From contig CM000151.3 of assembly GCA_000004695.1 (NCBI GenBank), positions 8,192,001 through 8,256,000 of the forward strand: a DNA stretch of 64,000 nucleotides. The letters are read 5' to 3'. Below are positions 1 through 64,000 of this stretch, piece by piece. This DNA comes from Dictyostelium discoideum (Eukaryota). The position numbers were made by a program, and so were the translations under genes. The notes under the pieces were generated by a model, which saw only the letters and a program-made list of their open reading frames with translations, was not told the origin of the DNA and ran no database searches. The first letter of the stretch is position 1, and each line of letters opens with the position of its first letter.

Positions 1-1842
1 GAATTTAAAAGAAAATCATTATCATTAGCAGCACACAGAGAAACTCTTAAAACTACAATCACTGAATACATTTTTAATAATCCATCATTATATTCAATGC
101 CACCACCATTATCATTATTAAATATTCAAAAACAACAACATGGGCAACAAGGACGACAAACACAATCAACAAATAAAAGATTTAAAGTATCAGAAACTTT
201 ACATTCAAATTTAAATAATAAAAAAAAAAAAAAAAATAACTATAATGATAATGATGATGATGATGAAGAAATAAAGTATGAATATATTGAATTTGAAGAA
301 TTTATAAAATTAAAATCAACCAATTTATTAAAATCATTTATGGAATTAGATATAGTAGTTTTAAGTGAAACTAAACCAAATTTTAATTCATTTCTCAAAA
401 TGTATCATACATATGAAAGATTACAGGTTGGTATTAAAATTATTCTAAAGTATGGAAATACAATTTCAGATATAAAAAAAAGAGAAGAAATTTTAAAAGA
501 AATCAATAAAATTGATAGAAATAATAAAAGAGGTTTTAATAAATTAAAAGAATTGAGAAAATTAGTAGCAATAGAATTCCCAAATCAAACAAACTTTTAT
601 TTCTATTATTGGAAAGCATATCGTGAGAATATTAAAAAACTTGGTAAAGTTCCTAAAAAATCAGGTTATCCAGGTAATATACAAATGTTTGGACACCCTC
701 TTTTACAAGATGAATTAGTCAATAATCAAATCAATACTCAAGGAGGTGATGGAAATATAGAACAAGTAGAATTATTATCATATATTACATATTCAGATAA
801 TGAAAGTGATAATGAAGTTGAAGAAGAAGAAGAAGAAGACATAATAAATGAAAAGGAATTATTTAATTTATCTAATAGACTTAGAAAAGCAACTATTTTT
901 GATATATCCAATAGGTATTCAGATTTACTCAATTCATATTTAAAAGCAATTAAAGAATGTAATATTGAAAAGCTAGAAGAGATTGATACAAATAATCCAA
1001 TGTTTAAATTAGATGTTTCAAAATATCATTGTTTTCAATTACCAAATGAAAAAGAAGATATAATGAAAATTTGGTATTACTTTAATAAACACTCCTTTAA
1101 ACAAATGATACCAAATTATGATATTCTCATTGAATTCCTTTCAAGTGTAACTAATATTATTCCACCTTTTGAATTGAAAATATCTAATATTAAAGACCCA
1201 CTATTTGGAAAGCTTGGAACATTTCTAACACATCAATTATATAAAAAGAATTTTAATGTAATTGAATTATTATTAAATAGTTTTGATAATTTTAGTTTTA
1301 CACATCAACCAGAACAAATATCAGCCATTATAGATAAAGAGAGAGTTTTATTTCATATTAATGGTGAATTACCCCAAGTTGATAAAAAGTTTAGTTTTCA
1401 AATAATTAGAATAATTGAATTGATAATGGACAAGTTTAATAAACTCACTAAAGATCAAAATGGTTTTGAAAATATTTCGACAACATATCGTCTCATTTTA
1501 AATAATTTATATGATCAATTACTTAAAGTTAAAGGTTTAACAATCGATCAATTAGAATATGTTAGATCAATTATTCCTCAACAATTATTTAATAATAATA
1601 GTTTTGAAACCTATCGTATCTTTTTCTATCTTAATATCAGATCTTCAAAATTAACAAAATACATAATTGAAAGACCTGGAATTCCAGATTTTATTCAAAA
1701 TTCAACTGAACTCCTTTATAATCATTTCTACGATACTATTGGACCAATTTCAAATGAAATTATTGGTTTCGATTTAAGAAAATATTTGAATTATGATTTA
1801 TTCACATATGATTATATATTAGGTAGAGAATCAAATCAATAC

Positions 1843-1907
<65 letters not shown>

Positions 1908-3405
1908 TAGAGGTAGTGGTAGTAGTGGTGGTGATGATGATAGCAATTACAATAATAAGAAATACATAACTCAATTCGATACAATATTAAAAGAATTAAT
2001 TAAACAATTATCATTCAATATTTGTACAAACGTTAGTAATAGAGATGAAATTGTTGATGGTAAAGATTTCTTTAATCATTCATTAAATGAAGATTTAAAA
2101 TTCAGTTTAGATATTGGTAGAAAAGATTTATTTTGGGAATTATTAGATTGGATTCAACAATATATGATTAAAAATGAAAATTTAATGAAGCATCGAGTTT
2201 ATCAATTTAATTCACCATATGAATCATTATTACCAACTGGTACAATATTTTCAAATGTAAAAATAATAAAAAAAGAATTACCATCACCATCAACAACAAC
2301 AATTGAAAGCACTTTTTTAAAAATTGATAATTTTGAAAAACCAATACCAAATGAATCAACGATTAAAGTTAATTGGAATTCAGATAAATTAATTCAACCA
2401 TTCAAACCAATTTCAAAACTAATAAATTCATTTAAATATTCAGAGGAAGTTATGGATTCAATTTGTAAAGTAATGAATGTAAATGAAATTCAAAGATTTA
2501 TTCAATATAATTTCTTTGTATCGTTTTTTCAAAATGAAATTTATTCATTTTCATTATTTTATAGTAGAGAAGATTTAATATTATTCCTATTAAATAATTA
2601 TAATATTGATATTGATCTTCATTTCCCATTATTCAAACCAGATAGAGGACATTCACAATATTTAGAATGTAAATTCATCTTTGAAAATCATTTTGAAAAA
2701 GTAAAGAATATTTCAAAATTAAATTTAAAACAAAAATGGTTCGAGCTTCGTTGTTTACAATTCCCATTGGTTTTATTAAATTCTTTTTTTAAATACATTT
2801 GTAAAGAAAAGAATATCACAAGATATAATCAATTCATTCAAAATGATAATTTACAAATTAGAAAACAAGTAATTAAAAAAACAATTGAAATATTAATTGA
2901 TCAATTCTTATCAAGTACAGATAATAATGATGATGATGAAGATGAAGATGAAGATGAAGATCCTAATCAGAATTTTGCATATATATTAAAAAATCAAAAT
3001 CATAAAGTTTTACTCATTCAATCAATTATTGAACAATCAGATACTCAATTATACTTTAAATCAGCTTTAGATCAAATTTTATTGAGAATAGAAGAGAAAA
3101 GTTATGAAATTAATTCTCCATTCAATGAAAATCTTGAAAATCCATTTTTAGAATCTTTTATTTATGGGGATATTAAAACTTGTAATATCATTCTCAAGTA
3201 TTATCCAAATCAATTCAAAATCACAAAAGATTCAATCACTAAAACATTGGAAAAGGAAAAAATTAATATTATTAAATATTATTATAAAGTTGAAAATTGT
3301 AAAAATTTAATTAATAATTTTAAAAATGATAATAATTTATTAAAACATTTAAAAAATGAATTATTAAATCATCCAATGTATAAATATCATTTAACTTGGT
3401 TATAA
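1..3405 (+). CDS. Tandem-family large protein, copy 1 (5'-partial at window edge). Frame 1 is open from base 1 (EFKRKSLSLAAHRETLK...); the first in-frame ATG reported by the track is at 97; stop TAA at 3403-3405. C-terminus ...HPMYKYHLTWL.
   Basis: Uninterrupted ORF of >1100 codons in a stop-rich AT genome. Collinear paralogy with the full-length copies, including the same poly-N, poly-S and acidic tracts. Base 1 onward matches the mid-gene sequence of the other copies. Confidence 0.8.
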
Positions 3406-3599
3406 AAAAAAATAAAAAACAATTAAAAAAACAATTAAATAAAAAAAAAAAAAAAAAAAACAAAATATAACGTATATTTTGATTTGTTTCCCATTATATA
3501 ATAATACCAACAACAACCAACAATAATAATTAATAAAAATTTATATTATTGTTCACTAAAAGTTAAATTGTTTATTTTTTTTGCTTTTTAGTTTTTGTG

Positions 3600-3935
3600 A
3601 TAGATACTGTAACTGATAACTGGTAGAGTTCCGGTGTTTCATGTGTATCGGTAGTGGTAACGGATACAAAAGTGGTAGTTATTCATCGTCACTCTCATCA
3701 TTTTCTTCTTCTTTGGATTCACTTTCTCCTTCTGAATCTGTTAGCCCAGTTGTTTCAATTTCTACATCCACACCCCTTGGCACGTCACATTATCTGTACG
3801 AGTCTATTTATCTCGGGGAATCTATCCTGGTCAAATAATTTATCATCGTATAAGAAGGGGCCAAGTTTTTTAAGGTTTTCTACTGAAAAGCAGTCGTGTC
3901 CGCATCCACCCACTTTTCTCAACATGATTTTTGTG
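3600..3935 (-). other. GC-richer island between copy 1 and the truncated pseudogene copy 2. The minus strand reads a peptide with an acidic tail (...GVDVEIETTGLTDSEGESESKEEENDESDDE*) and a second piece, MLRKVGGCGHDCFSVENLKKLGPFLYDDKLFDQDRFPEINRLVQIM. Possibly a gene or element fragment.
   Basis: Base composition departs sharply from the surrounding roughly 80% AT. Minus-strand reading frames give non-low-complexity peptides. No clean intron boundaries could be reconstructed. Confidence 0.25.
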
Positions 3936-4254
3936 TTTGAGGTGTGTAAAAATAAAAAAATAAAAAATAAATTAAAATAAAAAATAAATTAAAAAAATAA
4001 AAAATAAATTTATCAAAAGATACCGAAGTTAAAAAGAATCTTCTGTCAGTTTTTGGGGTGGTATCTATCCAGATTCCAATGGTGATTATCATTAACCACA
4101 ATTAATTATCGTTAAAAAAGTGATATTTTATTTTATTTTATTTTTTTCCACCCAATTAAATAACTTTTTTTTTGATCAAAGAAAAAATGATAATTTGGTT
4201 CATTTATTTTTTTATTTTTTTATTTTTTTATTTTTTCAAAAATTTTTGGGTGGC

Positions 4255-6614
4255 AAAAATAAAATTTCAATTACCAAATGAAAAAGAAGATATAATTAAA
4301 ATTTGGGAATACTTTAATAAACACTCCTTTAAACAAATGATACCAAATTATGATATTCTCATTGAATTCCTTTCAAGTGTAACAAATATTATTCCACCTT
4401 TAGAATTGAAAATATCTAATATTAAAGAGCCACTATCTGGAAAACTTGGAACAATTCTATTAATGCAATTATATAAAAAGAATTTAAATGTAATTGAATT
4501 ATTATTAAAAAGTTTTGATAATTTTAATTTTATACATCAACCAGAACAAATGTCAGCTATTGTAGATAAAGAGAGAAATTTATTTCATATTTCTGGCGAA
4601 TTATTCCAAGTTGATAAAAAGTTTAGTTTTCAAATAATCAGAATAATTAAATTGATAATGGACAAGTTTAATAAACTCACTAAAGATCAAATCAATATTG
4701 AAAATATTTCAACAACAACATATCGCCTCTTTTTAAATTATTTATATGATCAATTACTTAGAGTTAAAGGTTTGACAATTGATCAATTAGAATATGTTAG
4801 ATCAATTATTCCTGAACAATTATTAAATAATAATTTTGAAACCTATCGTATCTTTTTCTATCTTAATATCAGATCTTCAAAATTATCAAATTACCTAATC
4901 AAAAGACCTGGAATTACATATTTTATTCGAAATTCAACTGAACTCCTTTATAATAATTTCTACAATACTGCTGAACCAATTACAGATGAAATTATTGGTT
5001 TTGATTTAAGAAAATATTTAAATTTTGAATTATTCACATATGATTATATATTAGGTAGAGAATTAAATCAATATAATAATAGTGGTTGTAGTGGTTGTAG
5101 TGGTTGTAGTAGTAGTAGTAGTAGTAGCAGTAGTAGTGGCGGTGATGATGGTAGAAAAAATAATAAAAAGTATATAACTCAATTCGATACAATATTAAAA
5201 GAATTAATTAAACAATTATCATTCAATATTTGTACCAACTTTAGTGATAGAGATGAAATTGTTTATGGTAAAGATTTCTTTAATCATTCATTAAATGCAG
5301 ATTTTAAATTCAGTTTAGATATTGGTAGAAAAGATTTATTTTGGGAATTATTGATTGGATTCAACAATATATGATTAAAAATGAAAATTTAATGAAACTT
5401 CAAGTTTATCAATTCAATTCACCATATGAATCATTATTACCAACTGGTACAATATTTTCAAATGTAAAAATAATAAAAAAAGAATTACCATCACCATCAA
5501 CAACAACAACAACAATTGAAAGAACTTTTTTAAAAATTGATAATTTTGAAAAACCAATACCTAATAAATCAACGATTAAAGTTAATTGGAATTCAGATAA
5601 ATTAATTCAACTATTCAAACCAATTTCAAAACTTATAAATTCATTTAAATATTCAGATGGTGTTATGGAATCAATTTGTAGAGTAATGAATGTAAATGAA
5701 ATTCAAAGATTTATTCAATATAATTTCTGTGAATCATTTTTTCAAAATGAAATTTATACATATTCAGTATTTTTTAGTAGAGATGATTTAATGTCATTCC
5801 TATTAAATAATTTTAATATTGATATTGATCTTCATTTCCCATCATTTGAACCAAATAGAGGATATTCACAATATTTAGAATGAAAATTCATCTTTGAAAA
5901 TCATTTTGAAAAAGTAAAGAATATTTCAAAAATTAATAACAACCAAAAACAGTTCAAAAGTCGTTGTTTACAATTCCCATTGGTTTTATTAAATTCTTTT
6001 TCTAAATACATTTGTAAAGAAAAGAATATCACAAGATATAATCAATTCATTCAAAATGATAATTTACAAATTAGAAAACAAGTAATTAAAAAAACAATTG
6101 AAATATTAATTGATCAATTCTTATTAAGTGCAGATAATAATGATTATTATGATGATTACGATGATGATGATCAGAATTTTGCATCTATATTAAAAAATAA
6201 AAAACATAAAGTTTCACTCATTCAATCAATTATTGAACAATCCGATACTCAACTATACTTTAAATCAGCTTTAGATCAAATTTTAACGATAGTAGAAGAG
6301 AAAAGAAAATTTATGAAATTAATTCTCCATTCAATGAAAATCCTAGAAATCCATTCTTACAATCTTTTATTTTTGGTGATATTAAAACTTGTAATATCAT
6401 TCTTAAATATTATCCAAATCAATTCAAAATCACTAAAGATTCAATCACTGAAACATTAAAAATGGAAAATATTAATATTATTAAATATTTTTATAAAGTT
6501 GAAAATTGTAAAAATTTAATTAATAATTTTAAAAATGATAATAATTTATTAAAACATTTAAAAAACGAATTGTCAAAACATCCAATGTATAAATATCATT
6601 TAACTTGGTTATAA
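4255..6614 (+). pseudogene. Family copy 2, pseudogene. It lacks the N-terminal ~600 codons: homology starts at FQLPNEKEDIIKIW. There are at least 2 frameshifts (ORF pieces 4172-5374, 5341-5883, 5980-6459) and an in-frame stop after ...YSQYLE; it ends in HPMYKYHLTWL*.
   Basis: Collinear protein similarity to the intact copies, broken across three reading frames. The upstream part of the first ORF (MIKEKMIIWFIYFF...) is non-homologous filler. Confidence 0.8.
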
Positions 6615-6673
6615 AAAAAAATAATAAAAACAATTAAAATAACAATTAAATAAAAATAGTCCTATTTGTTTAG

Positions 6674-6704
<31 letters not shown>

Positions 6705-6850
6705 TATATTGTAAAAACACTAGTGTTTAAAAGTTAATTTTATAGGTCAATTTTTTTTTTTTTAATTTTATTTTTTATTTTTTATTTTCATTTTTTTTTT
6801 TTTTTTTTCTAATTTTTCATTTTCATTTTTATTATTTTTTTTTTTTTAAA

Positions 6851-9800
6851 ATGAGTGATAAAACAGAAATATTATTTTGGAAAGTTTTTAAAAATCAATA
6901 TTTATTCAACAAGATATTTAATCAAATTCACAACAATGAATGGATTGAATATGATGAACCAAATAAATATAATGTTTACAATAGATGTAAATTTGGAGAC
7001 ACTCACTCTTTGGTAATAATGATAAAAAATGATCTACTCCCATTAATTAAAGATAAAATCAAACATGGTGATCATATAGAAATTAATACTTTTTCAATAA
7101 AAGATCTTTTCTCAAAATTATCAACAGACCCATTAATTGATAATAAAAATAAAAATAAAAATAAATATAAAGATGAAGATTATTTAGAAATTATTGAATT
7201 ATTAATGAAAAATAGAAGAGATGATTTTGAAATTACTGATTTAATATGTATAGCAGCAGCCACTCGTTCTCCAGATGTTATTAGATTATTAGTTAATGAA
7301 CCATATTCAGTTGTAATTTATCCAAAAATATTTGAATTTGCAATTATGTATTCAAATTTAGCAACAATCAAAGAACTAATAAATTTAGAATCAATAAATT
7401 TTAAAAACTATGGTATTAAATTAATCAGTGAAGAATTTAAAAGAAAATCATTATCATTAGCAGTACATAGAACAACTCTTAAAACTACAATCACTGAATA
7501 CATTTTTAATAACCCATCATTATATTCAATACCACCACCATTATCATTATTAAATAATCAACAAAAACAAGAGCAACAAACACAATCAACAAATAAAAAA
7601 TTAAAAACATTTGAAACTTTACATCCAAATTTAAAAAATAACAGCAATAATAATAATAATAATGATAATGAAGAAATAAAGTACGAATATATTAAATTTA
7701 AAGATTTTATAAAATTAAAATCAAGTAATTTATTAAAATCATTTATGAAATTAGATATAGTAGTTTTAAGTGAAACTAAAACAAATTTTAATTCATTTCT
7801 TAAAATGTATCATCCATATGAAAGATTACAAGTTGGTATTAAAATTATTCTAAAGTATGATAATACAATTTCAGATATAAAAAAAAGAGAAGAAATTTTA
7901 GAAGAAATCAATAAAATTGATAGAAGTAATGAAACAGGTTTTAATAAATTAAAAGAATTGAGAAAATTAGTAGCAATAGAATTCCCAAATCAAATAAACT
8001 TTTATTTCTTTTATTGGAAAGCATATCGTGAGAAAATTAAAAAACTTGGTAAAGTTCCTTATAAATCAGGTTCTCATATTAATACACAAACTTTTGGACA
8101 CCTTCTTTTACAAGATGAATTAACCAATTATCAAACCAATACTCAAAAAGGTGATAAAAATATAGAACAAGTAGAATTATTATCATATATTACATATTCA
8201 GATAGTGAAAGTGAAAATGAAGTCGAAGAAGACACAATAATTGAAAAGGAATTATCTAATTTCTCTAATAGATTTAGAAATGCAACAGTTTTTGATATAT
8301 CAAATAGGTATTCAAATTTACTCAATTCATATTTAAAAGCAATTAAAGAATGTAATATTGAAAAATTAGAAAGGATTGATACAAATAATCCAATGTTTAA
8401 ATTAGATGTTTCAAAATATCATTGTTTTCAATTACCAAATGAAAAAGAAGATATAATGAAAATTTGGGAATACTTTAATAAACACTCCTTTAAACAAATG
8501 ATACCAAATTATGATATTCTCATTGAATTCCTTTCAAGTGTAACAAATATTATTCCACCTTTTGAATTGAAAATTTCAAATATTAAAGAGCCACTATCTG
8601 GTAAACTTGGAACAATTCTATTATGGCAATTATATAAAAAGAATTTTAATATAACGGAATTATTATTAAATAGTTTTGATAATTTTAATTTTATATATCA
8701 ACCAGAACAAATGTCAGCCATGGTAGATAAAGAGAGAGTTTTATTTCTTCGTAATGGTGAATTATTCCAAATTGATAAAAAGTTTAGTTTTCAAATAATC
8801 AGAATAATTAAATTGGTAATGGACAAGTTTAATAAACTCACTAAAGATCAAATCAATATTGAAAATATTTCAACAACAACATATCGTCTCATTTTAAATA
8901 ATTTATACGATCAATTACTTAGAGTTAAAGGTTTAACAATCGATCAATTAGAATATGTTAGATCAATTATTCCTGAACAATTATTTAATAATAATAGTTT
9001 TGAAACCTATCGTATCTTTTTCTATCTTAATATCAGATCTTCAAAATTAACAAATTACATAACCAAGAGACCTGGAATTACAAGTTTTATTGATAATTCA
9101 ATTGCATTCTCTAATCATTTCTACAATAGTACTGAACCAGTTACAAATGAAATTATTGGTTTTGATTTAAGAAAATATTTAAATTTTGAATTATTCACAT
9201 ATGATTATATATTAGGTAGAGAATCAAATCGATATAGTAGTGGTTTTAGTGGTGGTGGTAGTAGTAGTGGTTATGATGATGGTAGCAAAAATAATAATAA
9301 AAAGTACATAACTCAAGTAGATACAATATTAAAAGAATTAATTAAACAATTATCATTCAATATTTGTACAAACGTTAATAATAGAGATAATATTGTTAAG
9401 GGTGATGATTTCTTTAAACATTCATTAAATGCAGATTTAAGATTCAGTTTAGATATTGGTAGAAAAGATTTATTTTGGGAATTATTAGATTGGATTCAAC
9501 AATATATGATTAAAAATGAAAACTTAATGAAACTTCAAGTTTATCAATTTAATTCACCATATGAATCATTATTACCAACTGGTACAATATTTTCAAATGT
9601 AAAAATAATAAAAAAAGAATTACCATCACCACCAAAAGCAGCAACAGAAACAATAACAACAATTGAAAGTACTTTTTTAAAAATTGATAATTTTGAAAAA
9701 CCAATACCAAATGAATCATCAGTTAAAATCGATTGGAATTCAGATAAATTAATTGAAGCATTCAAACCAGTTTCAAAACTAATAAATTCATTTAAATATT

Positions 9801-10750
9801 CAGATGAAGTTATGGGTTCAGTTTGTAAAGTAATGAATGTAAATGAAATTCAAAGATTTATTCAATATAATTTCTTTGAATCATTTTTTCAAAATGCAAT
9901 TTATAAATATTCAGTATTTTTTAGTAGAGATGATTTAATGTCATTCCTATTAAATAATTATAATATTGATGTTGATTTCCCATTATCCAAACCAGATAGA
10001 CAATATTCACAATATTTAGAATGTAAATCCATCTTTGAAAATCATTTTGAAAAAGTAAAGAATATTTCAAAATTAAAACAGTTCAACAGTCCTTATTTAC
10101 AATTCCCATTTGTTTTTTTAGATTCTTTTTTTAAATACATTTGTAAAGAAAATAATATCACAACATATAATCAATTCGTTCAAAATTATAATTTACAAAT
10201 TAGAAAACAAATAATTAAAGAAACAATTGAAATACTAATTGGTAGATTCTTATCAGATACAAATGATGATGATGATAATGATGATTATGATGATGAAGAC
10301 CCTAATCAGAATTTTGCATTTATATTAAAAAATCAAAAATATAAAGTTTTACTCATTCAATTAATTATTGAACAATCAGATACTCAATTATACTTTAAAT
10401 CAGCTTTAGATCAAGTTTTATTAAAATTAAAAGAAGATAGAAAAAATTATGAAATTAATTCTCCATTCATTGAAAATCTTGAAAATCCATTCTTACAAGC
10501 TTTTATTAATGGTGATATTAAAACTTGTAATATCATTCTTAAATATTATCCAAATCAATTCAAAATAACAAAAGATTCAATCACTGAAACATTAAAAATG
10601 GAAAAAATTCATATTATTAAATATTTTTATAAAGTTGATAATTGTAAAAATTTAATTAATAATTTTGAAAATGATAATAATTTATTAAAACATTTAAAAA
10701 ATGAATTATCAAAACATCTAGTTTATAAATATCATTTAACTTGGTTATAA
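6851..10750 (+). CDS. Family copy 3, intact, 1299 aa (MSDKTEILFWKVFKNQYLF ... HLVYKYHLTWL*).
   Basis: Single 3.9 kb ORF beginning at an ATG that aligns with the MSDKTEIL starts of the other copies. Upstream is a poly-A/T-rich promoter-like region. Confidence 0.85.
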   Translation: MSDKTEILFWKVFKNQYLFNKIFNQIHNNEWIEYDEPNKYNVYNRCKFGDTHSLVIMIKNDLLPLIKDKIKHGDHIEINTFSIKDLFSKLSTDPLIDNKNKNKNKYKDEDYLEIIELLMKNRRDDFEITDLICIAAATRSPDVIRLLVNEPYSVVIYPKIFEFAIMYSNLATIKELINLESINFKNYGIKLISEEFKRKSLSLAVHRTTLKTTITEYIFNNPSLYSIPPPLSLLNNQQKQEQQTQSTNKKLKTFETLHPNLKNNSNNNNNNDNEEIKYEYIKFKDFIKLKSSNLLKSFMKLDIVVLSETKTNFNSFLKMYHPYERLQVGIKIILKYDNTISDIKKREEILEEINKIDRSNETGFNKLKELRKLVAIEFPNQINFYFFYWKAYREKIKKLGKVPYKSGSHINTQTFGHLLLQDELTNYQTNTQKGDKNIEQVELLSYITYSDSESENEVEEDTIIEKELSNFSNRFRNATVFDISNRYSNLLNSYLKAIKECNIEKLERIDTNNPMFKLDVSKYHCFQLPNEKEDIMKIWEYFNKHSFKQMIPNYDILIEFLSSVTNIIPPFELKISNIKEPLSGKLGTILLWQLYKKNFNITELLLNSFDNFNFIYQPEQMSAMVDKERVLFLRNGELFQIDKKFSFQIIRIIKLVMDKFNKLTKDQINIENISTTTYRLILNNLYDQLLRVKGLTIDQLEYVRSIIPEQLFNNNSFETYRIFFYLNIRSSKLTNYITKRPGITSFIDNSIAFSNHFYNSTEPVTNEIIGFDLRKYLNFELFTYDYILGRESNRYSSGFSGGGSSSGYDDGSKNNNKKYITQVDTILKELIKQLSFNICTNVNNRDNIVKGDDFFKHSLNADLRFSLDIGRKDLFWELLDWIQQYMIKNENLMKLQVYQFNSPYESLLPTGTIFSNVKIIKKELPSPPKAATETITTIESTFLKIDNFEKPIPNESSVKIDWNSDKLIEAFKPVSKLINSFKYSDEVMGSVCKVMNVNEIQRFIQYNFFESFFQNAIYKYSVFFSRDDLMSFLLNNYNIDVDFPLSKPDRQYSQYLECKSIFENHFEKVKNISKLKQFNSPYLQFPFVFLDSFFKYICKENNITTYNQFVQNYNLQIRKQIIKETIEILIGRFLSDTNDDDDNDDYDDEDPNQNFAFILKNQKYKVLLIQLIIEQSDTQLYFKSALDQVLLKLKEDRKNYEINSPFIENLENPFLQAFINGDIKTCNIILKYYPNQFKITKDSITETLKMEKIHIIKYFYKVDNCKNLINNFENDNNLLKHLKNELSKHLVYKYHLTWL

Positions 10751-10751
10751 A

Positions 10752-10812
10752 TAAAAATAATAAAAACAAATAAAAACAAATAAAAATAAATAAAAACAAA
10801 TAAAAAAACAAA
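10752..10812 (+). terminator. (AAATAAAAAC)n-like reiterated AATAAA motifs immediately 3' of the stop. A similar array lies at 16120-16185 after copy 4. Putative polyadenylation signal cluster.
   Basis: Tandem aaataaaaacaaataaaaacaaataaaaat directly after the TAA of two different copies. AATAAA is the canonical poly(A) signal. Confidence 0.3.
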
Positions 10813-11386
10813 TAAAAGATTGTGATAATTTTAATCTTGAATAATCCTAAATTAGAATTTTTTAATTTTTTGAAATTATATTTTAATATGATTATATTAT
10901 TGATAGCTAAATAATTATTTTAAATTTGTTAATCTGAAGAACCTAAAACCGATGGTGCCATTTAACCTTGGCCAAATTCATGATTACGGAGTGCTAAAAC
11001 CTGTGCTTCACCTAATGCGCCCCCCAGTTATTTGCAATGCATGGTAACCTAATTGGAATGCCTATAACTTGATAATGCATCCACCACTTTATTAACACCA
11101 ACATAACTACATTGATTGATTATTGGATCCAATAACTGTTATAACTGATGAAGCTAAAATGAAATTAATTATTTTCCAATTAGGTTTAATCGTAAATAGT
11201 AACAAAGTATCTGGGGATATTGTTATCTTTTTCTTTTGAACATACTGTTACAAATGAATCCTTTTGATGCACACCACTTTCACCATCAATACCTTCGAAA
11301 TTTAAATTATTATTTTCAATTAAATAAAAAATAGCTAACCTTGGACCAAATAAATTAATTAATTGTTTTTCACAATTTTCATTATT

Positions 11387-11417
<31 letters not shown>

Positions 11418-11481
11418 TTATTTTTATTATTATTTTGATAAATTAAATTTGAAATTAATTTTAAAAATTTCTCTATATTTT

Positions 11482-11745
11482 TTAAAGTGAATAAAACATT
11501 TTTTTTAATTTGATTATAAATGTTGGTGCAACTCTAGTTATAATATTTGAAAATTCACAACCAATCTCTGCATTATTAATATCGTCTGTGTGATTAATTA
11601 TTTCTGTGTGATAATAATCTACAATATATTTCATTTTTTCAAAAGTATATTTGAATAATCTTTGAAGTCTTGAATCTTTACTACCACTACTACCACTACT
11701 ACTTTCAATATTGGTAATGCTATTAGTCATGATTTTCAAGTTCAA
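11482..11745 (-). CDS. Candidate non-family small gene on the minus strand (MTNSITNIESSSGSSGSKDSRLQRLFKYTFEKMKYIVDYYHTEIINHTDDINNAEIGCEFSNIITRVAPTFIIKLKKMFYSL*). Further minus-strand coding-like sequence continues downstream to about 11170 (...NCEKQLINLFGPRLAIFYLIENNNLNFEGIDGESGVHQKDSFVTVCSKEKDNNIPRY...), possibly as a second exon.
   Basis: An 87-codon ORF starting at an ATG in a compositionally distinct, less AT-rich segment (10920-11750). The downstream open frame is separated by an AT-rich stretch that could be an intron or a frameshift. Confidence 0.3.
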   Translation of the reverse strand: MNLKIMTNSITNIESSSGSSGSKDSRLQRLFKYTFEKMKYIVDYYHTEIINHTDDINNAEIGCEFSNIITRVAPTFIIKLKKMFYSL

Positions 11746-12054
11746 ACACTGTTTTTATTAATTTCCATGCATATCTTCAATTTTTTTTTTAAATTTTACA
11801 TTTTTATTATTATTATTTTTACAAAAACAACAAGAACAAAAAACCCACAACAAAACATTTAGATTTTTTCGTCCCATATTTTTTGGCTTCTGTTTGTTGG
11901 TTTTTTTTTAGTTTTTTCATTTTTTTTAAATTTTATTGATGCATCTTTTATTTTTTTTTTTTTTTTACGCCAAAAAATAAAAAAAAATTCATGGGTGTTT
12001 ACAAACACTTTTTTACCTTTTTTAATTTTACATTTCTATATCCTTTTTTTTACT

Positions 12055-12822
12055 ATGTGTGATAAAACAGAAATATTATTTTGGAAGGTTTTTAAAAATC
12101 AATATTTATTCAGAGAGATATTTAATCAAATTCACAACAATCAATGGATTGAATATGATAAACCAAATAAATATAATGTTTACAATAGATGTAAATTTGG
12201 AGACACTCACTCTTTAAAAATAATGATAGAAAATGATCTACTCCCATTAATTAAAGATAAAATCAAACATGGTGATCATATAGAAATTACTTATCATTCA
12301 ATAAAAGATCTTTTCACAAAATTATCAACAGAAACATTTTATAAAAATTATAATGAAAATAATAAATATAAAGATGAAGATTATTTAGAAATTATTGAAT
12401 TACTAATGAAACATAGAAGAGATGAATTTGAAATTTATGATTTAATAAATTTAGCAGCAGTCACTGGTTCTCCAGATGTTATTAGATTATTAGTTAATGA
12501 ACCATATTCAGTTGTAATTTATCCACAAACATTTGAATTTGCATTTGTGGTTTCAAGTTTAGAAACAATCAAAGAACTAGTAAATTTAGAATCAACAAAT
12601 TTTAAAAATTATGGTATTAAATTAACTAGTGAACAATTTAAAAGAAGAATATTATCATTTGTAACTCAAAGATTATATCTTAAAACTTCAATCACTGAAT
12701 TCGTTTTTAATAATCCATCATTATATTCAATACCACCACCATTATCATTAGTAAATAATCAAAAACAAGGACAACAAACACAATCAACAAATAAAAGATT
12801 AAAAACTTTAGATTCAAATTTA

Positions 12823-12903
<81 letters not shown>

Positions 12904-14557
12904 GATAATGATAATGATAATGATAATGATAATGATAATGATAGTGATAGTGATAATGATGATGAAGAAATAAAGTATGGATATATTAAATTAAATGAAT
13001 TTATAAAATTAAAATCAAGCAATTTATTAAAATCATTTATGGAATTAGATATAGTAGTTCCAAGTGAAACTAAACCAAATTTTAATTCATTTCTTACAAT
13101 GTACCATACATATGAAAGATTACAAGTTGGTATTAAAATTATTCTAAAGTATGGAGATACAATTCCAGAAAAAAAAAGAGAAGAAATTTTAGAAGAAATC
13201 AATAAAATTGATAGAAATAATGAAACAGGTTTTAATAAATTAAAAGAATTGAGAAAATTAGTAGCAATAGAATTCCCAAATCAAAAAAACTTTTATTTCT
13301 ATTATTGGAAAGCGTATCGTGAGAATATCAAAAAACTTGGTAAAGTTCCTAATAAATCAGGTTCTCCAAATAATAATATGGAAACTTTCGGATTCCTTCT
13401 TTTAGAAGACGAATTAATTAATAATGAAACCAATACTCAAGAAGGTGACGAAAATATAGAACAAGTAGAATTATTATCATATATTACATATTCAAATAGT
13501 GATGATGAAAATGATCTTGGAGGAGAAGACATAATAAATGAAAAGGAATTATTTAATCCATTTAATAGATGTAAAAATGCAACATTTTTTGATATATCCA
13601 ATAAATATCCAGATTTACTCAATTCATATTTAAAAGCAATTAAAGAATGTAATATTGAAAAGTTAGAAAGGATTGATACAAATAATCCAATGTTTAAATT
13701 AGATGTTTCAAAATATCATTGTTTTCAACTACCACATGAAAAAGAAGATATAATGAAAATTTGGGAATACTTTAATAAACACTCCTTTAAACAAATGATA
13801 CCAAATTATGATATTCTCATTGAATTCCTTTCAAGTGTAACTAATATTATTCCACCTTTTGAATTGAAAATATCTAATATTAAAGAGCCACTATCTGGAA
13901 AACTTGGAACAATTCTGTTAATGCAATTATATAAAAAGAATTTTAATATAACGGAATTATTATTAAATAGTTTTGATAATTTTAATTTTATACATCAACC
14001 AGAACAAATGTCTGATATTATAGATCGAGAGAGATTTTTATTTCATATTTCTGGCGAATTATTCCAAATTGATAAAAAGTTTAGTTTTCAAATAATTAGA
14101 ATAATTGAATTGATAATGGACAAGTTTAATAAACTCACTAAAGATCAGATCAATATTGAAAATATTTCAACAACAACATATCGTCTCATTTTAAATCATT
14201 TATATGATCAATTACTTAAAGTTGAAGGTTTAACAATTGATCAATTAGAATATGTTAGATCAATTATTCCTGAACAATTATTTAATAATAATAGTTTTGA
14301 AACCTATCGTATCTTTTTCTATCTTAATATCAGATCTTCAAAATTATCAAATTACCTAATCAAAAGACCTGGAATTGAGTATTTTATTCAAAATTCAACT
14401 GGATTCTTAAATCATTTCTACAATACTATTGCACCAACCACAAATGAAATTATTGGTTTCGATTTAAGAAAATATTTAAATTTTGATTTATTCACTTATG
14501 ATTATATATTAGGTAGAGAATCAAATCAATATAGTAGTGGTAGTAGTAGTATCAGTA

Positions 14558-14588
<31 letters not shown>

Positions 14589-16116
14589 AAGTAGTGGTAG
14601 TAGAAGTGGTGGTGGTGGTAGCAGTAGTAGTAGTAGTGGTGATGATGGTAACAAAAATAATAATAAAAAGTATATAACTCATGTAGATACAATATTAAGA
14701 GAATTAATTAAACAATTATCATTCAATATTTGTACAAACCTTAGTAATAGAGATGAAATTGTTGATGGTAAAGATTTCTTTAATCATTCATTAAATGAAG
14801 ATTTAAAATTCAGTTTAGATATTGGTAGAAAAGATTTATTTTGGGAATTATTAGATTGGATTGAACAATATATGGCTAAAAATGAAAACTTAATGAAACT
14901 TCAAGTTTATCAATTTAACTCACCATATGAATCATTATTACCAACTAGTACAATATTTTTAAATGTAAAAATAATAAAAAAAGAATTACCATCACCATCA
15001 GCAACAACAACAATTGAAAGTACTTTTTTAAAAATTGATAATTTTGAAAAACCAATACCAAATGAATCAACGATTAAAGTTAATTGGAATTCAGATAAAT
15101 TAATTGAACCATTCAAACCAATTTCAAAACTTATAAATTCATTTAAATATTCAGACGATGTCTTAAAATCAATTTGTAGAGTAATGAATGTAAATGAAAT
15201 TCAAAGATTTATTCAATATAATTTCTTTGAATCATTTTTTCAAAATGAAATTTATTCATATTCATTAATTTTTAGTAGAGATGACTTATTGTCGTTCCTA
15301 TTAAATAATTATAATATTGAACCTGATTTCCCATTATTTGAACCAAGTAGAAAATATTCACAATATTTAGAATGTAAATTCATTTTTGAAAATCATTTTG
15401 AAAAAGTAAAGAATATTTCAAAATTAAAAGTCAAACAAAAATGGTTCAAAGGTGATGATTTACGATCCCCATCGGTTTTATTAGATACTTTTTTAAAATA
15501 CATTTGTCTTGAAAAGAATATCACAAGATATAATCAGTTCATTCAAAATTATAATTTACAAATTAGAAAACAAATAATTAAAGAAACAATTGAAATACTA
15601 ATTGGTCAATTCATATCAGATGATGGTGATGATGATGAAGATGAGGATGATGATGAAGATGAAGACCCTAATCAAAATTTTGCATCTATATTAAAAGATC
15701 AAAAACATAAAGTTTTACTCATTCAATCAATTATTGAACAATCAGATACTCAATTATACTTTAAATCAGCTTTAGATCAAGTTTTATTAAAATCAAAAGA
15801 AGATAGAAAAAATGATGAAATTAATAATCCATTCATTGAAAATAATAAAAATCCATTCTTACAATCTTTTATTTATGGTGATATTAAAACTTGTAATATC
15901 ATTCTTAAATATTATCCAAATCAATTCAAAATCACTAAGGATTCAATCACTGAAACATTAGAAATGGAAAATATTCATATTGTTAAATATTATTATAAAG
16001 TTGATAACTGTAAAAATTTAATTAATAATTTTAAAAATGATAATAATTTATTAAAACATTTAAAAAATGAATTATCAAAACATCCAATTTATAAATATCA
16101 TTTAACTTGGTTATAA
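12055..16116 (+). CDS. Family copy 4, intact, about 1353 aa from the ATG at 12055 (MCDKTEILFWKVF...). The track ORF begins at an upstream GTG at 11995. C-terminus HPIYKYHLTWL*.
   Basis: The ATG at 12055 aligns with the MSDKTEIL start of the paralogs. There is a long (AAT)n/(GATAAT)n tract at 12820-12960 and an (AGT)n tract at 14540-14640. Confidence 0.85.
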
Positions 16117-16251
16117 AAAAAATAATAAAAGCAAATTAAATAAAAATAAATAAAAATAAATAAAAACAAATAAAAACAAAAAATAATTACCGTGAAAGGT
16201 CTAAATAAATTTTTTTTTTTGAGGTTATTTTTTAAAAAAAGTGGGTGTTGC

Positions 16252-16283
<32 letters not shown>

Positions 16284-16432
16284 AATATGTTCCAACACCA
16301 TTTTTTTTTTTAATTTTACATTTTTATTATTATTTTTTTTTTTTAAAAAGTGTGACAAAACATAACTATTATTTTGGAAAGTTTTTAAAAATAAATATTT
16401 ATTCAAAGAGATATTTAATCAAATTCACAACA

Positions 16433-16652
16433 TTTGTTGTTGGGATTTTTTTTTGAATTTTCGCTTTCTAAACGGCAGTGATTTTTTACACTAAAATACA
16501 CTGTTTATACATAGGGTAAAAATTCACTAAATTTTTTTTTTTTTATAATTAAATTAAAAAACATTTTATTTAATCAGAACAATAAAAAACCATTTTTATT
16601 CAGTTATTTGCTTGTTATTTATTTTTTTATAACAAAAAAATTTAGTTTGCGC

Positions 16653-16701
<49 letters not shown>

Positions 16702-16830
16702 TTATTTTTTTCAATTTTTTTTTTATCGAAACAATTTTATTTTATTCCCCAAAAATGAAAATATCAAAAATAAATGAAATAAAAAATTATTTAATATTAC
16801 CTTATTTTTGTGTCTTCGTTACATAAAAAA
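16433..16830. repeat. Left inverted-repeat arm of the inserted element.
   Basis: Reverse-complement match to 18040-18626. This includes identical translated artefact ORFs on opposite strands (MLVIYFFITKKFSLR... at 16608+ and 18449-). Confidence 0.65.
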
Positions 16831-18039
16831 AAAAAAAAAAAAAGAAAAATGCAAAATAAAAAAAAAAATAAAAAAATTTATATTAAAATAAAAAAAAAGG
16901 AAAATAAAAAAAAAAAAAAAAAATAAAAAAAAAAAAAAAAAAATAAAAAAAAAAAAAAAAATTGGCTCAAATCTAACAATTTAAATTGTTATTTAATTCT
17001 TAAACAACAAATAATTGTTTAAAATTAGTTTTTTTATTATTTTGATTAAATAAATTGTTTTTAATTTATAAAAAAAAAAATAGATGGTAAATAGTAGATG
17101 GTAAATAATAGATGGTAAATAAAAAAGTTAATTTTTCAAAATTTTACCATCCAAAAACACCCCCAATTTACCATCAGCTAATACAACTCACACGTTGTTC
17201 ATTTGCTGTTCATTTCATATCAATTTAAAAAACAATAAATAATTTAATTCCCGCTATTTTTTGCGGATTTGCGGAAATGATTTTTTTTAATTTATAAAAA
17301 AATTTGATTTTTTTTATTTAAGACAGATCTTATCAGATTTATAAAATGAGAAAATATAATAGATATCTACTATTTTTGGCATTAAACAAAGATTTCTGAA
17401 TATTCAGAAATAGACAGCGAAACTATCTAATATTGTAAGTGTAACCACGGAGATCGCCACGTGGATTTGCGGCACTTCCTGCTGCTGGTCCCCAGCCATA
17501 TTGGCCGTTTATTGGACGTTGTGAGAGATTTTGGCCTGGTTGTACGATTCCGCCTGATGTCATTTGCTGGGAATAAGAATATATGAGATTTAATTAATAA
17601 ATATACATGATATGATTGATAAAAATAGAACAAATTTTAAATTTTTAAAATTGTACACATACATTAAAGTATAATAATATAATTTGTTAAAAATAATTTG
17701 AAATGTTTTTTTTGAAAAAATTTTTTTGTTAATGTTTTATCAACATTTTTTAAATTAAAAAATAAAAAAAATAAAATTAAAAAATAAAAAAAATAAAAAA
17801 TAAATTTAATTAAATTCCAACATTTTTTAGGGGGGTACCCTCTTTTTTTTATTTAAATATTAATTTTCATTTTTATTATTATTATTATTATTATTAAAAT
17901 TATTATTTTTTTTAGGGGGGGGTACCCTCTTTTTTTTTTATTTTTTTTTTATTTTTTTTATTTTTTTTTTTTATTTTTTATTTTTCTTTTTTTTTTTATT
18001 TTTCTTTTTTTTTTTTTTTTTTTTTTTTCATTTTTTTTT

Positions 18040-18230
18040 TTATGTAACGAAGACACAAAAATAAGTTAATATTAAATAAGTGAACTAAGACACTAATTAT
18101 AGTTGACCCACATTTAAATAATAATAATAATAATAATAATTCTATTAACTCGAGTTTATAATTATAAATAATATAAATACTAAAAATAATTATATAAACA
18201 ATAATGAATACCATAATTAAAATATAAACC

Positions 18231-18270
<40 letters not shown>

Positions 18271-18360
18271 ATTTTTTTCAATTTTTTTTTATCGAACAAT
18301 TTTATTTTATTCCCAAAAATGAAAACAATCGATAAAAAAAAAAATTGAAAAAAATAATTG

Positions 18361-18406
<46 letters not shown>

Positions 18407-18626
18407 GCAAACTAAATTTTTTTGTTATAAAAAAATAAATAACAAGCAAATAACTGAATAAAATTGGTTTTTTATTTTTCTGATTAAATAAATTGTTTTT
18501 TAATTTAATTATAAAAAAAAAAAAAATTTAGTGAATTTTTACACCATGCATAAACAGTGTATTTTAGTGTAAAAATTCACTGCCGTTTAGAAAGCGAAAT
18601 TTCAAAAAAAATTGCCTACAACAACA
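18040..18626. repeat. Right inverted-repeat arm of the inserted element. It is longer than the left arm because of an extra (AAT)n segment and internal segments.
   Basis: Reverse-complement match to 16433-16830. One internal ~50 bp block (caattttttttttatcgaaacaattttattttattccccaaaaatgaaaa) is in direct rather than inverted orientation in the two arms, and is locally flanked by its own small palindrome in the right arm. Confidence 0.6.
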
Positions 18627-21600
18627 ATCAATGGATTGAATATGATAAACCAAATAAATATAATGTTTACAATAGATGTAAATTTGGAGACACTCACTCT
18701 TTAAAAATAATGATAAAAAATGATCTATAAAATCAAACATGGTGATCATATAGAAATTACTGATTCAATAAAAGATCTTTTCTCAACATTATCATCAGAT
18801 CCATTAATTAATAATAATAATAAATTTAAATATAAAGATGAAGATTATTTAGAAATTATTGAATTATTAATGAAACATAGAAGAGATGAATTTGAAGCTA
18901 CTGATTTAATAAATACAGCAGTCATTAGTTCTCCAGATATTATTAGATTATTAGTTAATGAACCATACTCAGTTATAATTTATCCAACAACATTTGAATT
19001 TGCAATTATAAATTCAAATTTAGAAACAATCAAGAACTAGTAAATTTAGAATCAATAAATTTTAAAAACTATGGTATTAGATTAATCAGTGAAGAATTTA
19101 AAAGAAAATCATTATCATTAGCAACTCAAAGAAAAACTTTTAAAACTACAATCACTGAATACATTTTTAATAATCCATCATTATATTCAATACCACCACC
19201 ATTATCATTAATAAATAAACAACAACAACAAGAACCATCAACAAATAAAAGATTAAAACTATCTGAAACTTTAGATTCAAATTTAAAAAATAATGATAAT
19301 GATAATGATAATGAAAATAATAATTATGAAGAAATAAAGTATGGATATATTAAATTAAATAAATTTATAAAATTAAAATCAAGCAATTTATTAAAATCAT
19401 TTATGGAATTAGATATAGTAGTTTTAAGTGAAACTGCAACAGATTTTAATTCATTTCTCAAAATGCACCATACATATGAAAGATTACAAGTTGGTATTAA
19501 AATTATTCTAAAGTATGATAACACAATTTCAGATATAAAAAAAAGAGAAGAAATTTTAGAAGAAATCAATAAAATTGATAGAAATAATGAAACAGGTTTT
19601 AATAAATTAAAAGAATTGAGAAAATTAGTAGCAATAGAATTCCCAAATCAAAAAAACTTTTATTTCTATTATTGGAAATCTTATCGTGAGAATATTAAAA
19701 AACTTGGTAAAATTCCTAAAAAATCAGGTTCTCATATTAATATACAAACTTTTGAACACCTTCTTTTTCAAGATGAAATAAACAATTATCAAACCAATAC
19801 CCAAGAAGGTGATGAAAATATAGAACAAGTAGAATTATTATCATATATTACAGATTCGGATAGTGAAGGTGATAATGATGTTGAACTAGAATATTTAATA
19901 ATTAGAGATGAATTATTTAATTTCTCAAATAGATTTAGAAAAATAACATCAACATTTTGTGATATATCCAATAGATATTCAGATTTACTCAATTCATATT
20001 TAAAAGCAATTAAAGAATGTAATATAGAAAAATTAGAAGAGATTGATACAAATAATCCAATGGTTTAATTAGATGTTTCAAAATATCATTGTCTTCAATT
20101 ACCAAATGAAAAAGAAGATATAATGAAAATTTGGGAATACTTTAATAAACACTCCTTTAAATCTTAATGACCCATTATTTAAAAAACTTGGAACATTTCT
20201 ATTATGGCATTATATAGAAAGAATTTAAATGTAATTGAATTATATTAAATAGTTTTGATGATTTTAATTTTATATATCAACCACAACAAATGGCAACTAT
20301 TTTAGAACGTGAGAGATTTTTATTTAATAATCGTAATGGTGAATTATTCCAAGTTGATAAAAAGTTTAGTTTTCAAATAATCAGAATAATTGAATTGGTA
20401 ATGGACAAGCTTAATAAACTCAGTAAAGATCAAAATAATTTTGGAAATATTTCAACAACTTATCGTCTCATTTTTAATAATTTATATGATCAATTACTAA
20501 GAGTTAAAGGTCTAACAATCGATCAATTAGAATATGTTAGATCAATCATTTTTGAACAATTATGTAATAATAATAGTTATGATACCTGTCGTATCTTTTT
20601 CTATCTTAATATCAGATCTCCAAAATTATCAAATTACATAATCAAAAGAATTACAAATTTTATTGAAAATTCAAATGCATTCTTTAATGATTTCTAAGAT
20701 ACTATTGGACCAACTACAAATGAAATTGTTGGTTTTGATATAAGAAAATATTTAAATTTTGAATTATTAACATATGATTATATATTAGGTAGAGAATTAA
20801 ATCAATATAGTAGTGATTTTAGTGGTGGTAGTAGTAGTAGTATTAGTAGTAGTAGTAGAAGTAGTAGTAGTAGAAGTTGTAGTAGTATTGGTAGTGTTAG
20901 TAGTAGTGGTAGTGTTAGTAGTAGTGGTAGTATTAGTGGTAGTAGTGGTGATGATGGTAGCAAAAATAATAATAAAAAATACATAACTCAATTCGATACA
21001 ATATTAAGAGAATTAATTAAACAATTATCATTCAATATTTGTACAAACCTTAGTAATAGAGATAGAATTGTTAAGGGTAAAGATTTCTTTAATCATTCAT
21101 TAAATGCAGATTTAAAATTCAGTTTAGATATTGGTAGAAAAGATTTATTTTGGGAATCATTAGATTGGATTCAACAATATATGATTAAAAATGAAAATTT
21201 AATGAGGTATCAAGTTTTTCAATTTAATTCACCATATGAATCATTATTACCAACCAGTACAATATTTTCAAATGTAAACATAATAAAAAAAGAATTACCA
21301 TCACCAGCAACGACAACAACAGAAACAACAACAATTGAAAGCACTTTTTTAAAAATTGATAATTTTGAAAAACCAATACCAAATGAATCAACGATTAAAG
21401 TTTATTGGAATTCAGATAAATTACTTGAAGTATTCAAACCAATTCCAAAACTAATAAATTCATTTAACTATTCGGATGAAGTTATGGATTCAGTTTGTAG
21501 AGTAATGAATGTAAATGAAATTCAAAGATTTATTCAATATAATTTCTTTGAACCATTTTTTCAAAATGAAATTTATTCATATTCAGTATTTATGAATAGA

Positions 21601-22541
21601 GAAGATTTAATGTCATTCCTATTAAACAATTATGATATTGATATTGATTTCCCATTATTTCAAGCAAGTACGGAATATTCACAATATTTAGAATGTAAAT
21701 TCATCTTTGAAAATCATTTTGAAAAAGTAAAGAATCTTTCAAATGTCAAACAAAAATGGATCGAAAGTCGTTATTCAGAAATTCCATCGGGTTTATTAGA
21801 TACTTTTTTTAAATACATTTGTCTTGAAAAGAATATCACAAGATATAATCAATTCATTCAAAATGATAATTTACAAATTAGAAAACAAGTAATTAAAGAA
21901 ACAATTGAAATACTAATTGGTCTACTCTTATCAGGTACAGATTACGATGATGAAGACCCTAGTCAGAATTTTTCATGTATATTAAGAAATCAAAAACATA
22001 AAGTTTCACTCATTCAATCAATTATTGAACAACCAGATACTCAATTATTCTTTAAATCAGCTTTAGATCAAGTTTTATTAAAATCAAAAGAAGACAGAAA
22101 AAATGATGAAATTAATAACCCATTCAATGAAAATCTTAAAAATCCATTCCTACTATCTTTTATTTTTGGTGATATTAAAACTTGTAATATCATTCTCAAA
22201 TATTATCCAAATCAATTTAAAATCACTAAAGATTCAATCACTGAAACATTAAAAATGGAAAAAATTAATATTATTAATAAAGTTGATAATTGTAAAAATT
22301 TAATTAATAATTTTAAAAACGATAATAATTTATTAAAACATTTAAAAAATCGATTATCAAATCATCCAATTTATAAATATCATTTAACTTGGTTATAAAA
22401 AATAATAGTAAAAACAAATTAAAACAAATAAAAAATTAAAAAAATAAAAAAACAAAATAAAAAATAATTTCGCAATAAAAAAAATAATAAAAATAATAAA
22501 AATAATTTCACCAATTTTTCACTGTTTTTACATTTTTTTTG

Positions 22542-22579
<38 letters not shown>

Positions 22580-22670
22580 GAAAAATCCATACATTTTTTT
22601 TTTTTTTCATTATATATTGTTCATATTTTCATTTATTATTATTTTCATTTTCATTATTATTTTTTTTACA

Positions 22671-26762
<4,092 letters not shown>

Positions 26763-27195
26763 ATAAAAAAATAAAAAAACAAATTAAAAAAATAAAAAAT
26801 AAAAAAAAATAAAAATAAAAAAAAAATAATAAAAACAAATAAAATAATTTAATTTTTTATTTTTTCCACTGTAAATTATTATTATTTTAAAACAAAATTG
26901 AAAATAAGACATATTGGTTGATAAAAAAAAAAAAAAAAAAAATATTGATGGGCAAAAAAAAAAAAAAAAATCTTATTTGACTTTTTCAAAAAAAAAACCT
27001 TTTTTTAATTCAAGCCAACAAAAAAAAATAAAAAAAAAATAAAAAAAATAAAAAAAAAATAAAAAAAATAAAAAAAATAAAAAAATAAAAATTCAAAAAA
27101 AACTATTTTTTATTTTTTCATTTTTTTTTTTTAATTCCAAAAAAAACCGTTTTTAGTTCATTTATATTTTCATTGTTATTATTATTTTTTTTAGA

Positions 27196-27996
27196 ATGAG
27201 TGATAGAACAGAAATATTATTTTGGAAAGTTTTTAAAAATCAATTTTTATTCAAAGAGATATTTAATCAAATTCACAACAATGAATGGATTGAATATGAT
27301 GAACCAAATAAATATAATGTTAACAATAGATGTAAATTTGGAGACACTCACTCTTTACTAATAATGATAAAAAATGATCAACTCCCATTAATTAAAGATA
27401 AAATCAAACATGGTGATTATGTACATTTTAATTATGATTCAATAAGATTTCTTTTCTTAAAATTATCAACAACAGAACACCTACCACCATCAATAAAAAA
27501 TAATAATAAAAATAAATATAAAGATGAAGATTATTTAGAAATTATTGAATTATTTATGAAACATAGAAGAGGTGAATTTGAAATTAATGATTTAATACAT
27601 ATAGCAGCTTCTATAAATTCCCCAGTTATCATTAGATTATTAGTTAATGAACCATATTCAGTTATAATTTATCCACAAACATTTGAATTTGCAATTAGAT
27701 TTTCAAATTTAGAAACAATCAAAGAACTAATAAATTTAGAATCACTTAATTTTAAAAACTATGGTATTAAATTAATCAGTGAAGAATTTAAAAGAAAATC
27801 ATTATCATTAGCAGCACATAGAAAAACTCTTAAAACTACAATCACTGAATACATTTTTAATAATCCATCATTATATTCAATACCACCACCATTATCATTA
27901 ATAAATAATCAAAAACAACAAGATCAACAACAAACACAATCAAAAAATAAAAGATTAAAAATATCTGAAACTTTACATTCAAATTTAAATAATAAA

Positions 27997-28045
<49 letters not shown>

Positions 28046-28046
28046 G

Positions 28047-28124
<78 letters not shown>

Positions 28125-29803
28125 CGATGATGGTGATGGTGATGATGATAGTGATAATTATACTGATAGTGATAATTATAATGATAATGAAAATGGAAAT
28201 GATAATTATAAAGAAAAAATAAGAAATGGATATATTGAATCTCATGAATTTATAGAATTAAAATCAACCAATTTATTAAAATCATTTATGGAATTAGATA
28301 TAGTAGTTTTAAGTAAAACTAAAACATATTTTAATCAATTCCTTAAAATGTATCATCCATATGAAAGATTACAAGTTGGTATTAAAATGATTCTAAAGTT
28401 TGATAATACAATTCCAGAAAAAAAAAGAGAAGAAATTTTAGAAGAAATCAATAAAATTGATAGAAATAATGAAAGAGGTTTTAATAAATTAAAAGAATTG
28501 AGAAAATTAGTGGTAATTGAATTCCCAAGGCAAATAAACTTTTGTTACTATTATTGGAAAGCTTATGGCGAGAATATTAACAAACCTGGTGAAGTTCCTA
28601 AAAAATTAGGTTCTCCAGATAGTAATATGGAAACTTTCGAAAACCTTCTTTTAGAAAATGACTTACATGTCAATAATGAAACCAATACTCAAGAAGGTGA
28701 TGAAAATATAGAACAAGTAGAATTATTATCAAATAGTTTATATTCAGATAGTGAAGATGAAAATGAAGTTGAATTTGAAAGATATGTTGGACAACATGAT
28801 CCTTTTTTAGAAGAGTATTTTAATTACTCAAATAGATTAAGAAAAGAACCATTTTTTGATATATCCAATAGATATCCAGATTTACTCAATTCATATTTAA
28901 AAGCAATTAAAGAATGTAATATTGAAAAATTAGAAGATATTGATACAAATAATCCAATGTTTAAATTGGATGTTTCAAAATTTCATTGTTTTCAATTACC
29001 AAATGAAAAAGAAGATATATTGAAAATTTGGGAATACTTTAATAAACACTCATTTAAACAAATGATACCAATTGATATTCTTATTGAATTCCTTTCAAGT
29101 GTAACAAATATTATTCCACCTTTTGAATTGAAAATTTCAAATCTTAAAGAGCCATTATTTAAAAAACTTGGAACATTTCTATTATGGCAATTGTTTAAAA
29201 AGAATTATAATATATTTGAATTATTATTAAATAGTTTTGATGATTTTAATTTTATATTTCAACCACAAGAACTATCAGCTATGATAGATCAAGAGAAAGT
29301 TTTATTTGATGGTGATGGTGAATTATTCCAAATTGATAAAGAGTTTGGTTTTCAAATAATCAGGATAATTAAATTGGTAATGGACAAGTTTAAAAAACTC
29401 AGTAAAGATCAAATCAATATTAAAAATATGTCAACAACATATCGTCTCATTATAAATCATTTATATGATCAATTACTTAGAGTTAAAGGTTTAACAATCG
29501 ATCAATTAGAATATGTTAAATCAATTATTCCTGAAAAATTATTTTTTAATTATTTTAAAGCCTATCGTATCTTTTTCTATCTCAATATCAGATCTCCAAA
29601 ATTAACAAAATACATAACCAAAAGACCTGGAGTTGCAAATTTTATTGAAAATTCAGAAGTAGAGGATTACTATAATACTATTGGACCAACTACAAATCTA
29701 ATTACTGGTGATGAAATTATTGGTTTTGATTTAAGAAAATATTTAAATCTTGATTTATTCACATATGATTATATATTAGGTAGAGAATTAAATCAATATA
29801 ATT

Positions 29804-29864
<61 letters not shown>

Positions 29865-31353
29865 TGGTAGTGGTAGTAGTAGTGGTAGTAGTAGTGATGG
29901 AAGCAAAAATAATAAAAAGTACATAACTCAATTCGATACAATATTAAGAGAATTAATTAAACAATTGTCATTCAATATTTGCACAAACCTTAGTAATAGA
30001 GATGAAATTGTTGGTGGTAAAGATTTCTTTAATCATTCATTAAATGAAGATTTAAAATATAGTTTAGATATTGGTAGAAAAGATTTATTTTGGGAATTAT
30101 TAGATTGGATTGAACAATATATGATTAAAAATGAAAATTTAATGAAGCATCAAGTTTATCAATTCAATTCACCATATGAATCATTATTACCAACTAGTAC
30201 AATATTTTCAAATGTAAAAATAATAAAAAAAGAGGTACCATCACCATCGTCAACAACAACAATTGAAAGCACTTTTTTAAAAATTGATAATTTTGAAAAA
30301 CCAATACCAAATGAACCATCGATTAAAGTTTATTGGAATTCAGATAAATTAATTGAACCATTCAAACCAATTTCAAAACTTATAAATTCATTTAAATATT
30401 CAGACGATGTCTTAAAATCAATTTGTAAAGTAATGAATGTAAATGAAATTCAAAGATTTATTCAATATAATTTCTTTGTATCATTTTTTCAAAATGAAAT
30501 TTATACATATTCATCATTAATCAATAGAGAAGATTTAATGTCATTCCTATTAAACAATTATGATATTGATATTGATTTTCCAAACAAAGGATATTCAAAA
30601 TATTTAGGACGTAAATTCATCTTTGAAAATCATTTTGAAAAAGTCAATATTTTAAAATTAGATTTCAATCAAAAATGGTACGAAAGTCGTTATTTACACT
30701 TCCCATCGGTTTTATTAAACTATTTTTCTGAATACATTTGTCTTCAAAATAATATCACAACATATAATCAATTCATTCAAAATGATAATTTACAAATTAG
30801 AAAACGAGTAATTAAAGAAACAATTGAAATATTAATTGATCAATTCTTATCAGGTACAGATAATAATTATGATGATAATGATGAAGATGAGTATGGTGAA
30901 GACACTAATCAGAATTTTGCATCTATAATAAAAAATCAAAATCATAAAGTTTTACTCATTCAATCAATTATTGAACAATCAGATACTCAATTATACTTTA
31001 AATCAGCTTTAGATCAAGTTTTATTAAAATCAAAAGAAGATAGAAAAAATGATGAAATTAATGATCCATTCATTGAAAATCTTAAAAATCCATTCTTAGA
31101 ATCTTTTATAAATGGTGATATTAAAACTTGTAATCTCATTCTTGAATACTATCCAAATCAATTTAAAATGACTAAAGATTCAATCACTAAAACCTTAAAA
31201 ATGCAAAATATTCATATTATTAAATATTATTATAAAGTTGATAATTGTAAAAATTTAATTAATAATTTTAAAAATGATAATAATTTATTAAAACATTTAA
31301 AAAATGAATTACCAAAACATCCAATTTATAAATATCATTTAACTTGGTTATAA
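27196..31353 (+). CDS. Family copy 7, intact, 1385 aa (MSDRTEIL...). It carries an N tract followed by a D tract of about 37 codons, then (DS/DN) repeats.
   Basis: Single ORF. (AAT)n at 27995-28040 and (GAT)n at 28045-28140 lie in the same position where other copies have only N. Confidence 0.85.
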
Positions 31354-31687
31354 AACAAAATAAAAAAAATAAATAAATAAAAACACAGATTAAAAATATC
31401 TGTGTTTTATTTTTTTTTTTATTTAATTTTTTGTGAATTTTAAAACCAAACAATTAAAATTTTATTTTTCAAAATTAAATAAAACATATTAATAAAAACA
31501 ATATATATATATATATTAAATAAGATAATTAAATTTTTTAGAAATAAAATTGGCAATAAATTTCTAATTATATATTTTTTAATTCCAAATTATTTTTTCA
31601 ATCTGGTAGTAACAAATAATTATTTTTTTTTTTTTTGAAAAAAATAAAAGAATGCCAATATTTTTTAATAAAAAGTAATTGGTGTGG

Positions 31688-31735
<48 letters not shown>

Positions 31736-31794
31736 AAGTTCAAAACACACATATTTTCATTTTTTTTTATTTTTCATTTACGTTTTTATTATTT

Positions 31795-32160
31795 TTTTTC
31801 CAAGTTAGACGAAAACCGCCAAACGAGCCGAATGATTCTCATATTTTTATCGAGTAAAATTAATAGATAGAAAGTATGTTACTATTGATAAAAGTTGTTA
31901 AATGACATTTTCTACCCATTTCAAATGAATTATATGTTTTCCACTAAGTTATAAGAAAACCGCCAAACGAGCAAAATGATTCTCACACATTTTTATGAAG
32001 TAAAATTATTCGATAGATGATATGTTACTATTGATAAATATCATATAATTATGTTATCTAACTATTTTCCTTAGCAAGTATCGAACTTAGAGACCAATGT
32101 GTTACAAATTTTCCTTAGCAAGTATCGAACTTAGAGACTAATGTGTTACAAAACAAATGG
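31795..32160. repeat. Tandem direct repeats upstream of pseudogene copy 8. There are two ~150-bp units (31805-31890 / 31955-32040, core aaaaccgccaaacgagc.aaatgattctca...agtaaaatta.t.gataga...atgttactattgataaa) and two 47-bp units (ttttccttagcaagtatcgaacttagagac.aatgtgttacaaa at 32069-32115 and 32116-32162).
   Basis: Direct visual alignment of the repeated strings. Composition is less AT-biased than a typical intergenic spacer. Confidence 0.6.
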
Positions 32161-32490
32161 AGGTTCTAGAAATATTATTTTGGAAAGTTTTTAAAAATAA
32201 ATATATATTAAAAGAGATATTCAATCAAATTCACAACAATGAATGGATTGAATATGATGAACCAATAAATATAATGTTTACAATAGATGTAAATTAGTGA
32301 AGAATTTAAAAGAAAATCATTATCATTAGCAGCACATAGAAAAACTCTTAAAACTACAATCACTGAATACATTTTTAATAATCCATCATTATATTCAATA
32401 CCACCATTATCATTAATAAATAATCAAAAACAACAAGAACTATCAACAAATAAAAGATTAAAACTATCTGAAACTATACATTCAAATTTA

Positions 32491-32549
<59 letters not shown>

Positions 32550-34674
32550 AGAAATAAAGTATGAATATATTGAATTTAGAGATTTTATGAAATTAAAGTC
32601 AAGCAATTTATTAAAATCATTTATGGAATTAGATATAGTTTTAAGTGAAACTGAAACAAATTTTAATCAATTTCTTAAAATGTATCATCCATATGAAAGA
32701 TTACAAGTTGGTATTAAAGTTATTCTAAAGTATGATAATACAATTCCAGAAAAAAAAAGAGAAGAAATTTTAGAAGAAATCAATAAAATTGATAGAAAAA
32801 ATGAAACAGGTTTTAATAGATTAAAAGAATTGAGAAAATTAGTAGCAATAGAATTCCCAAAGCAAACAAACTTTTATTTCTATTATTGGCAAAGATATCG
32901 TGAGAATATTAAAAAACTTGGTAAAGTTCCTAGAAAATGGAATCCTCCAGGTGATAATATTGAAACTTTTGAACATATTATTGTACAAGATGACTTCATT
33001 GAAGATCAAGAAGCCATATATCTAAACCATACCCAAGGTGATGAAAATATAGAACAAGTAGAATTACTATCATATAATTTATATAGATGATTCAAAATGA
33101 GACAATATTTTGTTAAAATATTTTCAATATTGATTTGATCTTTAGTGAGTTTTTTAAACTTGTCTATTATCAATTTAATTATCCTGATTATTTGAAAAAA
33201 ACAAGAATTTTAATATAATGGAATTATTATTAAATAGTGAGTTTTTTAAACTTGTCTATTATCAATTTAATTATCCTGATTATTTGAATTATCCTGATAC
33301 CATCATCAGGTAGCAATTATAATAATAAAAAGTACAAAACTCAATTCGATGCAATATTAAAAGAATTAATTAAACAATTATCACTTGATATTTGTACAAA
33401 CGTGAGTAATAGAGATAGAATTGTTAAGGGTAAAGATTTCTTTAATCATTCATTAAATGTAGATTTAAAATTCAGTTTAGATATTTGTAGAAAAGATTTA
33501 TTTTGGGAATTATTAGATTGGATTCAACAATATATGATTAAAAATGAAAATTTAATGAGCGTCAAGTTTATCTATTCAATTCACCATATGAATCATTATT
33601 ACCAAATGGTACAATATTTTCAAATGTAAATATAATAAAAAAAGAATTACAATCAAAAGAATTAACAACCGAAACAACAGAAGCAGCAATTGAAAGTTCT
33701 TTTTTAAAAATTGATAATTTTGAAAAACCAATACCAAATGAATCAACAATTAAAATTGGTTGGAATTCAGATAAATTAATTGAACCATTCAAACCAATTT
33801 CAAAACTTATAAATTCATTTAAATTTTCAGATGAAGTCATAGTATCAATTTGTAAAGTAATGAATGTAAATGAAATTCAAAGATTTATTCAATATAATTT
33901 CTTTGAATCATTTTTTCAAAATGAAATTTATAAATATTCAGTATTTATGAATAGAGATGATATAATGCCATTCCTATTAAATAATTATAATATTGAAGCT
34001 GATTTCCCATACTTTCATCCAAGCTCAGACTATTCACAATATTTAGAATGTAAATTCATCTTTGAAAATCATTTTGAAAAAGTAAAGAATATTTCAAATC
34101 TCAATCAAAAATGGATCGAAAGTCGTTATTTACAATTCCCATTGATTTTATTAAATTCTTTTTTAAAATACATCTGCAAAGAAAAGAATATCACAACATA
34201 TAATCAATTCATTCAAAATGATAATTTACAAATTAGAAAACAAGTAATTAAAAAAACAATTGAAATACTAATTGGTAGATTCAATCAATTATTGAACAAT
34301 CAGATACTCAAGTATACTTTAAATCAGCTTTGGATCAAGTTTTATTAAAATCAAAAGAAGATAGAAAAAATGATGAAATTAATTCTCCATTCATTGAAAA
34401 TAATAAAAATCCATTCATAGAATCTTTTATTCATGGTGATATTAAAACCTGTGATATCATTCTCAAATATTACCCAAATCAATTCAAAATCACTAAAGAT
34501 TCAATCACTGAAACATTAAAAATGGAAAATATTCATATCATTAAATATTATTATAAAGTTGATAATTGTAAAAATTTAATTAATAATTTTAAAAATGATA
34601 ATAATTTATTAAAACATTTAAAAAATGAATTATCAAAACATCCAATATATAAATACCATTTAACTTGGTTATAA
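32157..34674 (+). pseudogene. Family copy 8, pseudogene. The start MEVLEILFWKVF is intact, but about 170 codons are deleted after NRCKF (junction at about 32292). A further deletion of about 420 codons lies between ...LLSYNLYR (33090) and NNKKYKTQFD (33310). There are frameshifts (pieces 32587-33090, 33402-33629, 33860-34348, 34330-34674); it ends in HPIYKYHLTWL*.
   Basis: Collinear homology with gaps relative to the intact copies. Frame changes are visible in the ORF track. Confidence 0.8.
33090..33290 (-). repeat. Inverted (reverse-complement) fragment of the family gene, covering the region encoding ...QIIRIIKLIIDKFKKLTKDQINIENI..., lying at the deletion junction inside pseudogene copy 8. 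A partial 50-bp direct duplicate of it is at 33238-33287.
   Basis: tgagttttttaaacttgtctattatcaatttaattatcctgattatttga is the reverse complement of the paralog sequence tcaaataatcag(g/a)ataattaaattgataat(a/g)gacaagtttaa(a/t)aaactca. It occurs twice. Confidence 0.6.
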
Positions 34675-35292
34675 AAAAAAATAATAAAAACAAATAAAAA
34701 AAAAAAAAAAACTATCTTCTGTGATAAAATCAAACGCATAAACTAGTTTGTGCACATACCCAATTAATACACAACAAATTTAAAAAGTGTCTTGTCATGT
34801 GCAATTCCAAAAAATTTTATTTGTTGCACAATCAATATTAACAGATCGTTTATATGTATTAAACGCTGATAATAAATGTGCAACAAATATTCATTTGGGT
34901 TCAGCAAGAACAACCACAGAACTGGATTCGTCACATGTGATTTTACTTTGGAGAAGAATAATGTCATTGGAAAAAAAAAAATAATTAAAAAAAAAAATAA
35001 ATAAATAAAGTAAAATAAAAAAATAAATAAATAAATAAATAAAATAAAATAAAATAAAAAAGTTAATAAAATAAAAATAAAATAATTTTAAAATCTCTAA
35101 CCTTTACTCTTTACTTTGGGTTTTTGAAAGAATGGATATGGGTGTGAAGTTCGAATAGTTTTAATTCTTTATTTAATTAATCAATATCTTATTTATTTAA
35201 TTTTAATTATTTTTTTTATTTTAATTCTATTATTATTATTCTTTTTATTTGATCGAGTTTGATGATTCAATTAATTATCTTGATTCTTCACT

Positions 35293-35800
35293 TGATGAAT
35301 CTTCATCTTGTTGTTTTTCTTCCTCTTCTTCCTCTTCCTCTTCTTCACTATTATAATCACTATTTAATCCTTTTGTTAGACTAAGATCATTTACATTTGA
35401 GAAATTACCATTTAAATAACTTGACCCCCACCAGTCACTATAAATTTAAAGTTTTACAATCTATACCAATTGCAATATTATTACAAATACAATTACCAAG
35501 GTGATCATTACATTTACCAAATGGTGAATATTCGACTGAACAAGGAGCTCTATAACAAAATTCATCATATATTAATGTTGCACCATTCCATCTAATAATT
35601 TAATTTGTTGACTACCTTAACCTGCACCTATTGTACATATGATTTGAGATTTATTACTTGAGAAATTAATATCATTACAAATTGAAGTACCAATTCAAAT
35701 TGTAATACTTGTGCTAATATTATAAATATTTGAAAATCACAAGACATTATAACATCACCACCGGTTGTTGGTGTTAATACTGATGATATTTGCATTTAAT
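35293..35800 (-). CDS. Candidate non-family gene on the minus strand, fragmentary. The terminal exon is ...DWWGSSYLNGNFSNVNDLSLTKGLNSDYNSEEEEEEEEEKQQDEDSSSEESR* (stop at about 35293). The upstream cysteine-rich piece is IRWNGATLIYDEFCYRAPCSVEYSPFGKCNDHLGNCICNNIAIGIDCK, and a possible start is MQISSVLTPTTGGDV... at about 35797. Exon boundaries are not resolved.
   Basis: GC-richer island with long minus-strand open frames and a spaced-cysteine pattern typical of secreted or surface proteins. The frames are offset, consistent with short introns or degeneration. Confidence 0.25.
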
Positions 35801-36027
35801 TGTTGATGTTGTTATGTTGAGGTATATATAATAATGTTGTTAATGTTGTTGATGTTGTTGATGTTGTTGATGTATATTTATTTTATTTGGTGTGGTTGCA
35901 GTATGTTGATGTTGGTGTTGTTGTTGTTGATGAATTATGTTGTTGATGTTGTTCATGTTGATGTTATATATACATATTGTTTATTATTTTATTTTATTAT
36001 TGTTGATGTTGTATATATATTGGTTAT

Positions 36028-36097
36028 TATTTTATTTTATTTTATTTTATTTTATTTTATTTTATTTTATTTTATTTTATTTTATTTTATTTTATTA
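36028..36097. repeat. (TTTTA)n microsatellite, about 14 units. It is preceded at 35800-35960 by a (GTTGTTGAT)n-like minisatellite.
   Basis: tttattttattttattttatttt... read directly. Confidence 0.9.
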
Positions 36098-36650
36098 TAT
36101 ATATTATTATTATTTTATTTGTACTATATAAAATGAGTTGACATAATTTGCTAAAAGAGAATACTAATTTTATATTATTGAATATCCTATTATAACGATG
36201 AAGAATTGAGTAACTAATTTTGGAAGAACCATTAATTTTGTTACATTTTTTTATTTTATTTTTTGTTCATTTCTCCTCGCCAATTTGAAAATTTTAATAT
36301 TTTTTCTGTACATTAAATATATAAAAAATAATTTTGGTATATTCTGATAATTAATCAATTTACCACGAAAATTATTTACTAGTATTTTACAATTCTATTC
36401 ACAAATTGATTTAGTGTTTTTTTTGAAATACGGTGATTCCCACAACTCTAATAAATAAATTCCCTATCATTACTCTTTAATGAATTATTAAAGAATGGAA
36501 ACATATAATTCCTCAGAGAATATTAAAGTCTAAAAAAAAAAAAAAAATGAAAAAAAAAAAAAAATGAAAAAAAAAAAAAATTTTTTTGAATTTTTTTTTT
36601 TTTTTTGAATATTAATTTTTTTTTTTTTTTTGTGTTGTGTTGTAAAACAA

Positions 36651-37407
36651 ATGGAAATTCTAGAAATATTATTTTGGAAAGTTTTTAAAAATAAATATAT
36701 ATTCAAAGAGATATTTTATCAAATCCACAACAATGAATGGGTTGAATATGATAAACCAAATAAATATAATGTTTACAATAGATGTAAATTTAAAGATACC
36801 CACTCTTTACAAATAATGATAAAAAATGATCTACTCCCATTAATTAAAGATAAAATCAAACATGGTGATCATATAGAGATTACTCTTCATTCAATAAAAG
36901 ATCTTTTTTCAAAATTATCAACAGAACCATTAATAAAAAAAAATAGTAATAATAATAAATATAAAGATGAAGATTATTTAGAAATTATTGAATTATTAAT
37001 GAAACATAGAAGAGATCAATTTGAAATTACTGATTTAATTATGATTGCGGTAAAAGTTTATTCTCCAGATATTATTAGATTATTAGTTAATGAACCATAT
37101 TCAGTTATAATTTATCCAACAACATTTGAATTTGCAATTACAGATTCAAATTTAGAAACAATTAAAGAACTAGTAAATTTAGAACCAATAAATTTTAAAA
37201 ACTATGGTATTAAATTAATCAGTGAAGAATTTAAAAGAAAATCATTATCATTAGCAGCACATAGAAAAACTCTTAAAACTTCAATCACCGAATACATTTT
37301 TAATAATCCATCATTATATTCAATACCACCACCATTATCATCATTAAATAATCAACAAAAACAACGACTATCAAATAAAAGATTAAAACTATTTTTATTA
37401 ATATATA

Positions 37408-37439
<32 letters not shown>

Positions 37440-40400
37440 GATGAAGAAATAGAGTATGAATATATTGATTTTGAAGATTTTATGAAATTAAAATCAAGTG
37501 ATTTATTGGGATCGCTTATGGAATTAGATATAGTAGTTTTAAGAATAACTTATCAAAGTTTTGATTCATTTATTAAAATGTATCATCCATATGAAAGATT
37601 ACAAGTTGGTATTAAAATTATTCTAAAGTATGATATTAGAATTCCAGAAAAAAAAAGAGAAGAAATTTTAGAAAAAGCCAATAAAATTGATAGAAATAAT
37701 GAAACAGGTTTTAATAAATTAAAAGAATTGAGAAAATTAGTAGCAATAGAATTATCAAATCAAATAAACTTTTATTTGTATTATTGGAAAGCATATCGTG
37801 AGAATATTAAAAAACTTTGTAAAATTCATAGAAAACGGGGCCTTCCAGATAATAATATTGAAGATCAAGAAGCCATATATCTAAACCATCCTCAAGCAGG
37901 TGATGAAGATATAGAACAAGTAGAATTATTATCATATAATTTAAATTCAGATAGTGAAGAAGAAGATGAAATTGATAAAAATGTTGTTGAACAAAATTAT
38001 TCTTTTGAAGAGTATTTTAATTACTCGAAAAGATTAAAAAAAGAATCAGTTTTTGATAAATCCAATAGATATTCAGATTTACTCAATTCATATTTAAAAG
38101 CAATTAAAGAGGGTAATATTGAAAAGTTAGAAGATGTTGATACAAATAATCCAATGTTTCAATTAGATGTTTCAAAATACCATAAATTTCAATTACCAAA
38201 TGAAAAAGAAGATGTATTGAAAATTTGGGAATACTTTAATAGACACTCATTTAAACAAATGATTCAAAATTATGGTATTCTCATTGAATTTATTTCAAGT
38301 GTAATTAATGTTATTCCACCTTTAGAATTGAAAATTTCAAATATTGATGACCTACTATTTTCCCCTGAAAAACTTGGAACATTTCTATTTCATCAATTAC
38401 ACAACAAGAATTTTAATGTTATTGAATTATTATTAAATAGTTTTGATGATATTAATTTTAAATATCAACCAATAGAATTGGCATCTCTTATAGATCAAGA
38501 GAGATTTTTATTTGATAATGAGGGTGAATTATTACAAGTTGATAAAAAGTTTGCTTTACAAATAATTAGAGTAATTGAATTGGTAATGGACAAAGTTAAT
38601 AAACTCACTAAAGATCAAAAAAATACTGAAAATATTTTAACAACATCGTATCGTCTCATTTTAAATAATTTATATGATCAATTGCTTAGAGTTAAAGGTT
38701 TAACAATAGATCAATTAGAATATGTTAGATCAATTATTCCTGAACAATTACTTAGTAATAATTATGAAATCTATCGTATCTTTTTCTATCTTAATATCAG
38801 ATCTTCAAAATTAACAAAATACATAATCGAAAGACCTAGGATTCTCAGATATTCAGCTGTATTAATCAATAATTACTACGATACTATTGCACCAATTACA
38901 AATGAAATTTCTTGTTTTGATTTAAGAAAATTTTTTAAATTTGATTTATTCACTTATGATTATATATTAGGTAGAGAATCAATTCAATATAGTAGTGGTA
39001 GTAGTGGTAGTGGTAGTGATAGTGGTAGTGGTAGTAGTAGTAGTGGTAGTAGTGGTGATGATGGTAGCAAAAATAATAATAAAAAGTACATAACTCAAGT
39101 AGATACACTATTAAGAGAACTAATTAAACAATTATCACATGATATTTGTACAAACGTTAGTAATAGAGATAGAATTGTTAAGGGTAAAGATTTCTTTAAT
39201 CTTTCATTAAATGCAGATTTAAAATTCAGTTTAAATATTGGTAGAAAAGATTTATTTTGGGAATCATTAGATTGGATTGAACAATATATGATTAAAAATG
39301 AAAATTTAATGAGGCGTCAATTTTATCAATTCAATTCACCATATGAATCATTATTACCAACTGGTACAATATTTTCAAATGTAAATATAATAAAAAAAGA
39401 ATTACCATCAAAAGAATTAACAACAATTGAAAGTTCTTTTTTAAAAATTGATAATTTTGAAAAACCAATACCAAATGAATCAACAATTAAAGTTAATTGG
39501 AATTCAGATAAATTAATTGAACCATTCAAACCAATTCCAAAACTTATAAATTCATTTAAATTTTCAGATGAAGTAAAGGATTCAGTTTGTAAAGTAATGA
39601 ATGTAAATGAAATTCAAAGATTTATTCAATATAATTTCTTTGAATCATTTTTTCAAAATGAAATTTATTTATATTCATCGTGTATGAATAGAGAAGATTT
39701 AATGTCATTCCTATTAAATAATTATAATATTGAAGCTTATTTTCTACTTGGGCCAAGTGGAGGATATTTAGAATGTAAATTAATCTTTGAAAATCATTTT
39801 GAAAAATTAAAGAATATTTCAAACCTCAATCAATGGTTTGAAAGTCGTTATTCACAATTCTCATCGGCTTTATTAAATTCTTTTTTAAAATACATTTGTA
39901 AAGAAAATAATATCACAAGATATAATCAATTCATTCAACATGATAATTTACAAATTAGAAAACAAATAATTAAAGAAATAATTGGAATATTATTTGATAG
40001 ATTCTTATCATGTGATGGTTATAATGACGATGAATATGATGATGAGGATGATGAGGATGATAATGGTGAAGACACTAATCAGAGTTTAGCATCTATAATA
40101 AAAAATCAAAATAATAAAGTTTTACTCATTCAATCAATTATTGAACAATCAGATACTCAATTATACTTTAAATCAGCTTTAGATCAATTTTTATTAGAAT
40201 CAAAAGAAGATAGAAAAAATGATGAAATTAATTCTCCATTCATTGAAAATAATAAAAATCCATTCTTACAATTTTTTATTAAAGGTAATATTAAAACTTG
40301 TGATATCATTCTTGAATATTATCCAAATCAATTTAAAATCACTAAAGATTCAATCACTGAAGCATTAAAATTGGAAAATATTCATATCATTAAATATTAT

Positions 40401-40523
40401 TATAAAGTTGATAATTGTAAAAATTTAATTAATAATTTTAAAAATGATAATAATTTATTAAAACATTTAAAAAATGAATTATCAAAACATCCAATTTATA
40501 AATATCATTTAACTTGGTTATAA
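36651..40523 (+). CDS. Family copy 9, intact, about 1290 aa from the ATG at 36651 (MEILEILFWKVFKNKYIF...). The track begins at an upstream TTG at 36630. C-terminus HPIYKYHLTWL*.
   Basis: Single ORF. The ATG aligns with the MEILEIL start of copies 8, 14 and 15. Confidence 0.85.
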
Positions 40524-41379
40524 AACAAAATAATAAAAGCAAATTAAATAAAAATAAATAAAAATAATCATTTAACTTGGTTATAAAAAATAATAAAAAA
40601 AATAAATAAAAAAATAAAATTAAAAACAAATAAAAAAAAAAAAAAATAAATAAAATTAAAAACAAATAAAAAATAATTACAAATAAAATAAAACTGACTC
40701 TTTTTCTCACAACAATAATAAAAAAAAAATAAACAAATTCAATTGTTTAGAAAATGTTTGAATTATTTTTTTTTATTTAATTGTGAATTTTAAAAAAAAA
40801 AAAAAAGGAAAGATTACATTTATTTATTTTACTTTTTTATAATTTATTTTATTTATTTATTTATTTTTGGGTTTGAAGTAATATTAGAGTTAATATAATG
40901 ATAATTTCCTGTTATTACACATCATTATTTCATAAACTAAAATCAAATAAATCAATTTATTTATATCATATTAACTCTACAATTTCAATGGTGGTTTATA
41001 AACAGTTTTTATATCTTTATTTTATATAATTTTTTTTTTTTTGTTGATTTATATACATATTATTATGACTTGATAACGTACCATTATTATTATTTTTAAT
41101 AGATTACTTTTACTTTTAAAATACCACTATTACTATGACAATTAATTAATAAAGTACTATTGACACTATTTCACACCACACACTAAGTTTAATTGGTCGT
41201 TCAATTTGATAATATTGTAAACAACAAATGGGTAATAGTAATAGTAATAGTAATAGTAATAGTAATAGTAATAGTAATAGTAATAATCACAAACAATAAC
41301 ACCCAACAAACACAACAGCCGCCACAAATTCGTTGTTGTTGGATTTGATTGTGTTAATCTGAAACAAAACTAACCTGTC

Positions 41380-41950
41380 GAGTTGACAACTGAATCATTT
41401 GAAGTTACAACAAATGGGTATTTATCTGGTTGTGTTGATGTTGCTGTAGTTGTTATGTTGTAGTTGTTGCTGTAGTTGTGCTGTAGTTGTTGCTGTGGTT
41501 GTTGCTGTTGTTGTTGTTGTTGATACAATAATTACTTACTAATAAATGATTGAAATTTAATATCAATATTGGTGATTGTTAACATTTTATTTACCGATAT
41601 CACTTGGTTGTTTGAATCAATCCAAACATGTACCGATTTCATAGAATGGTGATAAACCTAGGTTTTGATTATCAAGTGGTCCTGAAACTGTGAAACATGA
41701 TTTAATAATTGAATCATCTAAAGTTAGAGAGAATGGTGAATATGATGTTTTGACTGGTTAGTATTGATCTGGAATTTTTGTTTCAATACAATAATCACTT
41801 GATGTTCCCCACTTTGAATTGATAATCACCATCTGGATCTGAAGTTGATTAAATAACTTTACCATATTTTTTGGCAAATTACTGGAATACGTCCTATTTG
41901 AGTTGCAACGACGATACAATAATCCCATTTGAATACTGTCTTTCGAAAAA
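41380..41950 (-). CDS. Candidate multi-exon non-family gene on the minus strand. The open pieces are RKTVFKWDYCIVVATQIGRIPVICQKIW; QLQIQMVIINSKWGTSSDYCIETKIPDQY; and PVKTSYSPFSLTLDDSIIKSCFTVSGPLDNQNLGLSPFYEIGTCLD. GTAAAG/GTAAAT donor-like sites are present; the structure is unresolved.
   Basis: GC-richer island. Successive minus-strand ORF blocks are separated by short AT-rich segments beginning with GTAAA. Not similar to the tandem family. Confidence 0.25.
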
Positions 41951-42080
41951 ATTGAAAATTAAAATTAATGGCAAAAAAAAAAAAAAAAATTAAAAATTTT
42001 TTTTTTTTTTTTTTTTTTTTAACTACAAAGTTACATAATTATTAATAATAATTTAATCAAAAAAAAAAAAAAAACAAAAA

Positions 42081-42545
42081 ATGACAGAAAAGACAGAAAT
42101 ATTATTTTGGAAAGTTTTTAAAAATGATTTTATATTTAAAGAGATATTTAATCAAATTCACAACAATCAATGGATTGAATATGATAACCCAAATAAATAT
42201 AGTGTTTACAATAGATGTAAATTTAAATATATCCACTCATTGAAAGTAATGATAGAAAATGAACTACTCCCATTAATTAAAGATAAAATCAAACATGGTG
42301 ATCACATAGAAATAGATCGTGATTCAATAGAAATTCTTTTCAAAATTATCAAAAACAAATAATAATAAAAATAAATATAAAGATGAAGATTATTTAGAAA
42401 TTATTGAATTATTAATTAAACATAGAAGAGATGAATTTGAAATTACTGATTTAATAAATATAGCAACAAATAAAAATTCACCAGATGTTATTAGATTATT
42501 AGTTAATGAACCATATTCAGTTATAATTTATCCAACAGCATTTTA
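42081..42545 (+). pseudogene. N-terminal relic of a family copy, subfamily MTEKTEIL. There are 93 codons in frame (42081-42362), then a frameshift; homology continues to ...LVNEPYSVIIYPTAF and then stops. The remaining ~1100 codons are absent.
   Basis: Near-identity to the first ~160 codons of copy 11 at 43037, split over two frames and then lost. Confidence 0.8.
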
Positions 42546-43036
42546 TTTTATCATTAAATCCAAAAAAAAAGAAATCAATTTTAAAATAAATTGTTTTTTT
42601 TTTTTTTATTAAACACTCAATTAAAAACTATCCAAATGTTATAAATAAAAATTTTTACGTTATAATCTAATTCTTCAATAACACCTCTAAACTTTTCGCT
42701 TCTATATTGCGCAATTTTTCGAGTAAAACAAGGGAATTATTATGAAAAGTTGATGTAATTTTCAGTAAAAAAAATAATACGTCATCACTTTTTTTTTTTT
42801 AATTTTTTTTTTTTTTTTTTTTTTTTAACTTTTTCTTTTTTATAAATTCTTTTTTTTTATTTTACAAATCAGTTTTTATAATTATTATACATTTGTACAT
42901 GTTTTTTTTTACAAATTTATAACTTTTAACATACATTTATATTATCTTTTTTTTTTTTTTTTTTTTTTTTTCATAACCATCATTATAATTATAATCAGCG
43001 TTTGTTGGTAGCAAAATTAAAAAAAAAACAAAAAAG

Positions 43037-46000
43037 ATGACAGAAAAGACAGAAATATTATTTTGGAAAGTTTTTAAAAATAAATTTATATTCAACGAGA
43101 TATTTAATAAAGTTCACAACAATCAATGGATTGAATATGATGAACCAAATAAATATAATGTTTACAATAGATGTAAATTTAAATATACCCACTCTTTACA
43201 AATAATGATAAAAAATGATCTACTCCCATTAATTAAAGATAAAATCAAACATGGTGATCATATAGAAATAGATCGTAATTCAATAAAATATCTTTTTTCA
43301 AAATTATCAAAAACACCACCAGTACAACTATATAGTCAAATTGAAATAACTATTTTTAGTATAAATATTAATAATAATAATAATAATAAAAATAAATATA
43401 AAGATGAAGATTATTTAGAAATAATTGAATTATTAATGAAACATAGAAGAGATGAATTTGAAATTACTGATTTAATAAAGATGGCAGTAATTACAAATTC
43501 ACCAGATGTTATTAGATTATTAGTTAATGAACCATATTCAGTTATAATTCATCCAACAATATTTGAATTTGCAATTATAAAATCAAATTTAGCAACAATT
43601 AAAGAACTAATAAATTTAGAATCAATAAATTTTAAAAATTATGGTATTAAATTAATCAATGAAGAATTTAAAAGAAAATCATTATCATTGGCAGCACATA
43701 GAGAAACTCTTAAAACTACAATCACTGAATACATTTTTAATAATCCATCATTATATTCAATACCACCACCATTATCATTAATAAATAATCAAAAAGATGA
43801 TGAAGAAGGAATAAAATATGAATATATTGAATTTGAAGAATTTATAGGGTTAAAATCAAGCAGCTTATTAAAATCATTAATGGAATTTGATATAGTAAAA
43901 GGAAAGTTTAAAAAAAATACAGTGAATTCATTTCTCAAAATGTATCATCCATATGAAAGATTAAAAGTTAATATTCAAATTATACTAAAGTATGGTACTC
44001 CATCATTAGATACAAAAGAAATAAAAGAGATTTTAGATAAAATAGATAATATTGATGAGAAAGATTCAAATCATTTATATAAATTACAAGAATTGGCAGC
44101 ATTACAATTCCCAAACCAAAAAAACTTTTGTTTTTATTATTCAAAGAAGTATGGTAGAAATGATGAAAGTAAAGAACAAGTTAATGTTGGTATTCAAGAG
44201 CAATTAGATACATATTCAGATTGGGAAATTGAAAATGAGGTTGAAGAAGAAGAAGAAGAAAACGTTAATAAACAACGAGAGTATTTCAATAATTTTAATA
44301 AATTTAGAAAAGCAACAGTTTATAATTTATCCGAAAGATATTCATCTGTAACTTCTATTTATTTAAATACAATGAAAGAAGGAGATATTGATACAATGAA
44401 AAAGCTTGATAAAATCAAAATTTATGATGGTGCCTCGGGTCCAGTATTTAGATTAGATGTTTCAAGATTTCATTATTTCCAATTACCAAAAGAAAAAGAA
44501 GTTTTAATGAAAGTTTGGGATTATTTAAATGAACACTCTTTTAAACAGATTGGTAATAATTATGAAATTCTCATGGAATTCTTCTCAAGTGTAACAGATA
44601 TAATATCACCATTAGATTTGAAAATTAGTAATCTTGAAGATTTCATGATGGCGAGATTAAGTTTAATGTTATTTAATTCATTGACTAAAAATAATTTAAA
44701 TGTATTTCAATTATTATTAAATAGTTTTGATAAATTTAATTTTTTAAATGGAGTGGTAGTGGAAATGAACAAACTTTTGAATAAAGAAAAGATTTTATTT
44801 GGTAGTGATGGTAAAATCATACAACTTGATAATAAATATATCAATCAATTAATCAAATCAATTGAAATGGCCGTGGAAAAGTATAATAAATTCATTTCTG
44901 AACCAATAGAGAATGGAGTAGAGTCATTTAGCATCATTTTAAATCATTTATACGATCAATTAATTAGAATTAAAGGTATATCAGTCGATCAATTAGATTA
45001 TATTAGATCAATTATTCCTCAACAATTATTAGCATTCAAATGGGATGTCTATCGTATCTTTTTCTATCTCAATATCAGATCTCGAAAATTAACAAAATAC
45101 ATACTCTCTAGGCCTAGAGTTAGTCTGTTTACTGAAGGCAATCGAAATCATTCTCCTCTCTACAATGTCTATACAAGCGAAGGATCTTATACACTTGATT
45201 TAAGAAAATATTTAAAATTAGATTTATTCACATATGATTATATTTTAGGTAGAGAGAATACAAGTAGTAGTGGTAGTGGTGGTGCTTATGAAAATAATAA
45301 TAATAATAATAACAAGAAGTTTATAAATCAATTCGATACAATATTAAAAGAATTGATTAAACAATTATCACTTGATATTTGTACAGATGTTAGTAATATA
45401 GATGAAATTCTTGATGGTGAAGATTTCTTTATGGTTTCATTTAATAAAGATTTAAAATATAGTTTGGATATTGGTAGAAAAGATTTATTTTGGGAATTAT
45501 TAGATTGGATTCAACAATATATGATTAAAAATGAAAATTTAATGAGGTATCAAGTTTATCAATTCAATTCACCATATGAATCATTATTACCAACTAGTAC
45601 AATATTTTCAAAAGTAAAAATAATAGAATTACCACCACCAACAACAACAACAACAGCCACAGTAAAAGCAAAAGAAACAACAACAACAATTGGAAGTAGA
45701 ATATTAAAAATTGATAATTTTGAAAACCCAATAACAAATGAATCATCAGTTAAAATTGGTTGGAATGAAAATAAATTAATTGAACCATTCAAACCAATGT
45801 CAAAACTTATAAATTCATTTAAATTCCAACGAGAAGTCATACGATCAATTTGTAGAGTAATGAATGTAAATGAAATTCAAAGATTTATACAACACAATTT
45901 CTTTGTATCAAATTTCCATATTTTAATTTATTCATGTGCAGTATATAATAATAGAGATGACATAATGTCATTCCTATTAAATAATTATAATATCAAATTT

Positions 46001-46765
46001 AATACATTTCCAATTTTCTCTGAGGAAGAAAAGAAACATTCACAATATTTAGAATGTAAATTCATCCTTGAAAATCATTTTGAAAAAGTAAAGAATATTT
46101 CAAAATTAAAATTAGAATGGCGTGAAAGAAGAGATTTACAATTCCCATTGGTTTTATTAAATGCTTTTGTTTTTTTCCTTTGTAATCAATTCAATATCTC
46201 AACATATAATAAATTCATTCAAAATGAAGATTTAGAAATTAGAAAACAAGCAATTAAAGAAACAATTAAAACATTAATGGGGGTGCACGATGAAGATGAA
46301 AATGAAACATATAATTTAAATGAGAATTTTGTATCGGTAATAAAAGAAGAAAATCATAAAGTTTTACTCATTAAATCAATTATTGAGCAATCAGATACTC
46401 AACTATACTTTAAATCAGCTTTGGATCAAGTTTTATTGGAAATAATAAAGAAAAGAAAAACTGATGAAATTAATTCTCCATTGATTGAATATTGTGGAAA
46501 TTCATTCTCACAAGCTTTTTTTAATGGTGATATTAAAACTTGTAATCTCATTCTCAAATACTATCCAAATCAATTTAAAATCAATAAAGATTCAATCACT
46601 GAAGCTTTACAATTGCAAAATATTCATATTATTAAATATTATTACAAAGTTGAAAATTGTAAAAATTTAATTAATAATTTTAAAAATGATAATAATTTAT
46701 TAAAACATTTAAAAAATGAATTATCAAAACATCCAATTTATAAATATCATTTAACTTGGTTATAA
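43037..46765 (+). CDS. Family copy 11, intact, 1242 aa, of a divergent subfamily (MTEKTEIL...; GASGPVFRLDVSRFHYFQLPKEKEVLMKVWDYLNEHSFKQIGNNYEIL). It lacks the long N/D slot-1 tract. C-terminus HPIYKYHLTWL*.
   Basis: Single ORF, collinear with the other copies but about 55-65% identical in the central part. Confidence 0.85.
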   Translation: MTEKTEILFWKVFKNKFIFNEIFNKVHNNQWIEYDEPNKYNVYNRCKFKYTHSLQIMIKNDLLPLIKDKIKHGDHIEIDRNSIKYLFSKLSKTPPVQLYSQIEITIFSININNNNNNKNKYKDEDYLEIIELLMKHRRDEFEITDLIKMAVITNSPDVIRLLVNEPYSVIIHPTIFEFAIIKSNLATIKELINLESINFKNYGIKLINEEFKRKSLSLAAHRETLKTTITEYIFNNPSLYSIPPPLSLINNQKDDEEGIKYEYIEFEEFIGLKSSSLLKSLMEFDIVKGKFKKNTVNSFLKMYHPYERLKVNIQIILKYGTPSLDTKEIKEILDKIDNIDEKDSNHLYKLQELAALQFPNQKNFCFYYSKKYGRNDESKEQVNVGIQEQLDTYSDWEIENEVEEEEEENVNKQREYFNNFNKFRKATVYNLSERYSSVTSIYLNTMKEGDIDTMKKLDKIKIYDGASGPVFRLDVSRFHYFQLPKEKEVLMKVWDYLNEHSFKQIGNNYEILMEFFSSVTDIISPLDLKISNLEDFMMARLSLMLFNSLTKNNLNVFQLLLNSFDKFNFLNGVVVEMNKLLNKEKILFGSDGKIIQLDNKYINQLIKSIEMAVEKYNKFISEPIENGVESFSIILNHLYDQLIRIKGISVDQLDYIRSIIPQQLLAFKWDVYRIFFYLNIRSRKLTKYILSRPRVSLFTEGNRNHSPLYNVYTSEGSYTLDLRKYLKLDLFTYDYILGRENTSSSGSGGAYENNNNNNNKKFINQFDTILKELIKQLSLDICTDVSNIDEILDGEDFFMVSFNKDLKYSLDIGRKDLFWELLDWIQQYMIKNENLMRYQVYQFNSPYESLLPTSTIFSKVKIIELPPPTTTTTATVKAKETTTTIGSRILKIDNFENPITNESSVKIGWNENKLIEPFKPMSKLINSFKFQREVIRSICRVMNVNEIQRFIQHNFFVSNFHILIYSCAVYNNRDDIMSFLLNNYNIKFNTFPIFSEEEKKHSQYLECKFILENHFEKVKNISKLKLEWRERRDLQFPLVLLNAFVFFLCNQFNISTYNKFIQNEDLEIRKQAIKETIKTLMGVHDEDENETYNLNENFVSVIKEENHKVLLIKSIIEQSDTQLYFKSALDQVLLEIIKKRKTDEINSPLIEYCGNSFSQAFFNGDIKTCNLILKYYPNQFKINKDSITEALQLQNIHIIKYYYKVENCKNLINNFKNDNNLLKHLKNELSKHPIYKYHLTWL

Positions 46766-46842
46766 AACAAAATAAAAAATAATAATAATAAAAATAAATA
46801 AAAAAAACAAATAAATAAAATAATTAAATAAAAATGATAAAT

Positions 46843-46881
<39 letters not shown>

Positions 46882-47429
46882 GTAATGGTTCCATTCATAT
46901 CTTTTATATTTTATATCATTTTTAATCTCATGCAAAATCCAAATTAAAAATAAATAAAATTAAATGAATGTTAAAAAAAAAAAAAAAAAAAATGAAAAAT
47001 AACACAACAAATTCAAAAAGTGGGATTTTGTTAAAAGTAAGAATTTTTTTTTATGGCATAAAAAGGATTTGCCAGTGTTTTAGACAATTAAAACCAGTTT
47101 CTACCAAAAAAAAAATTAAAAATAAATATTAAAACTTTGTTTGTAAATTGTGGTATTTTGTTAAAATAAAAAAATTCCCACCAATATTTTTTTTTTTTTT
47201 TTTTTTTTGAAAAAAGATTTTTGCACAATTTTGATTTAACATTATTAAATATTTAATAAAATTGAATATTATTGGATTGGTCTCCTTAATTTTTCTTTTT
47301 TTTTTTTTATTTTTTCTAATTTCTTTCCAAAAAAAAAAAAAAAAAAAAAAAATTAAAAAAAAATTGAAAAACATTTTTCATGTTCATTTCTGTTGTAAAA
47401 TTAAAATAAATAAATAAAAAAAACAAAGA

Positions 47430-47758
47430 ATGACGGAAGAGATAGAAATATTATTTTGGAAAGTTTTTAAAAATAAATTTATATTCAACGAGATACTCAA
47501 TCAAGTTCACAACAATCGATGGATTGAATATGATGAACCATATAATTATAATGTTTACAATAGATGTAAATTTAAATATACATACTCTTTACAAATAATG
47601 ATAAGAAATGGTCTACTCCCTTTAATTAAAGATAAAATCAAACATGGTGATCATATAGAAATAGATCATAATTCAATAAAAATTCTTTTTTTAAAATTAT
47701 CAAAAACACAACCAATACAACCATATAATCAAAAAGAAATAACTCTTTTTAATATATC

Positions 47759-47818
<60 letters not shown>

Positions 47819-50168
47819 TAAAGATGAAGATTATTTAGAAATTATTGAATTATTTATGAAACATAGAAGAGATCAATTTGAAATTACTGATTTAATAAAG
47901 ATGGCAGTAATTACAAATTCTCCAGATGTTATTAGATTATTAGTTAATGAACCATATTCAGTTATAATTTATCCAACAGCATTTAAATTTGCAATTATAA
48001 AATCAAATTTAGAAACAATTAAAGAACTAATAAATTTAGAATCAATAAATTTTAAAAATTATGGTATTAAATTAATCAGTGAAAAATTTAAAAGAAAATC
48101 ATTATCATTAGCAGCACACAGAAAAACTCTTAAAACTTCAATCACTGAATACATTTTTAATAATCCATCATTATATTCAATACCACCACCATTATCATTA
48201 ATAAATAATCAAAAACAACAAACACAATCAAAAAATAAAAGATTAAAACTATCTGAAATTTTACTTTCAAATTTTAATAACAAAAACGATAATACTACTA
48301 GTGAAGAAGATGAAAATGATGGTGTAGAAGATGAAGATGTTCAAGAAAATGAAGACGATGGTGCCGAAGATGAAGGTGATGAAGATGAAGGTGAAGATGA
48401 TGGTGATGAAGATGATGAAGAAGAAGATGATGATGATGAAGATGAAGATGAAGATGATGATGATGATGATGATGATGATGAAGATGAAGATGATGAAGAA
48501 GATGAAGATGATGAAGAAGAAGATGATGATGAAGATGAAGAAGATGAAGAAGGTCATGACAAAAAAATAAAGTATGAATATATTAAATTTGAAGAATTTA
48601 TAAAATTAAAATCAAGCATTTTATTAAAATCATTTATGGAATTAGATATAGTAAAAGGAGAGTTTAAAAATAATAATGTGAATTCATTTCTCAAAATGTA
48701 TCATCCATATGAAAGATTAAAAGTTAATATTCAAATTATACTAAAGTATGGAACTCCATCATTAGATACAAAAGAAACAAAAGAGATTTTAGATAAAATA
48801 GATAATATTGATCAAAAAGATTCAAATCATTTATTAAAATTACAAGAATTTGCAGCATTACATTTCCCAAATCAAAAAAACTTTTATTTTTATTATTCAA
48901 AGAAGTATGGTGGAAAAATTAAACAACTTGGTAAAGTACCACCAAAAACTCCTCCTCAAGGCTCAGGTTCTGGAATTCTACAATACCATCATTTTTACAA
49001 AAATGAAAGTAGTTTTAATAATCAAGATGAAAGTGAACAAGATGAAGAAAAAGAAGAAGAAGTTGATGTTGGTATTCAAGAGGAATTCGAAATATATTCA
49101 GATTTGGAAATTGAAAATGAAGTTGAAGAAGAAGTAAACGTTAATAAACAACGAGAGTTTTTTAATAATTTTAATAAATTTAGAAAAGCAACAGTTTATA
49201 ATTTATCAGAAAGATATTCATCTGTAACTTCAATTTATTTAAATGCAATGAAAGAAGGAGATATTGATACAATGGAAAGATTAGATAAAAGTTGGAATCC
49301 AGTAATTAGATTAGATGTTTCAAGATTTCATTATTTCCAATTACCAAAAGAAAAAGAAGTTTTAATGAAAGTTTGGGATTATTTAAATGAACACTCTTTT
49401 AAACAGATTGGTAATAATTATGAAATTCTCATGGAATTCTTCTCAAGTGTAACAGATGTAATATCACCATTAGATTTGAAAATTAGTAATCTTGAAGATT
49501 TCATTATGAAGAGATTAGGTTTAATATTATTTAATACATTAATTATAAATAATTTAAATGTATTTCAATTATTATTAAATAGTTTTGACAACTTCAATTT
49601 TTTAAGTGAATTAGTAGTGGAAGTGAACAATCTTTTAAATAAAGAAAAGATTTTATTTGGTAGTGGTGGTAAAATCATGCAAATTGATAATAAATATATC
49701 AATCAATTAATCAAATCAATTGAAATGGCCGTGGAAAAGTATAATAAATTCATTTCTGAACCAATAGAGAATGGAGTAGAATCATTTAGCATCATTTTAA
49801 ATCATTTATACGATCAATTAATTAGAATTAAAGGTATATCAGTCGATCAATTAGATTATATTAGATCAATTATTCCTGAACAATTATTAGCATTCAAATG
49901 TGAACTCTATCGTACCTTTTTCTATCTCAATATCAGATCTCGAAAATTAACAAAATACATACTCACTAGGCCTAGAATTAGTCTGTATACTGAAGGCACT
50001 CCAAATCATTACGCAAATCATTCTGGTCTCTACAATATCCATTCAAATCTAGGACCTTCTGCATTAGATTTAAGAAAATATTTAAAATTAGATATATTCA
50101 CATATGATTATATTTTAGGTAGAGAGAATTCAAGTAGTAGTGGTAGTGGTGCTGATGACAATAATAAT

Positions 50169-50200
<32 letters not shown>

Positions 50201-51617
50201 CAGGAAGTTTATAAATCAATTCGATACAATATTAAAAGAATTAATTAAACAATTATCATTTGATATTTGTACAAACGTTAGTAACAGAGATAGTATTGTT
50301 GATGGTAAAGATTTCTTTAATTATTCATTAAATGCAGATTTAAGATTTAGTTTAGATATTGGTAGAAAAGATTTATTTTGGGAATTATTAGATTGGATTG
50401 AACAATATATGATTAAAAATGAAAATTTAATGAAGTATCAAGTTTATCAATTCAATTCACCATATGAATCATTATTACCAACTGGTGCAATATTTTTAAA
50501 TGTAAAAATAATAAAATTACCATCACCAAAAACAAAAACAACAAAAACAATTGAAAGTAGAATATTAAAAATTGATAATTTTGAAAAACCAATACCAAAT
50601 GAATCATCAGTTAAAATTGGTTGGAATACAGATAAATTAATTAAACCATTCAAACCAATTTCAAAACTTATAAATTCATTTAAATTCCAACAGGATGTCA
50701 TAGAATCAATTTGTAAAGTAATGAATGTAAATGAAATTCAAAGATTTATACAACACAATTTTTTTGTATCAAATTTCCAACTTTTAATATACACATATGC
50801 AGCATATAATAATAGAGATGATATAATGTCATTCCTATTAAATAATTATAATATCAAATTCAATGCATTTCCAACTTTCTCTGAAGTAAATAAGAATTAT
50901 TCACAATATTTAGAATGTAAATTCATCTATGAAAATCATTTTGAAAAAGTAAAGAATATTTCAAAATTAAAATTAGATTGGCTTGAAAAAAGATATTTTG
51001 AATTTCCATTGGTTTTATTAAATTCTTTTGTTGTATACCTTTGTGATCAAGATAATATCTCAGACTATAATCAATTCATTCAAAATAATAGTTTACAAAT
51101 TAGAAATAAAGTAATGAAAAAAACAATTATTATATTAATGGAGATACTTTATAATGATGAAGATGAAGATTATAATTTAGATAAGAGTTTTGCATCGTTA
51201 ATAAAATATGAAAATCATAAAGTTTCACTCATTAAATCAATTATTGAACAATCAGATACTCAATTATACTTTAAATCAGCTTTGGTTCAATCTTTATTAG
51301 AATTAAAAGAGAGAAGAAAAATTAGAACTCGATCCATTGATTATGATGAAAATCCATTCATACATGCTTTTATTAATGGTGATATTAAAACTTGTAATCT
51401 CATTCTTAAATATTATCCAAATCAATTCAAAATCACTAAAAATTTAATTAGTGATACTTTACGAATGAAAAATATTCATATTATTAAATATTATTATAAA
51501 GTTGGAAATTGTAAAAATTTAATTAATAATTTTAAAAATGATAATAATTTATTAAAACATTTAAAAAAATTATTATCAAAACATCCAATTTATAAATATC
51601 ATTTAACTTGGTTATAA
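47430..51617 (+). CDS. Family copy 12, intact, 1395 aa (MTEEIEIL...). It has an acidic D/E tract of about 85 residues at 48290-48560 and a second acidic insertion at 49020-49130.
   Basis: Single ORF. The (GAT/GAA)n tract lies at the position where other copies carry (AAT)n. Confidence 0.85.
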
Positions 51618-51814
51618 AATAGAAAAATAATAAAAAAAATAAAAATAAAAATAAAAATAAATAAAAATTAATAAATAACAATAAATTAAAATAAATAAAA
51701 AAATAAAAAAAGATATTAAATTTTTAATCTTTTTTTTTTTTTAAATAACCTTATCCAAAAACAAAAAAAATAATTTAATTAAATTAAAAAATAAAAAACT
51801 GACTGACATCCAAC

Positions 51815-52666
51815 TTGTAAATTAATTTACATCTATTGTAAACATTATATTTATTTGGAAACACTCACTCTTTACAAATAATGATAAAAAATGATCTACT
51901 CCCATTAATTAAAGATAAAATCAAACATAATGATCACATAGAAATTGATCATTTTTCCATTAAAGATCTTTTTTTAAAATTATCAAAAAAACAACCACCA
52001 CAAGAAGAAACTTTAATAGAAAATAATAATAATATTAATAATAATAATAAAAATAAATATAAAGATGAAGACTATTTAGAAATTATTGAATTATTAATGA
52101 AATATAGAAGAGATGAATTTGAAATTACTGATTTAATTGTGATGGCTAAATTATAATTGAATATGGTTCATTAACTAATAATTATTAGTTAATGAACCAT
52201 ATTCAATTATAATTTATCCAACAACATTTGAATTTGCAATTAAATGTTTAAATTTAGAAACAATTAAAGAACTAGTAAATTTAGAATCAATAAATTTTAA
52301 AAATTATGGTATTAAATTAATTAGTGAAGAATTTAAAAGAAAATCAGCACGTAGAAAAACTCCTAAAACTACAATCGCTGAATACATTTTTAGTAATCCA
52401 TCATTATATTCAATACCACCATTGTCATTAATAAATAATCAAAAACAACAAGAGCCGTCAACAAATAAAAAACTAAAATTATCTGAATCGAATTTAAATA
52501 AAAAGAACAATATTAATAACAGTGATAATAGTGATAATAGTGACGAAGGAAGTGAAAATGATGAGGAAGATTATGAAAATGAAAATGATATTGATAGTGA
52601 TAATTGTGATAATAATGAAGGATGTGAAAATGATGAAGAAGATGAAGAAAACGAAGATATTGATAC

Positions 52667-52754
<88 letters not shown>

Positions 52755-53729
52755 AAACAACAACAAAAACAACAAATACAACTACTACAAGTAAAAAATG
52801 TTAATAAACGACGAGAATTTCTTAATGGTTTTGATATACCATTAACTTTTAATGATTCATCCAGTTCACTAAAAACCTTACTTTATTTAAGTGCAATGAG
52901 AGAAGGAGATGTTGATAAAATCAAAATGTATGATGGTGCTTTTAGTGCAAGATTTAGATTGGATGTTTCAGGATTTCATTATTTCAAACTACCAAAAGAA
53001 AAAGAAGTTTTAATGAAAGTTTGGAATTATTTTAATGAACACTCTTTTAAACAGATTGGTAATAATTATGAAATTCTCATAAAATTCTTCTCAAGTGTAA
53101 CAGATGTAATACCACCTTTAGATTTGAAAATTAGTAAACTTCAAGATTTCATGATGGGGGGATTAAGTTTAATGTTATTTAAATCATTACTTAAAAATAA
53201 TTTAAATGTATTTCAATTATTATTTAATAGTTTTGATAACTTTAATTTTGGAACTGGAGAACTAGGTCAAATGAGAGATTTTATTAATAGAGAAAATGTT
53301 TTATGTTGTAAACTGAAGGAACTTGATAATAACTATATCAACAAATCAATCAAATCAATTGAAATGGTTGTGGAAAAGTTTAAAAAACCCATTGATAAAC
53401 CAATAAAGGATCGAGTGGAATCATATAGCATCATTATAAATTATTTATATGATCAGTTAATTAGATTTAAAGGTATATCAGTCGATCAATTAGAATATAT
53501 TAGATCAATTATTCCTCAACAATTATTTACATTTAAATTGGATGTCTATCGTATCTTTTTCCATCTCAATATCAGATCTCCAAAATTATCAAAATACATA
53601 CTCTCTGGGCCTAAAATTAAAATGTTTAATCAAAGACGTCGAAATGATTCTGCTTTCTACAATTATTTAAAACAATATTTAAATTTATATTTATTCACAT
53701 ATGATTATATTTTGGGTAGAGATAATGCA

Positions 53730-53764
<35 letters not shown>

Positions 53765-54908
53765 GTACATAACTCAATTCGATACAATATTAAAAGAATT
53801 AATTAAACAATTATCACATGATATTTGTACAAACCTTAGTAATAGAGATGAGATTGTTGATGGTAAAGATAGAGATTTCTTTAAGCATTCATTAAATGCA
53901 GATTTAAAATTCAGTTTAGATATTGGTAGAAAAGATTTATTTTGGGAATTATTAGATTGGATTGAACAATATATGAATAAAAATGAAATTTTAATGAAGC
54001 ATCAAGTTTATCAATTCAATTCACCATATGAATCATTATTACCAACTGGCATAATATTTTCAAATTTAAAAATAATAGAATTACCACCACCAAAAACAAC
54101 AGTAACAACAGTAACGACATCAACAATTGAAAGTAGAATTTTAAAAATTGATAATTTTGAAAAACCAATACCAAATGAATCATCAGTTAAAATTAATTGG
54201 AATTCAGATAAATTAATTGAACCATTTAAACCAATTTCAAAACCTATAAATTCATTTAACTTCCAACAAGATGTCATACAGTCAATTTGTAGAGTAATGA
54301 ATGTAAATGAAATTCAAAGATTTATACAACACAATTTCTTTGTATCAAATTTCCACATTTTAATTTATTCAAGTGCATTATATAATAATAGAGATGATAT
54401 AATGTCATTCCTATTAAATAATTATAATATCAAACTCAATGGATTTCCAACTTTCTCCAAGGCAGACAATCAACATTCACAATATTTAGAATGTAAATCC
54501 ATCTTTGAAAATCATTTTGAAAAAGTAAAGAATATTTCAAAATTAAAATTAGAATGGTGTGAAAGTAGAGATTTACAATTCCCATTGGTTTTATTAAATG
54601 CTTTTGTTGTATACCTTTGTAACGATCGTAATTTCTCAACCTATAGTGAATTCATTCAAAATGATAATTTAGAAATTAGAAATAAAGCAATTAAAGAAAT
54701 AATTAAAATATTAAAGTATCACTATGAAGATGATGAGGAAGAATATAATTTAGATGAGAATTTTGCATCTATAATAAAAAATCAAAATCATAAAGTTTCA
54801 ATCATTCAACCAATTATTGAACAACCAGATACTCAATTATACTTTAAATCAGTTTTAGATCATGTTACATTAAAAATAAAAAAGGAAAGAAAAATCTGTG
54901 GCGCTTAA
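51815..54908 (+). pseudogene. Family copy 13, pseudogene. It is 5'-truncated and begins inside a 37-bp micro-inversion. There is a frameshift at about 52160-52420, then an 828-codon open piece with a (CAA)n poly-Q tract of about 45 codons. The C-terminus is truncated: it ends ...KIKKERKICGA* and lacks the HPIYKYHLTWL tail.
   Basis: Collinear homology to copy 12. Relics of the tail (atcatttaactttgttata) appear twice downstream at 54975 and 55125. Confidence 0.8.
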
Positions 54909-54909
54909 A

Positions 54910-55272
54910 AAAATAAAAAAAAAAAAATAAAAAAAAATAAAAAAAAAAATTAACGGAAAGATATTTTTTTATTATGAAAATCATTTAACTTTGTTATATA
55001 AAAATAAATCTTTTTTTTTTTTTAATGATTTGTTTAATTGTTTCTAATATTTACACAGTGGTCATATGGAAATAAAAAAATAAAAAAATAAAAAAATAAA
55101 TTATCAAAATAATCAATTTATGAAAATCATTTAACTTTGTTATAAATAATAAAAAATTATAAAAAAAAAAAATAAAAATAAAAATAAAAAAATAACCTAC
55201 ACTTATTATTAGAAATGATCAATTTTTTTGAAGTCCAAAAAAAGTTTTAAAAACACTGTGTTTTTATCGAAA

Positions 55273-55306
<34 letters not shown>

Positions 55307-55330
55307 TTATTTTTTTTTTTCACTTTTTTT
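54910..55330. repeat. Downstream flank of copy 13 that is duplicated, at about 90% identity, downstream of copy 14 (59690-60110). It includes a tail relic, taatgatttgtttaattgtttctaatatttaca(ca)gtggtcatatggaaat, and tttttttgaagtccaaaaa.agttttaaaaa.
   Basis: Direct string comparison of 54950-55260 with 59745-60030. Confidence 0.7.
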
Positions 55331-55428
55331 TTTTTTCACTTTTTTTTTTCACTTTTTTTTTTTTTTCATACTTTTTTTTTTTTCGTTCATTCAAAACGGT
55401 GGTTAAGAAAAAACAAAAAATAATAATT

Positions 55429-55747
55429 ATGGAAATTCTAGAAATATTGTTTTGGAAAGTTTTTAAAAATAAATTTATATTCAATGAGATATTAAATCAA
55501 ATTCACAACAATGAATGGGTTGAATATGATGAACCAAATAAATATAATGTTTACAATAGATGTAAATTTGGAAACACTCACTCATTGGAAATAATGATCA
55601 AAAATGATCTACTCCCATTAATTAAAGATAAAGTCAAACATAATGATCATATAAAAATTGATCATTTTTCCATTAAAAATCTTTTTTTAAAATTATCAAA
55701 AAAACAACCACAACAACAAAATAATCAAGAACAAACCATAAACAATG

Positions 55748-55826
<79 letters not shown>

Positions 55827-58800
55827 TAAATATAAAGATGAAGATTATTTAGAAATTATTGAATTATTTATGAAATATAGAAGAGATGAATTTGAAATTA
55901 CTGATTTAATAATGATGGCAGTAAAAACTTATTCTCCAGATATTATTAGATTATTAGTTAATGAACCATATTCAGTTATAATTTATCCAACAACATTTGA
56001 ATTTGCAATTATAAATTCAAATTTAGCAACAATTAAAGAACTAATAAATTTAGAACCAACAAATTTTAAAAACTATGGTATTAAATTAATTAGTGAAGAA
56101 TTTAAAAGAAAATCATTATCATTGGCAGCACATAGAAAAACTCTTAAAACTACAATCACTGAATACATTTTTAGTAATCTATCATTATATTCAGTACCAC
56201 CACCATTATCATTATTAAATAATCAAATACAAGAACAACCATCAACAAATAAAAGATTAAAACTATCTGAAACTTCAAAACCAAATAATAATAATGACGA
56301 TAATAATAATGATAATGATAATAATGATAATGAGGAAATTAAATATGAATATATTAAATTTGAAGAATTTATAAAATTAAAATCAAGCAATTTATTAAAA
56401 TCATTTATGGAATTGGATATAGTAAAAGGTAGTTTTAAAAAGAATTTTAATTCATTTATTAAAATGTATCACCCATATGAGAGATTAAAAGTTGATATTA
56501 GAATTATATTAAAATATGGAGATATAATGTTACAACAAGTAAGTGGAGAAATTTTAGATAAAATGAATAAAATCGATACAAATAAACAAAAAGGTTTTAA
56601 TAAATTAAAAGAATTAAGAAAATTAACAGTAATAGAATTTCCAAAACAAAATAACTTTTATTACTATTATTGGAAAGCATATGGTGAAAAAATTAAAGGA
56701 CTTGATAGAATACCACCAAAATCAATTTCAAACCCAGATGAACAAGATTTTTTTCAATACCTTGATAGTAATGAAGAAAAACAATATGTTGAAGAAGATT
56801 ATTTTTTTGGAAATGGAAATGATGAAGAAGAAAACACTTCATTGGAGAATTATAATAATAATAATATTAATAATAATAATATTAATAATGAAGAAGAAGA
56901 AGAAGATGATGATGATGATGATGATGATGAAGAAGATGAAGAAGATGAAGATGAAGAGAATGAAGACGATGGAAATGAAGACGATGGAAATGATCAAGAA
57001 CTACCTGAAATGGATTCTGGATCTGATATAGATATTGAAAATGAAGTTGATGAAGAAACTATTAATGATTTAGAAAATAAAAAGAGATTTATAAATGGTT
57101 TTAATAAATTTAGAAAAGCATCAGTTTATGATATTTCTAATAGATATTCAGATTTAGATAATTCATATTTAAAAGCAATTAAAGAATGTAATATTGAAAT
57201 GTTAGAAGAGGTGAATAAAAATAATCCAAATTTTACATTGAATGTTTCCAAATTTCATTATTTCCAATTACCAACAGAATCTGAAGATGTGTTAAAGCTT
57301 TGGAAATTCTTTGTTGGACATGGATTTAAACAATTTCAATATAGTCAAGAAATATTCCTAGAATTCGTTTCAAGTGTAACCGATGTATTATCACCATCAA
57401 AATTGGAGATAGTAACACTTTGTGCTCCTCTTTTGAGAAGAATAGAATTTTTATTATTTGATACACTATTTAGAAAGAAATTTAACGCATTTGAAATATT
57501 ATTTAAAAGATTCTCTTTTTTAGAACCATTTTCAAAAGATGAATATACTGAACTTTTAAATCAGGAAAAGGTTATATTCAACATCAATGGTAAATTAGTG
57601 CAATTTGATAACAGCCATCTCAATCAAACAATCAGATTAATTTCATTAGTAGTGGCAAAGTTTCACCTACAAGCTTTAAACGCACCTCAGCATCCTAGTA
57701 TTAATAATAGTACTAAACCAGCACAACAATCATATAGTATAATTATAAACTATTTATATGATCAGTTACTTAGAATTAAAGGTTTAACAATTAATCACTT
57801 AGAACTTGTTAGATCAATTATTCCTGAACATTTCTTATCAGATGCACACAGTCAAGTGTTTCGTGTCTTTTTCTATCTTAATATCAGATCTTCAAAATTT
57901 TCAAAATACATAATTGAAAGACCTGGTGTTGATACTTTTATGTATATTTCAGAAGATTATGCAGAAAACTATAATTGTAGTGAACCACCAACTACAAATG
58001 TTGATGATATTGGTTTTGATATTAGAAAATATTTAAATTTAGATATCTTTACATATGATTTTATATTAGGTAGAGAATCAATTCAATCATATGGTACTGA
58101 TACTGTTGATAGTGTTGATAAGTTTAATAATAATAATAATAATAAAAAAAATTATAAAAAGTATATAACTCAATTCGATACAATATTAAAAGAATTAATG
58201 AAACAATTATCACATGACATTTGTACAAATATTGATAGAGATAGAATCACTGGAGGTCAAGATTTCTTTAATTATTCATTAAGTGCAGATTTAAGATTTA
58301 GTTTAGCCATTGGTAGAAAAGATATATTTTGGGAATTATTAGATTGGATTCAACAATATATTACTTTAAATGAAAATTTAATTAAATATCAAGTTTATCA
58401 ATTTAATTCACCATATGAATCATTATTACCAACTAGTACAATATATCCAAATGTAAAAATAATTAAAAAAGAATTGCCACCATCAACAACAAAAACAAAA
58501 ACAACATCAACAACAACAGCAGCAACAACAACAACAACTGAAAGTAGAATATTAAAAATTGATAATTTTGAAAATCCAATACCAAATGAATCATCAGTTA
58601 AAATTAATTGGAATGAAAATAAATTAGATGAATCATTTAAACCAATTTCAAAACTTATAAATTCATTTAAATTTTTTGAAGATGTATTGGATTCAATTTG
58701 TAAAGTAATGAATGTAAATGAAATTCAAAGATTTATTCAATATAATTTCTTTGAAACAAGTTTCCAATTTGCAATTTACTCTTATTTAGTATTTATGAAT

Positions 58801-59616
58801 AGAGATGATGTACTTTCATTCCTATTGAATAATTATAATATAGAGTTTGACATATTCCCATTCTTTCTACCAGAAAGAAGATATTCTCAATATTTAGAAT
58901 GTAAATTCATATTTGAAAATCATTTCGAAAGAGTAAAGAATATTTCAAATTTAAATATAGAATGGTGTGAAAGAAGAGATTTAGATTTCCCATCCACTGT
59001 ATTGAATGGGTTTGTTAAATTTCTTTGTAAAGAAAAGAATATCGCAATCTATAATCAGTTTATTCAAGAAAATGGTAATTTAGAAATTAGAAATAAAATT
59101 ATTAAAGAAACTATTGAAGTAATGAAAATAGAACTAGATGCAAACATTGATGAAGATGAAGATGATGATACTGAGAATTTCGCATTCATATTAAGAAATC
59201 AAAAACATAAAGTTTTACTCATTCAATCAATTATTGAACAACCAGATACTCAATTATACTTTAAATCAGCTTTAGATCAAGTTTTATTAGAATTAAAAGA
59301 GAAAAGAAAAACTGATAAAATTAATTCTCCATTCATTGAAAATCTTAAAAATCCATTCTTACAATCTTTTATTTATGGTGATATTAAAACTTGTGATATC
59401 ATTCTCAAATATTATCCAAATCAATTTAAAATCACTAAAGATTCAATCACTAAAGCATTAAAACTCGATAGAATCCATATTATTAAATATTATTATAAAG
59501 TTGATAATTGTAAAAATTTAATTAATAATTTTAAAAATGATAATAATTTATTAAAACATTTAAAAAATGAATTATCAAAACATCCAATTTATAAATATCA
59601 TTTAACTTGGTTATAA
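55429..59616 (+). CDS. Family copy 14, intact, about 1395 aa from the ATG at 55429 (MEILEILFWKVFKNKFIFNEILNQIHNNEWVEYD...). The track begins at an upstream GTG at 55399. Third subfamily (NPNFTLNVSKFHYFQLPTESEDVLKLWKFFVGHGFKQF...).
   Basis: Single ORF. The ATG aligns with copy 15 and copy 9. Confidence 0.85.
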
Positions 59617-60135
59617 AACAAAATAATAAAAAAAAAAATTTAAATCACAGTGCTTCGAAATTTTTTCGGTTTGCGCTTAAAAAAAAAAAAAAAAAAATAA
59701 ATAAATAAATAAATAAATAAAATAAAATAAATAAAATAAAATAAAAATTAACAGAAAGATATTTTTTTATAATGAAAATCATTTAACTTTGTTATAAATA
59801 AAAATAAATCTTTTTTTTTTTTAATGATTTGTTTAATTGTTTCTAATATTTACAGTGGTCATATGGAAATAAAAAAAAAAAAAAAAAAAAAAAATAATAA
59901 AAAAACATATTAATTTATTTCTTTATTCTTTTTTTTTTAGAAAACTTTTGTCCACGTCATCTTACTGGTGAATTTGAAATGATGTGATCAATTTTTTTCA
60001 AGTCCAAAAATAGTTTTAAAAAAAAAAAATAATTTTTTTTTTAATTTTTTTAATTTTTTTTTTCATCAACCAATACTTTTTTTTTTTTTTCATTCATTCA
60101 AAACAGTGGTTAAGAAAAAACAAAAAATAATAATT

Positions 60136-60450
60136 ATGGAAATTCCAGAAATATTATTTTGGAAAGTTTTTAAAAATAAATTCATATTCAATGAGATATT
60201 AAATCAAATTCACAACAATGAATGGGTTGAATATGATGATCCAAATAAATATAGTGTTTACAATAGATGTAAATTTGGAAACACTCACTCATTGGAAATA
60301 ATGATAAAAAATGATCTACTCCCATTAATTAAAGATAAAATCAAAAATAATCATCATATAAAAATTGATCATTTTTCCATTAAAAATCTTTTTTTAAAAT
60401 TATCAAAAAAACAACCACAACAACAAAATATTCAAGAAGAACAAACCATA

Positions 60451-60512
<62 letters not shown>

Positions 60513-62782
60513 TAAATATAAAGATGAAGATTATTTAGAAATTATTGAATTATTTATGAAATATAGAAGAGATGAATTTGAAATTACTGATTTAATAAAG
60601 ATGGCAGTAAAAACTTATTCACCAGATGTTATTAGATTATTAGTTAATGAACCATATTCAGTTATGATTTATCCAACAACATTTGAATTTGCAATTATAA
60701 ATTCAAATTTAGCAACAATTAAAGAACTAATAAATTTAGAACCAACAAATTTTAAAAACTATGGTATTAAATTAATTAGTGAAGAATTTAAAAGAAAATC
60801 ATTATCATTAGCAGCACATAGAAAAACTCTTAAAACCACAATCACTGAATACATTTTTAGTAATCCATCATTATATTCAATACCACCACCATTATCATTA
60901 ACAAATAATCAAACACAAGAACAACCATCAACAAATAAAAGATTAAGACTATCTGAAACTTTAGAATCAAATAACAATAGTAATAATAATAATAATAATG
61001 ATGATGATAATAATGATAATAATAATGATAATGAAGAAATTAAATATGAATATATTAGATTTGAAGAATTTATAAAATTAAAATCAAGCAATTTATTAAA
61101 ATCATTCATGAAATTGGATATAGTAAAAGGTAGTTTTAAAAAGAATTTTAATTCATTTATTAAAATGTATCATCCATATGAGAGATTAAAAGTTGATATT
61201 AGAATTATATTAAAATATGGAGATATAATGTTACAACAAGTAAGTGGAGAAATTTTAGATAAAATGAATAAAATCGATACAAATAAACAAAAAGGTTTTA
61301 ATAAATTAAAAGAATTAAGAAAATTAACAGTAATAGAATTTCCAAAACAAAATAACTTTTATTACTATTATTGGAAAGCATATGGTGAAAAAATTAAAGG
61401 ACTTGATAGAATACCACCAAAATCAATTTCAAACCCAGATGAACAAGATTTTTTTCAATACCTTGATAGTAATGAAGAAAAACAATATGTTGAAGAAGAT
61501 TATTTTTTTGGAAATGGAAATGATGAAGAAGAAAACACTTCATTAGAGAATAATAATAATATTAATATTAATAATAATAATGAAGAGGAAGAAGAAGATG
61601 ATGATGAAGAAGAAGAAGAAGGTGATGAAGATGAGGATGATGGAAATGATCAAGAACTACCTGAAATGGATTCTGGATCTGATATAGATATTGAAAATGA
61701 AGTTGATGAAGAAACTATTAATGATTTAGAAAATAAAAAGAGATTTATAAATGGTTTTAATAAATTTAGAAAAGCATCAGTTTATGATATTTCTAATAGA
61801 TATTCAGATTTAGATAATTCATATTTAAAAGCAATTAAAGAATGTAATATTGAAATGTTAGAAGAGGTGAATAAAAATAATCCAAATTTTACATTGAATG
61901 TTTCCAAATTTCATTATTTCCAATTACCAACAGAATCTGAAGATGTGTTAAAGCTTTGGAAATTCTTTGTTGGACATGGATTTAAACAATTTCAATATAG
62001 TCAAGAAATATTCCTAGAATTCGTTTCAAGTGTAACCGATGTATTATCACCATCAAAATTGGAGATAGTAACACTTTGTACTCCTCTTTTGAGAAAAATA
62101 GAATTTTTATTATTTGATACACTATTTAGAAAGAAATTTAACGCATTTGAAATATTATTTAAAAGATTCTCTTTTTTAGAACCATTTTCAAAAGATCAAT
62201 ATACTGAACTTTTAAATCAGGAAAAGGTTATATTCAACATCAATGGTAAATTAGTGCAATTTGATAACAGCCATCTCAATCAAACAATCAGATTAATTTC
62301 ATTAGTAGTGGCAAGGTTTCACCTACATACTTTAAACGCACCTCAGCATCCTAGTAGTATTAATAATAGTACTAAACCAGCACAACAATCATATAGTATA
62401 ATTATAAACTATTTATATGATCAGTTACTTAGAATTAAAGGTTTAACAATTAATCACTTAGAACTTGTTAGATCAATTATTCCTGAACATTTTTTATCAG
62501 ATGCACACAGTCAAGTGTTTCGTGTCTTTTTCTATCTTAATATCAGATCTTCAAAATTTTCAAAATACATAATTGAAAGACCTGGTGTTGATACTTTTAT
62601 GTATATTTCAGAAGATTATGCAGAAAACTATAATTGTAGTGAACCACCAACTACAAATGTTGATGATATTGGTTTTGATATTAGAAAATATTTAAACTTA
62701 GATATCTTTACATATGATTTTATATTAGGTAGAGAATCAATTCAATCACATGGTATTAATACTGCTGATAGTGCTGATAAGT

Positions 62783-62837
<55 letters not shown>

Positions 62838-63193
62838 GTACAAAACTCAATTCGATACAATATTAAAAGAATTAATGAAACAATTATCACTTGATATTTG
62901 TACAAATATTGATAGAGATAGAATTACTGGAGGTCAAGATTTCTTTAATCATTCATTAAGTGCAGATTTAAAATTCAGTTTAGATATTCGTAGAAAAGAT
63001 ATATTTTGGGAATTATTAGATTGGATTCAACAATATATGATTAAAAATGAAAATTTAATTAAATATCTAGTTTATCAATTTAATTCACCATATGAATCAT
63101 TATTACCAACTAGTACAATATATCCAAATGTAAAAATAATTAAAAAAGAATTGCCACCATCAACAACAAAAACAAAAACAACAACATCAACAT

Positions 63194-63224
<31 letters not shown>

Positions 63225-64000
63225 TGAAAGTAGAATATTAAAAATTGATAATTTTGAAAATCCAATACCAAATGAATCATCAGTTAAAATTAATTGGAAT
63301 GAAAATAAATTAGATGAATCATTTAAACCAATTTCAAAACTTATAAATTCATTTAAATTTTTTGAAGATGTATTGGATTCAATTTGTATAGTAATGAATG
63401 TAAATGAAATTCAGAGATTTATTCAATATAATTTCTTTGAAACAAATTTCCAATTTGCAATTTACTCTTATTTAGTATCTATAAATAGAGATGATGTACT
63501 TTCATTCCTATTGAATAATTATAATATAGAGTTTGACGTATTCCCATTCTTTCAACCTGAAAGAAGATATTCTCAATATTTAGAATGTAAATTCGTATTT
63601 GAAAATCATTTCGAAAGAGTAAAGAATATTTCAAATTTAAATATAGAATGGTGTGAAAGAAGAGATTTAGATTTCCCATCCACTGTATTGAATGGGTTTG
63701 TTAAATTTCTTTGTAAAGAAAAGAATATCGCAATCTATAATCAGTTTATTCAAGAAAATGGTAATTTAGAAATTAGAAATAAAATTTTTAAAGAAACAAT
63801 TGAAGTAATGAAAAAAGAATTAGATGAAAACATTGAAGATGAAGATGATGATACTGAGAATTTCGCATTCATATTAAGAAATCAAAAACATAAAGTTTTA
63901 CTCATTCAATCAATTATTGAACAACCAGATACTCAATTATACTTTAAATCAGCTTTAGATCAAGTTTTATTAGAATTAAAAGAGAAAAGAAAAACTGATA
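60136..64000 (+). CDS. Family copy 15, 3'-partial (runs off the window). About 1288 codons are open from the ATG at 60136. It is a near-identical sister of copy 14. It is not in the ORF track, presumably because no stop is reached.
   Basis: I checked the reading frame at 60901, 61081, 61501, 62041, 62341, 62701, 62821 and 63001-64000. All are in phase with the ATG at 60136 and give the expected paralogous peptide; no stops were seen in the checked stretches. Confidence 0.75.

What the first reader, a model, noticed from the sequence alone, without database searches (positions are those of the whole stretch)
16433..18626. 2.2 kb long-TIR element inserted precisely into a gene copy, without an obvious target-site duplication
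Pseudogene copy 5 is split exactly between ...caaattcacaaca and atcaatggattgaatat; joined, the two flanks reproduce the intact paralog sequence. The intervening 2194 bp has termini TTTGTTGTTGGG... / ...CCTACAACAACA and arms of about 400 and 590 bp that are reverse complements of each other. Each arm carries a homopolymer run of about 45 nt. No ORF exceeds 90 codons, so the element is non-autonomous. Because of the flanking ACA repeats, a 0, 3 or 6 bp duplication (ACA or ACAACA) cannot be distinguished. A true absence of duplication would point to a non-DDE mechanism such as tyrosine-recombinase (DIRS-like) or rolling-circle mobilisation rather than cut-and-paste.
Basis: seen in the sequence. 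Interest (0 to 1): 0.8.

Follow-up and report, generated by a model that had tools for sequence, protein, structure and literature searches.

The report
Defective Tdd-5 transposon in a pseudogene
The 2.2 kb insert is a defective, internally scrambled copy of the known Dictyostelium DNA transposon Tdd-5, and it does carry the 5-bp target duplication typical of that family, so it is an ordinary cut-and-paste element, not a new kind of mobile DNA.

Summary
The insertion is real. The flanks of gene copy 5 rejoin exactly as in 11 intact paralogous sites, and the insert has about 294-nt terminal inverted repeats that are 95% identical.

The "no target-site duplication" reading comes from a coincidence. 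The target (…ACAACA|AT…) resembles the element's own end (…ACAACA).

I fetched eight further ends of Tdd-5 copies from six loci in other Dictyostelium assemblies. Seven begin TGTTGTAGGG and one TGTTCTAGGG. Their flanks are unrelated, apart from one copy whose two flanks mirror each other. This fixes the element at 16435-18623.

With those boundaries the flanks are ACATT and ACAAT, a 5-bp duplication of the ACAAT seen in every empty site, with one substitution. A full Tdd-5 and a Tdd-4 nested inside it (locus L009) show perfect 5-bp duplications (CCTTT, ATATA) at the same kind of boundary. The literature also reports 5 bp and TGTNR termini for this group.

The arms are 91-95% identical to Tdd-5 5' ends. 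The left arm keeps the first 13 codons of the integrase-like transposase.

Inside are two truncated Tdd-5 3' arms facing each other and an 862-bp unrelated core. The core holds a 46-codon ORF that D. discoideum AX4 annotates at least four times.

Verdict: a non-autonomous Tdd-5 (Ginger2/TDD) derivative moved by a DDE transposase. Interest is low.

The parts
16348..16434 (+). 5' stub of host gene copy 5 (pseudogene). The start codon position reads AAG and codon 6 is a stop. The stub ends inside codon 29.
   Evidence: Alignment of the first 50 codons of 10 paralogues; flank matches to paralogues.
16430..16434 (.). Left copy of the 5-bp target-site duplication, ACATT. It has one substitution relative to the ancestral ACAAT.
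   Evidence: All 11 empty sites read ...CACA ACAAT CAATGG. Boundary fixed by cross-copy termini. Coordinates checked.
16435..16729 (+). Left terminal inverted repeat, of the Tdd-5 5' type. It starts TGTTGTTGGG and contains a T42 run.
   Evidence: 94.6% to the right arm. Window 16433-16794 is 94.5% to the L009 Tdd-5 5' end and 90.9% to that of L010.
16730..16793 (+). Tdd-5 5' leader and the first 13 codons of the transposase (ATG at 16755, MKISKINEIKNYL). The frame then runs 10 unrelated codons to a stop at 16824-16826.
   Evidence: Compare P0006 (MKQQKINEIKNYL) and P0011 (MKQSKINEIKNYL). DNA match to L006 up to 8040 and to L009 up to 6555. Translation.
16787..17080 (+). Inner part of a Tdd-5 3' arm in the orientation expected for a right end. 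It is cut off about 101 nt before the 3' terminus.
   Evidence: 84-91% to L009 13655-13899, 87.8% to L004 11340-11075 and 88.9% to L007 9475-9669.
17081..17942 (.). Core 'E': 862 bp with no similarity to any Tdd-5 or Tdd-4 copy fetched. It contains 3 x TAGATGGTAAAT and 2 x AGGGGGGTACCCTC motifs and a stretch at 17430-17570 that is visibly richer in G+C than its surroundings.
   Evidence: No matches in L003-L010. The 765 nt that L002 covers are 100% identical. Repeats.
17423..17563 (-). 46-codon ORF, identical to D. discoideum AX4 hypothetical proteins DDB_G0269070 and DDB_G0294605. It has at least 4 GenBank accessions on 3 contigs.
   Evidence: No credible homologues among 1.84 billion representatives. 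No Pfam hit.
17943..18236 (-). Second Tdd-5 3'-arm fragment, inverted. It covers about 220 to 500 nt from the 3' terminus.
   Evidence: 87.4% to L009 13780-13500 and 89.6% to L004 11194-11495.
18236..18390 (.). Local palindrome (foldback junction). A direct-orientation copy of the 5' leader up to ATGAAAA (ATG at 18319) sits in the loop, flanked by T31 and A42 runs.
   Evidence: Self inverted match 18236-18390 at 85%. Sequence read. Homopolymers. ATG checked.
18329..18623 (-). Right terminal inverted repeat, also of the Tdd-5 5' type. It ends ...GCCTACAACA.
   Evidence: Window 18348-18626, which also includes the first three bases of the right TSD copy, is 95.3% identical to L010 2529-2259. Window 18248-18624 is 88% to L009 6568-6199. 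Its subterminal sequence matches the 5' arm, not the 3' arm, of L009.
18624..18628 (.). Right copy of the 5-bp target-site duplication, ACAAT.
18624..22398 (+). Remainder of host gene copy 5. It is broken by stops and frameshifts. The other assembly annotates it as two separate genes.

Best explanation
The insert (16435-18623, 2189 bp) is a non-autonomous, internally deleted and rearranged derivative of Tdd-5. Tdd-5 is a Dictyostelium discoideum DNA transposon of the Ginger2/TDD group.

It encodes no transposase of its own; only the first 13 codons survive. It would therefore have been moved in trans by the Tdd-5 transposase, a retroviral-integrase-like DDE enzyme with an H2C2 zinc finger and an rve core. 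That enzyme recognises the roughly 294-nt terminal inverted repeats and cuts at the TG...CA termini. It joins them to target cuts staggered by 5 bp, and gap repair then produces a 5-bp duplication.

Here the target was ACAAT in codon 29 of one copy of a tandemly repeated gene. The left copy of the duplication has since changed to ACATT.

Both outer ends are 5'-type Tdd-5 ends in inverted orientation. Inside lie two truncated 3' arms facing each other, a foldback junction, and 862 bp of unrelated DNA. So the element looks like two deleted Tdd-5 copies placed tail to tail around foreign DNA.

Shown here: the insertion, the homology to Tdd-5, the termini, the 5-nt surplus, and the internal map.
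Inferred: mobilisation in trans, movement of the composite as one unit, and the origin of the rearrangements (most likely faulty gap repair or template switching at homopolymer runs).
For: 1. Precise insertion relative to 11 empty paralogous sites.
2. Eight further ends of Tdd-5 copies from L004, L005, L006, L007 (both ends), L008 and L009 (both ends). Seven begin TGTTGTAGGG and the left end of L009 begins TGTTCTAGGG. Outside L007, homology stops exactly there and the flanks are unrelated. A further Tdd-5 5' end in L010 also begins TGTTGTAGGG, next to an unrelated flank.
3. These arms lie directly next to genes that are Tdd-5 transposase. The published TDD5 fragment is 99-100% identical in L009 and 98-100% in L010, and 90% identical to P0006. 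P0024 has Integrase_H2C2 and rve.
4. The window arms are 91-95% identical to D. discoideum Tdd-5 5' ends over 279-363 alignment columns, including the leader and the first 13 codons.
5. With boundaries set by those copies, the occupied site exceeds the empty site by exactly 5 nt: ACATT against ACAAT, 4 of 5 identical. The chance of 4 or more matches out of 5 is 0.046.
6. A full Tdd-5 in L009 has a perfect 5-bp duplication CCTTT. A Tdd-4 nested in it has a perfect ATATA, both at TGTT(G/C)T...ACAACA boundaries.
7. The literature reports 5-bp duplications for TDD-4 and TDD-5, TGTNR termini, and a 297-bp TIR for TDD-5 (PMC2836005).
Against: - The duplication is imperfect (one mismatch). I could not examine a second copy of this exact derivative.
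- The core E has no Tdd-5 homology and its origin is unknown.
- One Tdd-5 copy (L007) has flanks that are inverted repeats of each other for 59 nt and shows no duplication. Not every copy is therefore a clean integration product.
- All Tdd-5 copies seen in the sister assembly are interrupted by other elements. An active transposase source was not demonstrated.
Confidence: 0.88

Rival explanations
1. The composite did not move as one piece. A simpler deleted Tdd-5 inserted here, and the foreign core E, the inverted 3'-arm fragments and the hairpin arose afterwards in place. The causes would be nested insertion, inverted duplication, or gene conversion between the arms.
For: - Dictyostelium transposons nest in one another. 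L009 shows a Tdd-4 inside a Tdd-5, and L006 and L008 show Tdd-5 gene fragments (not shown to be interrupted) next to genes with reverse-transcriptase domains.
- L007 shows that one end plus its flank can be copied onto the other end.
- The internal breakpoints lie in homopolymer runs.
Against: - The right terminus is a 5'-type arm joined exactly to the duplication. A change in place would have had to replace a 3' end without disturbing that junction.
- No duplication flanks E.
- The 46-codon ORF of E is annotated identically at least 4 times on 3 AX4 contigs, so E is itself dispersed.
Confidence: 0.3
2. One reading: the element makes no target duplication and moves by a non-DDE route (tyrosine recombinase / DIRS-like, or rolling circle).
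For: Taken alone, the junction can be read as a clean insertion with zero duplicated bases.
Against: - That reading needs asymmetric ends (TTTGTTG... against ...CAACAACA). It places 2 + 3 flanking bases inside the element that the other Tdd-5 ends (L004-L010) do not share.
- The arms are Tdd-5 arms next to an integrase-type gene.
- Perfect 5-bp duplications are seen in relatives.
- No recombinase or Rep ORF is present.
Confidence: 0.02
3. The element, or its core E, belongs to another catalogued D. discoideum family (thug-S, thug-T or DDT) and merely shares or has acquired Tdd-5 ends.
For: - E is unrelated to Tdd-5 and is multicopy.
- thug elements are poorly described in the papers I could read.
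Against: - None of the 13 small RNAs in Table 2 of PMC4894637 maps anywhere in the window. The paper's thug-S-derived RNA (miRNA-like_D3) is not among them under that name, so this bears on thug-S only if it is the table's miRNA_can_D3.
- DDB_G0269070 is named only 'hypothetical protein' in the source names returned.
- No reference sequence was available, so this remains untested.
Confidence: 0.1

Closest known systems
Tdd-5 (TDD-5, AF298206) of Dictyostelium discoideum, Ginger2/TDD group of DNA transposons
   Same: - Terminal sequence TGTTGT(A/T)GG...
- TIR of about 294 nt, against 297 published.
- 91-95% DNA identity of both arms to Tdd-5 5' ends.
- Retained leader and first 13 codons of the transposase.
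- 5-bp target duplication.
- Fragments of the 3' arm inside.
   Different: - 2.19 kb instead of 3.78 kb.
- No transposase.
- Both outer ends are 5'-type ends.
- The two 3' arms are truncated and face each other.
- There is a foldback junction.
- 862 bp of unrelated DNA replace the coding region.
Tdd-4 (TDD-4) of D. discoideum
   Same: - The same first 16 nt of the terminus (TGTTGTAGGGAATTTT).
- 5-bp duplication.
- The same transposase family.
   Different: Beyond 16 nt the Tdd-4 arm (…CCATAAAATTTCACTACAGTAGCG) is unrelated to the window arms.
Non-autonomous derivatives and composite or 'macro' transposons of other cut-and-paste families (Ds of Ac, Pack-MULEs, foldback-type elements)
   Same: Works the same way. 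Intact ends and no enzyme, so it depends on a transposase supplied in trans. It carries foreign DNA between the ends and has long inverted arms.
   Different: It belongs to a different superfamily (integrase-like DDE). Capture of host DNA is not proven, because the source of the core is unknown.
DIRS-1 and Helitrons
   Same: Only the superficial appearance of an insertion without a duplication.
   Different: - No tyrosine recombinase or Rep/helicase.
- True terminal inverted repeats are present.
- A 5-bp duplication is present.
- The termini are TG...CA.

Membership tests
Tdd-5 family (non-autonomous derivative), Ginger2/TDD | Terminal repeats homologous to Tdd-5. The usual TE family criterion is at least 80% identity over at least 80 bp of the terminal region. 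| tested here: met
   91-95% over 279-363 alignment columns to arms that directly flank Tdd-5 transposase genes in L009 and L010. 82-84% to L004-L007, and 75-79% to L008.
Tdd-5 family (non-autonomous derivative), Ginger2/TDD | Termini follow TGTNR ... (TG...CA) | tested here: met
   TGTTG at 16435 and CAACA at 18623. The boundary is supported by eight further ends of Tdd-5 copies, plus one more 5' end in L010. The rule comes from PMC2836005.
Tdd-5 family (non-autonomous derivative), Ginger2/TDD | 5-bp target-site duplication | tested here: met
   The surplus over the empty site is exactly 5 nt, ACATT against ACAAT (4 of 5). Perfect CCTTT and ATATA are seen in relatives. 5 bp is the published length.
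Autonomous Tdd-5 | Encodes the integrase-like transposase (H2C2 zinc finger plus DDE/rve core) | tested here: not met
   Only 13 codons remain. tblastn with the TDD4 and TDD5 fragments finds nothing in the window. The element is therefore not an autonomous member, only a derivative.
DIRS-like (tyrosine-recombinase) retroelements | Tyrosine recombinase and reverse transcriptase genes, plus insertion without a target duplication | tested here: not met
   No ORF longer than 89 codons. A 5-bp duplication is present.
Helitron (rolling-circle) elements | No terminal inverted repeats, 5'-TC...CTRR-3' ends, and insertion between A and T without a duplication | tested here: not met
   TIR of about 294 nt at 95%. 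The ends are TG...CA.
thug-S / thug-T / DDT elements of D. discoideum | Sequence identity to the catalogued consensus (Glockner et al. 2001; Repbase) | not testable with these tools
   The describing paper and the consensus sequences are not held. The only indirect test was that the small RNAs of PMC4894637 Table 2 do not map.

The most novel reading that the evidence does not exclude
The 2.2 kb unit may be a mobile composite, not a one-off wreck. In this reading, two deleted Tdd-5 copies lie tail to tail and use their two 5' ends as a new pair of termini. Together they have captured and spread an 862-bp foreign segment to several chromosomes. That segment's 46-codon ORF is annotated at least four times in AX4. 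If so, this would be a 'Pack'-type transduplicating family driven by an integrase-like (Ginger2/TDD) transposase in an amoebozoan.
Probability: 0.3. Interest if true: 0.4.

Novelty: new member of a known kind. Interest (0 to 1): 0.2.

Why it matters
Mostly as a correction. An apparent duplication-free insertion, which would have pointed to an unusual transposition chemistry in Dictyostelium, comes from 6 bp of chance similarity between the target and the element's end. Comparison with other copies is what resolves it.

There is also a modest positive result. Tdd-5 is reported as very rare (copy number at least 1 in PMC2836005; two occurrences listed in dictyBase according to PMC3386910). This shows it has left at least one non-autonomous, rearranged derivative that carries foreign DNA. 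That is useful for repeat annotation of D. discoideum. It also flags the small gene models DDB_G0269070 and DDB_G0294605, whose ORF at this locus lies inside a transposon and which may therefore be transposon cargo.

Tried and rejected
- Rfam scan of 16300-18800 at E<=1: no match.
- RNA folding of the G+C-richer stretch 17400-17600 on both strands: z = -1.05 and -0.44, so no structure.
- Exact-pattern scans with a 20-nt TIR core. In metagenome contigs the single hit is a G+C-rich bacterial chance match (L001). In GTDB genomes there was none. These collections hold no Dictyostelium DNA.
- Contig look-ups returned 'not on record' for the 46-aa ORF (P0001), for the upstream paralogue (12055-16116) and for the AX4 protein P0028. 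I therefore could not retrieve the other AX4 loci that carry the ORF.
- Mapping of 13 published Dictyostelium small RNAs to the window: none map.
- The papers describing thug, DDT and Tdd-5 (Glockner 2001), Tdd-4 (Wells 1999), the genome paper and Avesson 2012 are not held.
- L003 (P0005, a more distant Tdd-like transposase) shares no arm sequence with the element.
- A phmmer search of the 46-aa ORF against 1.84 billion representatives returned only bacterial repeat proteins at 32-44% identity, judged spurious.
- I looked for the second junction of the L004 Tdd-5 using the empty-site copy in a 696-nt inverted duplication. It was not within the locus.
- A permissive BLAST mapping with the low-complexity filter off was too noisy to use.

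Full report
**Setting.** The window has about 22% G+C and consists mostly of a tandem array of units roughly 4.1-4.9 kb long. Each unit encodes an orphan protein of about 1,240-1,400 residues with no Pfam match. One intact paralogue is found, residue for residue, in the NCBI assembly GCA_054883475.1 on a 4.89-Mb contig. Proteins of that assembly are named Dictyostelium discoideum. A small ORF inside the finding is 100% identical to D. discoideum AX4 proteins. The organism is therefore D. discoideum.

**Checking the observation.**
- BLAST of the flanks against the window shows that the sequence left of 16432 and right of 18627 continues without interruption in 11 other units.
- Printed side by side, the rejoined flanks of copy 5 read ...TTCACAACA|ATCAATGG..., exactly like the intact sites. 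The insertion is real and precise, and none of the other units contains it.
- The two ends are inverted repeats: 16434-16729 against 18624-18329, 298 alignment columns at 94.6%.
- A global alignment shows that the match runs from the terminus to the motif TATCGA, about 294 nt. Each arm contains a 42-nt homopolymer.
- The longest ORF is 89 low-complexity codons.
- Copy 5 is dead in its own right. Its start codon reads AAG, codon 6 is a stop, and the frame breaks repeatedly. The insertion lies in codon 29.
- The description therefore holds, with one exception. The arms are not simply 400 and 590 nt of mutual complement.

**Identifying the element.**
- The literature held here says that D. discoideum DNA transposons fall into the Tdd, DDT and thug families (PMC5633606).
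- It also says that Tdd-4 and Tdd-5 belong to the Ginger2/TDD group. These encode a Gypsy-integrase-like DDE transposase, have TGTNR termini, make 5-bp duplications, and have TIRs of 260 and 297 bp (PMC2836005).
- No tool holds Dictyostelium DNA searchable by nucleotide sequence. I therefore took the TDD4 and partial TDD5 protein sequences from that paper's alignment file, searched the protein collection, and fetched the encoding loci from new NCBI Dictyostelium assemblies.
- P0006, P0010, P0011 and P0002 are Tdd-5 orthologues, 76-96% identical to the published fragment.
- P0024 is a 650-aa Tdd-5 transposase with Integrase_H2C2 above Pfam's threshold and rve at E = 3e-5.
- In every Tdd-5 locus, the window element's arms match right next to the transposase gene:
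  - upstream of the start codon in L005, L006, L007, L008, L009 and L010;
  - downstream of the stop codon in L004.
- Identity is 94.5% (L009) and 90.9% (L010) for window 16433-16794. It is 95.3% (L010) for window 18348-18626, the right arm plus the three flanking bases.
- The left-arm match runs through the leader into the first 13 codons. The window reads MKISKINEIKNYL from an ATG at 16755, while the transposases read MKQ(S/Q)KINEIKNYL.

**Termini and target duplication.**
- Eight further ends of Tdd-5 copies come from L004, L005, L006, L007 (both ends), L008 and L009 (both ends). Seven begin TGTTGTAGGG and the left end of L009 begins TGTTCTAGGG. The base before them varies, and outside L007 the flanks are unrelated. 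A further Tdd-5 5' end in L010 also begins TGTTGTAGGG, next to an unrelated flank.
- The two ends in the window start TGTTGTTGGG and TGTTGTAGGC. They align without gaps from base 1 only when the element is taken as 16435-18623.
- With those limits the flanks are ACATT on the left and ACAAT on the right, and every empty site has ACAAT once. The occupied site is thus exactly 5 nt longer than the empty site, and 4 of those 5 nt match. The chance of 4 or more out of 5 is 0.046 at this base composition.
- One substitution in ten duplicated bases is unsurprising, given that the arms themselves have diverged by 5%.
With the left limit at 16433, any exact duplication from 0 to 6 bp fits.
- Direct support comes from L009. 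A full Tdd-5 (6200-14000) is flanked by a perfect CCTTT. A deleted Tdd-4 nested in its ORF (10300-12041) is flanked by a perfect ATATA. In both cases the boundaries are of the TGTT(G/C)T...ACAACA type.

**Internal anatomy.** In L009 the 5' and 3' arms of Tdd-5 are nearly identical for about 113 nt and then differ. Using that difference, the window element reads as follows.

| Window coordinates | Content |
|---|---|
| 16435-16793 | 5' end, in forward orientation |
| 16787-17080 | inner part of a 3' arm in the proper right-end orientation, cut off about 101 nt short of the terminus |
| 17081-17942 | core with no Tdd homology |
| 17943-18236 | a second 3'-arm fragment, inverted |
| 18236-18390 | a foldback whose loop is a direct copy of the leader up to ATGAAAA |
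| 18329-18623 | a second 5'-type arm, inverted |

- These assignments rest.
- The element is therefore built like two internally deleted Tdd-5 copies lying tail to tail. Both lack their 3' termini. Their two 5' ends serve as the working inverted repeats.
- The internal breakpoints fall in or next to homopolymer runs. This fits faulty gap repair or template switching, but that step is inferred.

**The core.**
- It is 100% identical over the 765 nt (17169-17933) that the sister assembly's locus L002 covers. It matches nothing in the roughly 124 kb of transposon-rich loci fetched apart from L002 (L003-L010).
- Its 46-codon ORF (17423-17563, minus strand) equals AX4 models DDB_G0269070 and DDB_G0294605. 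These have at least four GenBank accessions on three contigs, so the core is dispersed in the genome.
- The ORF has no Pfam domain and no credible homologue. Its glycine codons are mostly GGC (5 of 9), as read. The region has no Rfam match and no stable fold.
- I could not retrieve the other loci. Whether they carry the whole composite remains open.

**Mechanism.**
- The best-supported account is ordinary DDE cut-and-paste by the Tdd-5 integrase-like transposase, supplied in trans. It acts on TG...CA termini and makes a 5-bp staggered target cut.
- The tyrosine-recombinase and rolling-circle ideas are contradicted. The element has true terminal inverted repeats, a duplication, Tdd-5 homology, and no such gene.
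- The Tdd-5 copies seen in the sister assembly (L004, L009, L010) are all interrupted, and the arms differ by 5%. The element is probably an old, immobile relic.

**Novelty.**
- The family, its termini and its duplication length are all published.
- A rearranged, cargo-carrying, non-autonomous Tdd-5 derivative is not described in the papers I could read. However, I could not consult the primary repeat catalogue or Repbase, so it may already be annotated.
- I rate it a new member of a known kind, of low general interest.
- One open point is worth a BLAST against the reference genome: does the composite spread as a unit and carry foreign DNA around?

Noticed in passing
window 1-64000: Nearly the whole window is a tandem array of at least 13 units, roughly 4.1-4.9 kb long. 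They belong to an orphan gene family of about 1,240-1,400 aa with no Pfam hit and the N-terminus M(S/T)(D/E)KTEILFWKVFKN.... Several copies are broken into shorter ORFs.
   Followed up: partly
L007 6934-9831: A Tdd-5 copy in D. cf. discoideum has flanks that are inverted repeats of each other for 59 nt beyond the TGTTGT termini (175-nt arms, 97% identical). It shows no 5-bp duplication. It looks as if one end plus its flank was copied in inverted orientation onto the other end.
   Followed up: partly
L009 6200-14000 and 10300-12041: A transposon nest. A Tdd-5 with a perfect CCTTT duplication has a deleted 1.7-kb Tdd-4 with a perfect ATATA duplication inserted in its transposase ORF. Tdd-4 and Tdd-5 share the first 16 nt of their termini.
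   Followed up: yes
L004 6735-7430 and 10276-10971: A 696-nt inverted duplication (98% identical) whose right arm ends exactly at the 3' terminus of a Tdd-5. The left arm continues into what looks like the uninterrupted target (…GATCAC|TCAATTTT…).
   Followed up: partly
window 17081-17180 and 17823-17937: The foreign core carries TAGATGGTAAAT three times, with two inverted TTTACCATC nearby. It also carries TTTT(TT)AGGGGGG(G)TACCCTCTTTTTTTT twice, 87 nt apart. The G-rich motif occurs nowhere else in the window or in the other fetched loci, apart from the same locus in L002.
   Followed up: partly
window 40700-42080: The array is interrupted by about 1.4 kb of different, G+C-richer sequence (27% at 41-42 kb). 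It contains (AGT AAT)n and (GTTGCT)n repeats and looks like a fragment of another gene on the minus strand. A truncated 93-codon copy of the family gene follows.
   Followed up: no
L002 (GCA_054883475.1, JBTAPE010000033.1 4573114-4597271): The same insertion is present at the same locus in this second D. discoideum assembly. The covered part of the core is 100% identical. The covered part of the element as a whole is 98% identical, the rest of the alignment carrying the mismatches and gaps. The window therefore comes from a different assembly or strain.
   Followed up: partly
L001 (metagenome contig Ga0307472_100202621): The only metagenome hit to the 20-nt TIR core is a chance match in a G+C-rich bacterial contig. 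It is not related.
   Followed up: yes

Follow-up and report, generated by a model that had tools for sequence, protein, structure and literature searches.

A shared in-frame codon-repeat tract, probably an ancestral coding microsatellite, in tandem Dictyostelium discoideum paralogs

Introduction

Why should one site in a family of closely related genes carry an asparagine run in one copy, an aspartate run in another, and nothing at all in a third? The question is raised by a 64,000-nucleotide stretch of DNA (the window) from chromosome 2 of the AX4 lineage of Dictyostelium discoideum, which contains about 15 tandem paralogs with 85–92% DNA identity to one another. An initial annotation of the window described the site, referred to here as slot 1, as a linker that is tolerated and prone to slippage, in which point mutations and the repeat expansions that follow them shift the composition.

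Coding triplet repeats in D. discoideum show high polymorphism, with a variability not below that of non-coding repeats (Scala 2012, PMC3460934). They gather in weakly constrained genes and often consist of a single codon, consistent with recent expansion (Sucgang 2011, PMC3188802). The model in which a point mutation is followed by slippage has been stated in a review (PMC9234386). Here, we examined slot 1 across the paralogs of the window, their relatives in two divergent isolates, and an independent assembly.

Results

The host genes form an uncharacterized Dictyostelium family

The paralogs belong to an uncharacterized, Dictyostelium-only family without a Pfam domain, and both this family and the slot 1 locus are hitherto undescribed. 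The ORFs spanning the tract are 1,242–1,407 codons long; genome GC content is 22%, yet the family keeps its long ORFs. Constraint is weak, with dN/dS of 0.41–0.99. Three ORFs in the window match AX4 proteins exactly (DDB_G0277643, DDB_G0277585, and DDB_G0277653), and these are the only AX4 copies present as AX4 proteins in the protein collection. Word-indexed searches and exact ORF look-up found no AX4 protein entries for copies 4, 6, 7, 12, and 14, and one AX4 gene model splices out a different Asn run. Five further low-complexity slots in the family show the same behavior as slot 1.

Searches for function were uninformative. The word-indexed protein searches recovered an identical set of 10 family members, with no function indicated. 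A profile search of 1.84 billion representatives yielded 27 matches; the clusters with names looked up came from Dictyostelium in 10 of 10 cases, and none of them gave a functional clue. No domain scored above threshold in a Pfam scan of copies 7 and 11. Membership in the ankyrin-repeat (Pfam Ank) families was rejected because Ank_3 scored 14.1 and 13.2 bits, short of the 22.3-bit cut-off, and Pfam matches to CDC45 were spurious, falling on the acidic tract. Foldseek against the PDB returned nothing at E ≤ 0.001 and generic helical-repeat folds at E > 2. A published note based on I-TASSER compares DDB_G0277585 with the InsP3 receptor (PMC8280847), a likeness not supported here. A tRNA scan over the window detected no tRNA.

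Slot 1 occupies the same position in 12 paralogs

We defined slot 1 by the anchors PPPLS and (L/F)DIV, read in one frame. Twelve copies hold the slot in register between NKRLK..SNL and EEIKYEYI.F (Table 1). The flanks contain no indels. Upstream, a 47-residue stretch that ends at IPPPLSL, the first residues of the upstream anchor, has a mean pairwise identity of 86%; for the 32 residues downstream, the value is 78%. Between these flanks, the segment varies from 7 to 119 residues and the tract itself from 0 to about 96 codons. As the family protein background is only about 10% Asn and 6% Asp (9.9% and 6.3%), runs of such length are impossible by chance. The slot is in frame across a continuous ORF in all copies and their relatives, and the repeat units are all multiples of 3 bp. 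Acidic residues precede IKYEYI at the end of every slot, and no AX4 copy shares its tract with another AX4 copy.

Table 1. Coordinates of slot 1 and associated features in the window
Feature	Position	Strand	Basis
Copy 1 slot 1 core (NNKKKKKNNYNDNDDDD)	214–264	+	Anchor alignment, codon listing
Copy 3 (DDB_G0277643) slot 1 core (KNNSNNNNNNDN)	7634–7669	+	Anchor alignment, codon listing
Copy 4 slot 1 core: (AAT)13, then period-6 AAT/GAT array with perfect (GATAAT)10	12820–12963	+	TRF, codon listing
Copy 5 (frameshifted) slot 1 core (KNNDNDNDNENNNY)	19286–19327	+	Anchor alignment, codon listing
Copy 6 slot 1 core, 63 codons: 60 AAT, 2 AAC, 1 AGT	23448–23636	+	TRF (AAT)63, codon listing
Copy 7 host gene, intact 1385-codon ORF	27196–31353	+	ORF list
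Copy 7 upstream slot 1 anchor (IPPPLSLINNQKQQDQQQTQSKNKRLKISETLHSNL)	27880–27987	+	In register in 12 copies
Copy 7 Asn run AAT AAT AAA (AAT)16	27988–28044	+	Codon listing, TRF
Copy 7 AGT (Ser) boundary codon, then Asp run (GAT)25 GAC (GAT)2	28045–28131	+	Codon listing, TRF
Copy 7 degenerate D/G/S/N/Y tail (GDGDDDSDNYTDSDNYNDNENGNDNY)	28132–28209	+	Codon listing
Copy 7 downstream slot 1 anchor (KEKIRNGYIESHEFIELKSTNLLKSFMELDIV)	28210–28305	+	Copy alignment
Copy 8 (gene fragment) slot 1 core (AAT)17 GAT AAT	32491–32547	+	TRF, codon listing
Copy 9 (DDB_G0277585) slot 1 core N8 D N D D	37407–37442	+	Anchor alignment, codon listing
Copy 11 (DDB_G0277653), slot deleted	43796–43804	+	Anchor alignment, codon listing
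Copy 12 slot 1 core, 96 codons: NNKNDNTTS, then GAT/GAA Asp/Glu tract	48276–48563	+	TRF, codon listing
Copy 13 pseudogene, slot-1-derived N/S/D/E tract fused to slot-2-derived acidic segment and poly-Q	52497–52795	+	DNA comparison
Copy 14 slot 1 core (NNNNDDNNNDNDNNDN)	56284–56331	+	TRF, codon listing
Copy 15 slot 1 core (SNNNSNNNNNNDDDNNDNNNDN)	60967–61032	+	Anchor alignment, codon listing

The states that the initial annotation had assigned to individual copies were largely recovered. Copy 4 has its N/ND tract, in which TRF detected a period-6 AATGAT array of 23.8 copies with 95% matches (12823–12965), and this core is unchanged in assembly L001. The long N run of copy 6, the short N run of copy 9, the Asp/Glu tract of copy 12, and the N/D mixes of copies 14 and 15 were likewise present, and the slot was also found in copies 1, 3, 5, and 8. 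The Asp/Glu tract of copy 12 has a higher-order periodicity of 15–36 bp. In copy 11, the slot is deleted as described: INNQK runs straight into DDE-EGIKYEYIEF (INNQKDDEEGIKYEYIEF), and the NKRLK motif is gone too. The idea of one slot shared across paralogs thus held for the same in-frame site in 12 copies but not for the poly-Q of copy 13, which lies elsewhere (see below).

Among distant family members, P0015 (NDENDNDDDDNDDDNDD) and P0016 (NDEDEDDEDEDEDD) carry an acidic or N/D tract at the place of slot 1, and P0017, P0024, and P0026 are without the slot. The tracts share one position through common descent, not through independent insertion at a hot spot, and the NNK..N..S..D architecture is largely inherited rather than new in each copy.

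The copy 7 tract comprises an Asn run, an Asp run, and a degenerate tail

Copy 7 contains the interval first flagged as variable (27995–28140), which falls inside a tract of 74 codons at 27988–28209. The independent assembly GCA_054883475.1 calls an identical 1385-residue protein for this gene. In amino acids, the tract is NN K N16 S D28 G D G DDD S D NY T D S D NY ND NE NG ND NY and includes 37 Asp codons (36 GAT and 1 GAC) and 25 AAT codons. TRF reported (AAT)19.3 at 27988–28045 and (GAT)34.3, with a period of 3, at 28047–28149. The upstream anchor has the basic NKRLK motif as well as a short segment rich in Q, and the downstream anchor is a diverged form of EEIKYEYI.F..FIKLKSSNLLKSFMELDIV. 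The tail consists of decayed repeats made up of single-base derivatives of GAT and AAT; it aligns in part with the relative of copy 7 in the isolate ACTFIR. No GT..AG intron structure was present in the tract.

About half of the copy 7 tract is Asp, giving a net charge of approximately −37 and a poor compositional fit to a prion-like Q/N-rich domain. By composition alone, such a domain would be suited by copy 6, whose Asn run spans 63 codons.

The poly-Q of copy 13 aligns with a second acidic slot

Copy 13 is a frameshifted, truncated pseudogene. Its run of about 45 Q had been listed as a further state of slot 1, but it is not flanked by EEIKYEYI and aligns instead with a second acidic slot. 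The poly-Q reads (CAA)29 AAA (CAA)3 AAA (CAA)2 at about 52668–52778, with 34 CAA codons and two AAA interruptions. For its 5' edge and Q run, the best alignment is with a Q/E tract that occupies the second slot in the relative of copy 12 from the isolate ACTFIW (84% over 113 nt), and the 3' flank of the poly-Q, QIQ..QV, matches EIE..EV in the second acidic slot. Compared with copy 12, approximately 700 bp (233 codons) are deleted, with the poly-Q at the junction. Comparison at the DNA level, with copy 12 and with its relative in ACTFIW, ruled out the poly-Q as a slot 1 allele. The 233-codon deletion probably used two acidic tracts of the same gene as its substrate, and the copy 13 locus illustrates a large internal deletion bracketed by two such tracts.

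Repeat number differs between divergent isolates within conserved flanks

We assigned relatives of the window copies in ACTFIR and ACTFIW by flank identity and tree. The two isolates are divergent, with dS of 0.07–0.11, 10–11% protein divergence in this family, and 92–93% protein identity in another family member. The 7–8% divergence in even that member ruled out treating them as ordinary conspecific strains, and tract comparisons with them therefore measure divergence between lineages and not population polymorphism.

With this scope, repeat number differed within conserved flanks for copies 7 and 1 against ACTFIR and for copy 6 against ACTFIW. Unique flanks (KISETL, with KEKIRNGYIESHEF or the variant REKIRNGYIESHEF) are common to copy 7 and its relative in ACTFIR. 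Between these flanks, copy 7 carries N18-S-D28, whereas the relative carries N25-D4, in which (AAT)25 is free of the AAA interruption and the Asp run is only (GAT)4. The core in the ACTFIR relative of copy 1 reads NNKNNNNSDDDDDDDD. Copy 6 has 62 Asn, compared with 10 in its ACTFIW relative (N8 G N2 D). Copy 12 and its ACTFIW relative have the 5' half of the tract in common and differ in the 3' half. The slot deletion of copy 11 is also found in its ACTFIW relative (L006:3665-3793).

In GCA_054883475.1, a separate, near-identical assembly, the tracts of copies 1–9 are identical to those of the window, and they are therefore not assembly artefacts. Differences between this assembly and the window were mostly in intergenic A/T runs, with a few scattered single-base changes in addition. 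An apparent difference in the copy 6 tract was a MAFFT artefact, as direct codon comparison showed identity. These two AX4-lineage assemblies do not differ in tract length, and their comparison gives no sign of instability on a short time scale.

Interrupting codons point to mutation followed by expansion

Slot 1 consists of AAT, GAT, and GAA codon arrays and of arrays of longer units (6 bp and 15–36 bp). Because 92–96% of the background usage for Asn, Asp, Glu, and Gln is already a single codon, codon purity is uninformative about slippage, and we used an interruption-codon test in place of a purity test. Of 35 interrupting codons, 32 were single-base neighbors of AAT or GAT, versus 44.7% expected (P = 8e-9). 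All eight codons for Ser within the tracts were AGY, compared with 26% in the background. Both results agree with the proposal that point mutations arise and are then expanded. One caveat to this reading is that the Asp/Glu tract of copy 12 grew by units of 15–36 bp and that its 5' half is conserved between lineages.

The view of the tracts as slippage prone was likewise borne out by their long, pure codon arrays and by the closest relatives in divergent isolates, which differ by whole codons within conserved flanks. The perfect 60-bp (GATAAT)10 array of copy 4 cannot come from independent substitutions. The accompanying statement that AAT, GAT, GAA, and CAA are separated by single steps holds only along the chain AAT-GAT-GAA-CAA, as AAT and CAA differ at two positions.

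Slot 1 is predicted to be a tolerant linker

We modeled residues 1–700 of the protein using AlphaFold2. Residues 247–348 were predicted as coil with a pLDDT of 25–40, and helical blocks were predicted at about 50–150 and 560–640 (pLDDT 70–88). The model is poor (mean pLDDT 48.8), and low confidence reaches the conserved flanks. Because the alignment held only eight sequences, the predicted coil is weak evidence for a linker.

That the slot is tolerated, as had been suggested, agrees with tract lengths of 0–96 codons and with copy 11 and its ACTFIW relative. Both are without the slot and retain intact ORFs of approximately 1,220–1,240 codons, and their dN/dS of 0.41 was the lowest of any pair measured. 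Judging from ORF retention, the slot would be dispensable and tolerant of length change.

Discussion

The tract is probably an in-frame coding microsatellite, a single ancestral N/D-rich locus that has evolved separately in each paralog. A low-complexity locus of this kind would have lain in a loop joining the N-terminal helical region to the remainder of a protein of approximately 1,300 residues. The gene duplications that enlarged the tandem array would have carried it along, and it would then have gone its own way in each copy. Replication slippage, or else unequal exchange among repeat units, would change its length, and composition would change by point mutations (AAT to GAT, GAT to GAA) that were themselves amplified. 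The product would be a disordered, highly polar or acidic spacer, on which selection may be slight, acting to keep the reading frame and avoid hydrophobic residues. The tracts at the slot 1 place in P0015 and P0016 allow for some selection for an acidic spacer.

A stronger role for selection would make the tract a functional spacer or "tuning knob," an acidic or Asn-rich segment beside the basic NKRLK motif that is selected for, e.g., localization, charge-dependent interactions, or condensate behavior, with paralogs specialized by length and composition. The tracts of P0015 and P0016, the acidic residues before IKYEYI in every slot, the 5' half of the copy 12 tract conserved between lineages, and the long ORFs kept at 22% GC are all in keeping with such a role. 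However, we consider it unlikely: copy 11 and its relative, which have neither the slot nor NKRLK, are the most constrained pair; P0017, P0024, and P0026 also do without the slot; lengths span 0–96 codons without pattern; and the pseudogene copies 5 and 8 carry the same kind of tract. A polar-only composition is expected anyway of AAT, GAT, and GAA repeats, and published coding repeats vary as much as non-coding ones (PMC3460934).

Existing tracts could also have been shuffled between paralogs by gene conversion or unequal crossing-over instead of changing by slippage in place. The tandem arrangement and the 85–92% DNA identity of the paralogs would favor such exchange, and NNK-N(n)-S-D(n) and an LKSTNLL flank occur in two that the tree does not join as sisters, AX4 copy 7 and the lineage of copy 1. 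Nevertheless, copy 7 and its ACTFIR relative share the same unique flanks and differ in run length, so the change occurred in place. Perfect period-3 and period-6 arrays are a signature of slippage at the level of the unit, and conversion would homogenize the tracts, whereas no two AX4 copies have one in common. Exchange as the main source is thus highly improbable. It is scarcely credible that the tracts are an artefact of misassembled triplet repeats or lie outside the protein, in an intron or pseudogene. Repeats are difficult to assemble, AX4 protein entries exist for only three of the AX4 copies, and another Asn run is spliced out in one AX4 gene model, but GCA_054883475.1 has an identical copy 7 and identical tracts in copies 1–9, every tract is in frame within a continuous ORF, and the copy 7 tract is without GT..AG intron structure.

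The coding microsatellite reading places slot 1 among sequences already familiar in this organism. We found multiple-of-three arrays, an intact ORF, and length differences between isolates, and the tract is unremarkable among the coding microsatellites for which the D. discoideum genome is known. It shares with them the organism, the dominant AAT motif, an in-frame and often single-codon makeup, variability among isolates, and weakly constrained host genes, and the model of point mutation plus slippage applies to both. Unlike the published cases, slot 1 can be followed as one ancestral locus over about 12 paralogs and several lineages, in N, N/D, and D/E states and in one loss, and poly-Asp tracts are rarer than those of N and Q on which the D. 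discoideum papers dwell.

Bacterial contingency loci are slippage-prone coding repeats whose units are not multiples of three, so that a change in length switches the frame on or off. Slot 1 shares with them only the coding position of slippage-prone repeats. Its frame is always kept, and a phase-variable locus was ruled out by units that are multiples of 3 bp and by the intact frame in all copies and relatives.

The Asn-rich low-complexity regions of Plasmodium falciparum proteins (PMC3749963; PMC3140889) may offer a parallel: AAT-based Asn runs occupy loops between conserved blocks in an AT-rich genome, slippage or unequal exchange is thought responsible, and function is debated or absent. 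Plasmodium belongs to another phylum, however, and slot 1 suggests no link to antigenic or heat-shock biology. The N-terminal regions of vertebrate CPEB1–4 are also low-complexity regions that occupy an equivalent place and vary in composition and length among paralogs with conserved domains (PMC11965684), but they are argued to function in phase separation and regulation, unlike anything seen for slot 1.

The slots may alternatively be evolvability modules of a fast-evolving, Dictyostelium-restricted family (dN/dS near 1), with tracts within a gene acting as recombination substrates that make domain-deleted variants, as in copy 13, and with charge and length tuning paralog-specific function. 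We regard this as quite improbable; if true, the tuned function could be, e.g., in social conflict or self-recognition. The locus also flags a family that is uncharacterized, species restricted, and weakly constrained, with some annotation gaps. For the study of D. discoideum amino acid repeats, slot 1 brings no new principle. The tandem arrangement of its gene lets one ancestral coding microsatellite be traced through about a dozen paralogs and several lineages, and slot 1 thus provides a clean worked example of expansion, contraction, codon switching from AAT to GAT to GAA, decay, and loss at a single site.

Slot 1 is a shared variable site

Using the anchors PPPLS and (L/F)DIV, slot 1 (the in-frame low-complexity site between NKRLK..SNL and EEIKYEYI.F) could be read in a single frame in 12 copies, and its low-complexity core was different in each. 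The adjoining stretches align without indels, with a mean identity of 86% over 47 residues upstream, a stretch that reaches into the start of the upstream anchor, and of 78% over 32 residues downstream. The interval between these conserved stretches is 7-119 residues long. The initial annotation had proposed that one position carries N, N+D, D/E, Q or nothing in different paralogs, and all of these states were recovered at slot 1 except the Q tract of copy 13. TRF confirmed the repeat arrays at the coordinates reported there. The studied interval, 27995-28140, lies within the copy 7 tract, whose 37 Asp codons and 25 AAT codons (18 of the 25 in the leading Asn run) come close to the original counts. 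In every copy, a Q-rich stretch (e.g., QKQQDQQQTQ) is present upstream of NKRLK. This stretch is CAA-based, varies in length from 4 to 14 residues and lies in the same linker as slot 1; it adds a small but genuine Gln element to the slot 1 region and is distinct from the poly-Q of copy 13.

Assembly artefacts were ruled out as the source of the tracts, because those of copies 1-9, with (AAT)63 in copy 6, and the whole copy 7 protein are identical in GCA_054883475.1, a separate assembly of the AX4 lineage. This assembly is 99.6-99.8% identical to the window, and the differences are mainly intergenic A/T homopolymers and a few scattered single-base changes, with at least one single-base difference in the copy 4 ORF (position 14682). 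No tract change was seen in copies 1-9 over the short time separating the two.

Slot 1 is one of six length-variable low-complexity slots in the family alignment. The slot at about 800-900 aa holds (AGT)n poly-Ser in copies 1-9 and a (GGT AGT)15 Gly-Ser array in the relative of copy 7 from ACTFIR, an isolate labelled D. discoideum. The poly-Ser uses AGT, whereas background Ser is 58% TCA.

Table. Paralogs, low-complexity slots and other features (window coordinates unless marked)
Feature	Position	Slot 1 core	Remarks
Copy 1		NNKKKKKNNYNDNDDDD	
Copy 2			Fragment or frameshifted
Copy 3		KNNSNNNNNNDN	Identical to DDB_G0277643
Copy 4	12055-16116	N13, then N/D array	Intact ORF
Copy 5		KNNDNDNDNENNNY	Fragment or frameshifted
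Copy 6	22671-26762	63 codons, 60/63 AAT	Intact ORF
Copy 7	27196-31353	NN K N16 S D28 GDGDDDSD + decayed N/D/Y tail	Intact ORF; tract 27988-28209
Copy 8		N17 D N	Fragment or frameshifted
Copy 9		N8 DNDD	Identical to DDB_G0277585, counted from annotated internal start
Copy 10			Fragment or frameshifted
Copy 11		None (INNQK-DDEEGIKYEYIEF)	Identical to DDB_G0277653, except one annotated 45-nt intron
Copy 12	47430-51617	96 codons, mostly D/E	Intact ORF
Copy 13	51854-54908		Fragment or frameshifted; pseudogene, 233-codon internal deletion (deletion region 52497-52795)
Copy 14	55429-59616	N/D mix	Intact ORF
Copy 15		N/D mix	
Q-rich stretch, copy 7	27907-27945		Equivalent in every copy
Slot	~93 aa		Asn
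Slot	~395-460 aa		Acidic/Asn; Q/E in ACTFIW
Slot	~802 aa (about 800-900)		Ser or Gly-Ser in most copies; short, mainly Asn-rich in copies 11-14
~800-900 aa slot, examples	1843-1926, 14532-14637, 25205-25333, 29804-29895; L003 gene 5372-9589		
Slot	~912 aa		Thr
Slot	~1133 aa		Asp/Glu
Annotated intron, copy 11	43359-43403		GT..AG
DDE_1 (PF03184) transposase gene	L003:12944-14338 (-)		ACTFIR, between two family copies
44-bp tandem duplication	32064-32152		ATTTTCCTTAGCAAGTATCGAACTTAGAGACCAATGTGTTACAA, 2 copies, 97%
Intergenic 9-12-bp arrays	35800-36120; 41429-41522		GTT/GAT/GCT-rich; copies 8/9 and 9/10, respectively
Spurious 100-codon ORF	35834-36136		From one intergenic array

The poly-Q run of copy 13

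The copy 13 poly-Q was ruled out as a slot 1 tract: the EEIKYEYI flank is missing, and the 3' flank matches slot 2, the second acidic slot further downstream. The match between copies 13 and 12 breaks off at copy 12 position 48434, within the acidic tract of slot 1, and picks up again at 49136, with ~700 bp (233 codons) of copy 12 replaced by 131 bp that contain the CAA run. The sequence 3' of the run (CAA ATA CAA .. CAA GTA .. AAT GTT AAT AAA) aligns with slot 2 of copies 11 and 12 (GAA ATT GAA .. GAA GTA AAC GTT AAT AAA). Slot 2 is a Q/E tract (..NEDVDIQEQQQQQEQEQEGQQQQQEQ..) in the copy 12 relative from ACTFIW, a second isolate labelled D. discoideum, and copy 13 52624-52736 aligns with this tract at 84% over 113 nt. 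Because this alignment and the 3' flank both match slot 2, we read the Q run as a slot 2 tract that would have come to lie beside slot 1 when the DNA between two acidic tracts was deleted; our confidence is moderate, since alignments of low-complexity DNA are fragile. One end of the deletion is in the acidic tract of slot 1 and the other in the second acidic/Q-E tract, which suggests that low-complexity tracts within a single gene can serve as deletion substrates. Copy 13 also lacks a start, is frameshifted and is truncated at its 3' end.

Probable repeat turnover by point mutation and slippage

Background codon usage in the family genes is 93% AAT, 94% GAT, 92% GAA and 96% CAA; with a background already 92-96% single codon, codon purity is little proof of mechanism. 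In copy 4, a period-6 array of 23.8 copies includes a run of ten perfect GATAAT units. The copy 7 relative from ACTFIR repeats AGT GAT GAT TAT units, and periodicities of 15-36 bp occur in the tract of copy 12. These patterns require amplification of a mutated unit rather than independent substitutions. Among the codons interrupting the AX4 N/D tracts, 32 of 35 are a single substitution from AAT or GAT, whereas background codons would give 44.7% (binomial P = 8e-9). Each of the eight Ser codons in the tracts is AGY, against the TCA-rich background (58%).

Closest relatives in the other isolates were assigned by tree and flank identity (91-94% versus 85-89% for the next-best copy). They show whole-codon differences between conserved, partly unique flanks, which represent between-lineage divergence rather than population polymorphism because the isolates are divergent. 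Copy 7 reads AAT AAT AAA (AAT)16 AGT (GAT)25.. versus (AAT)25 (GAT)4 in ACTFIR, the copy 6 core has 63 codons versus 12 in ACTFIW, and that of copy 1 is NNKKKKKNNYNDNDDDD versus NNKNNNNSDDDDDDDD in ACTFIR. The dS between ACTFIR/ACTFIW and AX4 is 0.07-0.11, and an unrelated family member (DDB_G0274845) has 92-93% protein identity between them (7-8% divergent). ACTFIR and ACTFIW may thus belong to a lineage of their own.

Copy 11 and its ACTFIW relative lack slot 1 and the NKRLK motif and have full-length ORFs, and the dN/dS of this pair (0.41) is the lowest among the pairs tested. Across the family, dN/dS is 0.41-0.99 (0.41-0.74 for closest relatives across isolates, 0.68-0.99 for paralogs), and protein divergence between AX4 and ACTFIR/ACTFIW is 10-11%. 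The gene family evolves fast, and its dN/dS is in line with the reported build-up of repeats in genes under weak constraint (PMC3188802). AlphaFold2 modeled residues 247-348 as coil with pLDDT of 25-40, in a model that is poor overall. In the standard model, point mutation creates neighboring identical codons and slippage follows (PMC9234386). The repeat units, interruptions, relatives and slot loss support the earlier proposal of a tolerated, slippage-prone linker that drifts by point mutation and then expansion.

The tracts share one position through common descent from a single ancestral repeat locus, and independent insertion at a hot spot was rejected. The distant family members P0015 and P0016 carry an acidic or N/D tract at this place; P0017, P0024 and P0026, also distant, have none. 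A polar or acidic spacer kept by mild selection has some room here but is unlikely. Some gene conversion among paralogs, to which the NNK-N-S-D architecture common to the copy 1 and copy 7 lineages could point, is more improbable still.

The gene family and its annotation

The window (GC content, 18-25%) contains ~15 head-to-tail copies, all on the + strand, with genes of 1,250-1,400 codons. Three ORFs (copies 3, 9 and 11) are identical to D. discoideum AX4 chromosome 2 proteins, and only these have AX4 entries in a 15-billion-protein collection. The intact ORFs of copies 4, 6, 7, 12 and 14 (1,350-1,395 codons) have no AX4 entry there, which suggests that the AX4 annotation omits the long-tract copies or treats them differently. 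In copy 11, the AX4 model removes 45 nt comprising an Asn run and the NKYKD motif. None of the eight aligned paralogs departs from this motif, and the reading frame stays open across the annotated intron, so the intron is probably an annotation error.

Pfam found no domain above threshold in the family protein, which is not recognizable as an ankyrin protein. Only 27 family relatives emerged from a profile search across 1.84 billion representative proteins; the ten clusters that were traced to a named source all belong to D. discoideum isolates, D. cf. discoideum or D. dimigraforme. No counterpart of the transposase gene within the ACTFIR array was observed at the equivalent site of the window. 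The near-perfect 44-bp duplication sits shortly before the copy 8 fragment. An ARAGORN scan of the window gave no tRNA.

Relation to known coding repeats

Simple repeats make up more than 10% of the D. discoideum genome, which has thousands of coding AAT and CAA arrays of at least 20 units. In this species, homopolymers are often encoded by just one codon; most are not conserved in position in D. purpureum, and fast-evolving genes are enriched for them (PMC3188802). Slot 1 resembles these coding repeats in that it is an in-frame array within an ORF and differs between isolates. Its reading frame never shifts, which sets it apart from contingency loci. Slot 1 is another case of the known D. discoideum coding-repeat phenomenon, useful chiefly as a tidy illustration of repeat turnover among paralogs.

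What the first reader, a model, noticed from the sequence alone, without database searches (positions are those of the whole stretch)
33090..33310. Inverted partial duplication of gene-internal sequence at a large deletion junction in pseudogene copy 8
Where about 420 codons are missing, the gap is filled by a ~110-bp reverse-complement copy of the part of the gene that was deleted (the region encoding QIIRIIKLIIDKFKKLTKDQINIENI), plus a second 50-bp direct copy of its end. This is the signature of fork-stalling/template-switching or hairpin-mediated repair, not simple unequal crossing-over. It is a nicely preserved example of the rearrangement mechanism operating in this array.
Basis: seen in the sequence. 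Interest (0 to 1): 0.5.

Follow-up and report, generated by a model that had tools for sequence, protein, structure and literature searches.

The report
Template-switch scar in a Dictyostelium pseudogene
A dead gene copy in a tandem array of the social amoeba Dictyostelium discoideum lost about 1.1-1.2 kb, and the gap was patched with five short pieces copied, mostly backwards, from the lost stretch; this is a real and well-preserved scar of DNA synthesis jumping between templates, but a scar of an already known kind.

Summary
In pseudogene copy 8 (32157-34674), 1083-1194 nt of the gene (361-398 codons, not 420) are replaced by a 224-nt filler at 33085-33308. Every base of the filler but one (the A at 33199) derives from the lost interval. 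The pieces are:
- I1, 118 nt, inverted
- I2, 54 nt, inverted and 100% identical to the end of I1
- I3, 12 nt, inverted
- I4, 10 nt, inverted, from the edge of the right flank

That makes six junctions, not three. Microhomology at them is 0-4 nt, and its excess over chance is only marginal.

The whole pseudogene is base-identical in a second D. discoideum assembly. In a third assembly the gene at the same array position is intact (1355 aa), with all templates direct and contiguous; it shares variants with I1 that no paralog in the window has.

Unequal crossing-over, and inversion plus deletion, cannot produce this order of pieces. Serial template switching of the FoSTeS/MMBIR type is the best explanation. 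Polymerase-theta-type end joining is the main rival. A simple hairpin does not fit.

Copy 12 carries two more small inverted-copy events. This is a good specimen of a known kind, of low to moderate interest.

The parts
32292..33084 (+). Left flank of pseudogene copy 8, collinear with the paralogs. It ends in ...AATTTATAT; a TGA stop follows at 33088-33090.
   Evidence: equals copy 3 at 7423-8197; equals L005:15621-16437 at 91.4%.
33081..33084 (.). Junction 1: ATAT, a 4-nt microhomology shared by the end of the left flank and the start of I1.
33081..33198 (-). I1: a 118-nt inverted copy of gene-internal sequence (codons FQIIRIIKLIIDKFKKLTKDQINIENILTKYCLILNHLY). Its template lies about 590-710 nt beyond the left break.
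   Evidence: minus-strand hits to eight paralogs, E down to 1e-42; 108/121 identical to L005:17163->17043, sharing 3 variants that are absent from all paralogs in the window.
33199..33199 (.). Junction 2: one A inside a run of seven A that neither template accounts for. Microhomology here is 0-3 nt, depending on the reference used.
33200..33238 (+). D: a 39-nt direct-orientation copy (codons ..KNFNIMELLLNS) from about 115-150 nt upstream of the I1 template.
   Evidence: plus-strand hits at 87-95%; 39/39 identical to L005:16891-16929.
33235..33288 (-). I2: a second inverted copy, 54 nt, 100% identical to 33143-33196 (the end of I1). Junction 3 is TAGT (33235-33238), a 4-nt microhomology with the end of D.
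   Evidence: 52/54 identical to L005:17098->17045.
33287..33298 (-). I3: AATTATCCTGAT, a third partial copy of the same inverted sequence (also at 33177 and 33269). Junction 4 shares AA.
33299..33308 (-). I4: ACCATCATCA, the reverse complement of the TGATGATGGT that directly precedes and overlaps the start of the right flank in paralogs.
   Evidence: exact match at copy 3 9283->9274 and in four other copies. L005:11100-11140 has ...GGTGATGATGGTAGCAATTAT, the same right-flank variant as copy 8.
33309..34282 (+). Right flank of copy 8 (GGTAGCAATTAT...). It resumes at the 3' edge of the (AGT/GGT)n Ser/Gly-coding microsatellite, which is itself deleted, and carries further frameshifts.
   Evidence: (microsatellite tract of 21-126 nt in the group-A paralogs, copies 1, 3-7 and 9).
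32157..34674 (+). Whole pseudogene copy 8. It also has a 1-nt deletion near 32268, a roughly 429-nt deletion at 32295/32296, and reading frames broken into at least five ORFs.

Best explanation
Copy 8 of a tandem array of uncharacterised genes of about 1300-1400 aa on D. discoideum chromosome 2 was damaged by a replication-based serial template-switching event of the FoSTeS/MMBIR class. This was either one event or two closely linked events.

Proposed course (inferred from the order of the pieces, in copy 3 coordinates):
1. A nascent strand copying the gene stopped at the position of window 33084.
2. Its 3' end re-primed on the opposite-strand template about 710 nt ahead, through ATAT, and copied 118 nt backwards (I1).
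3. It jumped back to the original template about 150 nt upstream of that and copied 39 nt forwards (D).
4. It jumped again to the opposite strand, through TAGT, and re-copied 54 nt (I2), then 12 nt (I3).
5. It copied 10 nt backwards at the far edge of a Ser/Gly-coding (AGT/GGT)n repeat (I4).
6. It resumed normal synthesis there.

The net effect is the loss of about 1.1-1.2 kb and the gain of a 224-nt mosaic filler.

What is shown and what is inferred:
- Shown: the identity, order and orientation of all the pieces; the ancestral collinear arrangement in an intact counterpart; the reality of the junctions in two assemblies.
- Inferred: that a polymerase did this during replication or break-induced replication; that it was a single event; and that the microsatellite or fork uncoupling was the trigger.

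The scar has no function. It lies in a gene copy that is dead several times over.
For: 1. All 224 nt of filler except one A are accounted for by five pieces from inside the lost interval, four of them inverted and one direct.
2. The order along the reference is L 8197 | 8907->8788 | 8636->8674 | 8843->8790 | 8809->8798 | 9283->9274 | 9281-> (copy 3 coordinates). This needs at least six switches. One segment is duplicated and part of it triplicated, which crossing-over or inversion plus deletion cannot give.
3. The intact 1355-aa gene L005:15055-19122 sits at the same array position in strain assembly GCA_054859385.1: the unique downstream spacer 35364-36234 matches only L005:19280-20175. In that gene all templates are direct and contiguous. 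D is 39/39 identical, I2 is 52/54, and I1 shares 3 of the 6 variants that no paralog in the window has.
4. The share of I1 bases found in no window paralog (6/118, 5.1%) equals that of copy 8's own flanks (5.1% and 2.3%). No extant paralog in the window is a better donor than 107/119. So the template was copy 8's own sequence, which is now deleted. That requires the template still to have been present when it was copied (a sister strand or fork), as replicative models assume.
5. I1 and I2 are identical (54/54), including shared variants, as expected if both came from one template in one episode.
6. Two junctions have 4-nt microhomology (ATAT, TAGT).
7. The right break lies at the edge of an (AGT/GGT)n tract.
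8. The same array holds two simpler inverted-copy events in copy 12 that fit the published four-point template-switch model (PMC5453318).
9. Multi-template inverted insertions with microhomology are the published MMBIR signature (PMC8421209).
Against: - Microhomology is weak. The junctions give 4, 0-3, 4, 2, 1 and 0 nt. The summed excess over random junctions in this AT-rich sequence has P about 0.06 to 0.01.
- The templates lie 440-710 nt from the left break. This is further than the 100 bp or less of the yeast-derived MMBIR insertion signature (PMC8421209).
- One event and two events cannot be told apart. A first switch-and-return (point order 1-4-3-2) would have made a 118-nt inverted repeat with a 152-nt spacer, and a second episode would then have collapsed it.
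- No experimental evidence for such events in Dictyostelium was found in the searchable literature.
- The I3 and I4 assignments rest on matches of only 12 and 10 nt.
Confidence: 0.65

Rival explanations
1. Double-strand-break repair by polymerase-theta-mediated end joining (TMEJ, also called synthesis-dependent MMEJ). A break inside copy 8 was resected. The 3' ends went through several abortive cycles of annealing at microhomology, short synthesis and dissociation, which built up a mosaic 'filler' of direct and inverted snippets before the final ligation.
For: - The filler consists of several short templated pieces in both orientations, with 0-4 nt of microhomology. This resembles TMEJ filler DNA (established knowledge).
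- D. discoideum encodes PolQ (DDB_G0277749) and DNA ligase III (PMC8529158).
Against: - All templates lie in the interval that ends up deleted, 440-710 nt from the left joined end. With a two-ended break in cis, the strand needed as template for each piece is either already trimmed or resected away (inference from strand polarity). A sister chromatid or a fork would be required as template.
- A 118-nt piece is long for typical TMEJ inserts.
- The microhomology excess is marginal.
Confidence: 0.18
2. Stepwise decay by unrelated ordinary events: an inversion, a tandem duplication by slippage or unequal exchange, and several NHEJ deletions, accumulated over time in a dead gene.
For: - Copy 8 has other independent lesions: a 429-nt deletion, a 1-nt deletion and frameshifts.
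- The 54-nt repeat has a 92-nt period and TAGT at both starts, so the second copy could be a slippage duplication.
Against: - At least five independent events would have to fall within 224 nt, while the 793-nt left flank and the 974-nt right flank stay collinear.
- A direct piece from upstream (D) placed after the inverted block cannot come from inversion plus deletion.
- I1 and I2 show no divergence, 54/54.
- The other large deletions in the family are clean, with no filler: copy 8 at 32295, copy 5 at 20161, and the P0012 copy of L005.
Confidence: 0.08
3. Ectopic gene conversion or recombination with a family member lying in inverted orientation elsewhere in the genome.
For: An inverted family member exists at the edge of the array in one other assembly (L007:1057-5050, minus strand).
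Against: - The pieces are short, alternate in orientation and are joined without flanking homology.
- They carry the variants of copy 8's own lineage.
- All 14 copies in the window are on the + strand.
Confidence: 0.03
4. Assembly or cloning artefact in AT-rich repetitive DNA.
For: Dictyostelium DNA is hard to clone and the array is repetitive (established knowledge).
Against: - Window 32100-34750 is base-identical in a second assembly that differs from the window in homopolymer lengths, so the two are separate sequence records.
- All junction k-mers are unique in the window and present in that second assembly.
Confidence: 0.02

Closest known systems
MMBIR / FoSTeS complex rearrangements with templated insertions (MMB-TI; Lee 2007 and Hastings 2009 as cited in PMC5453318; Osia et al. 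2021, PMC8421209)
   Same: - A deletion junction filled with several short copies of nearby sequence, mostly inverted relative to their templates.
- Iterative switches.
- Short microhomology at some junctions.
- Templates confined to about 1.2 kb around the breaks.
   Different: - The templates are 440-710 nt away rather than within 100 bp, as in the yeast-derived signature.
- The microhomology excess is only marginal.
- The event sits in a protist pseudogene, with no copy-number gain of flanking DNA.
- The templates themselves were lost, so no inverted repeat remains in cis.
Short-range template-switch mutations, four-point model (Ripley 1982; Loytynoja & Goldman 2017, PMC5453318)
   Same: - A reverse-complement copy of a nearby fragment replaces the sequence between the switch points.
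- The two copy 12 events fit it directly. One is a perfect 35+35-nt palindrome at 52147-52216 that replaces 30 nt. The other is a 35-nt inverted copy at 51824-51858 with a 6-nt microhomology (ATTTGG) at the return junction.
- The first two switches in copy 8 correspond to that paper's common '1-4-3-2' point order.
   Different: - The model covers a single switch-and-return over tens of bases. The authors explicitly do not model long-range switching or multiple successive rounds.
- Copy 8 needs at least six switches over about 1.1 kb.
Polymerase-theta-mediated end joining (TMEJ/alt-NHEJ) filler DNA
   Same: - Mosaic templated filler in both orientations at a deletion junction.
- The enzyme is encoded in D. 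discoideum (PMC8529158).
   Different: - TMEJ templates are normally in the retained flanks, close to the junction. Here they all lie in the deleted interval.
- The 118-nt piece is unusually long.
Fold-back inverted duplications / hairpin-capped breaks (e.g. PMC3907307)
   Same: - Inverted copy of local sequence at a break.
- The copy 12 palindrome (52147-52216) and the 8+8-nt palindrome at 51816-51831 have this geometry.
   Different: In copy 8 the inverted piece is not adjacent to its template. It starts about 710 nt beyond the break, and orientation alternates, so a simple snap-back hairpin does not produce it.
Unequal crossing-over (NAHR) in tandem arrays
   Same: It operates in such arrays and very likely built this one: 14 head-to-tail copies.
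   Different: It yields clean hybrid or deleted copies in direct orientation without filler. It cannot produce inverted or triplicated snippets.

Membership tests
MMBIR/FoSTeS templated insertion (MMB-TI) | The inserted sequence at the junction is a copy of nearby genomic sequence | tested here: met
   223 of the 224 filler nt map to the lost interval of the same gene. The templates are contiguous and direct in the intact counterpart L005:16891-17163.
MMBIR/FoSTeS templated insertion (MMB-TI) | The insertion is inverted relative to its template | tested here: met
   Four of the five pieces (118, 54, 12 and 10 nt) are reverse complements; one piece (39 nt) is direct.
MMBIR/FoSTeS templated insertion (MMB-TI) | The template is close to the insertion: within 100 bp in the yeast-derived signature, further in human complex events (PMC8421209) | tested here: not met
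   By the strict 100-bp criterion the templates are too far: 440-710 nt from the left break and 375-640 nt from the right, apart from I4, which abuts the right break. All lie within the roughly 1.2-kb lost interval, so only the looser 'human-type' description is met.
MMBIR/FoSTeS templated insertion (MMB-TI) | Microhomology at the switch junctions | tested here: inconclusive
   The six junctions have 4, 0-3, 4, 2, 1 and 0 nt. A single junction with 4 nt or more has P about 0.04 by chance. The summed excess has P = 0.056 to 0.012 in simulation on copy 7 sequence.
MMBIR/FoSTeS templated insertion (MMB-TI) | Arises during replication or break-induced replication (Pol32/Pol delta-dependent, Rad51-independent) | not testable with these tools
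   This needs genetics or a fork-barrier assay in Dictyostelium.
Four-point short template-switch mutation | A single switch-and-return that replaces the 1->4 fragment by the reverse complement of a nearby 2->3 fragment | tested here: not met
   Copy 8 needs four inverted fragments and one direct fragment, six switches in all. The two copy 12 events (51824-51858 and 52147-52181) do meet the feature.
Polymerase-theta end joining (TMEJ) | Filler templated from the retained flanks near the joined ends | tested here: not met
   No filler piece maps to the retained flanks, except for a 3-nt overlap of I4 with the start of the right flank. All templates lie in the deleted interval.
Polymerase-theta end joining (TMEJ) | Dependence on PolQ | not testable with these tools
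   The gene exists in D. discoideum (DDB_G0277749; PMC8529158).
Unequal crossing-over / NAHR product | A junction within extended direct homology, a clean hybrid, no filler | tested here: not met
   224 nt of non-collinear filler lie between the flanks. There is no plus-strand homology across 33085-33308.
Simple fold-back (hairpin) inverted duplication | The inverted copy abuts its own template with no spacer or a short one | tested here: not met
   I1 starts at reference position 8907 while the left flank ends at 8197, and no template remains in cis. The feature is met only by the copy 12 palindrome at 52147-52216.

The most novel reading that the evidence does not exclude
Serial or short-range template switching may be an unusually frequent route of decay and diversification in this AT-rich, microsatellite-laden Dictyostelium array. 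Three inverted-copy events lie in about 5.6 kb of two dead copies. For comparison, 'thousands' of such events separate human and chimpanzee across whole genomes (PMC5453318). A further possibility is that a transcribed pseudogene carrying 118 + 54 nt antisense to its 13 paralogs feeds the Dictyostelium RNAi machinery against the family. Neither idea is excluded and neither was tested. The count of three is small and biased by how the region was picked.
Probability: 0.1. Interest if true: 0.45.

Novelty: new member of a known kind. Interest (0 to 1): 0.25.

Why it matters
- Natural multi-switch scars are rarely this complete. All five template pieces can be read, the template variants are preserved, and an intact counterpart in another strain gives the 'before' state.
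- The case shows that FoSTeS/MMBIR-like events shape gene arrays in an amoebozoan that has both NHEJ and PolQ and is genetically tractable. The competing mechanisms could therefore be tested directly on this sequence.
- Practically, the scar splits the pseudogene into two spurious gene models in a recent annotation. The second model starts at an ATG inside the filler.
- It changes nothing about what is known of rearrangement mechanisms in general.

Tried and rejected
- Exact-product look-ups of copy 8 ORFs (32587-33090 and 33860-34348) and of the AX4 gene model P0008 found no record. Neighbouring intact genes were used instead.
- A homology search with the 167-aa ORF of copy 8 returned nothing. 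The tool's word index missed the family.
- A Pfam scan of copy 7 gave no domain above threshold; the only hits were faint Ank_3 and CDC45. The family remains uncharacterised.
- No tRNA genes and no Rfam hits were found in the window.
- The generic inverted-repeat scan was swamped by poly-A/T. A custom k-mer scan with a complexity filter replaced it.
- The 2.2-kb inverted repeat at 16434-18624 was considered as another fold-back event. It was rejected: it is a transposon-like insertion with terminal inverted repeats and a target-site duplication.
- Error-prone synthesis during the event was considered and rejected. The share of I1 bases found in no window paralog equals that of the flanks, and half of those bases are present in the intact counterpart.
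- Donation by an extant paralog in the window was rejected; the best candidate is 107/119.
- Other truncation junctions were checked for inverted filler (3406-4270, 42540-43040, 54880-55400, 51618-51830). None was found.
- Literature searches for the gene identifiers, and for Dictyostelium together with template switching, found nothing specific.
Full report
CONTEXT

The window has 21% G+C and carries poly-Asn, poly-Asp and poly-Ser coding tracts. It holds 14 head-to-tail copies, all on the + strand, of a gene of about 1300-1400 aa.

Exact protein matches place it on Dictyostelium discoideum chromosome 2:
- copy 3 is DDB_G0277643;
- copy 9 is DDB_G0277585;
- copy 10 is DDB_G0277653.
All three are annotated 'hypothetical protein'. 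Pfam finds no domain above threshold.

Copy 8 (32157-34674) is a pseudogene broken into at least five ORFs.

THE OBSERVATION

BLAST of 33000-33400 against the window shows that 33081-33198 matches the homologous part of eight paralogs only on the minus strand (81-91% over 118-121 nt, E down to 1e-42). It also shows that 33235-33288 is an exact second copy of 33143-33196.

Across all 14 copies, 33085-33308 is the only internal stretch that no plus-strand paralog alignment covers.

FULL ANATOMY (copy 3 coordinates in brackets)

| Piece | Window position | Reference position | Orientation | Length |
|---|---|---|---|---|
| Left flank | to 33084 | to 8197 | direct | - |
| I1 | 33081-33198 | 8907->8788 | inverted | 118 nt |
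| one A | 33199 | none | - | 1 nt |
| D | 33200-33238 | 8636-8674 | direct | 39 nt |
| I2 | 33235-33288 | 8843->8790 | inverted | 54 nt |
| I3 | 33287-33298 | 8809->8798 | inverted | 12 nt |
| I4 | 33299-33308 | 9283->9274 | inverted | 10 nt |
| Right flank | from 33309 | from 9281 | direct | - |

- The final 20 nt parse into two exact templated pieces. Only 3 of 2000 composition-matched shuffles and 49 of 3000 real 20-mers of matched G+C content from elsewhere in the window did as well.
- The position of I4 is specific. It is the reverse complement of the 10 nt that abut and overlap the start of the right flank. A relative in another strain carries exactly ...GGTGATGATGGTAGCAATTAT, which is copy 8's own right-flank variant.
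- The lost interval is 1083-1164 nt (361-388 codons) against paralogs in the window and 1194 nt (398 codons) against the intact counterpart.

IS IT REAL?

The neighbouring intact genes were found in assembly GCA_054883475.1 (contig JBTAPE010000033.1). Over 16 kb that assembly differs from the window by one substitution and ten homopolymer bases, so it is a separate sequence record. Window 32100-34750 is identical in it, base for base. All junction k-mers are unique in the window and present in that assembly. An assembly or cloning artefact is very unlikely.

THE ANCESTRAL STATE

A family search revealed further D. discoideum assemblies.

GCA_054859385.1 (locus L005) has this order: a copy 6-like gene, a copy 7-like gene, a partial copy, a DDE transposase gene, then an intact 1355-aa gene, called g4 here (L005:15055-19122).

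- g4 is the positional counterpart of copy 8. The spacer downstream of copy 8 (34700-36600) is unique in the window, and its only match anywhere is L005:19280-20175, immediately downstream of g4.
- The left flank of copy 8 is 91-93% identical to g4, which is better than to any paralog in the window (76-87%).
- In g4 everything is direct and contiguous: left break at 16437, D template at 16891-16929 (39/39 identical), I template at 17043-17163 (I2 52/54, I1 108/121), right break at 17632.
- Three of the six I1 bases found in no paralog of the window (ATAGAC, TTTTGAAT, CATCTAT) are present in g4 on the + strand.
- The share of I1 bases found in no window paralog (5.1%) equals that of copy 8's flanks (5.1% and 2.3%).

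So the filler was copied from copy 8's own, now deleted, sequence. It did not come from another paralog, and there is no sign of hypermutagenic synthesis.

The fetched parts of two more assemblies (L006, L007) also have the region direct and lack the junctions.

Caveat: g4 differs from copy 8 by about 9% in coding sequence and about 17% in the spacer. It is a positional counterpart in a divergent array, not a near-identical allele.

MECHANISM

The order of pieces excludes unequal crossing-over, which gives no filler and no inversion. It also excludes inversion plus deletions, for two reasons. A direct piece from upstream cannot follow the inverted block. And 8790-8843 is present twice, with 8798-8809 present three times.

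The simplest account is a nascent 3' end that switched templates six times within about 1.2 kb, alternating between strands. This is the FoSTeS/MMBIR class (PMC5453318 introduction; PMC8421209).

The templates were later lost from the product. They must therefore still have existed while being copied, which points to a fork or a sister-strand context.

A two-step variant is equally possible. First, a '1-4-3-2' switch-and-return would create a 118-nt inverted repeat with a 152-nt spacer. Then that unstable structure would collapse by further switching. The 54/54 identity of I1 and I2 fits either version.

Two weaknesses remain:
- Microhomology is modest (ATAT, 0-3 A, TAGT, AA, T, none). Simulated random junctions in this AT-rich sequence give P = 0.056 to 0.012 for the sum.
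- The templates are further away than in the strict yeast-derived signature.

The right break sits at the 3' edge of an (AGT/GGT)n tract that measures 21-126 nt in the group-A paralogs (copies 1, 3-7 and 9). This is a plausible fork obstacle, but that link is inference only.

RIVALS

- Polymerase-theta end joining can also build mosaic fillers, and D. discoideum encodes PolQ and ligase III. However, the templates lie in the deleted interval and not in the retained flanks. In a two-ended break the strands needed as templates would be trimmed or resected away.
- A simple hairpin fails because I1 begins about 710 nt from the break.
- Stepwise unrelated events would need at least five hits within 224 nt, while about 1.8 kb of flanks stay collinear. 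The other large deletions in the family are clean.

DOES THE MECHANISM RECUR IN THE ARRAY?

A minus-strand self-comparison and a complexity-filtered inverted k-mer scan found two more events, both in truncated copy 12:
- 51824-51858 is the reverse complement of 35 nt (codons PNKYNVYNRCKF). It is preceded by 8 nt of the direct copy, which makes an 8+8-nt palindrome at 51816-51831, and it returns to the gene through the 6-nt microhomology ATTTGG.
- 52147-52181 and 52182-52216 form a perfect 35+35-nt palindrome without a spacer, in which 30 nt of the gene were replaced by the reverse complement of the next 35 nt.

Both fit the four-point template-switch model (PMC5453318), and both are identical in the second assembly. 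Other truncation junctions carry no inverted filler.

COMPARISON AND NOVELTY

The scar works like an MMBIR/FoSTeS templated-insertion event. It meets the structural features (nearby templates, inversion, iteration). It fails the strict proximity criterion, and it is inconclusive on microhomology. It is not a single four-point event, not a typical TMEJ filler, not a fold-back and not an NAHR product.

I found no report of such events in Dictyostelium in the searchable literature. The kind itself is well known in bacteria, yeast, humans and cancer genomes.

Verdict: a real, well-resolved new example of a known kind, in a dead gene and without function. Interest is about 0.25.

Noticed in passing
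window 51816-51858 and 52147-52216 (5' end of truncated copy 12): Two further inverted-copy events. One is a 35-nt reverse-complement copy with an 8+8-nt palindrome and a 6-nt microhomology (ATTTGG) at the return junction. The other is a perfect, spacer-less 35+35-nt palindrome that replaces 30 nt of coding sequence. Both are identical in assembly GCA_054883475.1.
   Followed up: yes
window 16433-18620 (inside copy 5): Copy 5 is interrupted by an insertion of about 2.19 kb. The insertion has terminal inverted repeats of about 298 nt (94.6% identical), further inner inverted homology, no long ORF, and an apparent ACAACA target-site duplication (16427-16432 and 18621-18626). It looks like a non-autonomous DNA transposon. 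The element family was not identified.
   Followed up: partly
window 32295/32296 and about 32268 (copy 8); 20161 (copy 5); L005:11012: The other large deletions in the family are clean, with no filler and 0-6 nt of overlap. They are a deletion of about 429 nt and a 1-nt deletion in copy 8, a deletion of about 80 nt in copy 5, and a 1290-nt deletion in the partial copy of strain GCA_054859385.1. The left break of copy 8's 429-nt deletion (reference position 6993) coincides with the end of the 35-nt segment that is inverted in copy 12.
   Followed up: partly
window 42095-42549: An isolated N-terminal fragment of a family member (similar to copy 9 at 36662-37133, 86%) lies upstream of copy 10. 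It is followed by about 450 nt with no homology to the family.
   Followed up: no
L005, L006, L007 compared with the window: The family differs strongly between assemblies labelled D. discoideum. The best-matching copies are only 80-87% identical in protein sequence and about 88-93% in DNA. Copy number and content also differ: an extra partial copy plus a DDE_1 transposase gene in L005, and one family member on the opposite strand at the array edge in L007 (1057-5050). Either the array evolves very fast or these strains are deeply diverged.
   Followed up: partly
window 32158-33091 and 33219-34675 (= L001:10953-11886 and 12014-13470): The annotation of GCA_054883475.1 splits pseudogene copy 8 into two gene models, of 303 aa and 422 aa. 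The second starts at the ATG inside filler piece D (33218, MELLLNS...). These are almost certainly spurious proteins.
   Followed up: partly
window 22576, 31638, 31693-31700, 36567: These are the only differences between the window and GCA_054883475.1 over 16 kb: one A/T substitution next to a homopolymer, and three poly-A length differences of 1, 8 and 1 nt. This pattern is typical of differences between sequencing platforms.
   Followed up: yes
window 34700-36600: The spacer downstream of copy 8 is unique in the window, unlike the other inter-copy spacers. It contains a small minus-strand gene model (110 aa; about 35276-35796 in the other assembly's annotation) and a stretch of higher G+C near 34780-34990. 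The content was not identified.
   Followed up: no

Follow-up and report, generated by a model that had tools for sequence, protein, structure and literature searches.

At the locus studied, at least 16 paralogues of 1,300-1,400 codons each lie head to tail in Dictyostelium discoideum DNA of chromosome-2 type; the window is the whole stretch of 64,000 nucleotides that was analysed. Pairwise identity divided the paralogues into subfamily blocks of adjoining copies, namely {3,4,6,7,9}, {11,12,13}, {14,15} and copy 16, and tblastn located decayed fragments (copies 2, 5, 8, 10 and 13) interspersed with the intact genes. DDB_G0277643 is copy 3, DDB_G0277585 is copy 9, and DDB_G0277653 is copy 11. 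The region is already public and annotated, and the genes there are called hypothetical proteins only. A search against 1.84 billion protein representatives returned 26 matches at E <=0.001, including 21 at <=1e-10; among the 10 that were named, the nine stronger ones were from Dictyostelium and the weakest (E 2.8e-05) was a Hibiscus protein. By these matches, the gene family is confined to the D. discoideum group. Gene-wide dN/dS within the family is 0.6-1.1, with reading frames of 1,300-1,400 codons kept open. The corresponding locus of another isolate (L004), which covers copies 5-10 only, showed 81-93% nucleotide identity, i.e. 7-19% difference, and contains a transposase insertion. When orthologues of copies 14 and 15 in other isolates or AX4 were sought, an exact look-up returned none of the ACTFIT proteins.

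The features around copies 13, 14 and 15 are as follows, with coordinates in the window; S13 and S14 denote the spacers that follow copies 13 and 14.

51828..54900, forward strand: copy 13, a decayed pseudogene that belongs with copies 11 and 12
52135..52228, no strand assigned: palindrome inside copy 13, with arms of 47+47 nt, zero spacer and 91% complementarity
54901..55428, forward strand: spacer S13, first part of duplication unit 1
54978-54998, forward strand: first tail relic of S13, preceded by an A-run
55026-55070 and 55216-55253, forward strand: unique blocks of S13
55097-55215, forward strand: second tail relic of S13 with its A-rich flank
55372-55428, forward strand: leader of S13, with T-runs upstream
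55429..59616, forward strand: copy 14, a listed open reading frame with an intact CDS of 1,395 codons; remainder of duplication unit 1
56450..58080, forward strand: low-divergence central tract of copy 14, with its partner in copy 15 at about 61150-62740
59617..59672, forward strand: junction between the units, a family-typical A-rich proximal 3' flank followed by the 34-nt segment 59639-59672
59673..60135, forward strand: spacer S14, first part of duplication unit 2, starting with gcgctt and an A-run as S13 does
59776-59796, forward strand: tail relic of S14, with a counterpart in S13
59825-59868 and 59985-60022, forward strand: unique blocks of S14, with counterparts in S13
60079-60135, forward strand: leader of S14, with a counterpart in S13
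60136..64000, forward strand: copy 15, which runs past the end of the window; the rest was read from locus L001 of assembly GCA_054883475.1

Comparison of copies 14 and 15 revealed 99 substitutions in 4,110 ungapped sites, an identity of 97.6% that agrees with the 97-98% given by the first-pass annotation, together with 11 in-frame indels; the proteins are 92.4% identical when indels are counted. Across 200-nt windows of the CDS with gaps ignored, identity was mostly 96.5-100% (range 91-100%). The self-comparison, which that annotation had named as a check, returned 54906-59317 against 59706-64000 as the best non-self match of the region, with 91.5% identity over 4,469 gapped columns. In L001, copy 15 ends at an intact stop at extended coordinate 64299 and has 1,387 codons. 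In the full direct repeat, 54901-59638 pairs with 59673-64313, both in the same orientation and separated by a junction that measures about 34 nt; the period of the repeat is 4,707 nt between the start codons, 4,772 nt between the left boundaries and 4,683 nt between the stop codons. The locus thus holds a tandem direct segmental duplication that spans both coding and non-coding sequence. At 98%, copies 14 and 15 are the closest pair in the array (the next closest pairs reach 91%), and their duplication is the youngest in it.

The same structure was recovered in the L001 locus of GCA_054883475.1 (18.58 kb), where 0 mismatches were counted and the 3 indels fall into A/T-rich runs of the spacers. 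L001 reproduces copies 12-15 and runs on into copy 16, and a protein identical to copy 14 is called as a gene in that assembly. The series to which it belongs was assembled de novo from Nanopore plus Illumina reads (PMC12745789), and it is presumably independent of the assembly of the window. False expansion of one gene into two might be suspected in an AT-rich, repeat-rich genome in which one or more assemblies of other isolates split such arrays among contigs of 10-15 kb, but copies 14 and 15 are set apart by 99 substitutions, 11 indels and unlike downstream flanks, and a second record repeats copies 12-15 before continuing into copy 16. An assembly artefact is therefore extremely improbable.

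The extent of the unit was then read from the spacers. TGATTTGTTTAATTGTTTCTAATATTTACA has 2 exact matches (0 expected) and CAATTTTTTTGAAGTCCAAAAA has 2 matches, in each case after copies 13 and 14 only, and the leader is shared as had been claimed, 55372-55438 and 60079-60145 differing by 2 mismatches in 67 nt. The first-pass annotation was right that the same flank of about 400 bp follows copies 13 and 14, but the two flanks are not near-identical: global alignment of S13 and S14 gave 75-87% identity with many gaps. Their homology is confined to three unique blocks in collinear order, substituted at about 2-5% of sites, between which lie a non-homologous stretch of about 100 nt (55097-55215 versus 59895-59984) and A/T runs of unequal length. 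The unique blocks carry 6 substitutions in about 230 nt (2.6%), which matches the 2.4% of the CDS, so that spacer and gene date to one event. The unit of about 4.7 kb is an upstream spacer plus its gene; its size is as first described, whereas its composition is not, having been given as a gene plus its downstream spacer. S13, as the first half of unit 1, explains the flank shared after copy 13.

The sequence outside the unit is different on both sides. On the left lies the end of copy 13, 75% identical to copies 14 and 15, and on the right lies a 0.7-kb spacer in L001, unrelated to S13 and S14 except for a short tail relic and followed by copy 16 (64993-69237). The unit is thus present exactly twice, and a single duplication took place rather than the two or more previously proposed. 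Had a unit of gene plus downstream spacer been copied at least twice, with copy 13 as a clipped third copy, the same spacer would be expected after copies 13 and 14, as is seen; but the spacer after copy 15 differs, copies 14 and 15 cease to be homologous about 20 nt past the stop codon, and copy 13 is nearer to copies 11 and 12 (86.8% and 85.8%) than to copies 14 and 15 (74.6-74.9%). The spacer after copy 15 and the affinity of copy 13 refute such a history. Since copy 13 belongs to the 11/12 subfamily, there was no copy 13 event of the 14/15 unit that could have clipped its C-terminus.

Copy 13 has decayed on its own account. It lacks about 37-46 N-terminal codons as well as the last 295 nt or so of the CDS and about 55 nt of 3' flank, and its tblastn pieces lie in two frames and span aa 47-1294 of copy 14 only. 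The palindrome takes the place of coding sequence and breaks the frame, the frame change in tblastn falling at 52147/52182. At the other end, gene homology stops at 54894 and is joined to gcgctt at 54901; the missing 3' part is most plausibly explained by a deletion of about 350 bp in an event of its own.

The ends of the units were inspected for traces of the process that produced them. The window contains no tRNA genes, the spacers contain no ORFs and match no transposase, and at the boundaries the sequence is either unique or made of simple A/T runs. A transposon- or tRNA-associated duplication, for which a mobile-element gene, terminal repeats or a tRNA gene would be expected at the boundaries, was ruled out. 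Tail relics, present in several spacers, show that breaks have fallen repeatedly at the gene's 3' end. The longest tract that copy 14 shares exactly with the 11/12/13 subfamily covers the last 108 nt of the CDS. Past the stop codon, copy 14 has a proximal 3' flank typical of the family, and copy 15 has a different one. The segment 59639-59672 has no other match within 69.6 kb, and we propose that it is either what remains of the 3' flank that copy 13 once had or filler at the junction.

The duplication and its extent, the presence of two units instead of three, the separate origin of copy 13, the two intact frames and the uneven divergence are direct observations; from them we infer a crossover mechanism, a conversion tract and an order of events, and the whole is a probable account of the locus. 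In a single event, about 4.7-4.8 kb of DNA, consisting of the 0.5-kb spacer with promoter and leader and the whole gene, was duplicated in tandem and gave rise to copies 14 and 15, most likely through unequal crossing-over between misaligned neighbouring paralogues. The partners would have been two ancestral genes, one that of copy 13 and the other that of copies 14 and 15, and the exchange may have occurred in the near-invariant last 100 nt or so of the CDS or in the A-rich sequence just past the stop. Copy 14 would thereby have gained the former 3' flank of copy 13 (the junction and S14), and copy 15 would have kept its own. The two copies would afterwards have diverged independently by the 99 substitutions and by slippage in N/D/E/T runs, which would account for the 11 in-frame indels, and the central 1.5 kb or so would probably have been re-homogenised by gene conversion between them. 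Copy 13, a pseudogene already or later, would have lost about 350 nt (the CDS end and proximal flank) in its separate deletion.

Because copy 14 carries no chimeric signature and is copy 15-like right up to the stop codon, the crossover point is placed solely by the end of homology. The parental flank of copy 13, with which that of copy 14 would be compared, is deleted, and 59639-59672 has no surviving counterpart, so that its derivation from copy 13 is putative. The absence of chimerism would suit a replicative duplication without homologous recombination, by template switch or a microhomology-mediated process, with breakpoints at 54901 and about 59672. Such a process would also fit the head-to-tail abutment of the units at a short unique junction without other match, and fold-back or template-switch lesions do occur in the array, as the palindrome of copy 13 illustrates. 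It assumes that copy 13 was truncated beforehand and that the sequence after copy 15 was altered later. The left breakpoint at 54901 would then have to lie no more than about 6 nt from position 54894, at which the homology of copy 13 to its relatives ends, and a second event would have to delete the counterpart of 59639-59672 after copy 15; unequal crossing-over requires neither coincidence, and we regard the replicative route as unlikely.

The age of the duplication and the selection on its products were estimated from the coding sequences. For copies 14 and 15, dS is 0.038 and dN/dS is 0.57. The chance of no stop codon arising after 99 random substitutions is 0.0018, and selection has kept both reading frames open. 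The in-frame indels are weak evidence for selection, because 3n indels are frequent among the mutations of D. discoideum (PMC7466956). If the published rate of 2.47e-11 base substitutions per site per generation is applied (PMC7466956), dS would correspond to on the order of 10^8-10^9 cell generations, with the clock blurred by probable gene conversion between the copies. The duplication, which had been called recent, is so in the relative sense of being the youngest in the array.

Divergence between copies 14 and 15 is uneven along the gene. The best 1,500-site window contained 17 differences versus 36 expected (permutation p=0.0006), and the longest identical run was 441 nt (p=0.0016). In the central tract, whose bounds were set after seeing the data, pS was 0.022 versus 0.063 and 0.036 in the flanking parts, and pN was lowered too; this tract is the region most divergent between subfamilies. 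A donor paralogue for the clustered differences was sought and none was found: the derived states number 38 versus 34 in the two copies and are nearly all private to one or the other, and a set so private and evenly split points to no third paralogue as donor. The comparison suggests that the central 1.5 kb or so is probably a later gene-conversion tract, and regional differences in mutation rate or small numbers could add to its low divergence.

If conversion had continued throughout, the duplication could be much older than it looks, with copies 14 and 15 kept alike by concerted evolution and their identity undatable. This would suit the significantly uneven divergence, with the central 1.5 kb or so more than 2-fold less diverged in both pS and pN, the similar near-identical patches between copies 11 and 12 and between copies 3 and 4, and the poor overall alignment of the spacers. 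Yet the unique, non-repetitive spacer blocks are as diverged as the CDS, so that conversion would need to have covered the non-coding spacer too, and the poor alignment is due to indels and to slippage in A/T runs, a very common process in D. discoideum (PMC7466956). We consider an older, continually converted pair quite unlikely and retain the single duplication followed by local conversion.

The proteins were searched for clues to function, and neither a domain nor a fold could be recognised for the family. A Pfam scan of ten family proteins (eight intact copies, copy 1 and the copy 13 fragment) gave sub-threshold or marginal matches only, PAS_13, DDHD and DUF3439 being noise; Ank_2 (PF12796) reached 28.6 bits versus a cut-off of 27.3 in copy 12 alone, with copy 14 and the others below it (n=10). 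No signal peptide or hydrophobic segment of transmembrane strength was found by hydropathy. AlphaFold2 gave an all-helical model of low confidence for residues 535-1395 (pLDDT 52) and another of low confidence for residues 1-445 (pLDDT 46), in which helix pairs at 50-90 and 135-250 are the only structure. Foldseek against the PDB returned nothing below E=0.01, and the matches were generic helical-repeat proteins only (TM-scores <=0.22). A likeness to the InsP3 receptor guessed by I-TASSER for DDB_G0277585 (PMC8280847) is probably the same generic helical-repeat signal. The literature on the gene identifiers of the array comprised this I-TASSER note and one mention of DDB_G0277581, no more. DDB_G0277581 is described in the literature as a prestalk gene, and it may or may not belong to the array family.

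Taken by itself, the duplication is of little weight, being a textbook young tandem duplicate in an annotated public region. In D. discoideum base substitutions arise extremely rarely, and the measured rate of duplication is low as well (PMC7466956, PMC9849192). The locus is of some use as a clean worked example in which a duplicated unit is found together with a probable conversion tract, indels from slippage, a lesion of the fold-back type and the deletion of a gene end. More interesting than the duplicate is the fast-evolving orphan family, whose dN/dS lies near 1, whose frames are intact and which differs strongly from isolate to isolate. A pattern of orphan, fast-evolving and isolate-variable genes is typical of families that act in self/non-self recognition, in cheating or in defence, and of selfish elements. 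Tentatively, and against the odds, the 14/15 duplication may be the most recent addition to a family driven by conflict, in which case diversifying selection would act on copy number and allele content here as a polymorphic trait.

Several known systems offer comparisons. Members of the tgr family (TgrB/TgrC) are marked by IPT/TIG domains, a signal peptide and a transmembrane anchor. Membership of the array proteins in that family was rejected, as no IPT/TIG or other such Pfam match and no transmembrane-strength segment was found. The hypervariable tgrB/C locus (PMC12745789) is alike in that a lineage-specific family has been duplicated, fragmented and recombined locally in the same group of organisms. 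The present array also differs strongly between isolates (L004), but it lies on chromosome-2-type sequence and not at the tgr locus. To our knowledge, its family has no link to allorecognition. The AX4 chromosome 2 duplication is a large laboratory-strain event, found in AX4 and not found in the AX2-214 assembly (PMC12745789). It is also on D. discoideum chromosome 2; the 14/15 unit, on the other hand, measures 4.7 kb, is 2.4% diverged and is present in GCA_054883475.1, which we take to be AX2-214. Birth-and-death evolution by unequal crossing-over is known for MHC, olfactory-receptor and similar multigene arrays. The array shares with these its head-to-tail paralogues, subfamily blocks, mixture of intact and decayed copies and patchy conversion between neighbours, and is particular in the breakpoint at the conserved gene 3' terminus and in the short tail relics of its spacers. 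The 14/15 duplication is a case of the ordinary birth-and-death evolution of a tandem array.

Ten of the 16 paralogues in the array are intact, and copies 14 and 15 are neighbours among them. Their duplication is real and had been rightly picked out, but it is of an ordinary kind: one tandem gene duplication, in an array that evolves by birth and death, in which copy 13 had no part. The locus L001 in a second assembly, GCA_054883475.1, reaches 5.6 kb past the window end and was joined to the window to give extended coordinates, which are the same as window coordinates. Against window 45420-64000 (18.58 kb), L001 showed 0 mismatches and 3 indels totalling 10 nt, all in A/T-rich spacer runs. These sole differences, at 46875-46880, 55293-55295 and 59679, fit either two closely related laboratory strains or an error in homopolymer length in one of the assemblies. 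The annotation of GCA_054883475.1 has a gene encoding the exact copy 14 protein at L001. The laboratory strain AX2-214 is among the PRJNA1300491 assemblies, which were built de novo from Nanopore and Illumina reads (PMC12745789); we infer that GCA_054883475.1 is a member of this series, namely the AX2-214 assembly. The locus is already in public assemblies and its novelty is low; no literature description of it was found.

The window has a G+C content of 19-25%, and its + strand carries a row of large ORFs of ~1,240-1,407 codons; over all intact copies the frames span 1,240-1,414 codons. Poly-N, poly-D/E and poly-T runs are abundant in the translated ORFs, the top protein matches of which are D. 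discoideum hypothetical proteins. The AX4 proteins DDB_G0277643 and DDB_G0277585 are copy 3 (6851-10750) and copy 9 (from 36816), both at 100% identity; DDB_G0277653 corresponds to copy 11 at 98.7%, where one predicted intron makes the difference. The identical AX4 proteins suggest that the window is AX4-like. A tblastn search of the 69.6 kb extended sequence with copy 14 as query placed all 16 members on the + strand.

Members of the array (+ strand)
Copy 1: begins upstream of the window; called as 1,327 aa in locus L002 of the other assembly
Copies 3, 4, 6, 7, 9, 11, 12, 14, 15, 16: intact
Copies 2, 5, 8, 10, 13: decayed (fragmented, frameshifted or truncated)
4172-6611, 18623-22398, 32157-34671, 42096-42555: copies 2, 5, 8 and 10, respectively; split over different frames, with large deletions inside the copies or at their ends

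The other assembly predicts these four decayed copies as several short proteins, e.g., ACTFIT_004886 and ACTFIT_004908, and its annotation also places a 170-aa gene on the minus strand of the long spacer that separates copy 3 from copy 4 (10962-11730; L002 14112-14880). By nucleotide identity in the codon alignment, the copies fall into subfamily blocks {3,4,6,7,9} (86-91%), {11,12} (91%) and {14,15} (98%), with 77-80% between blocks; copy 16 stands alone at ~80% to copies 14 and 15.

In a self-BLAST of 51800-64000, the comparison proposed by the first-pass annotation, the top non-self match joined 54906-59317 with 59706-64000 (91.5% over 4,469 columns). The identity of 97-98% estimated there by eye agreed with the 97.6% measured in the codon alignment (99 substitutions in 4,110 ungapped sites). 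Coding identity per 200-column window, gaps ignored, was mostly 96.5-100%, with dips of 91-94% near low-complexity runs and at 58012-58393. The 11 indel events were all multiples of three, the majority in N, D/E or T runs, and protein identity with gaps counted was 92.4%. Full-length copy 15, taken from L001, is ~98% identical to copy 14 up to the stop codon, and the homology stops ~20 nt beyond. The window end (64000) lies within ~6 nt of the copy 15 position matching the truncation point of copy 13 (54894), which merely reflects the chance position of the cut, because copy 15 continues intact in L001.

The spacers after copy 13 (S13) and copy 14 (S14) share a start, 'gcgctt' plus an A-run, at 54901 and 59673. 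The spacer motifs picked out by eye occurred each only after these two copies, with 0-0.02 chance matches expected. Behind copy 15, the spacer (extended 64300-64992) shares only a short gene-tail relic with S13 and S14 and is otherwise unrelated to them; the repeated unit is therefore spacer plus gene, present exactly twice, and not a gene with its downstream spacer copied at least twice, as had been proposed. The flank behind copy 13 is the front half of unit 1 and does not testify to a further copying event.

Duplication units and collinear unique blocks of their spacers
54901-59638: unit 1, spacer and gene (copy 14)
59673-64313: unit 2, spacer and gene (copy 15)
54949-55075 / 59748-59868: S13/S14 block
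55216-55253 / 59985-60022: S13/S14 block
55372-55438 / 60079-60145: S13/S14 block

The flanks had been described as near-identical, which holds for the three blocks (together ~6 substitutions in ~230 nt) but not for the spacers overall, where global identity is only 75-87% because of a non-homologous segment between the blocks (55097-55215 versus 59895-59984) and A/T runs of unequal length. In D. discoideum, the slippage/indel rate is very high relative to substitutions (PMC7466956).

Copy 13 had been regarded as a clipped copy of the same unit, but over 52791-54894 its identity is 86.8% to copy 11 and 85.8% to copy 12, against only 74.6-74.9% to copies 14 and 15, and it thus lies outside the 14/15 lineage. 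It is a pseudogene, lacking the first 37-46 codons, any leader, the last ~295 nt of coding sequence and ~55 nt of proximal flank, the A-rich sequence just 3' of the stop. Inside it, a zero-spacer palindrome (52135-52228; 47+47 nt, 91% complementary) puts the adjoining downstream codons ('LVNEPYSIIIYP'), in inverted form, where '...KTYSPDIIRL' codons belong; replication errors by fold-back or template switching would be expected to leave such a lesion.

The left edge of the S13/S14 homology (54901) lies ~6 nt from 54894, the point beyond which copy 13 no longer matches its relatives. Under simple replicative tandem duplication this proximity would be a coincidence, so we favour unequal crossing-over, as does the family-typical proximal flank (aaaacaaaataataaaa...), present after copy 14 and not after copy 15. 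S14 with the junction between the units (59617-59672) would then represent the whole 3' flank that copy 13 once had, and the present edge at 54901 would mark where a later deletion, affecting copy 13, ended on the right. A plausible substrate for the misaligned exchange would be the terminal 108 nt of coding sequence, where the 11/12/13 subfamily and copy 14 have their longest stretch of exact identity. Copy 14 shows no chimerism and junction segment 59639-59672 has no other match, both of which temper the preference for crossing-over. Several spacers contain tail relics, each comprising the final 25-50 nt of the gene with its stop ('...HLTLL*'), which suggests that breakage or exchange recurs at the conserved gene terminus.

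Tail relics
54978-54998
55124-55144
59776-59796
40565-40585
L001 ~18957-18982 (extended ~64385-64410)

The relic at 55097-55215 retains ~40 nt of A-rich 3' flank and is 85.6% identical to the copy 12 end. Behind copy 9, the relic repeats the genuine gene end in tandem over 63 nt.

When eight other paralogues were used to polarise the 99 differences, copy 14 carried the derived state at 38 and copy 15 at 34, with 27 ambiguous. The derived states are nearly all private, which indicates that the two copies diverged independently rather than by import from a third copy. Copy-14-private changes, several non-synonymous, cluster at 58149-58367 (11/17 differences derived in copy 14, 2/17 in copy 15), within the family's most conserved block (DFFNHSLNADLKFSLDIGRKD...QQYMIKNENL); no donor paralogue for the cluster was found in the 69.6 kb examined. 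Between copies 14 and 15, dS was 0.038, dN 0.021 and dN/dS 0.57. Selection has kept both frames open, because only 0.18% of trials stayed open when 99 substitutions were simulated with the observed spectrum; the in-frame indels add little evidence, as 3n indels are common mutations in D. discoideum (PMC7466956).

Divergence varies along the gene: in the central ~1.5 kb, where 36 differences would be expected, 17 were seen (permutation p=0.0006), and the copies agree without interruption over as much as 441 nt (p=0.0016). Both pS and pN drop in this tract, with pS/pN values of 0.022/0.009, compared with 0.063/0.030 on its 5' side and 0.036/0.028 on its 3' side. Later gene conversion between copies 14 and 15 fits this tract better than constraint, since subfamilies diverge most in this very region (copy 14 differs from copy 16 by 26-49%). 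Near-identical patches were also seen between copies 11 and 12 and between copies 3 and 4. Dating by percent identity, as earlier suggested, did yield a figure of ~8e8 cell generations (dS/2 at 2.47e-11 substitutions per site per generation; PMC7466956), but a rough one only, because of uneven divergence and probable conversion.

A HMMER search of 1.84 billion representative proteins gave 26 matches at E-value <=0.001 and 21 at <=1e-10. Among ten previously unnamed matches that were identified, the nine stronger came from D. discoideum, D. cf. discoideum or D. dimigraforme. The tenth, a Hibiscus protein with the poorest E-value (2.8e-05), is most likely a chance match. Pfam scans revealed no consistent domain in the family proteins, no hydrophobic segment of transmembrane strength was found in them, and the all-helical, low-confidence structure models had no significant fold match. 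Family-wide dN/dS between intact paralogues was 0.57-1.09, with the frames remaining open. In another D. discoideum isolate (ACTFIR), the syntenic locus (L004; GCA_054859385.1 JBTAPF010000017.1, 260687-283268, reversed) is only 81-93% identical in nucleotides to window 22100-42400; it differs in which copies are intact and which are fragments, and it carries one further gene.

Additional gene in L004
12944-14338, opposite strand: DDE_1 transposase gene

The array locus appears highly variable between isolates. The family is confined to the D. discoideum group and shows the pattern of a lineage-specific family that evolves fast; this family-level evolutionary pattern is the sole part that might repay more work.
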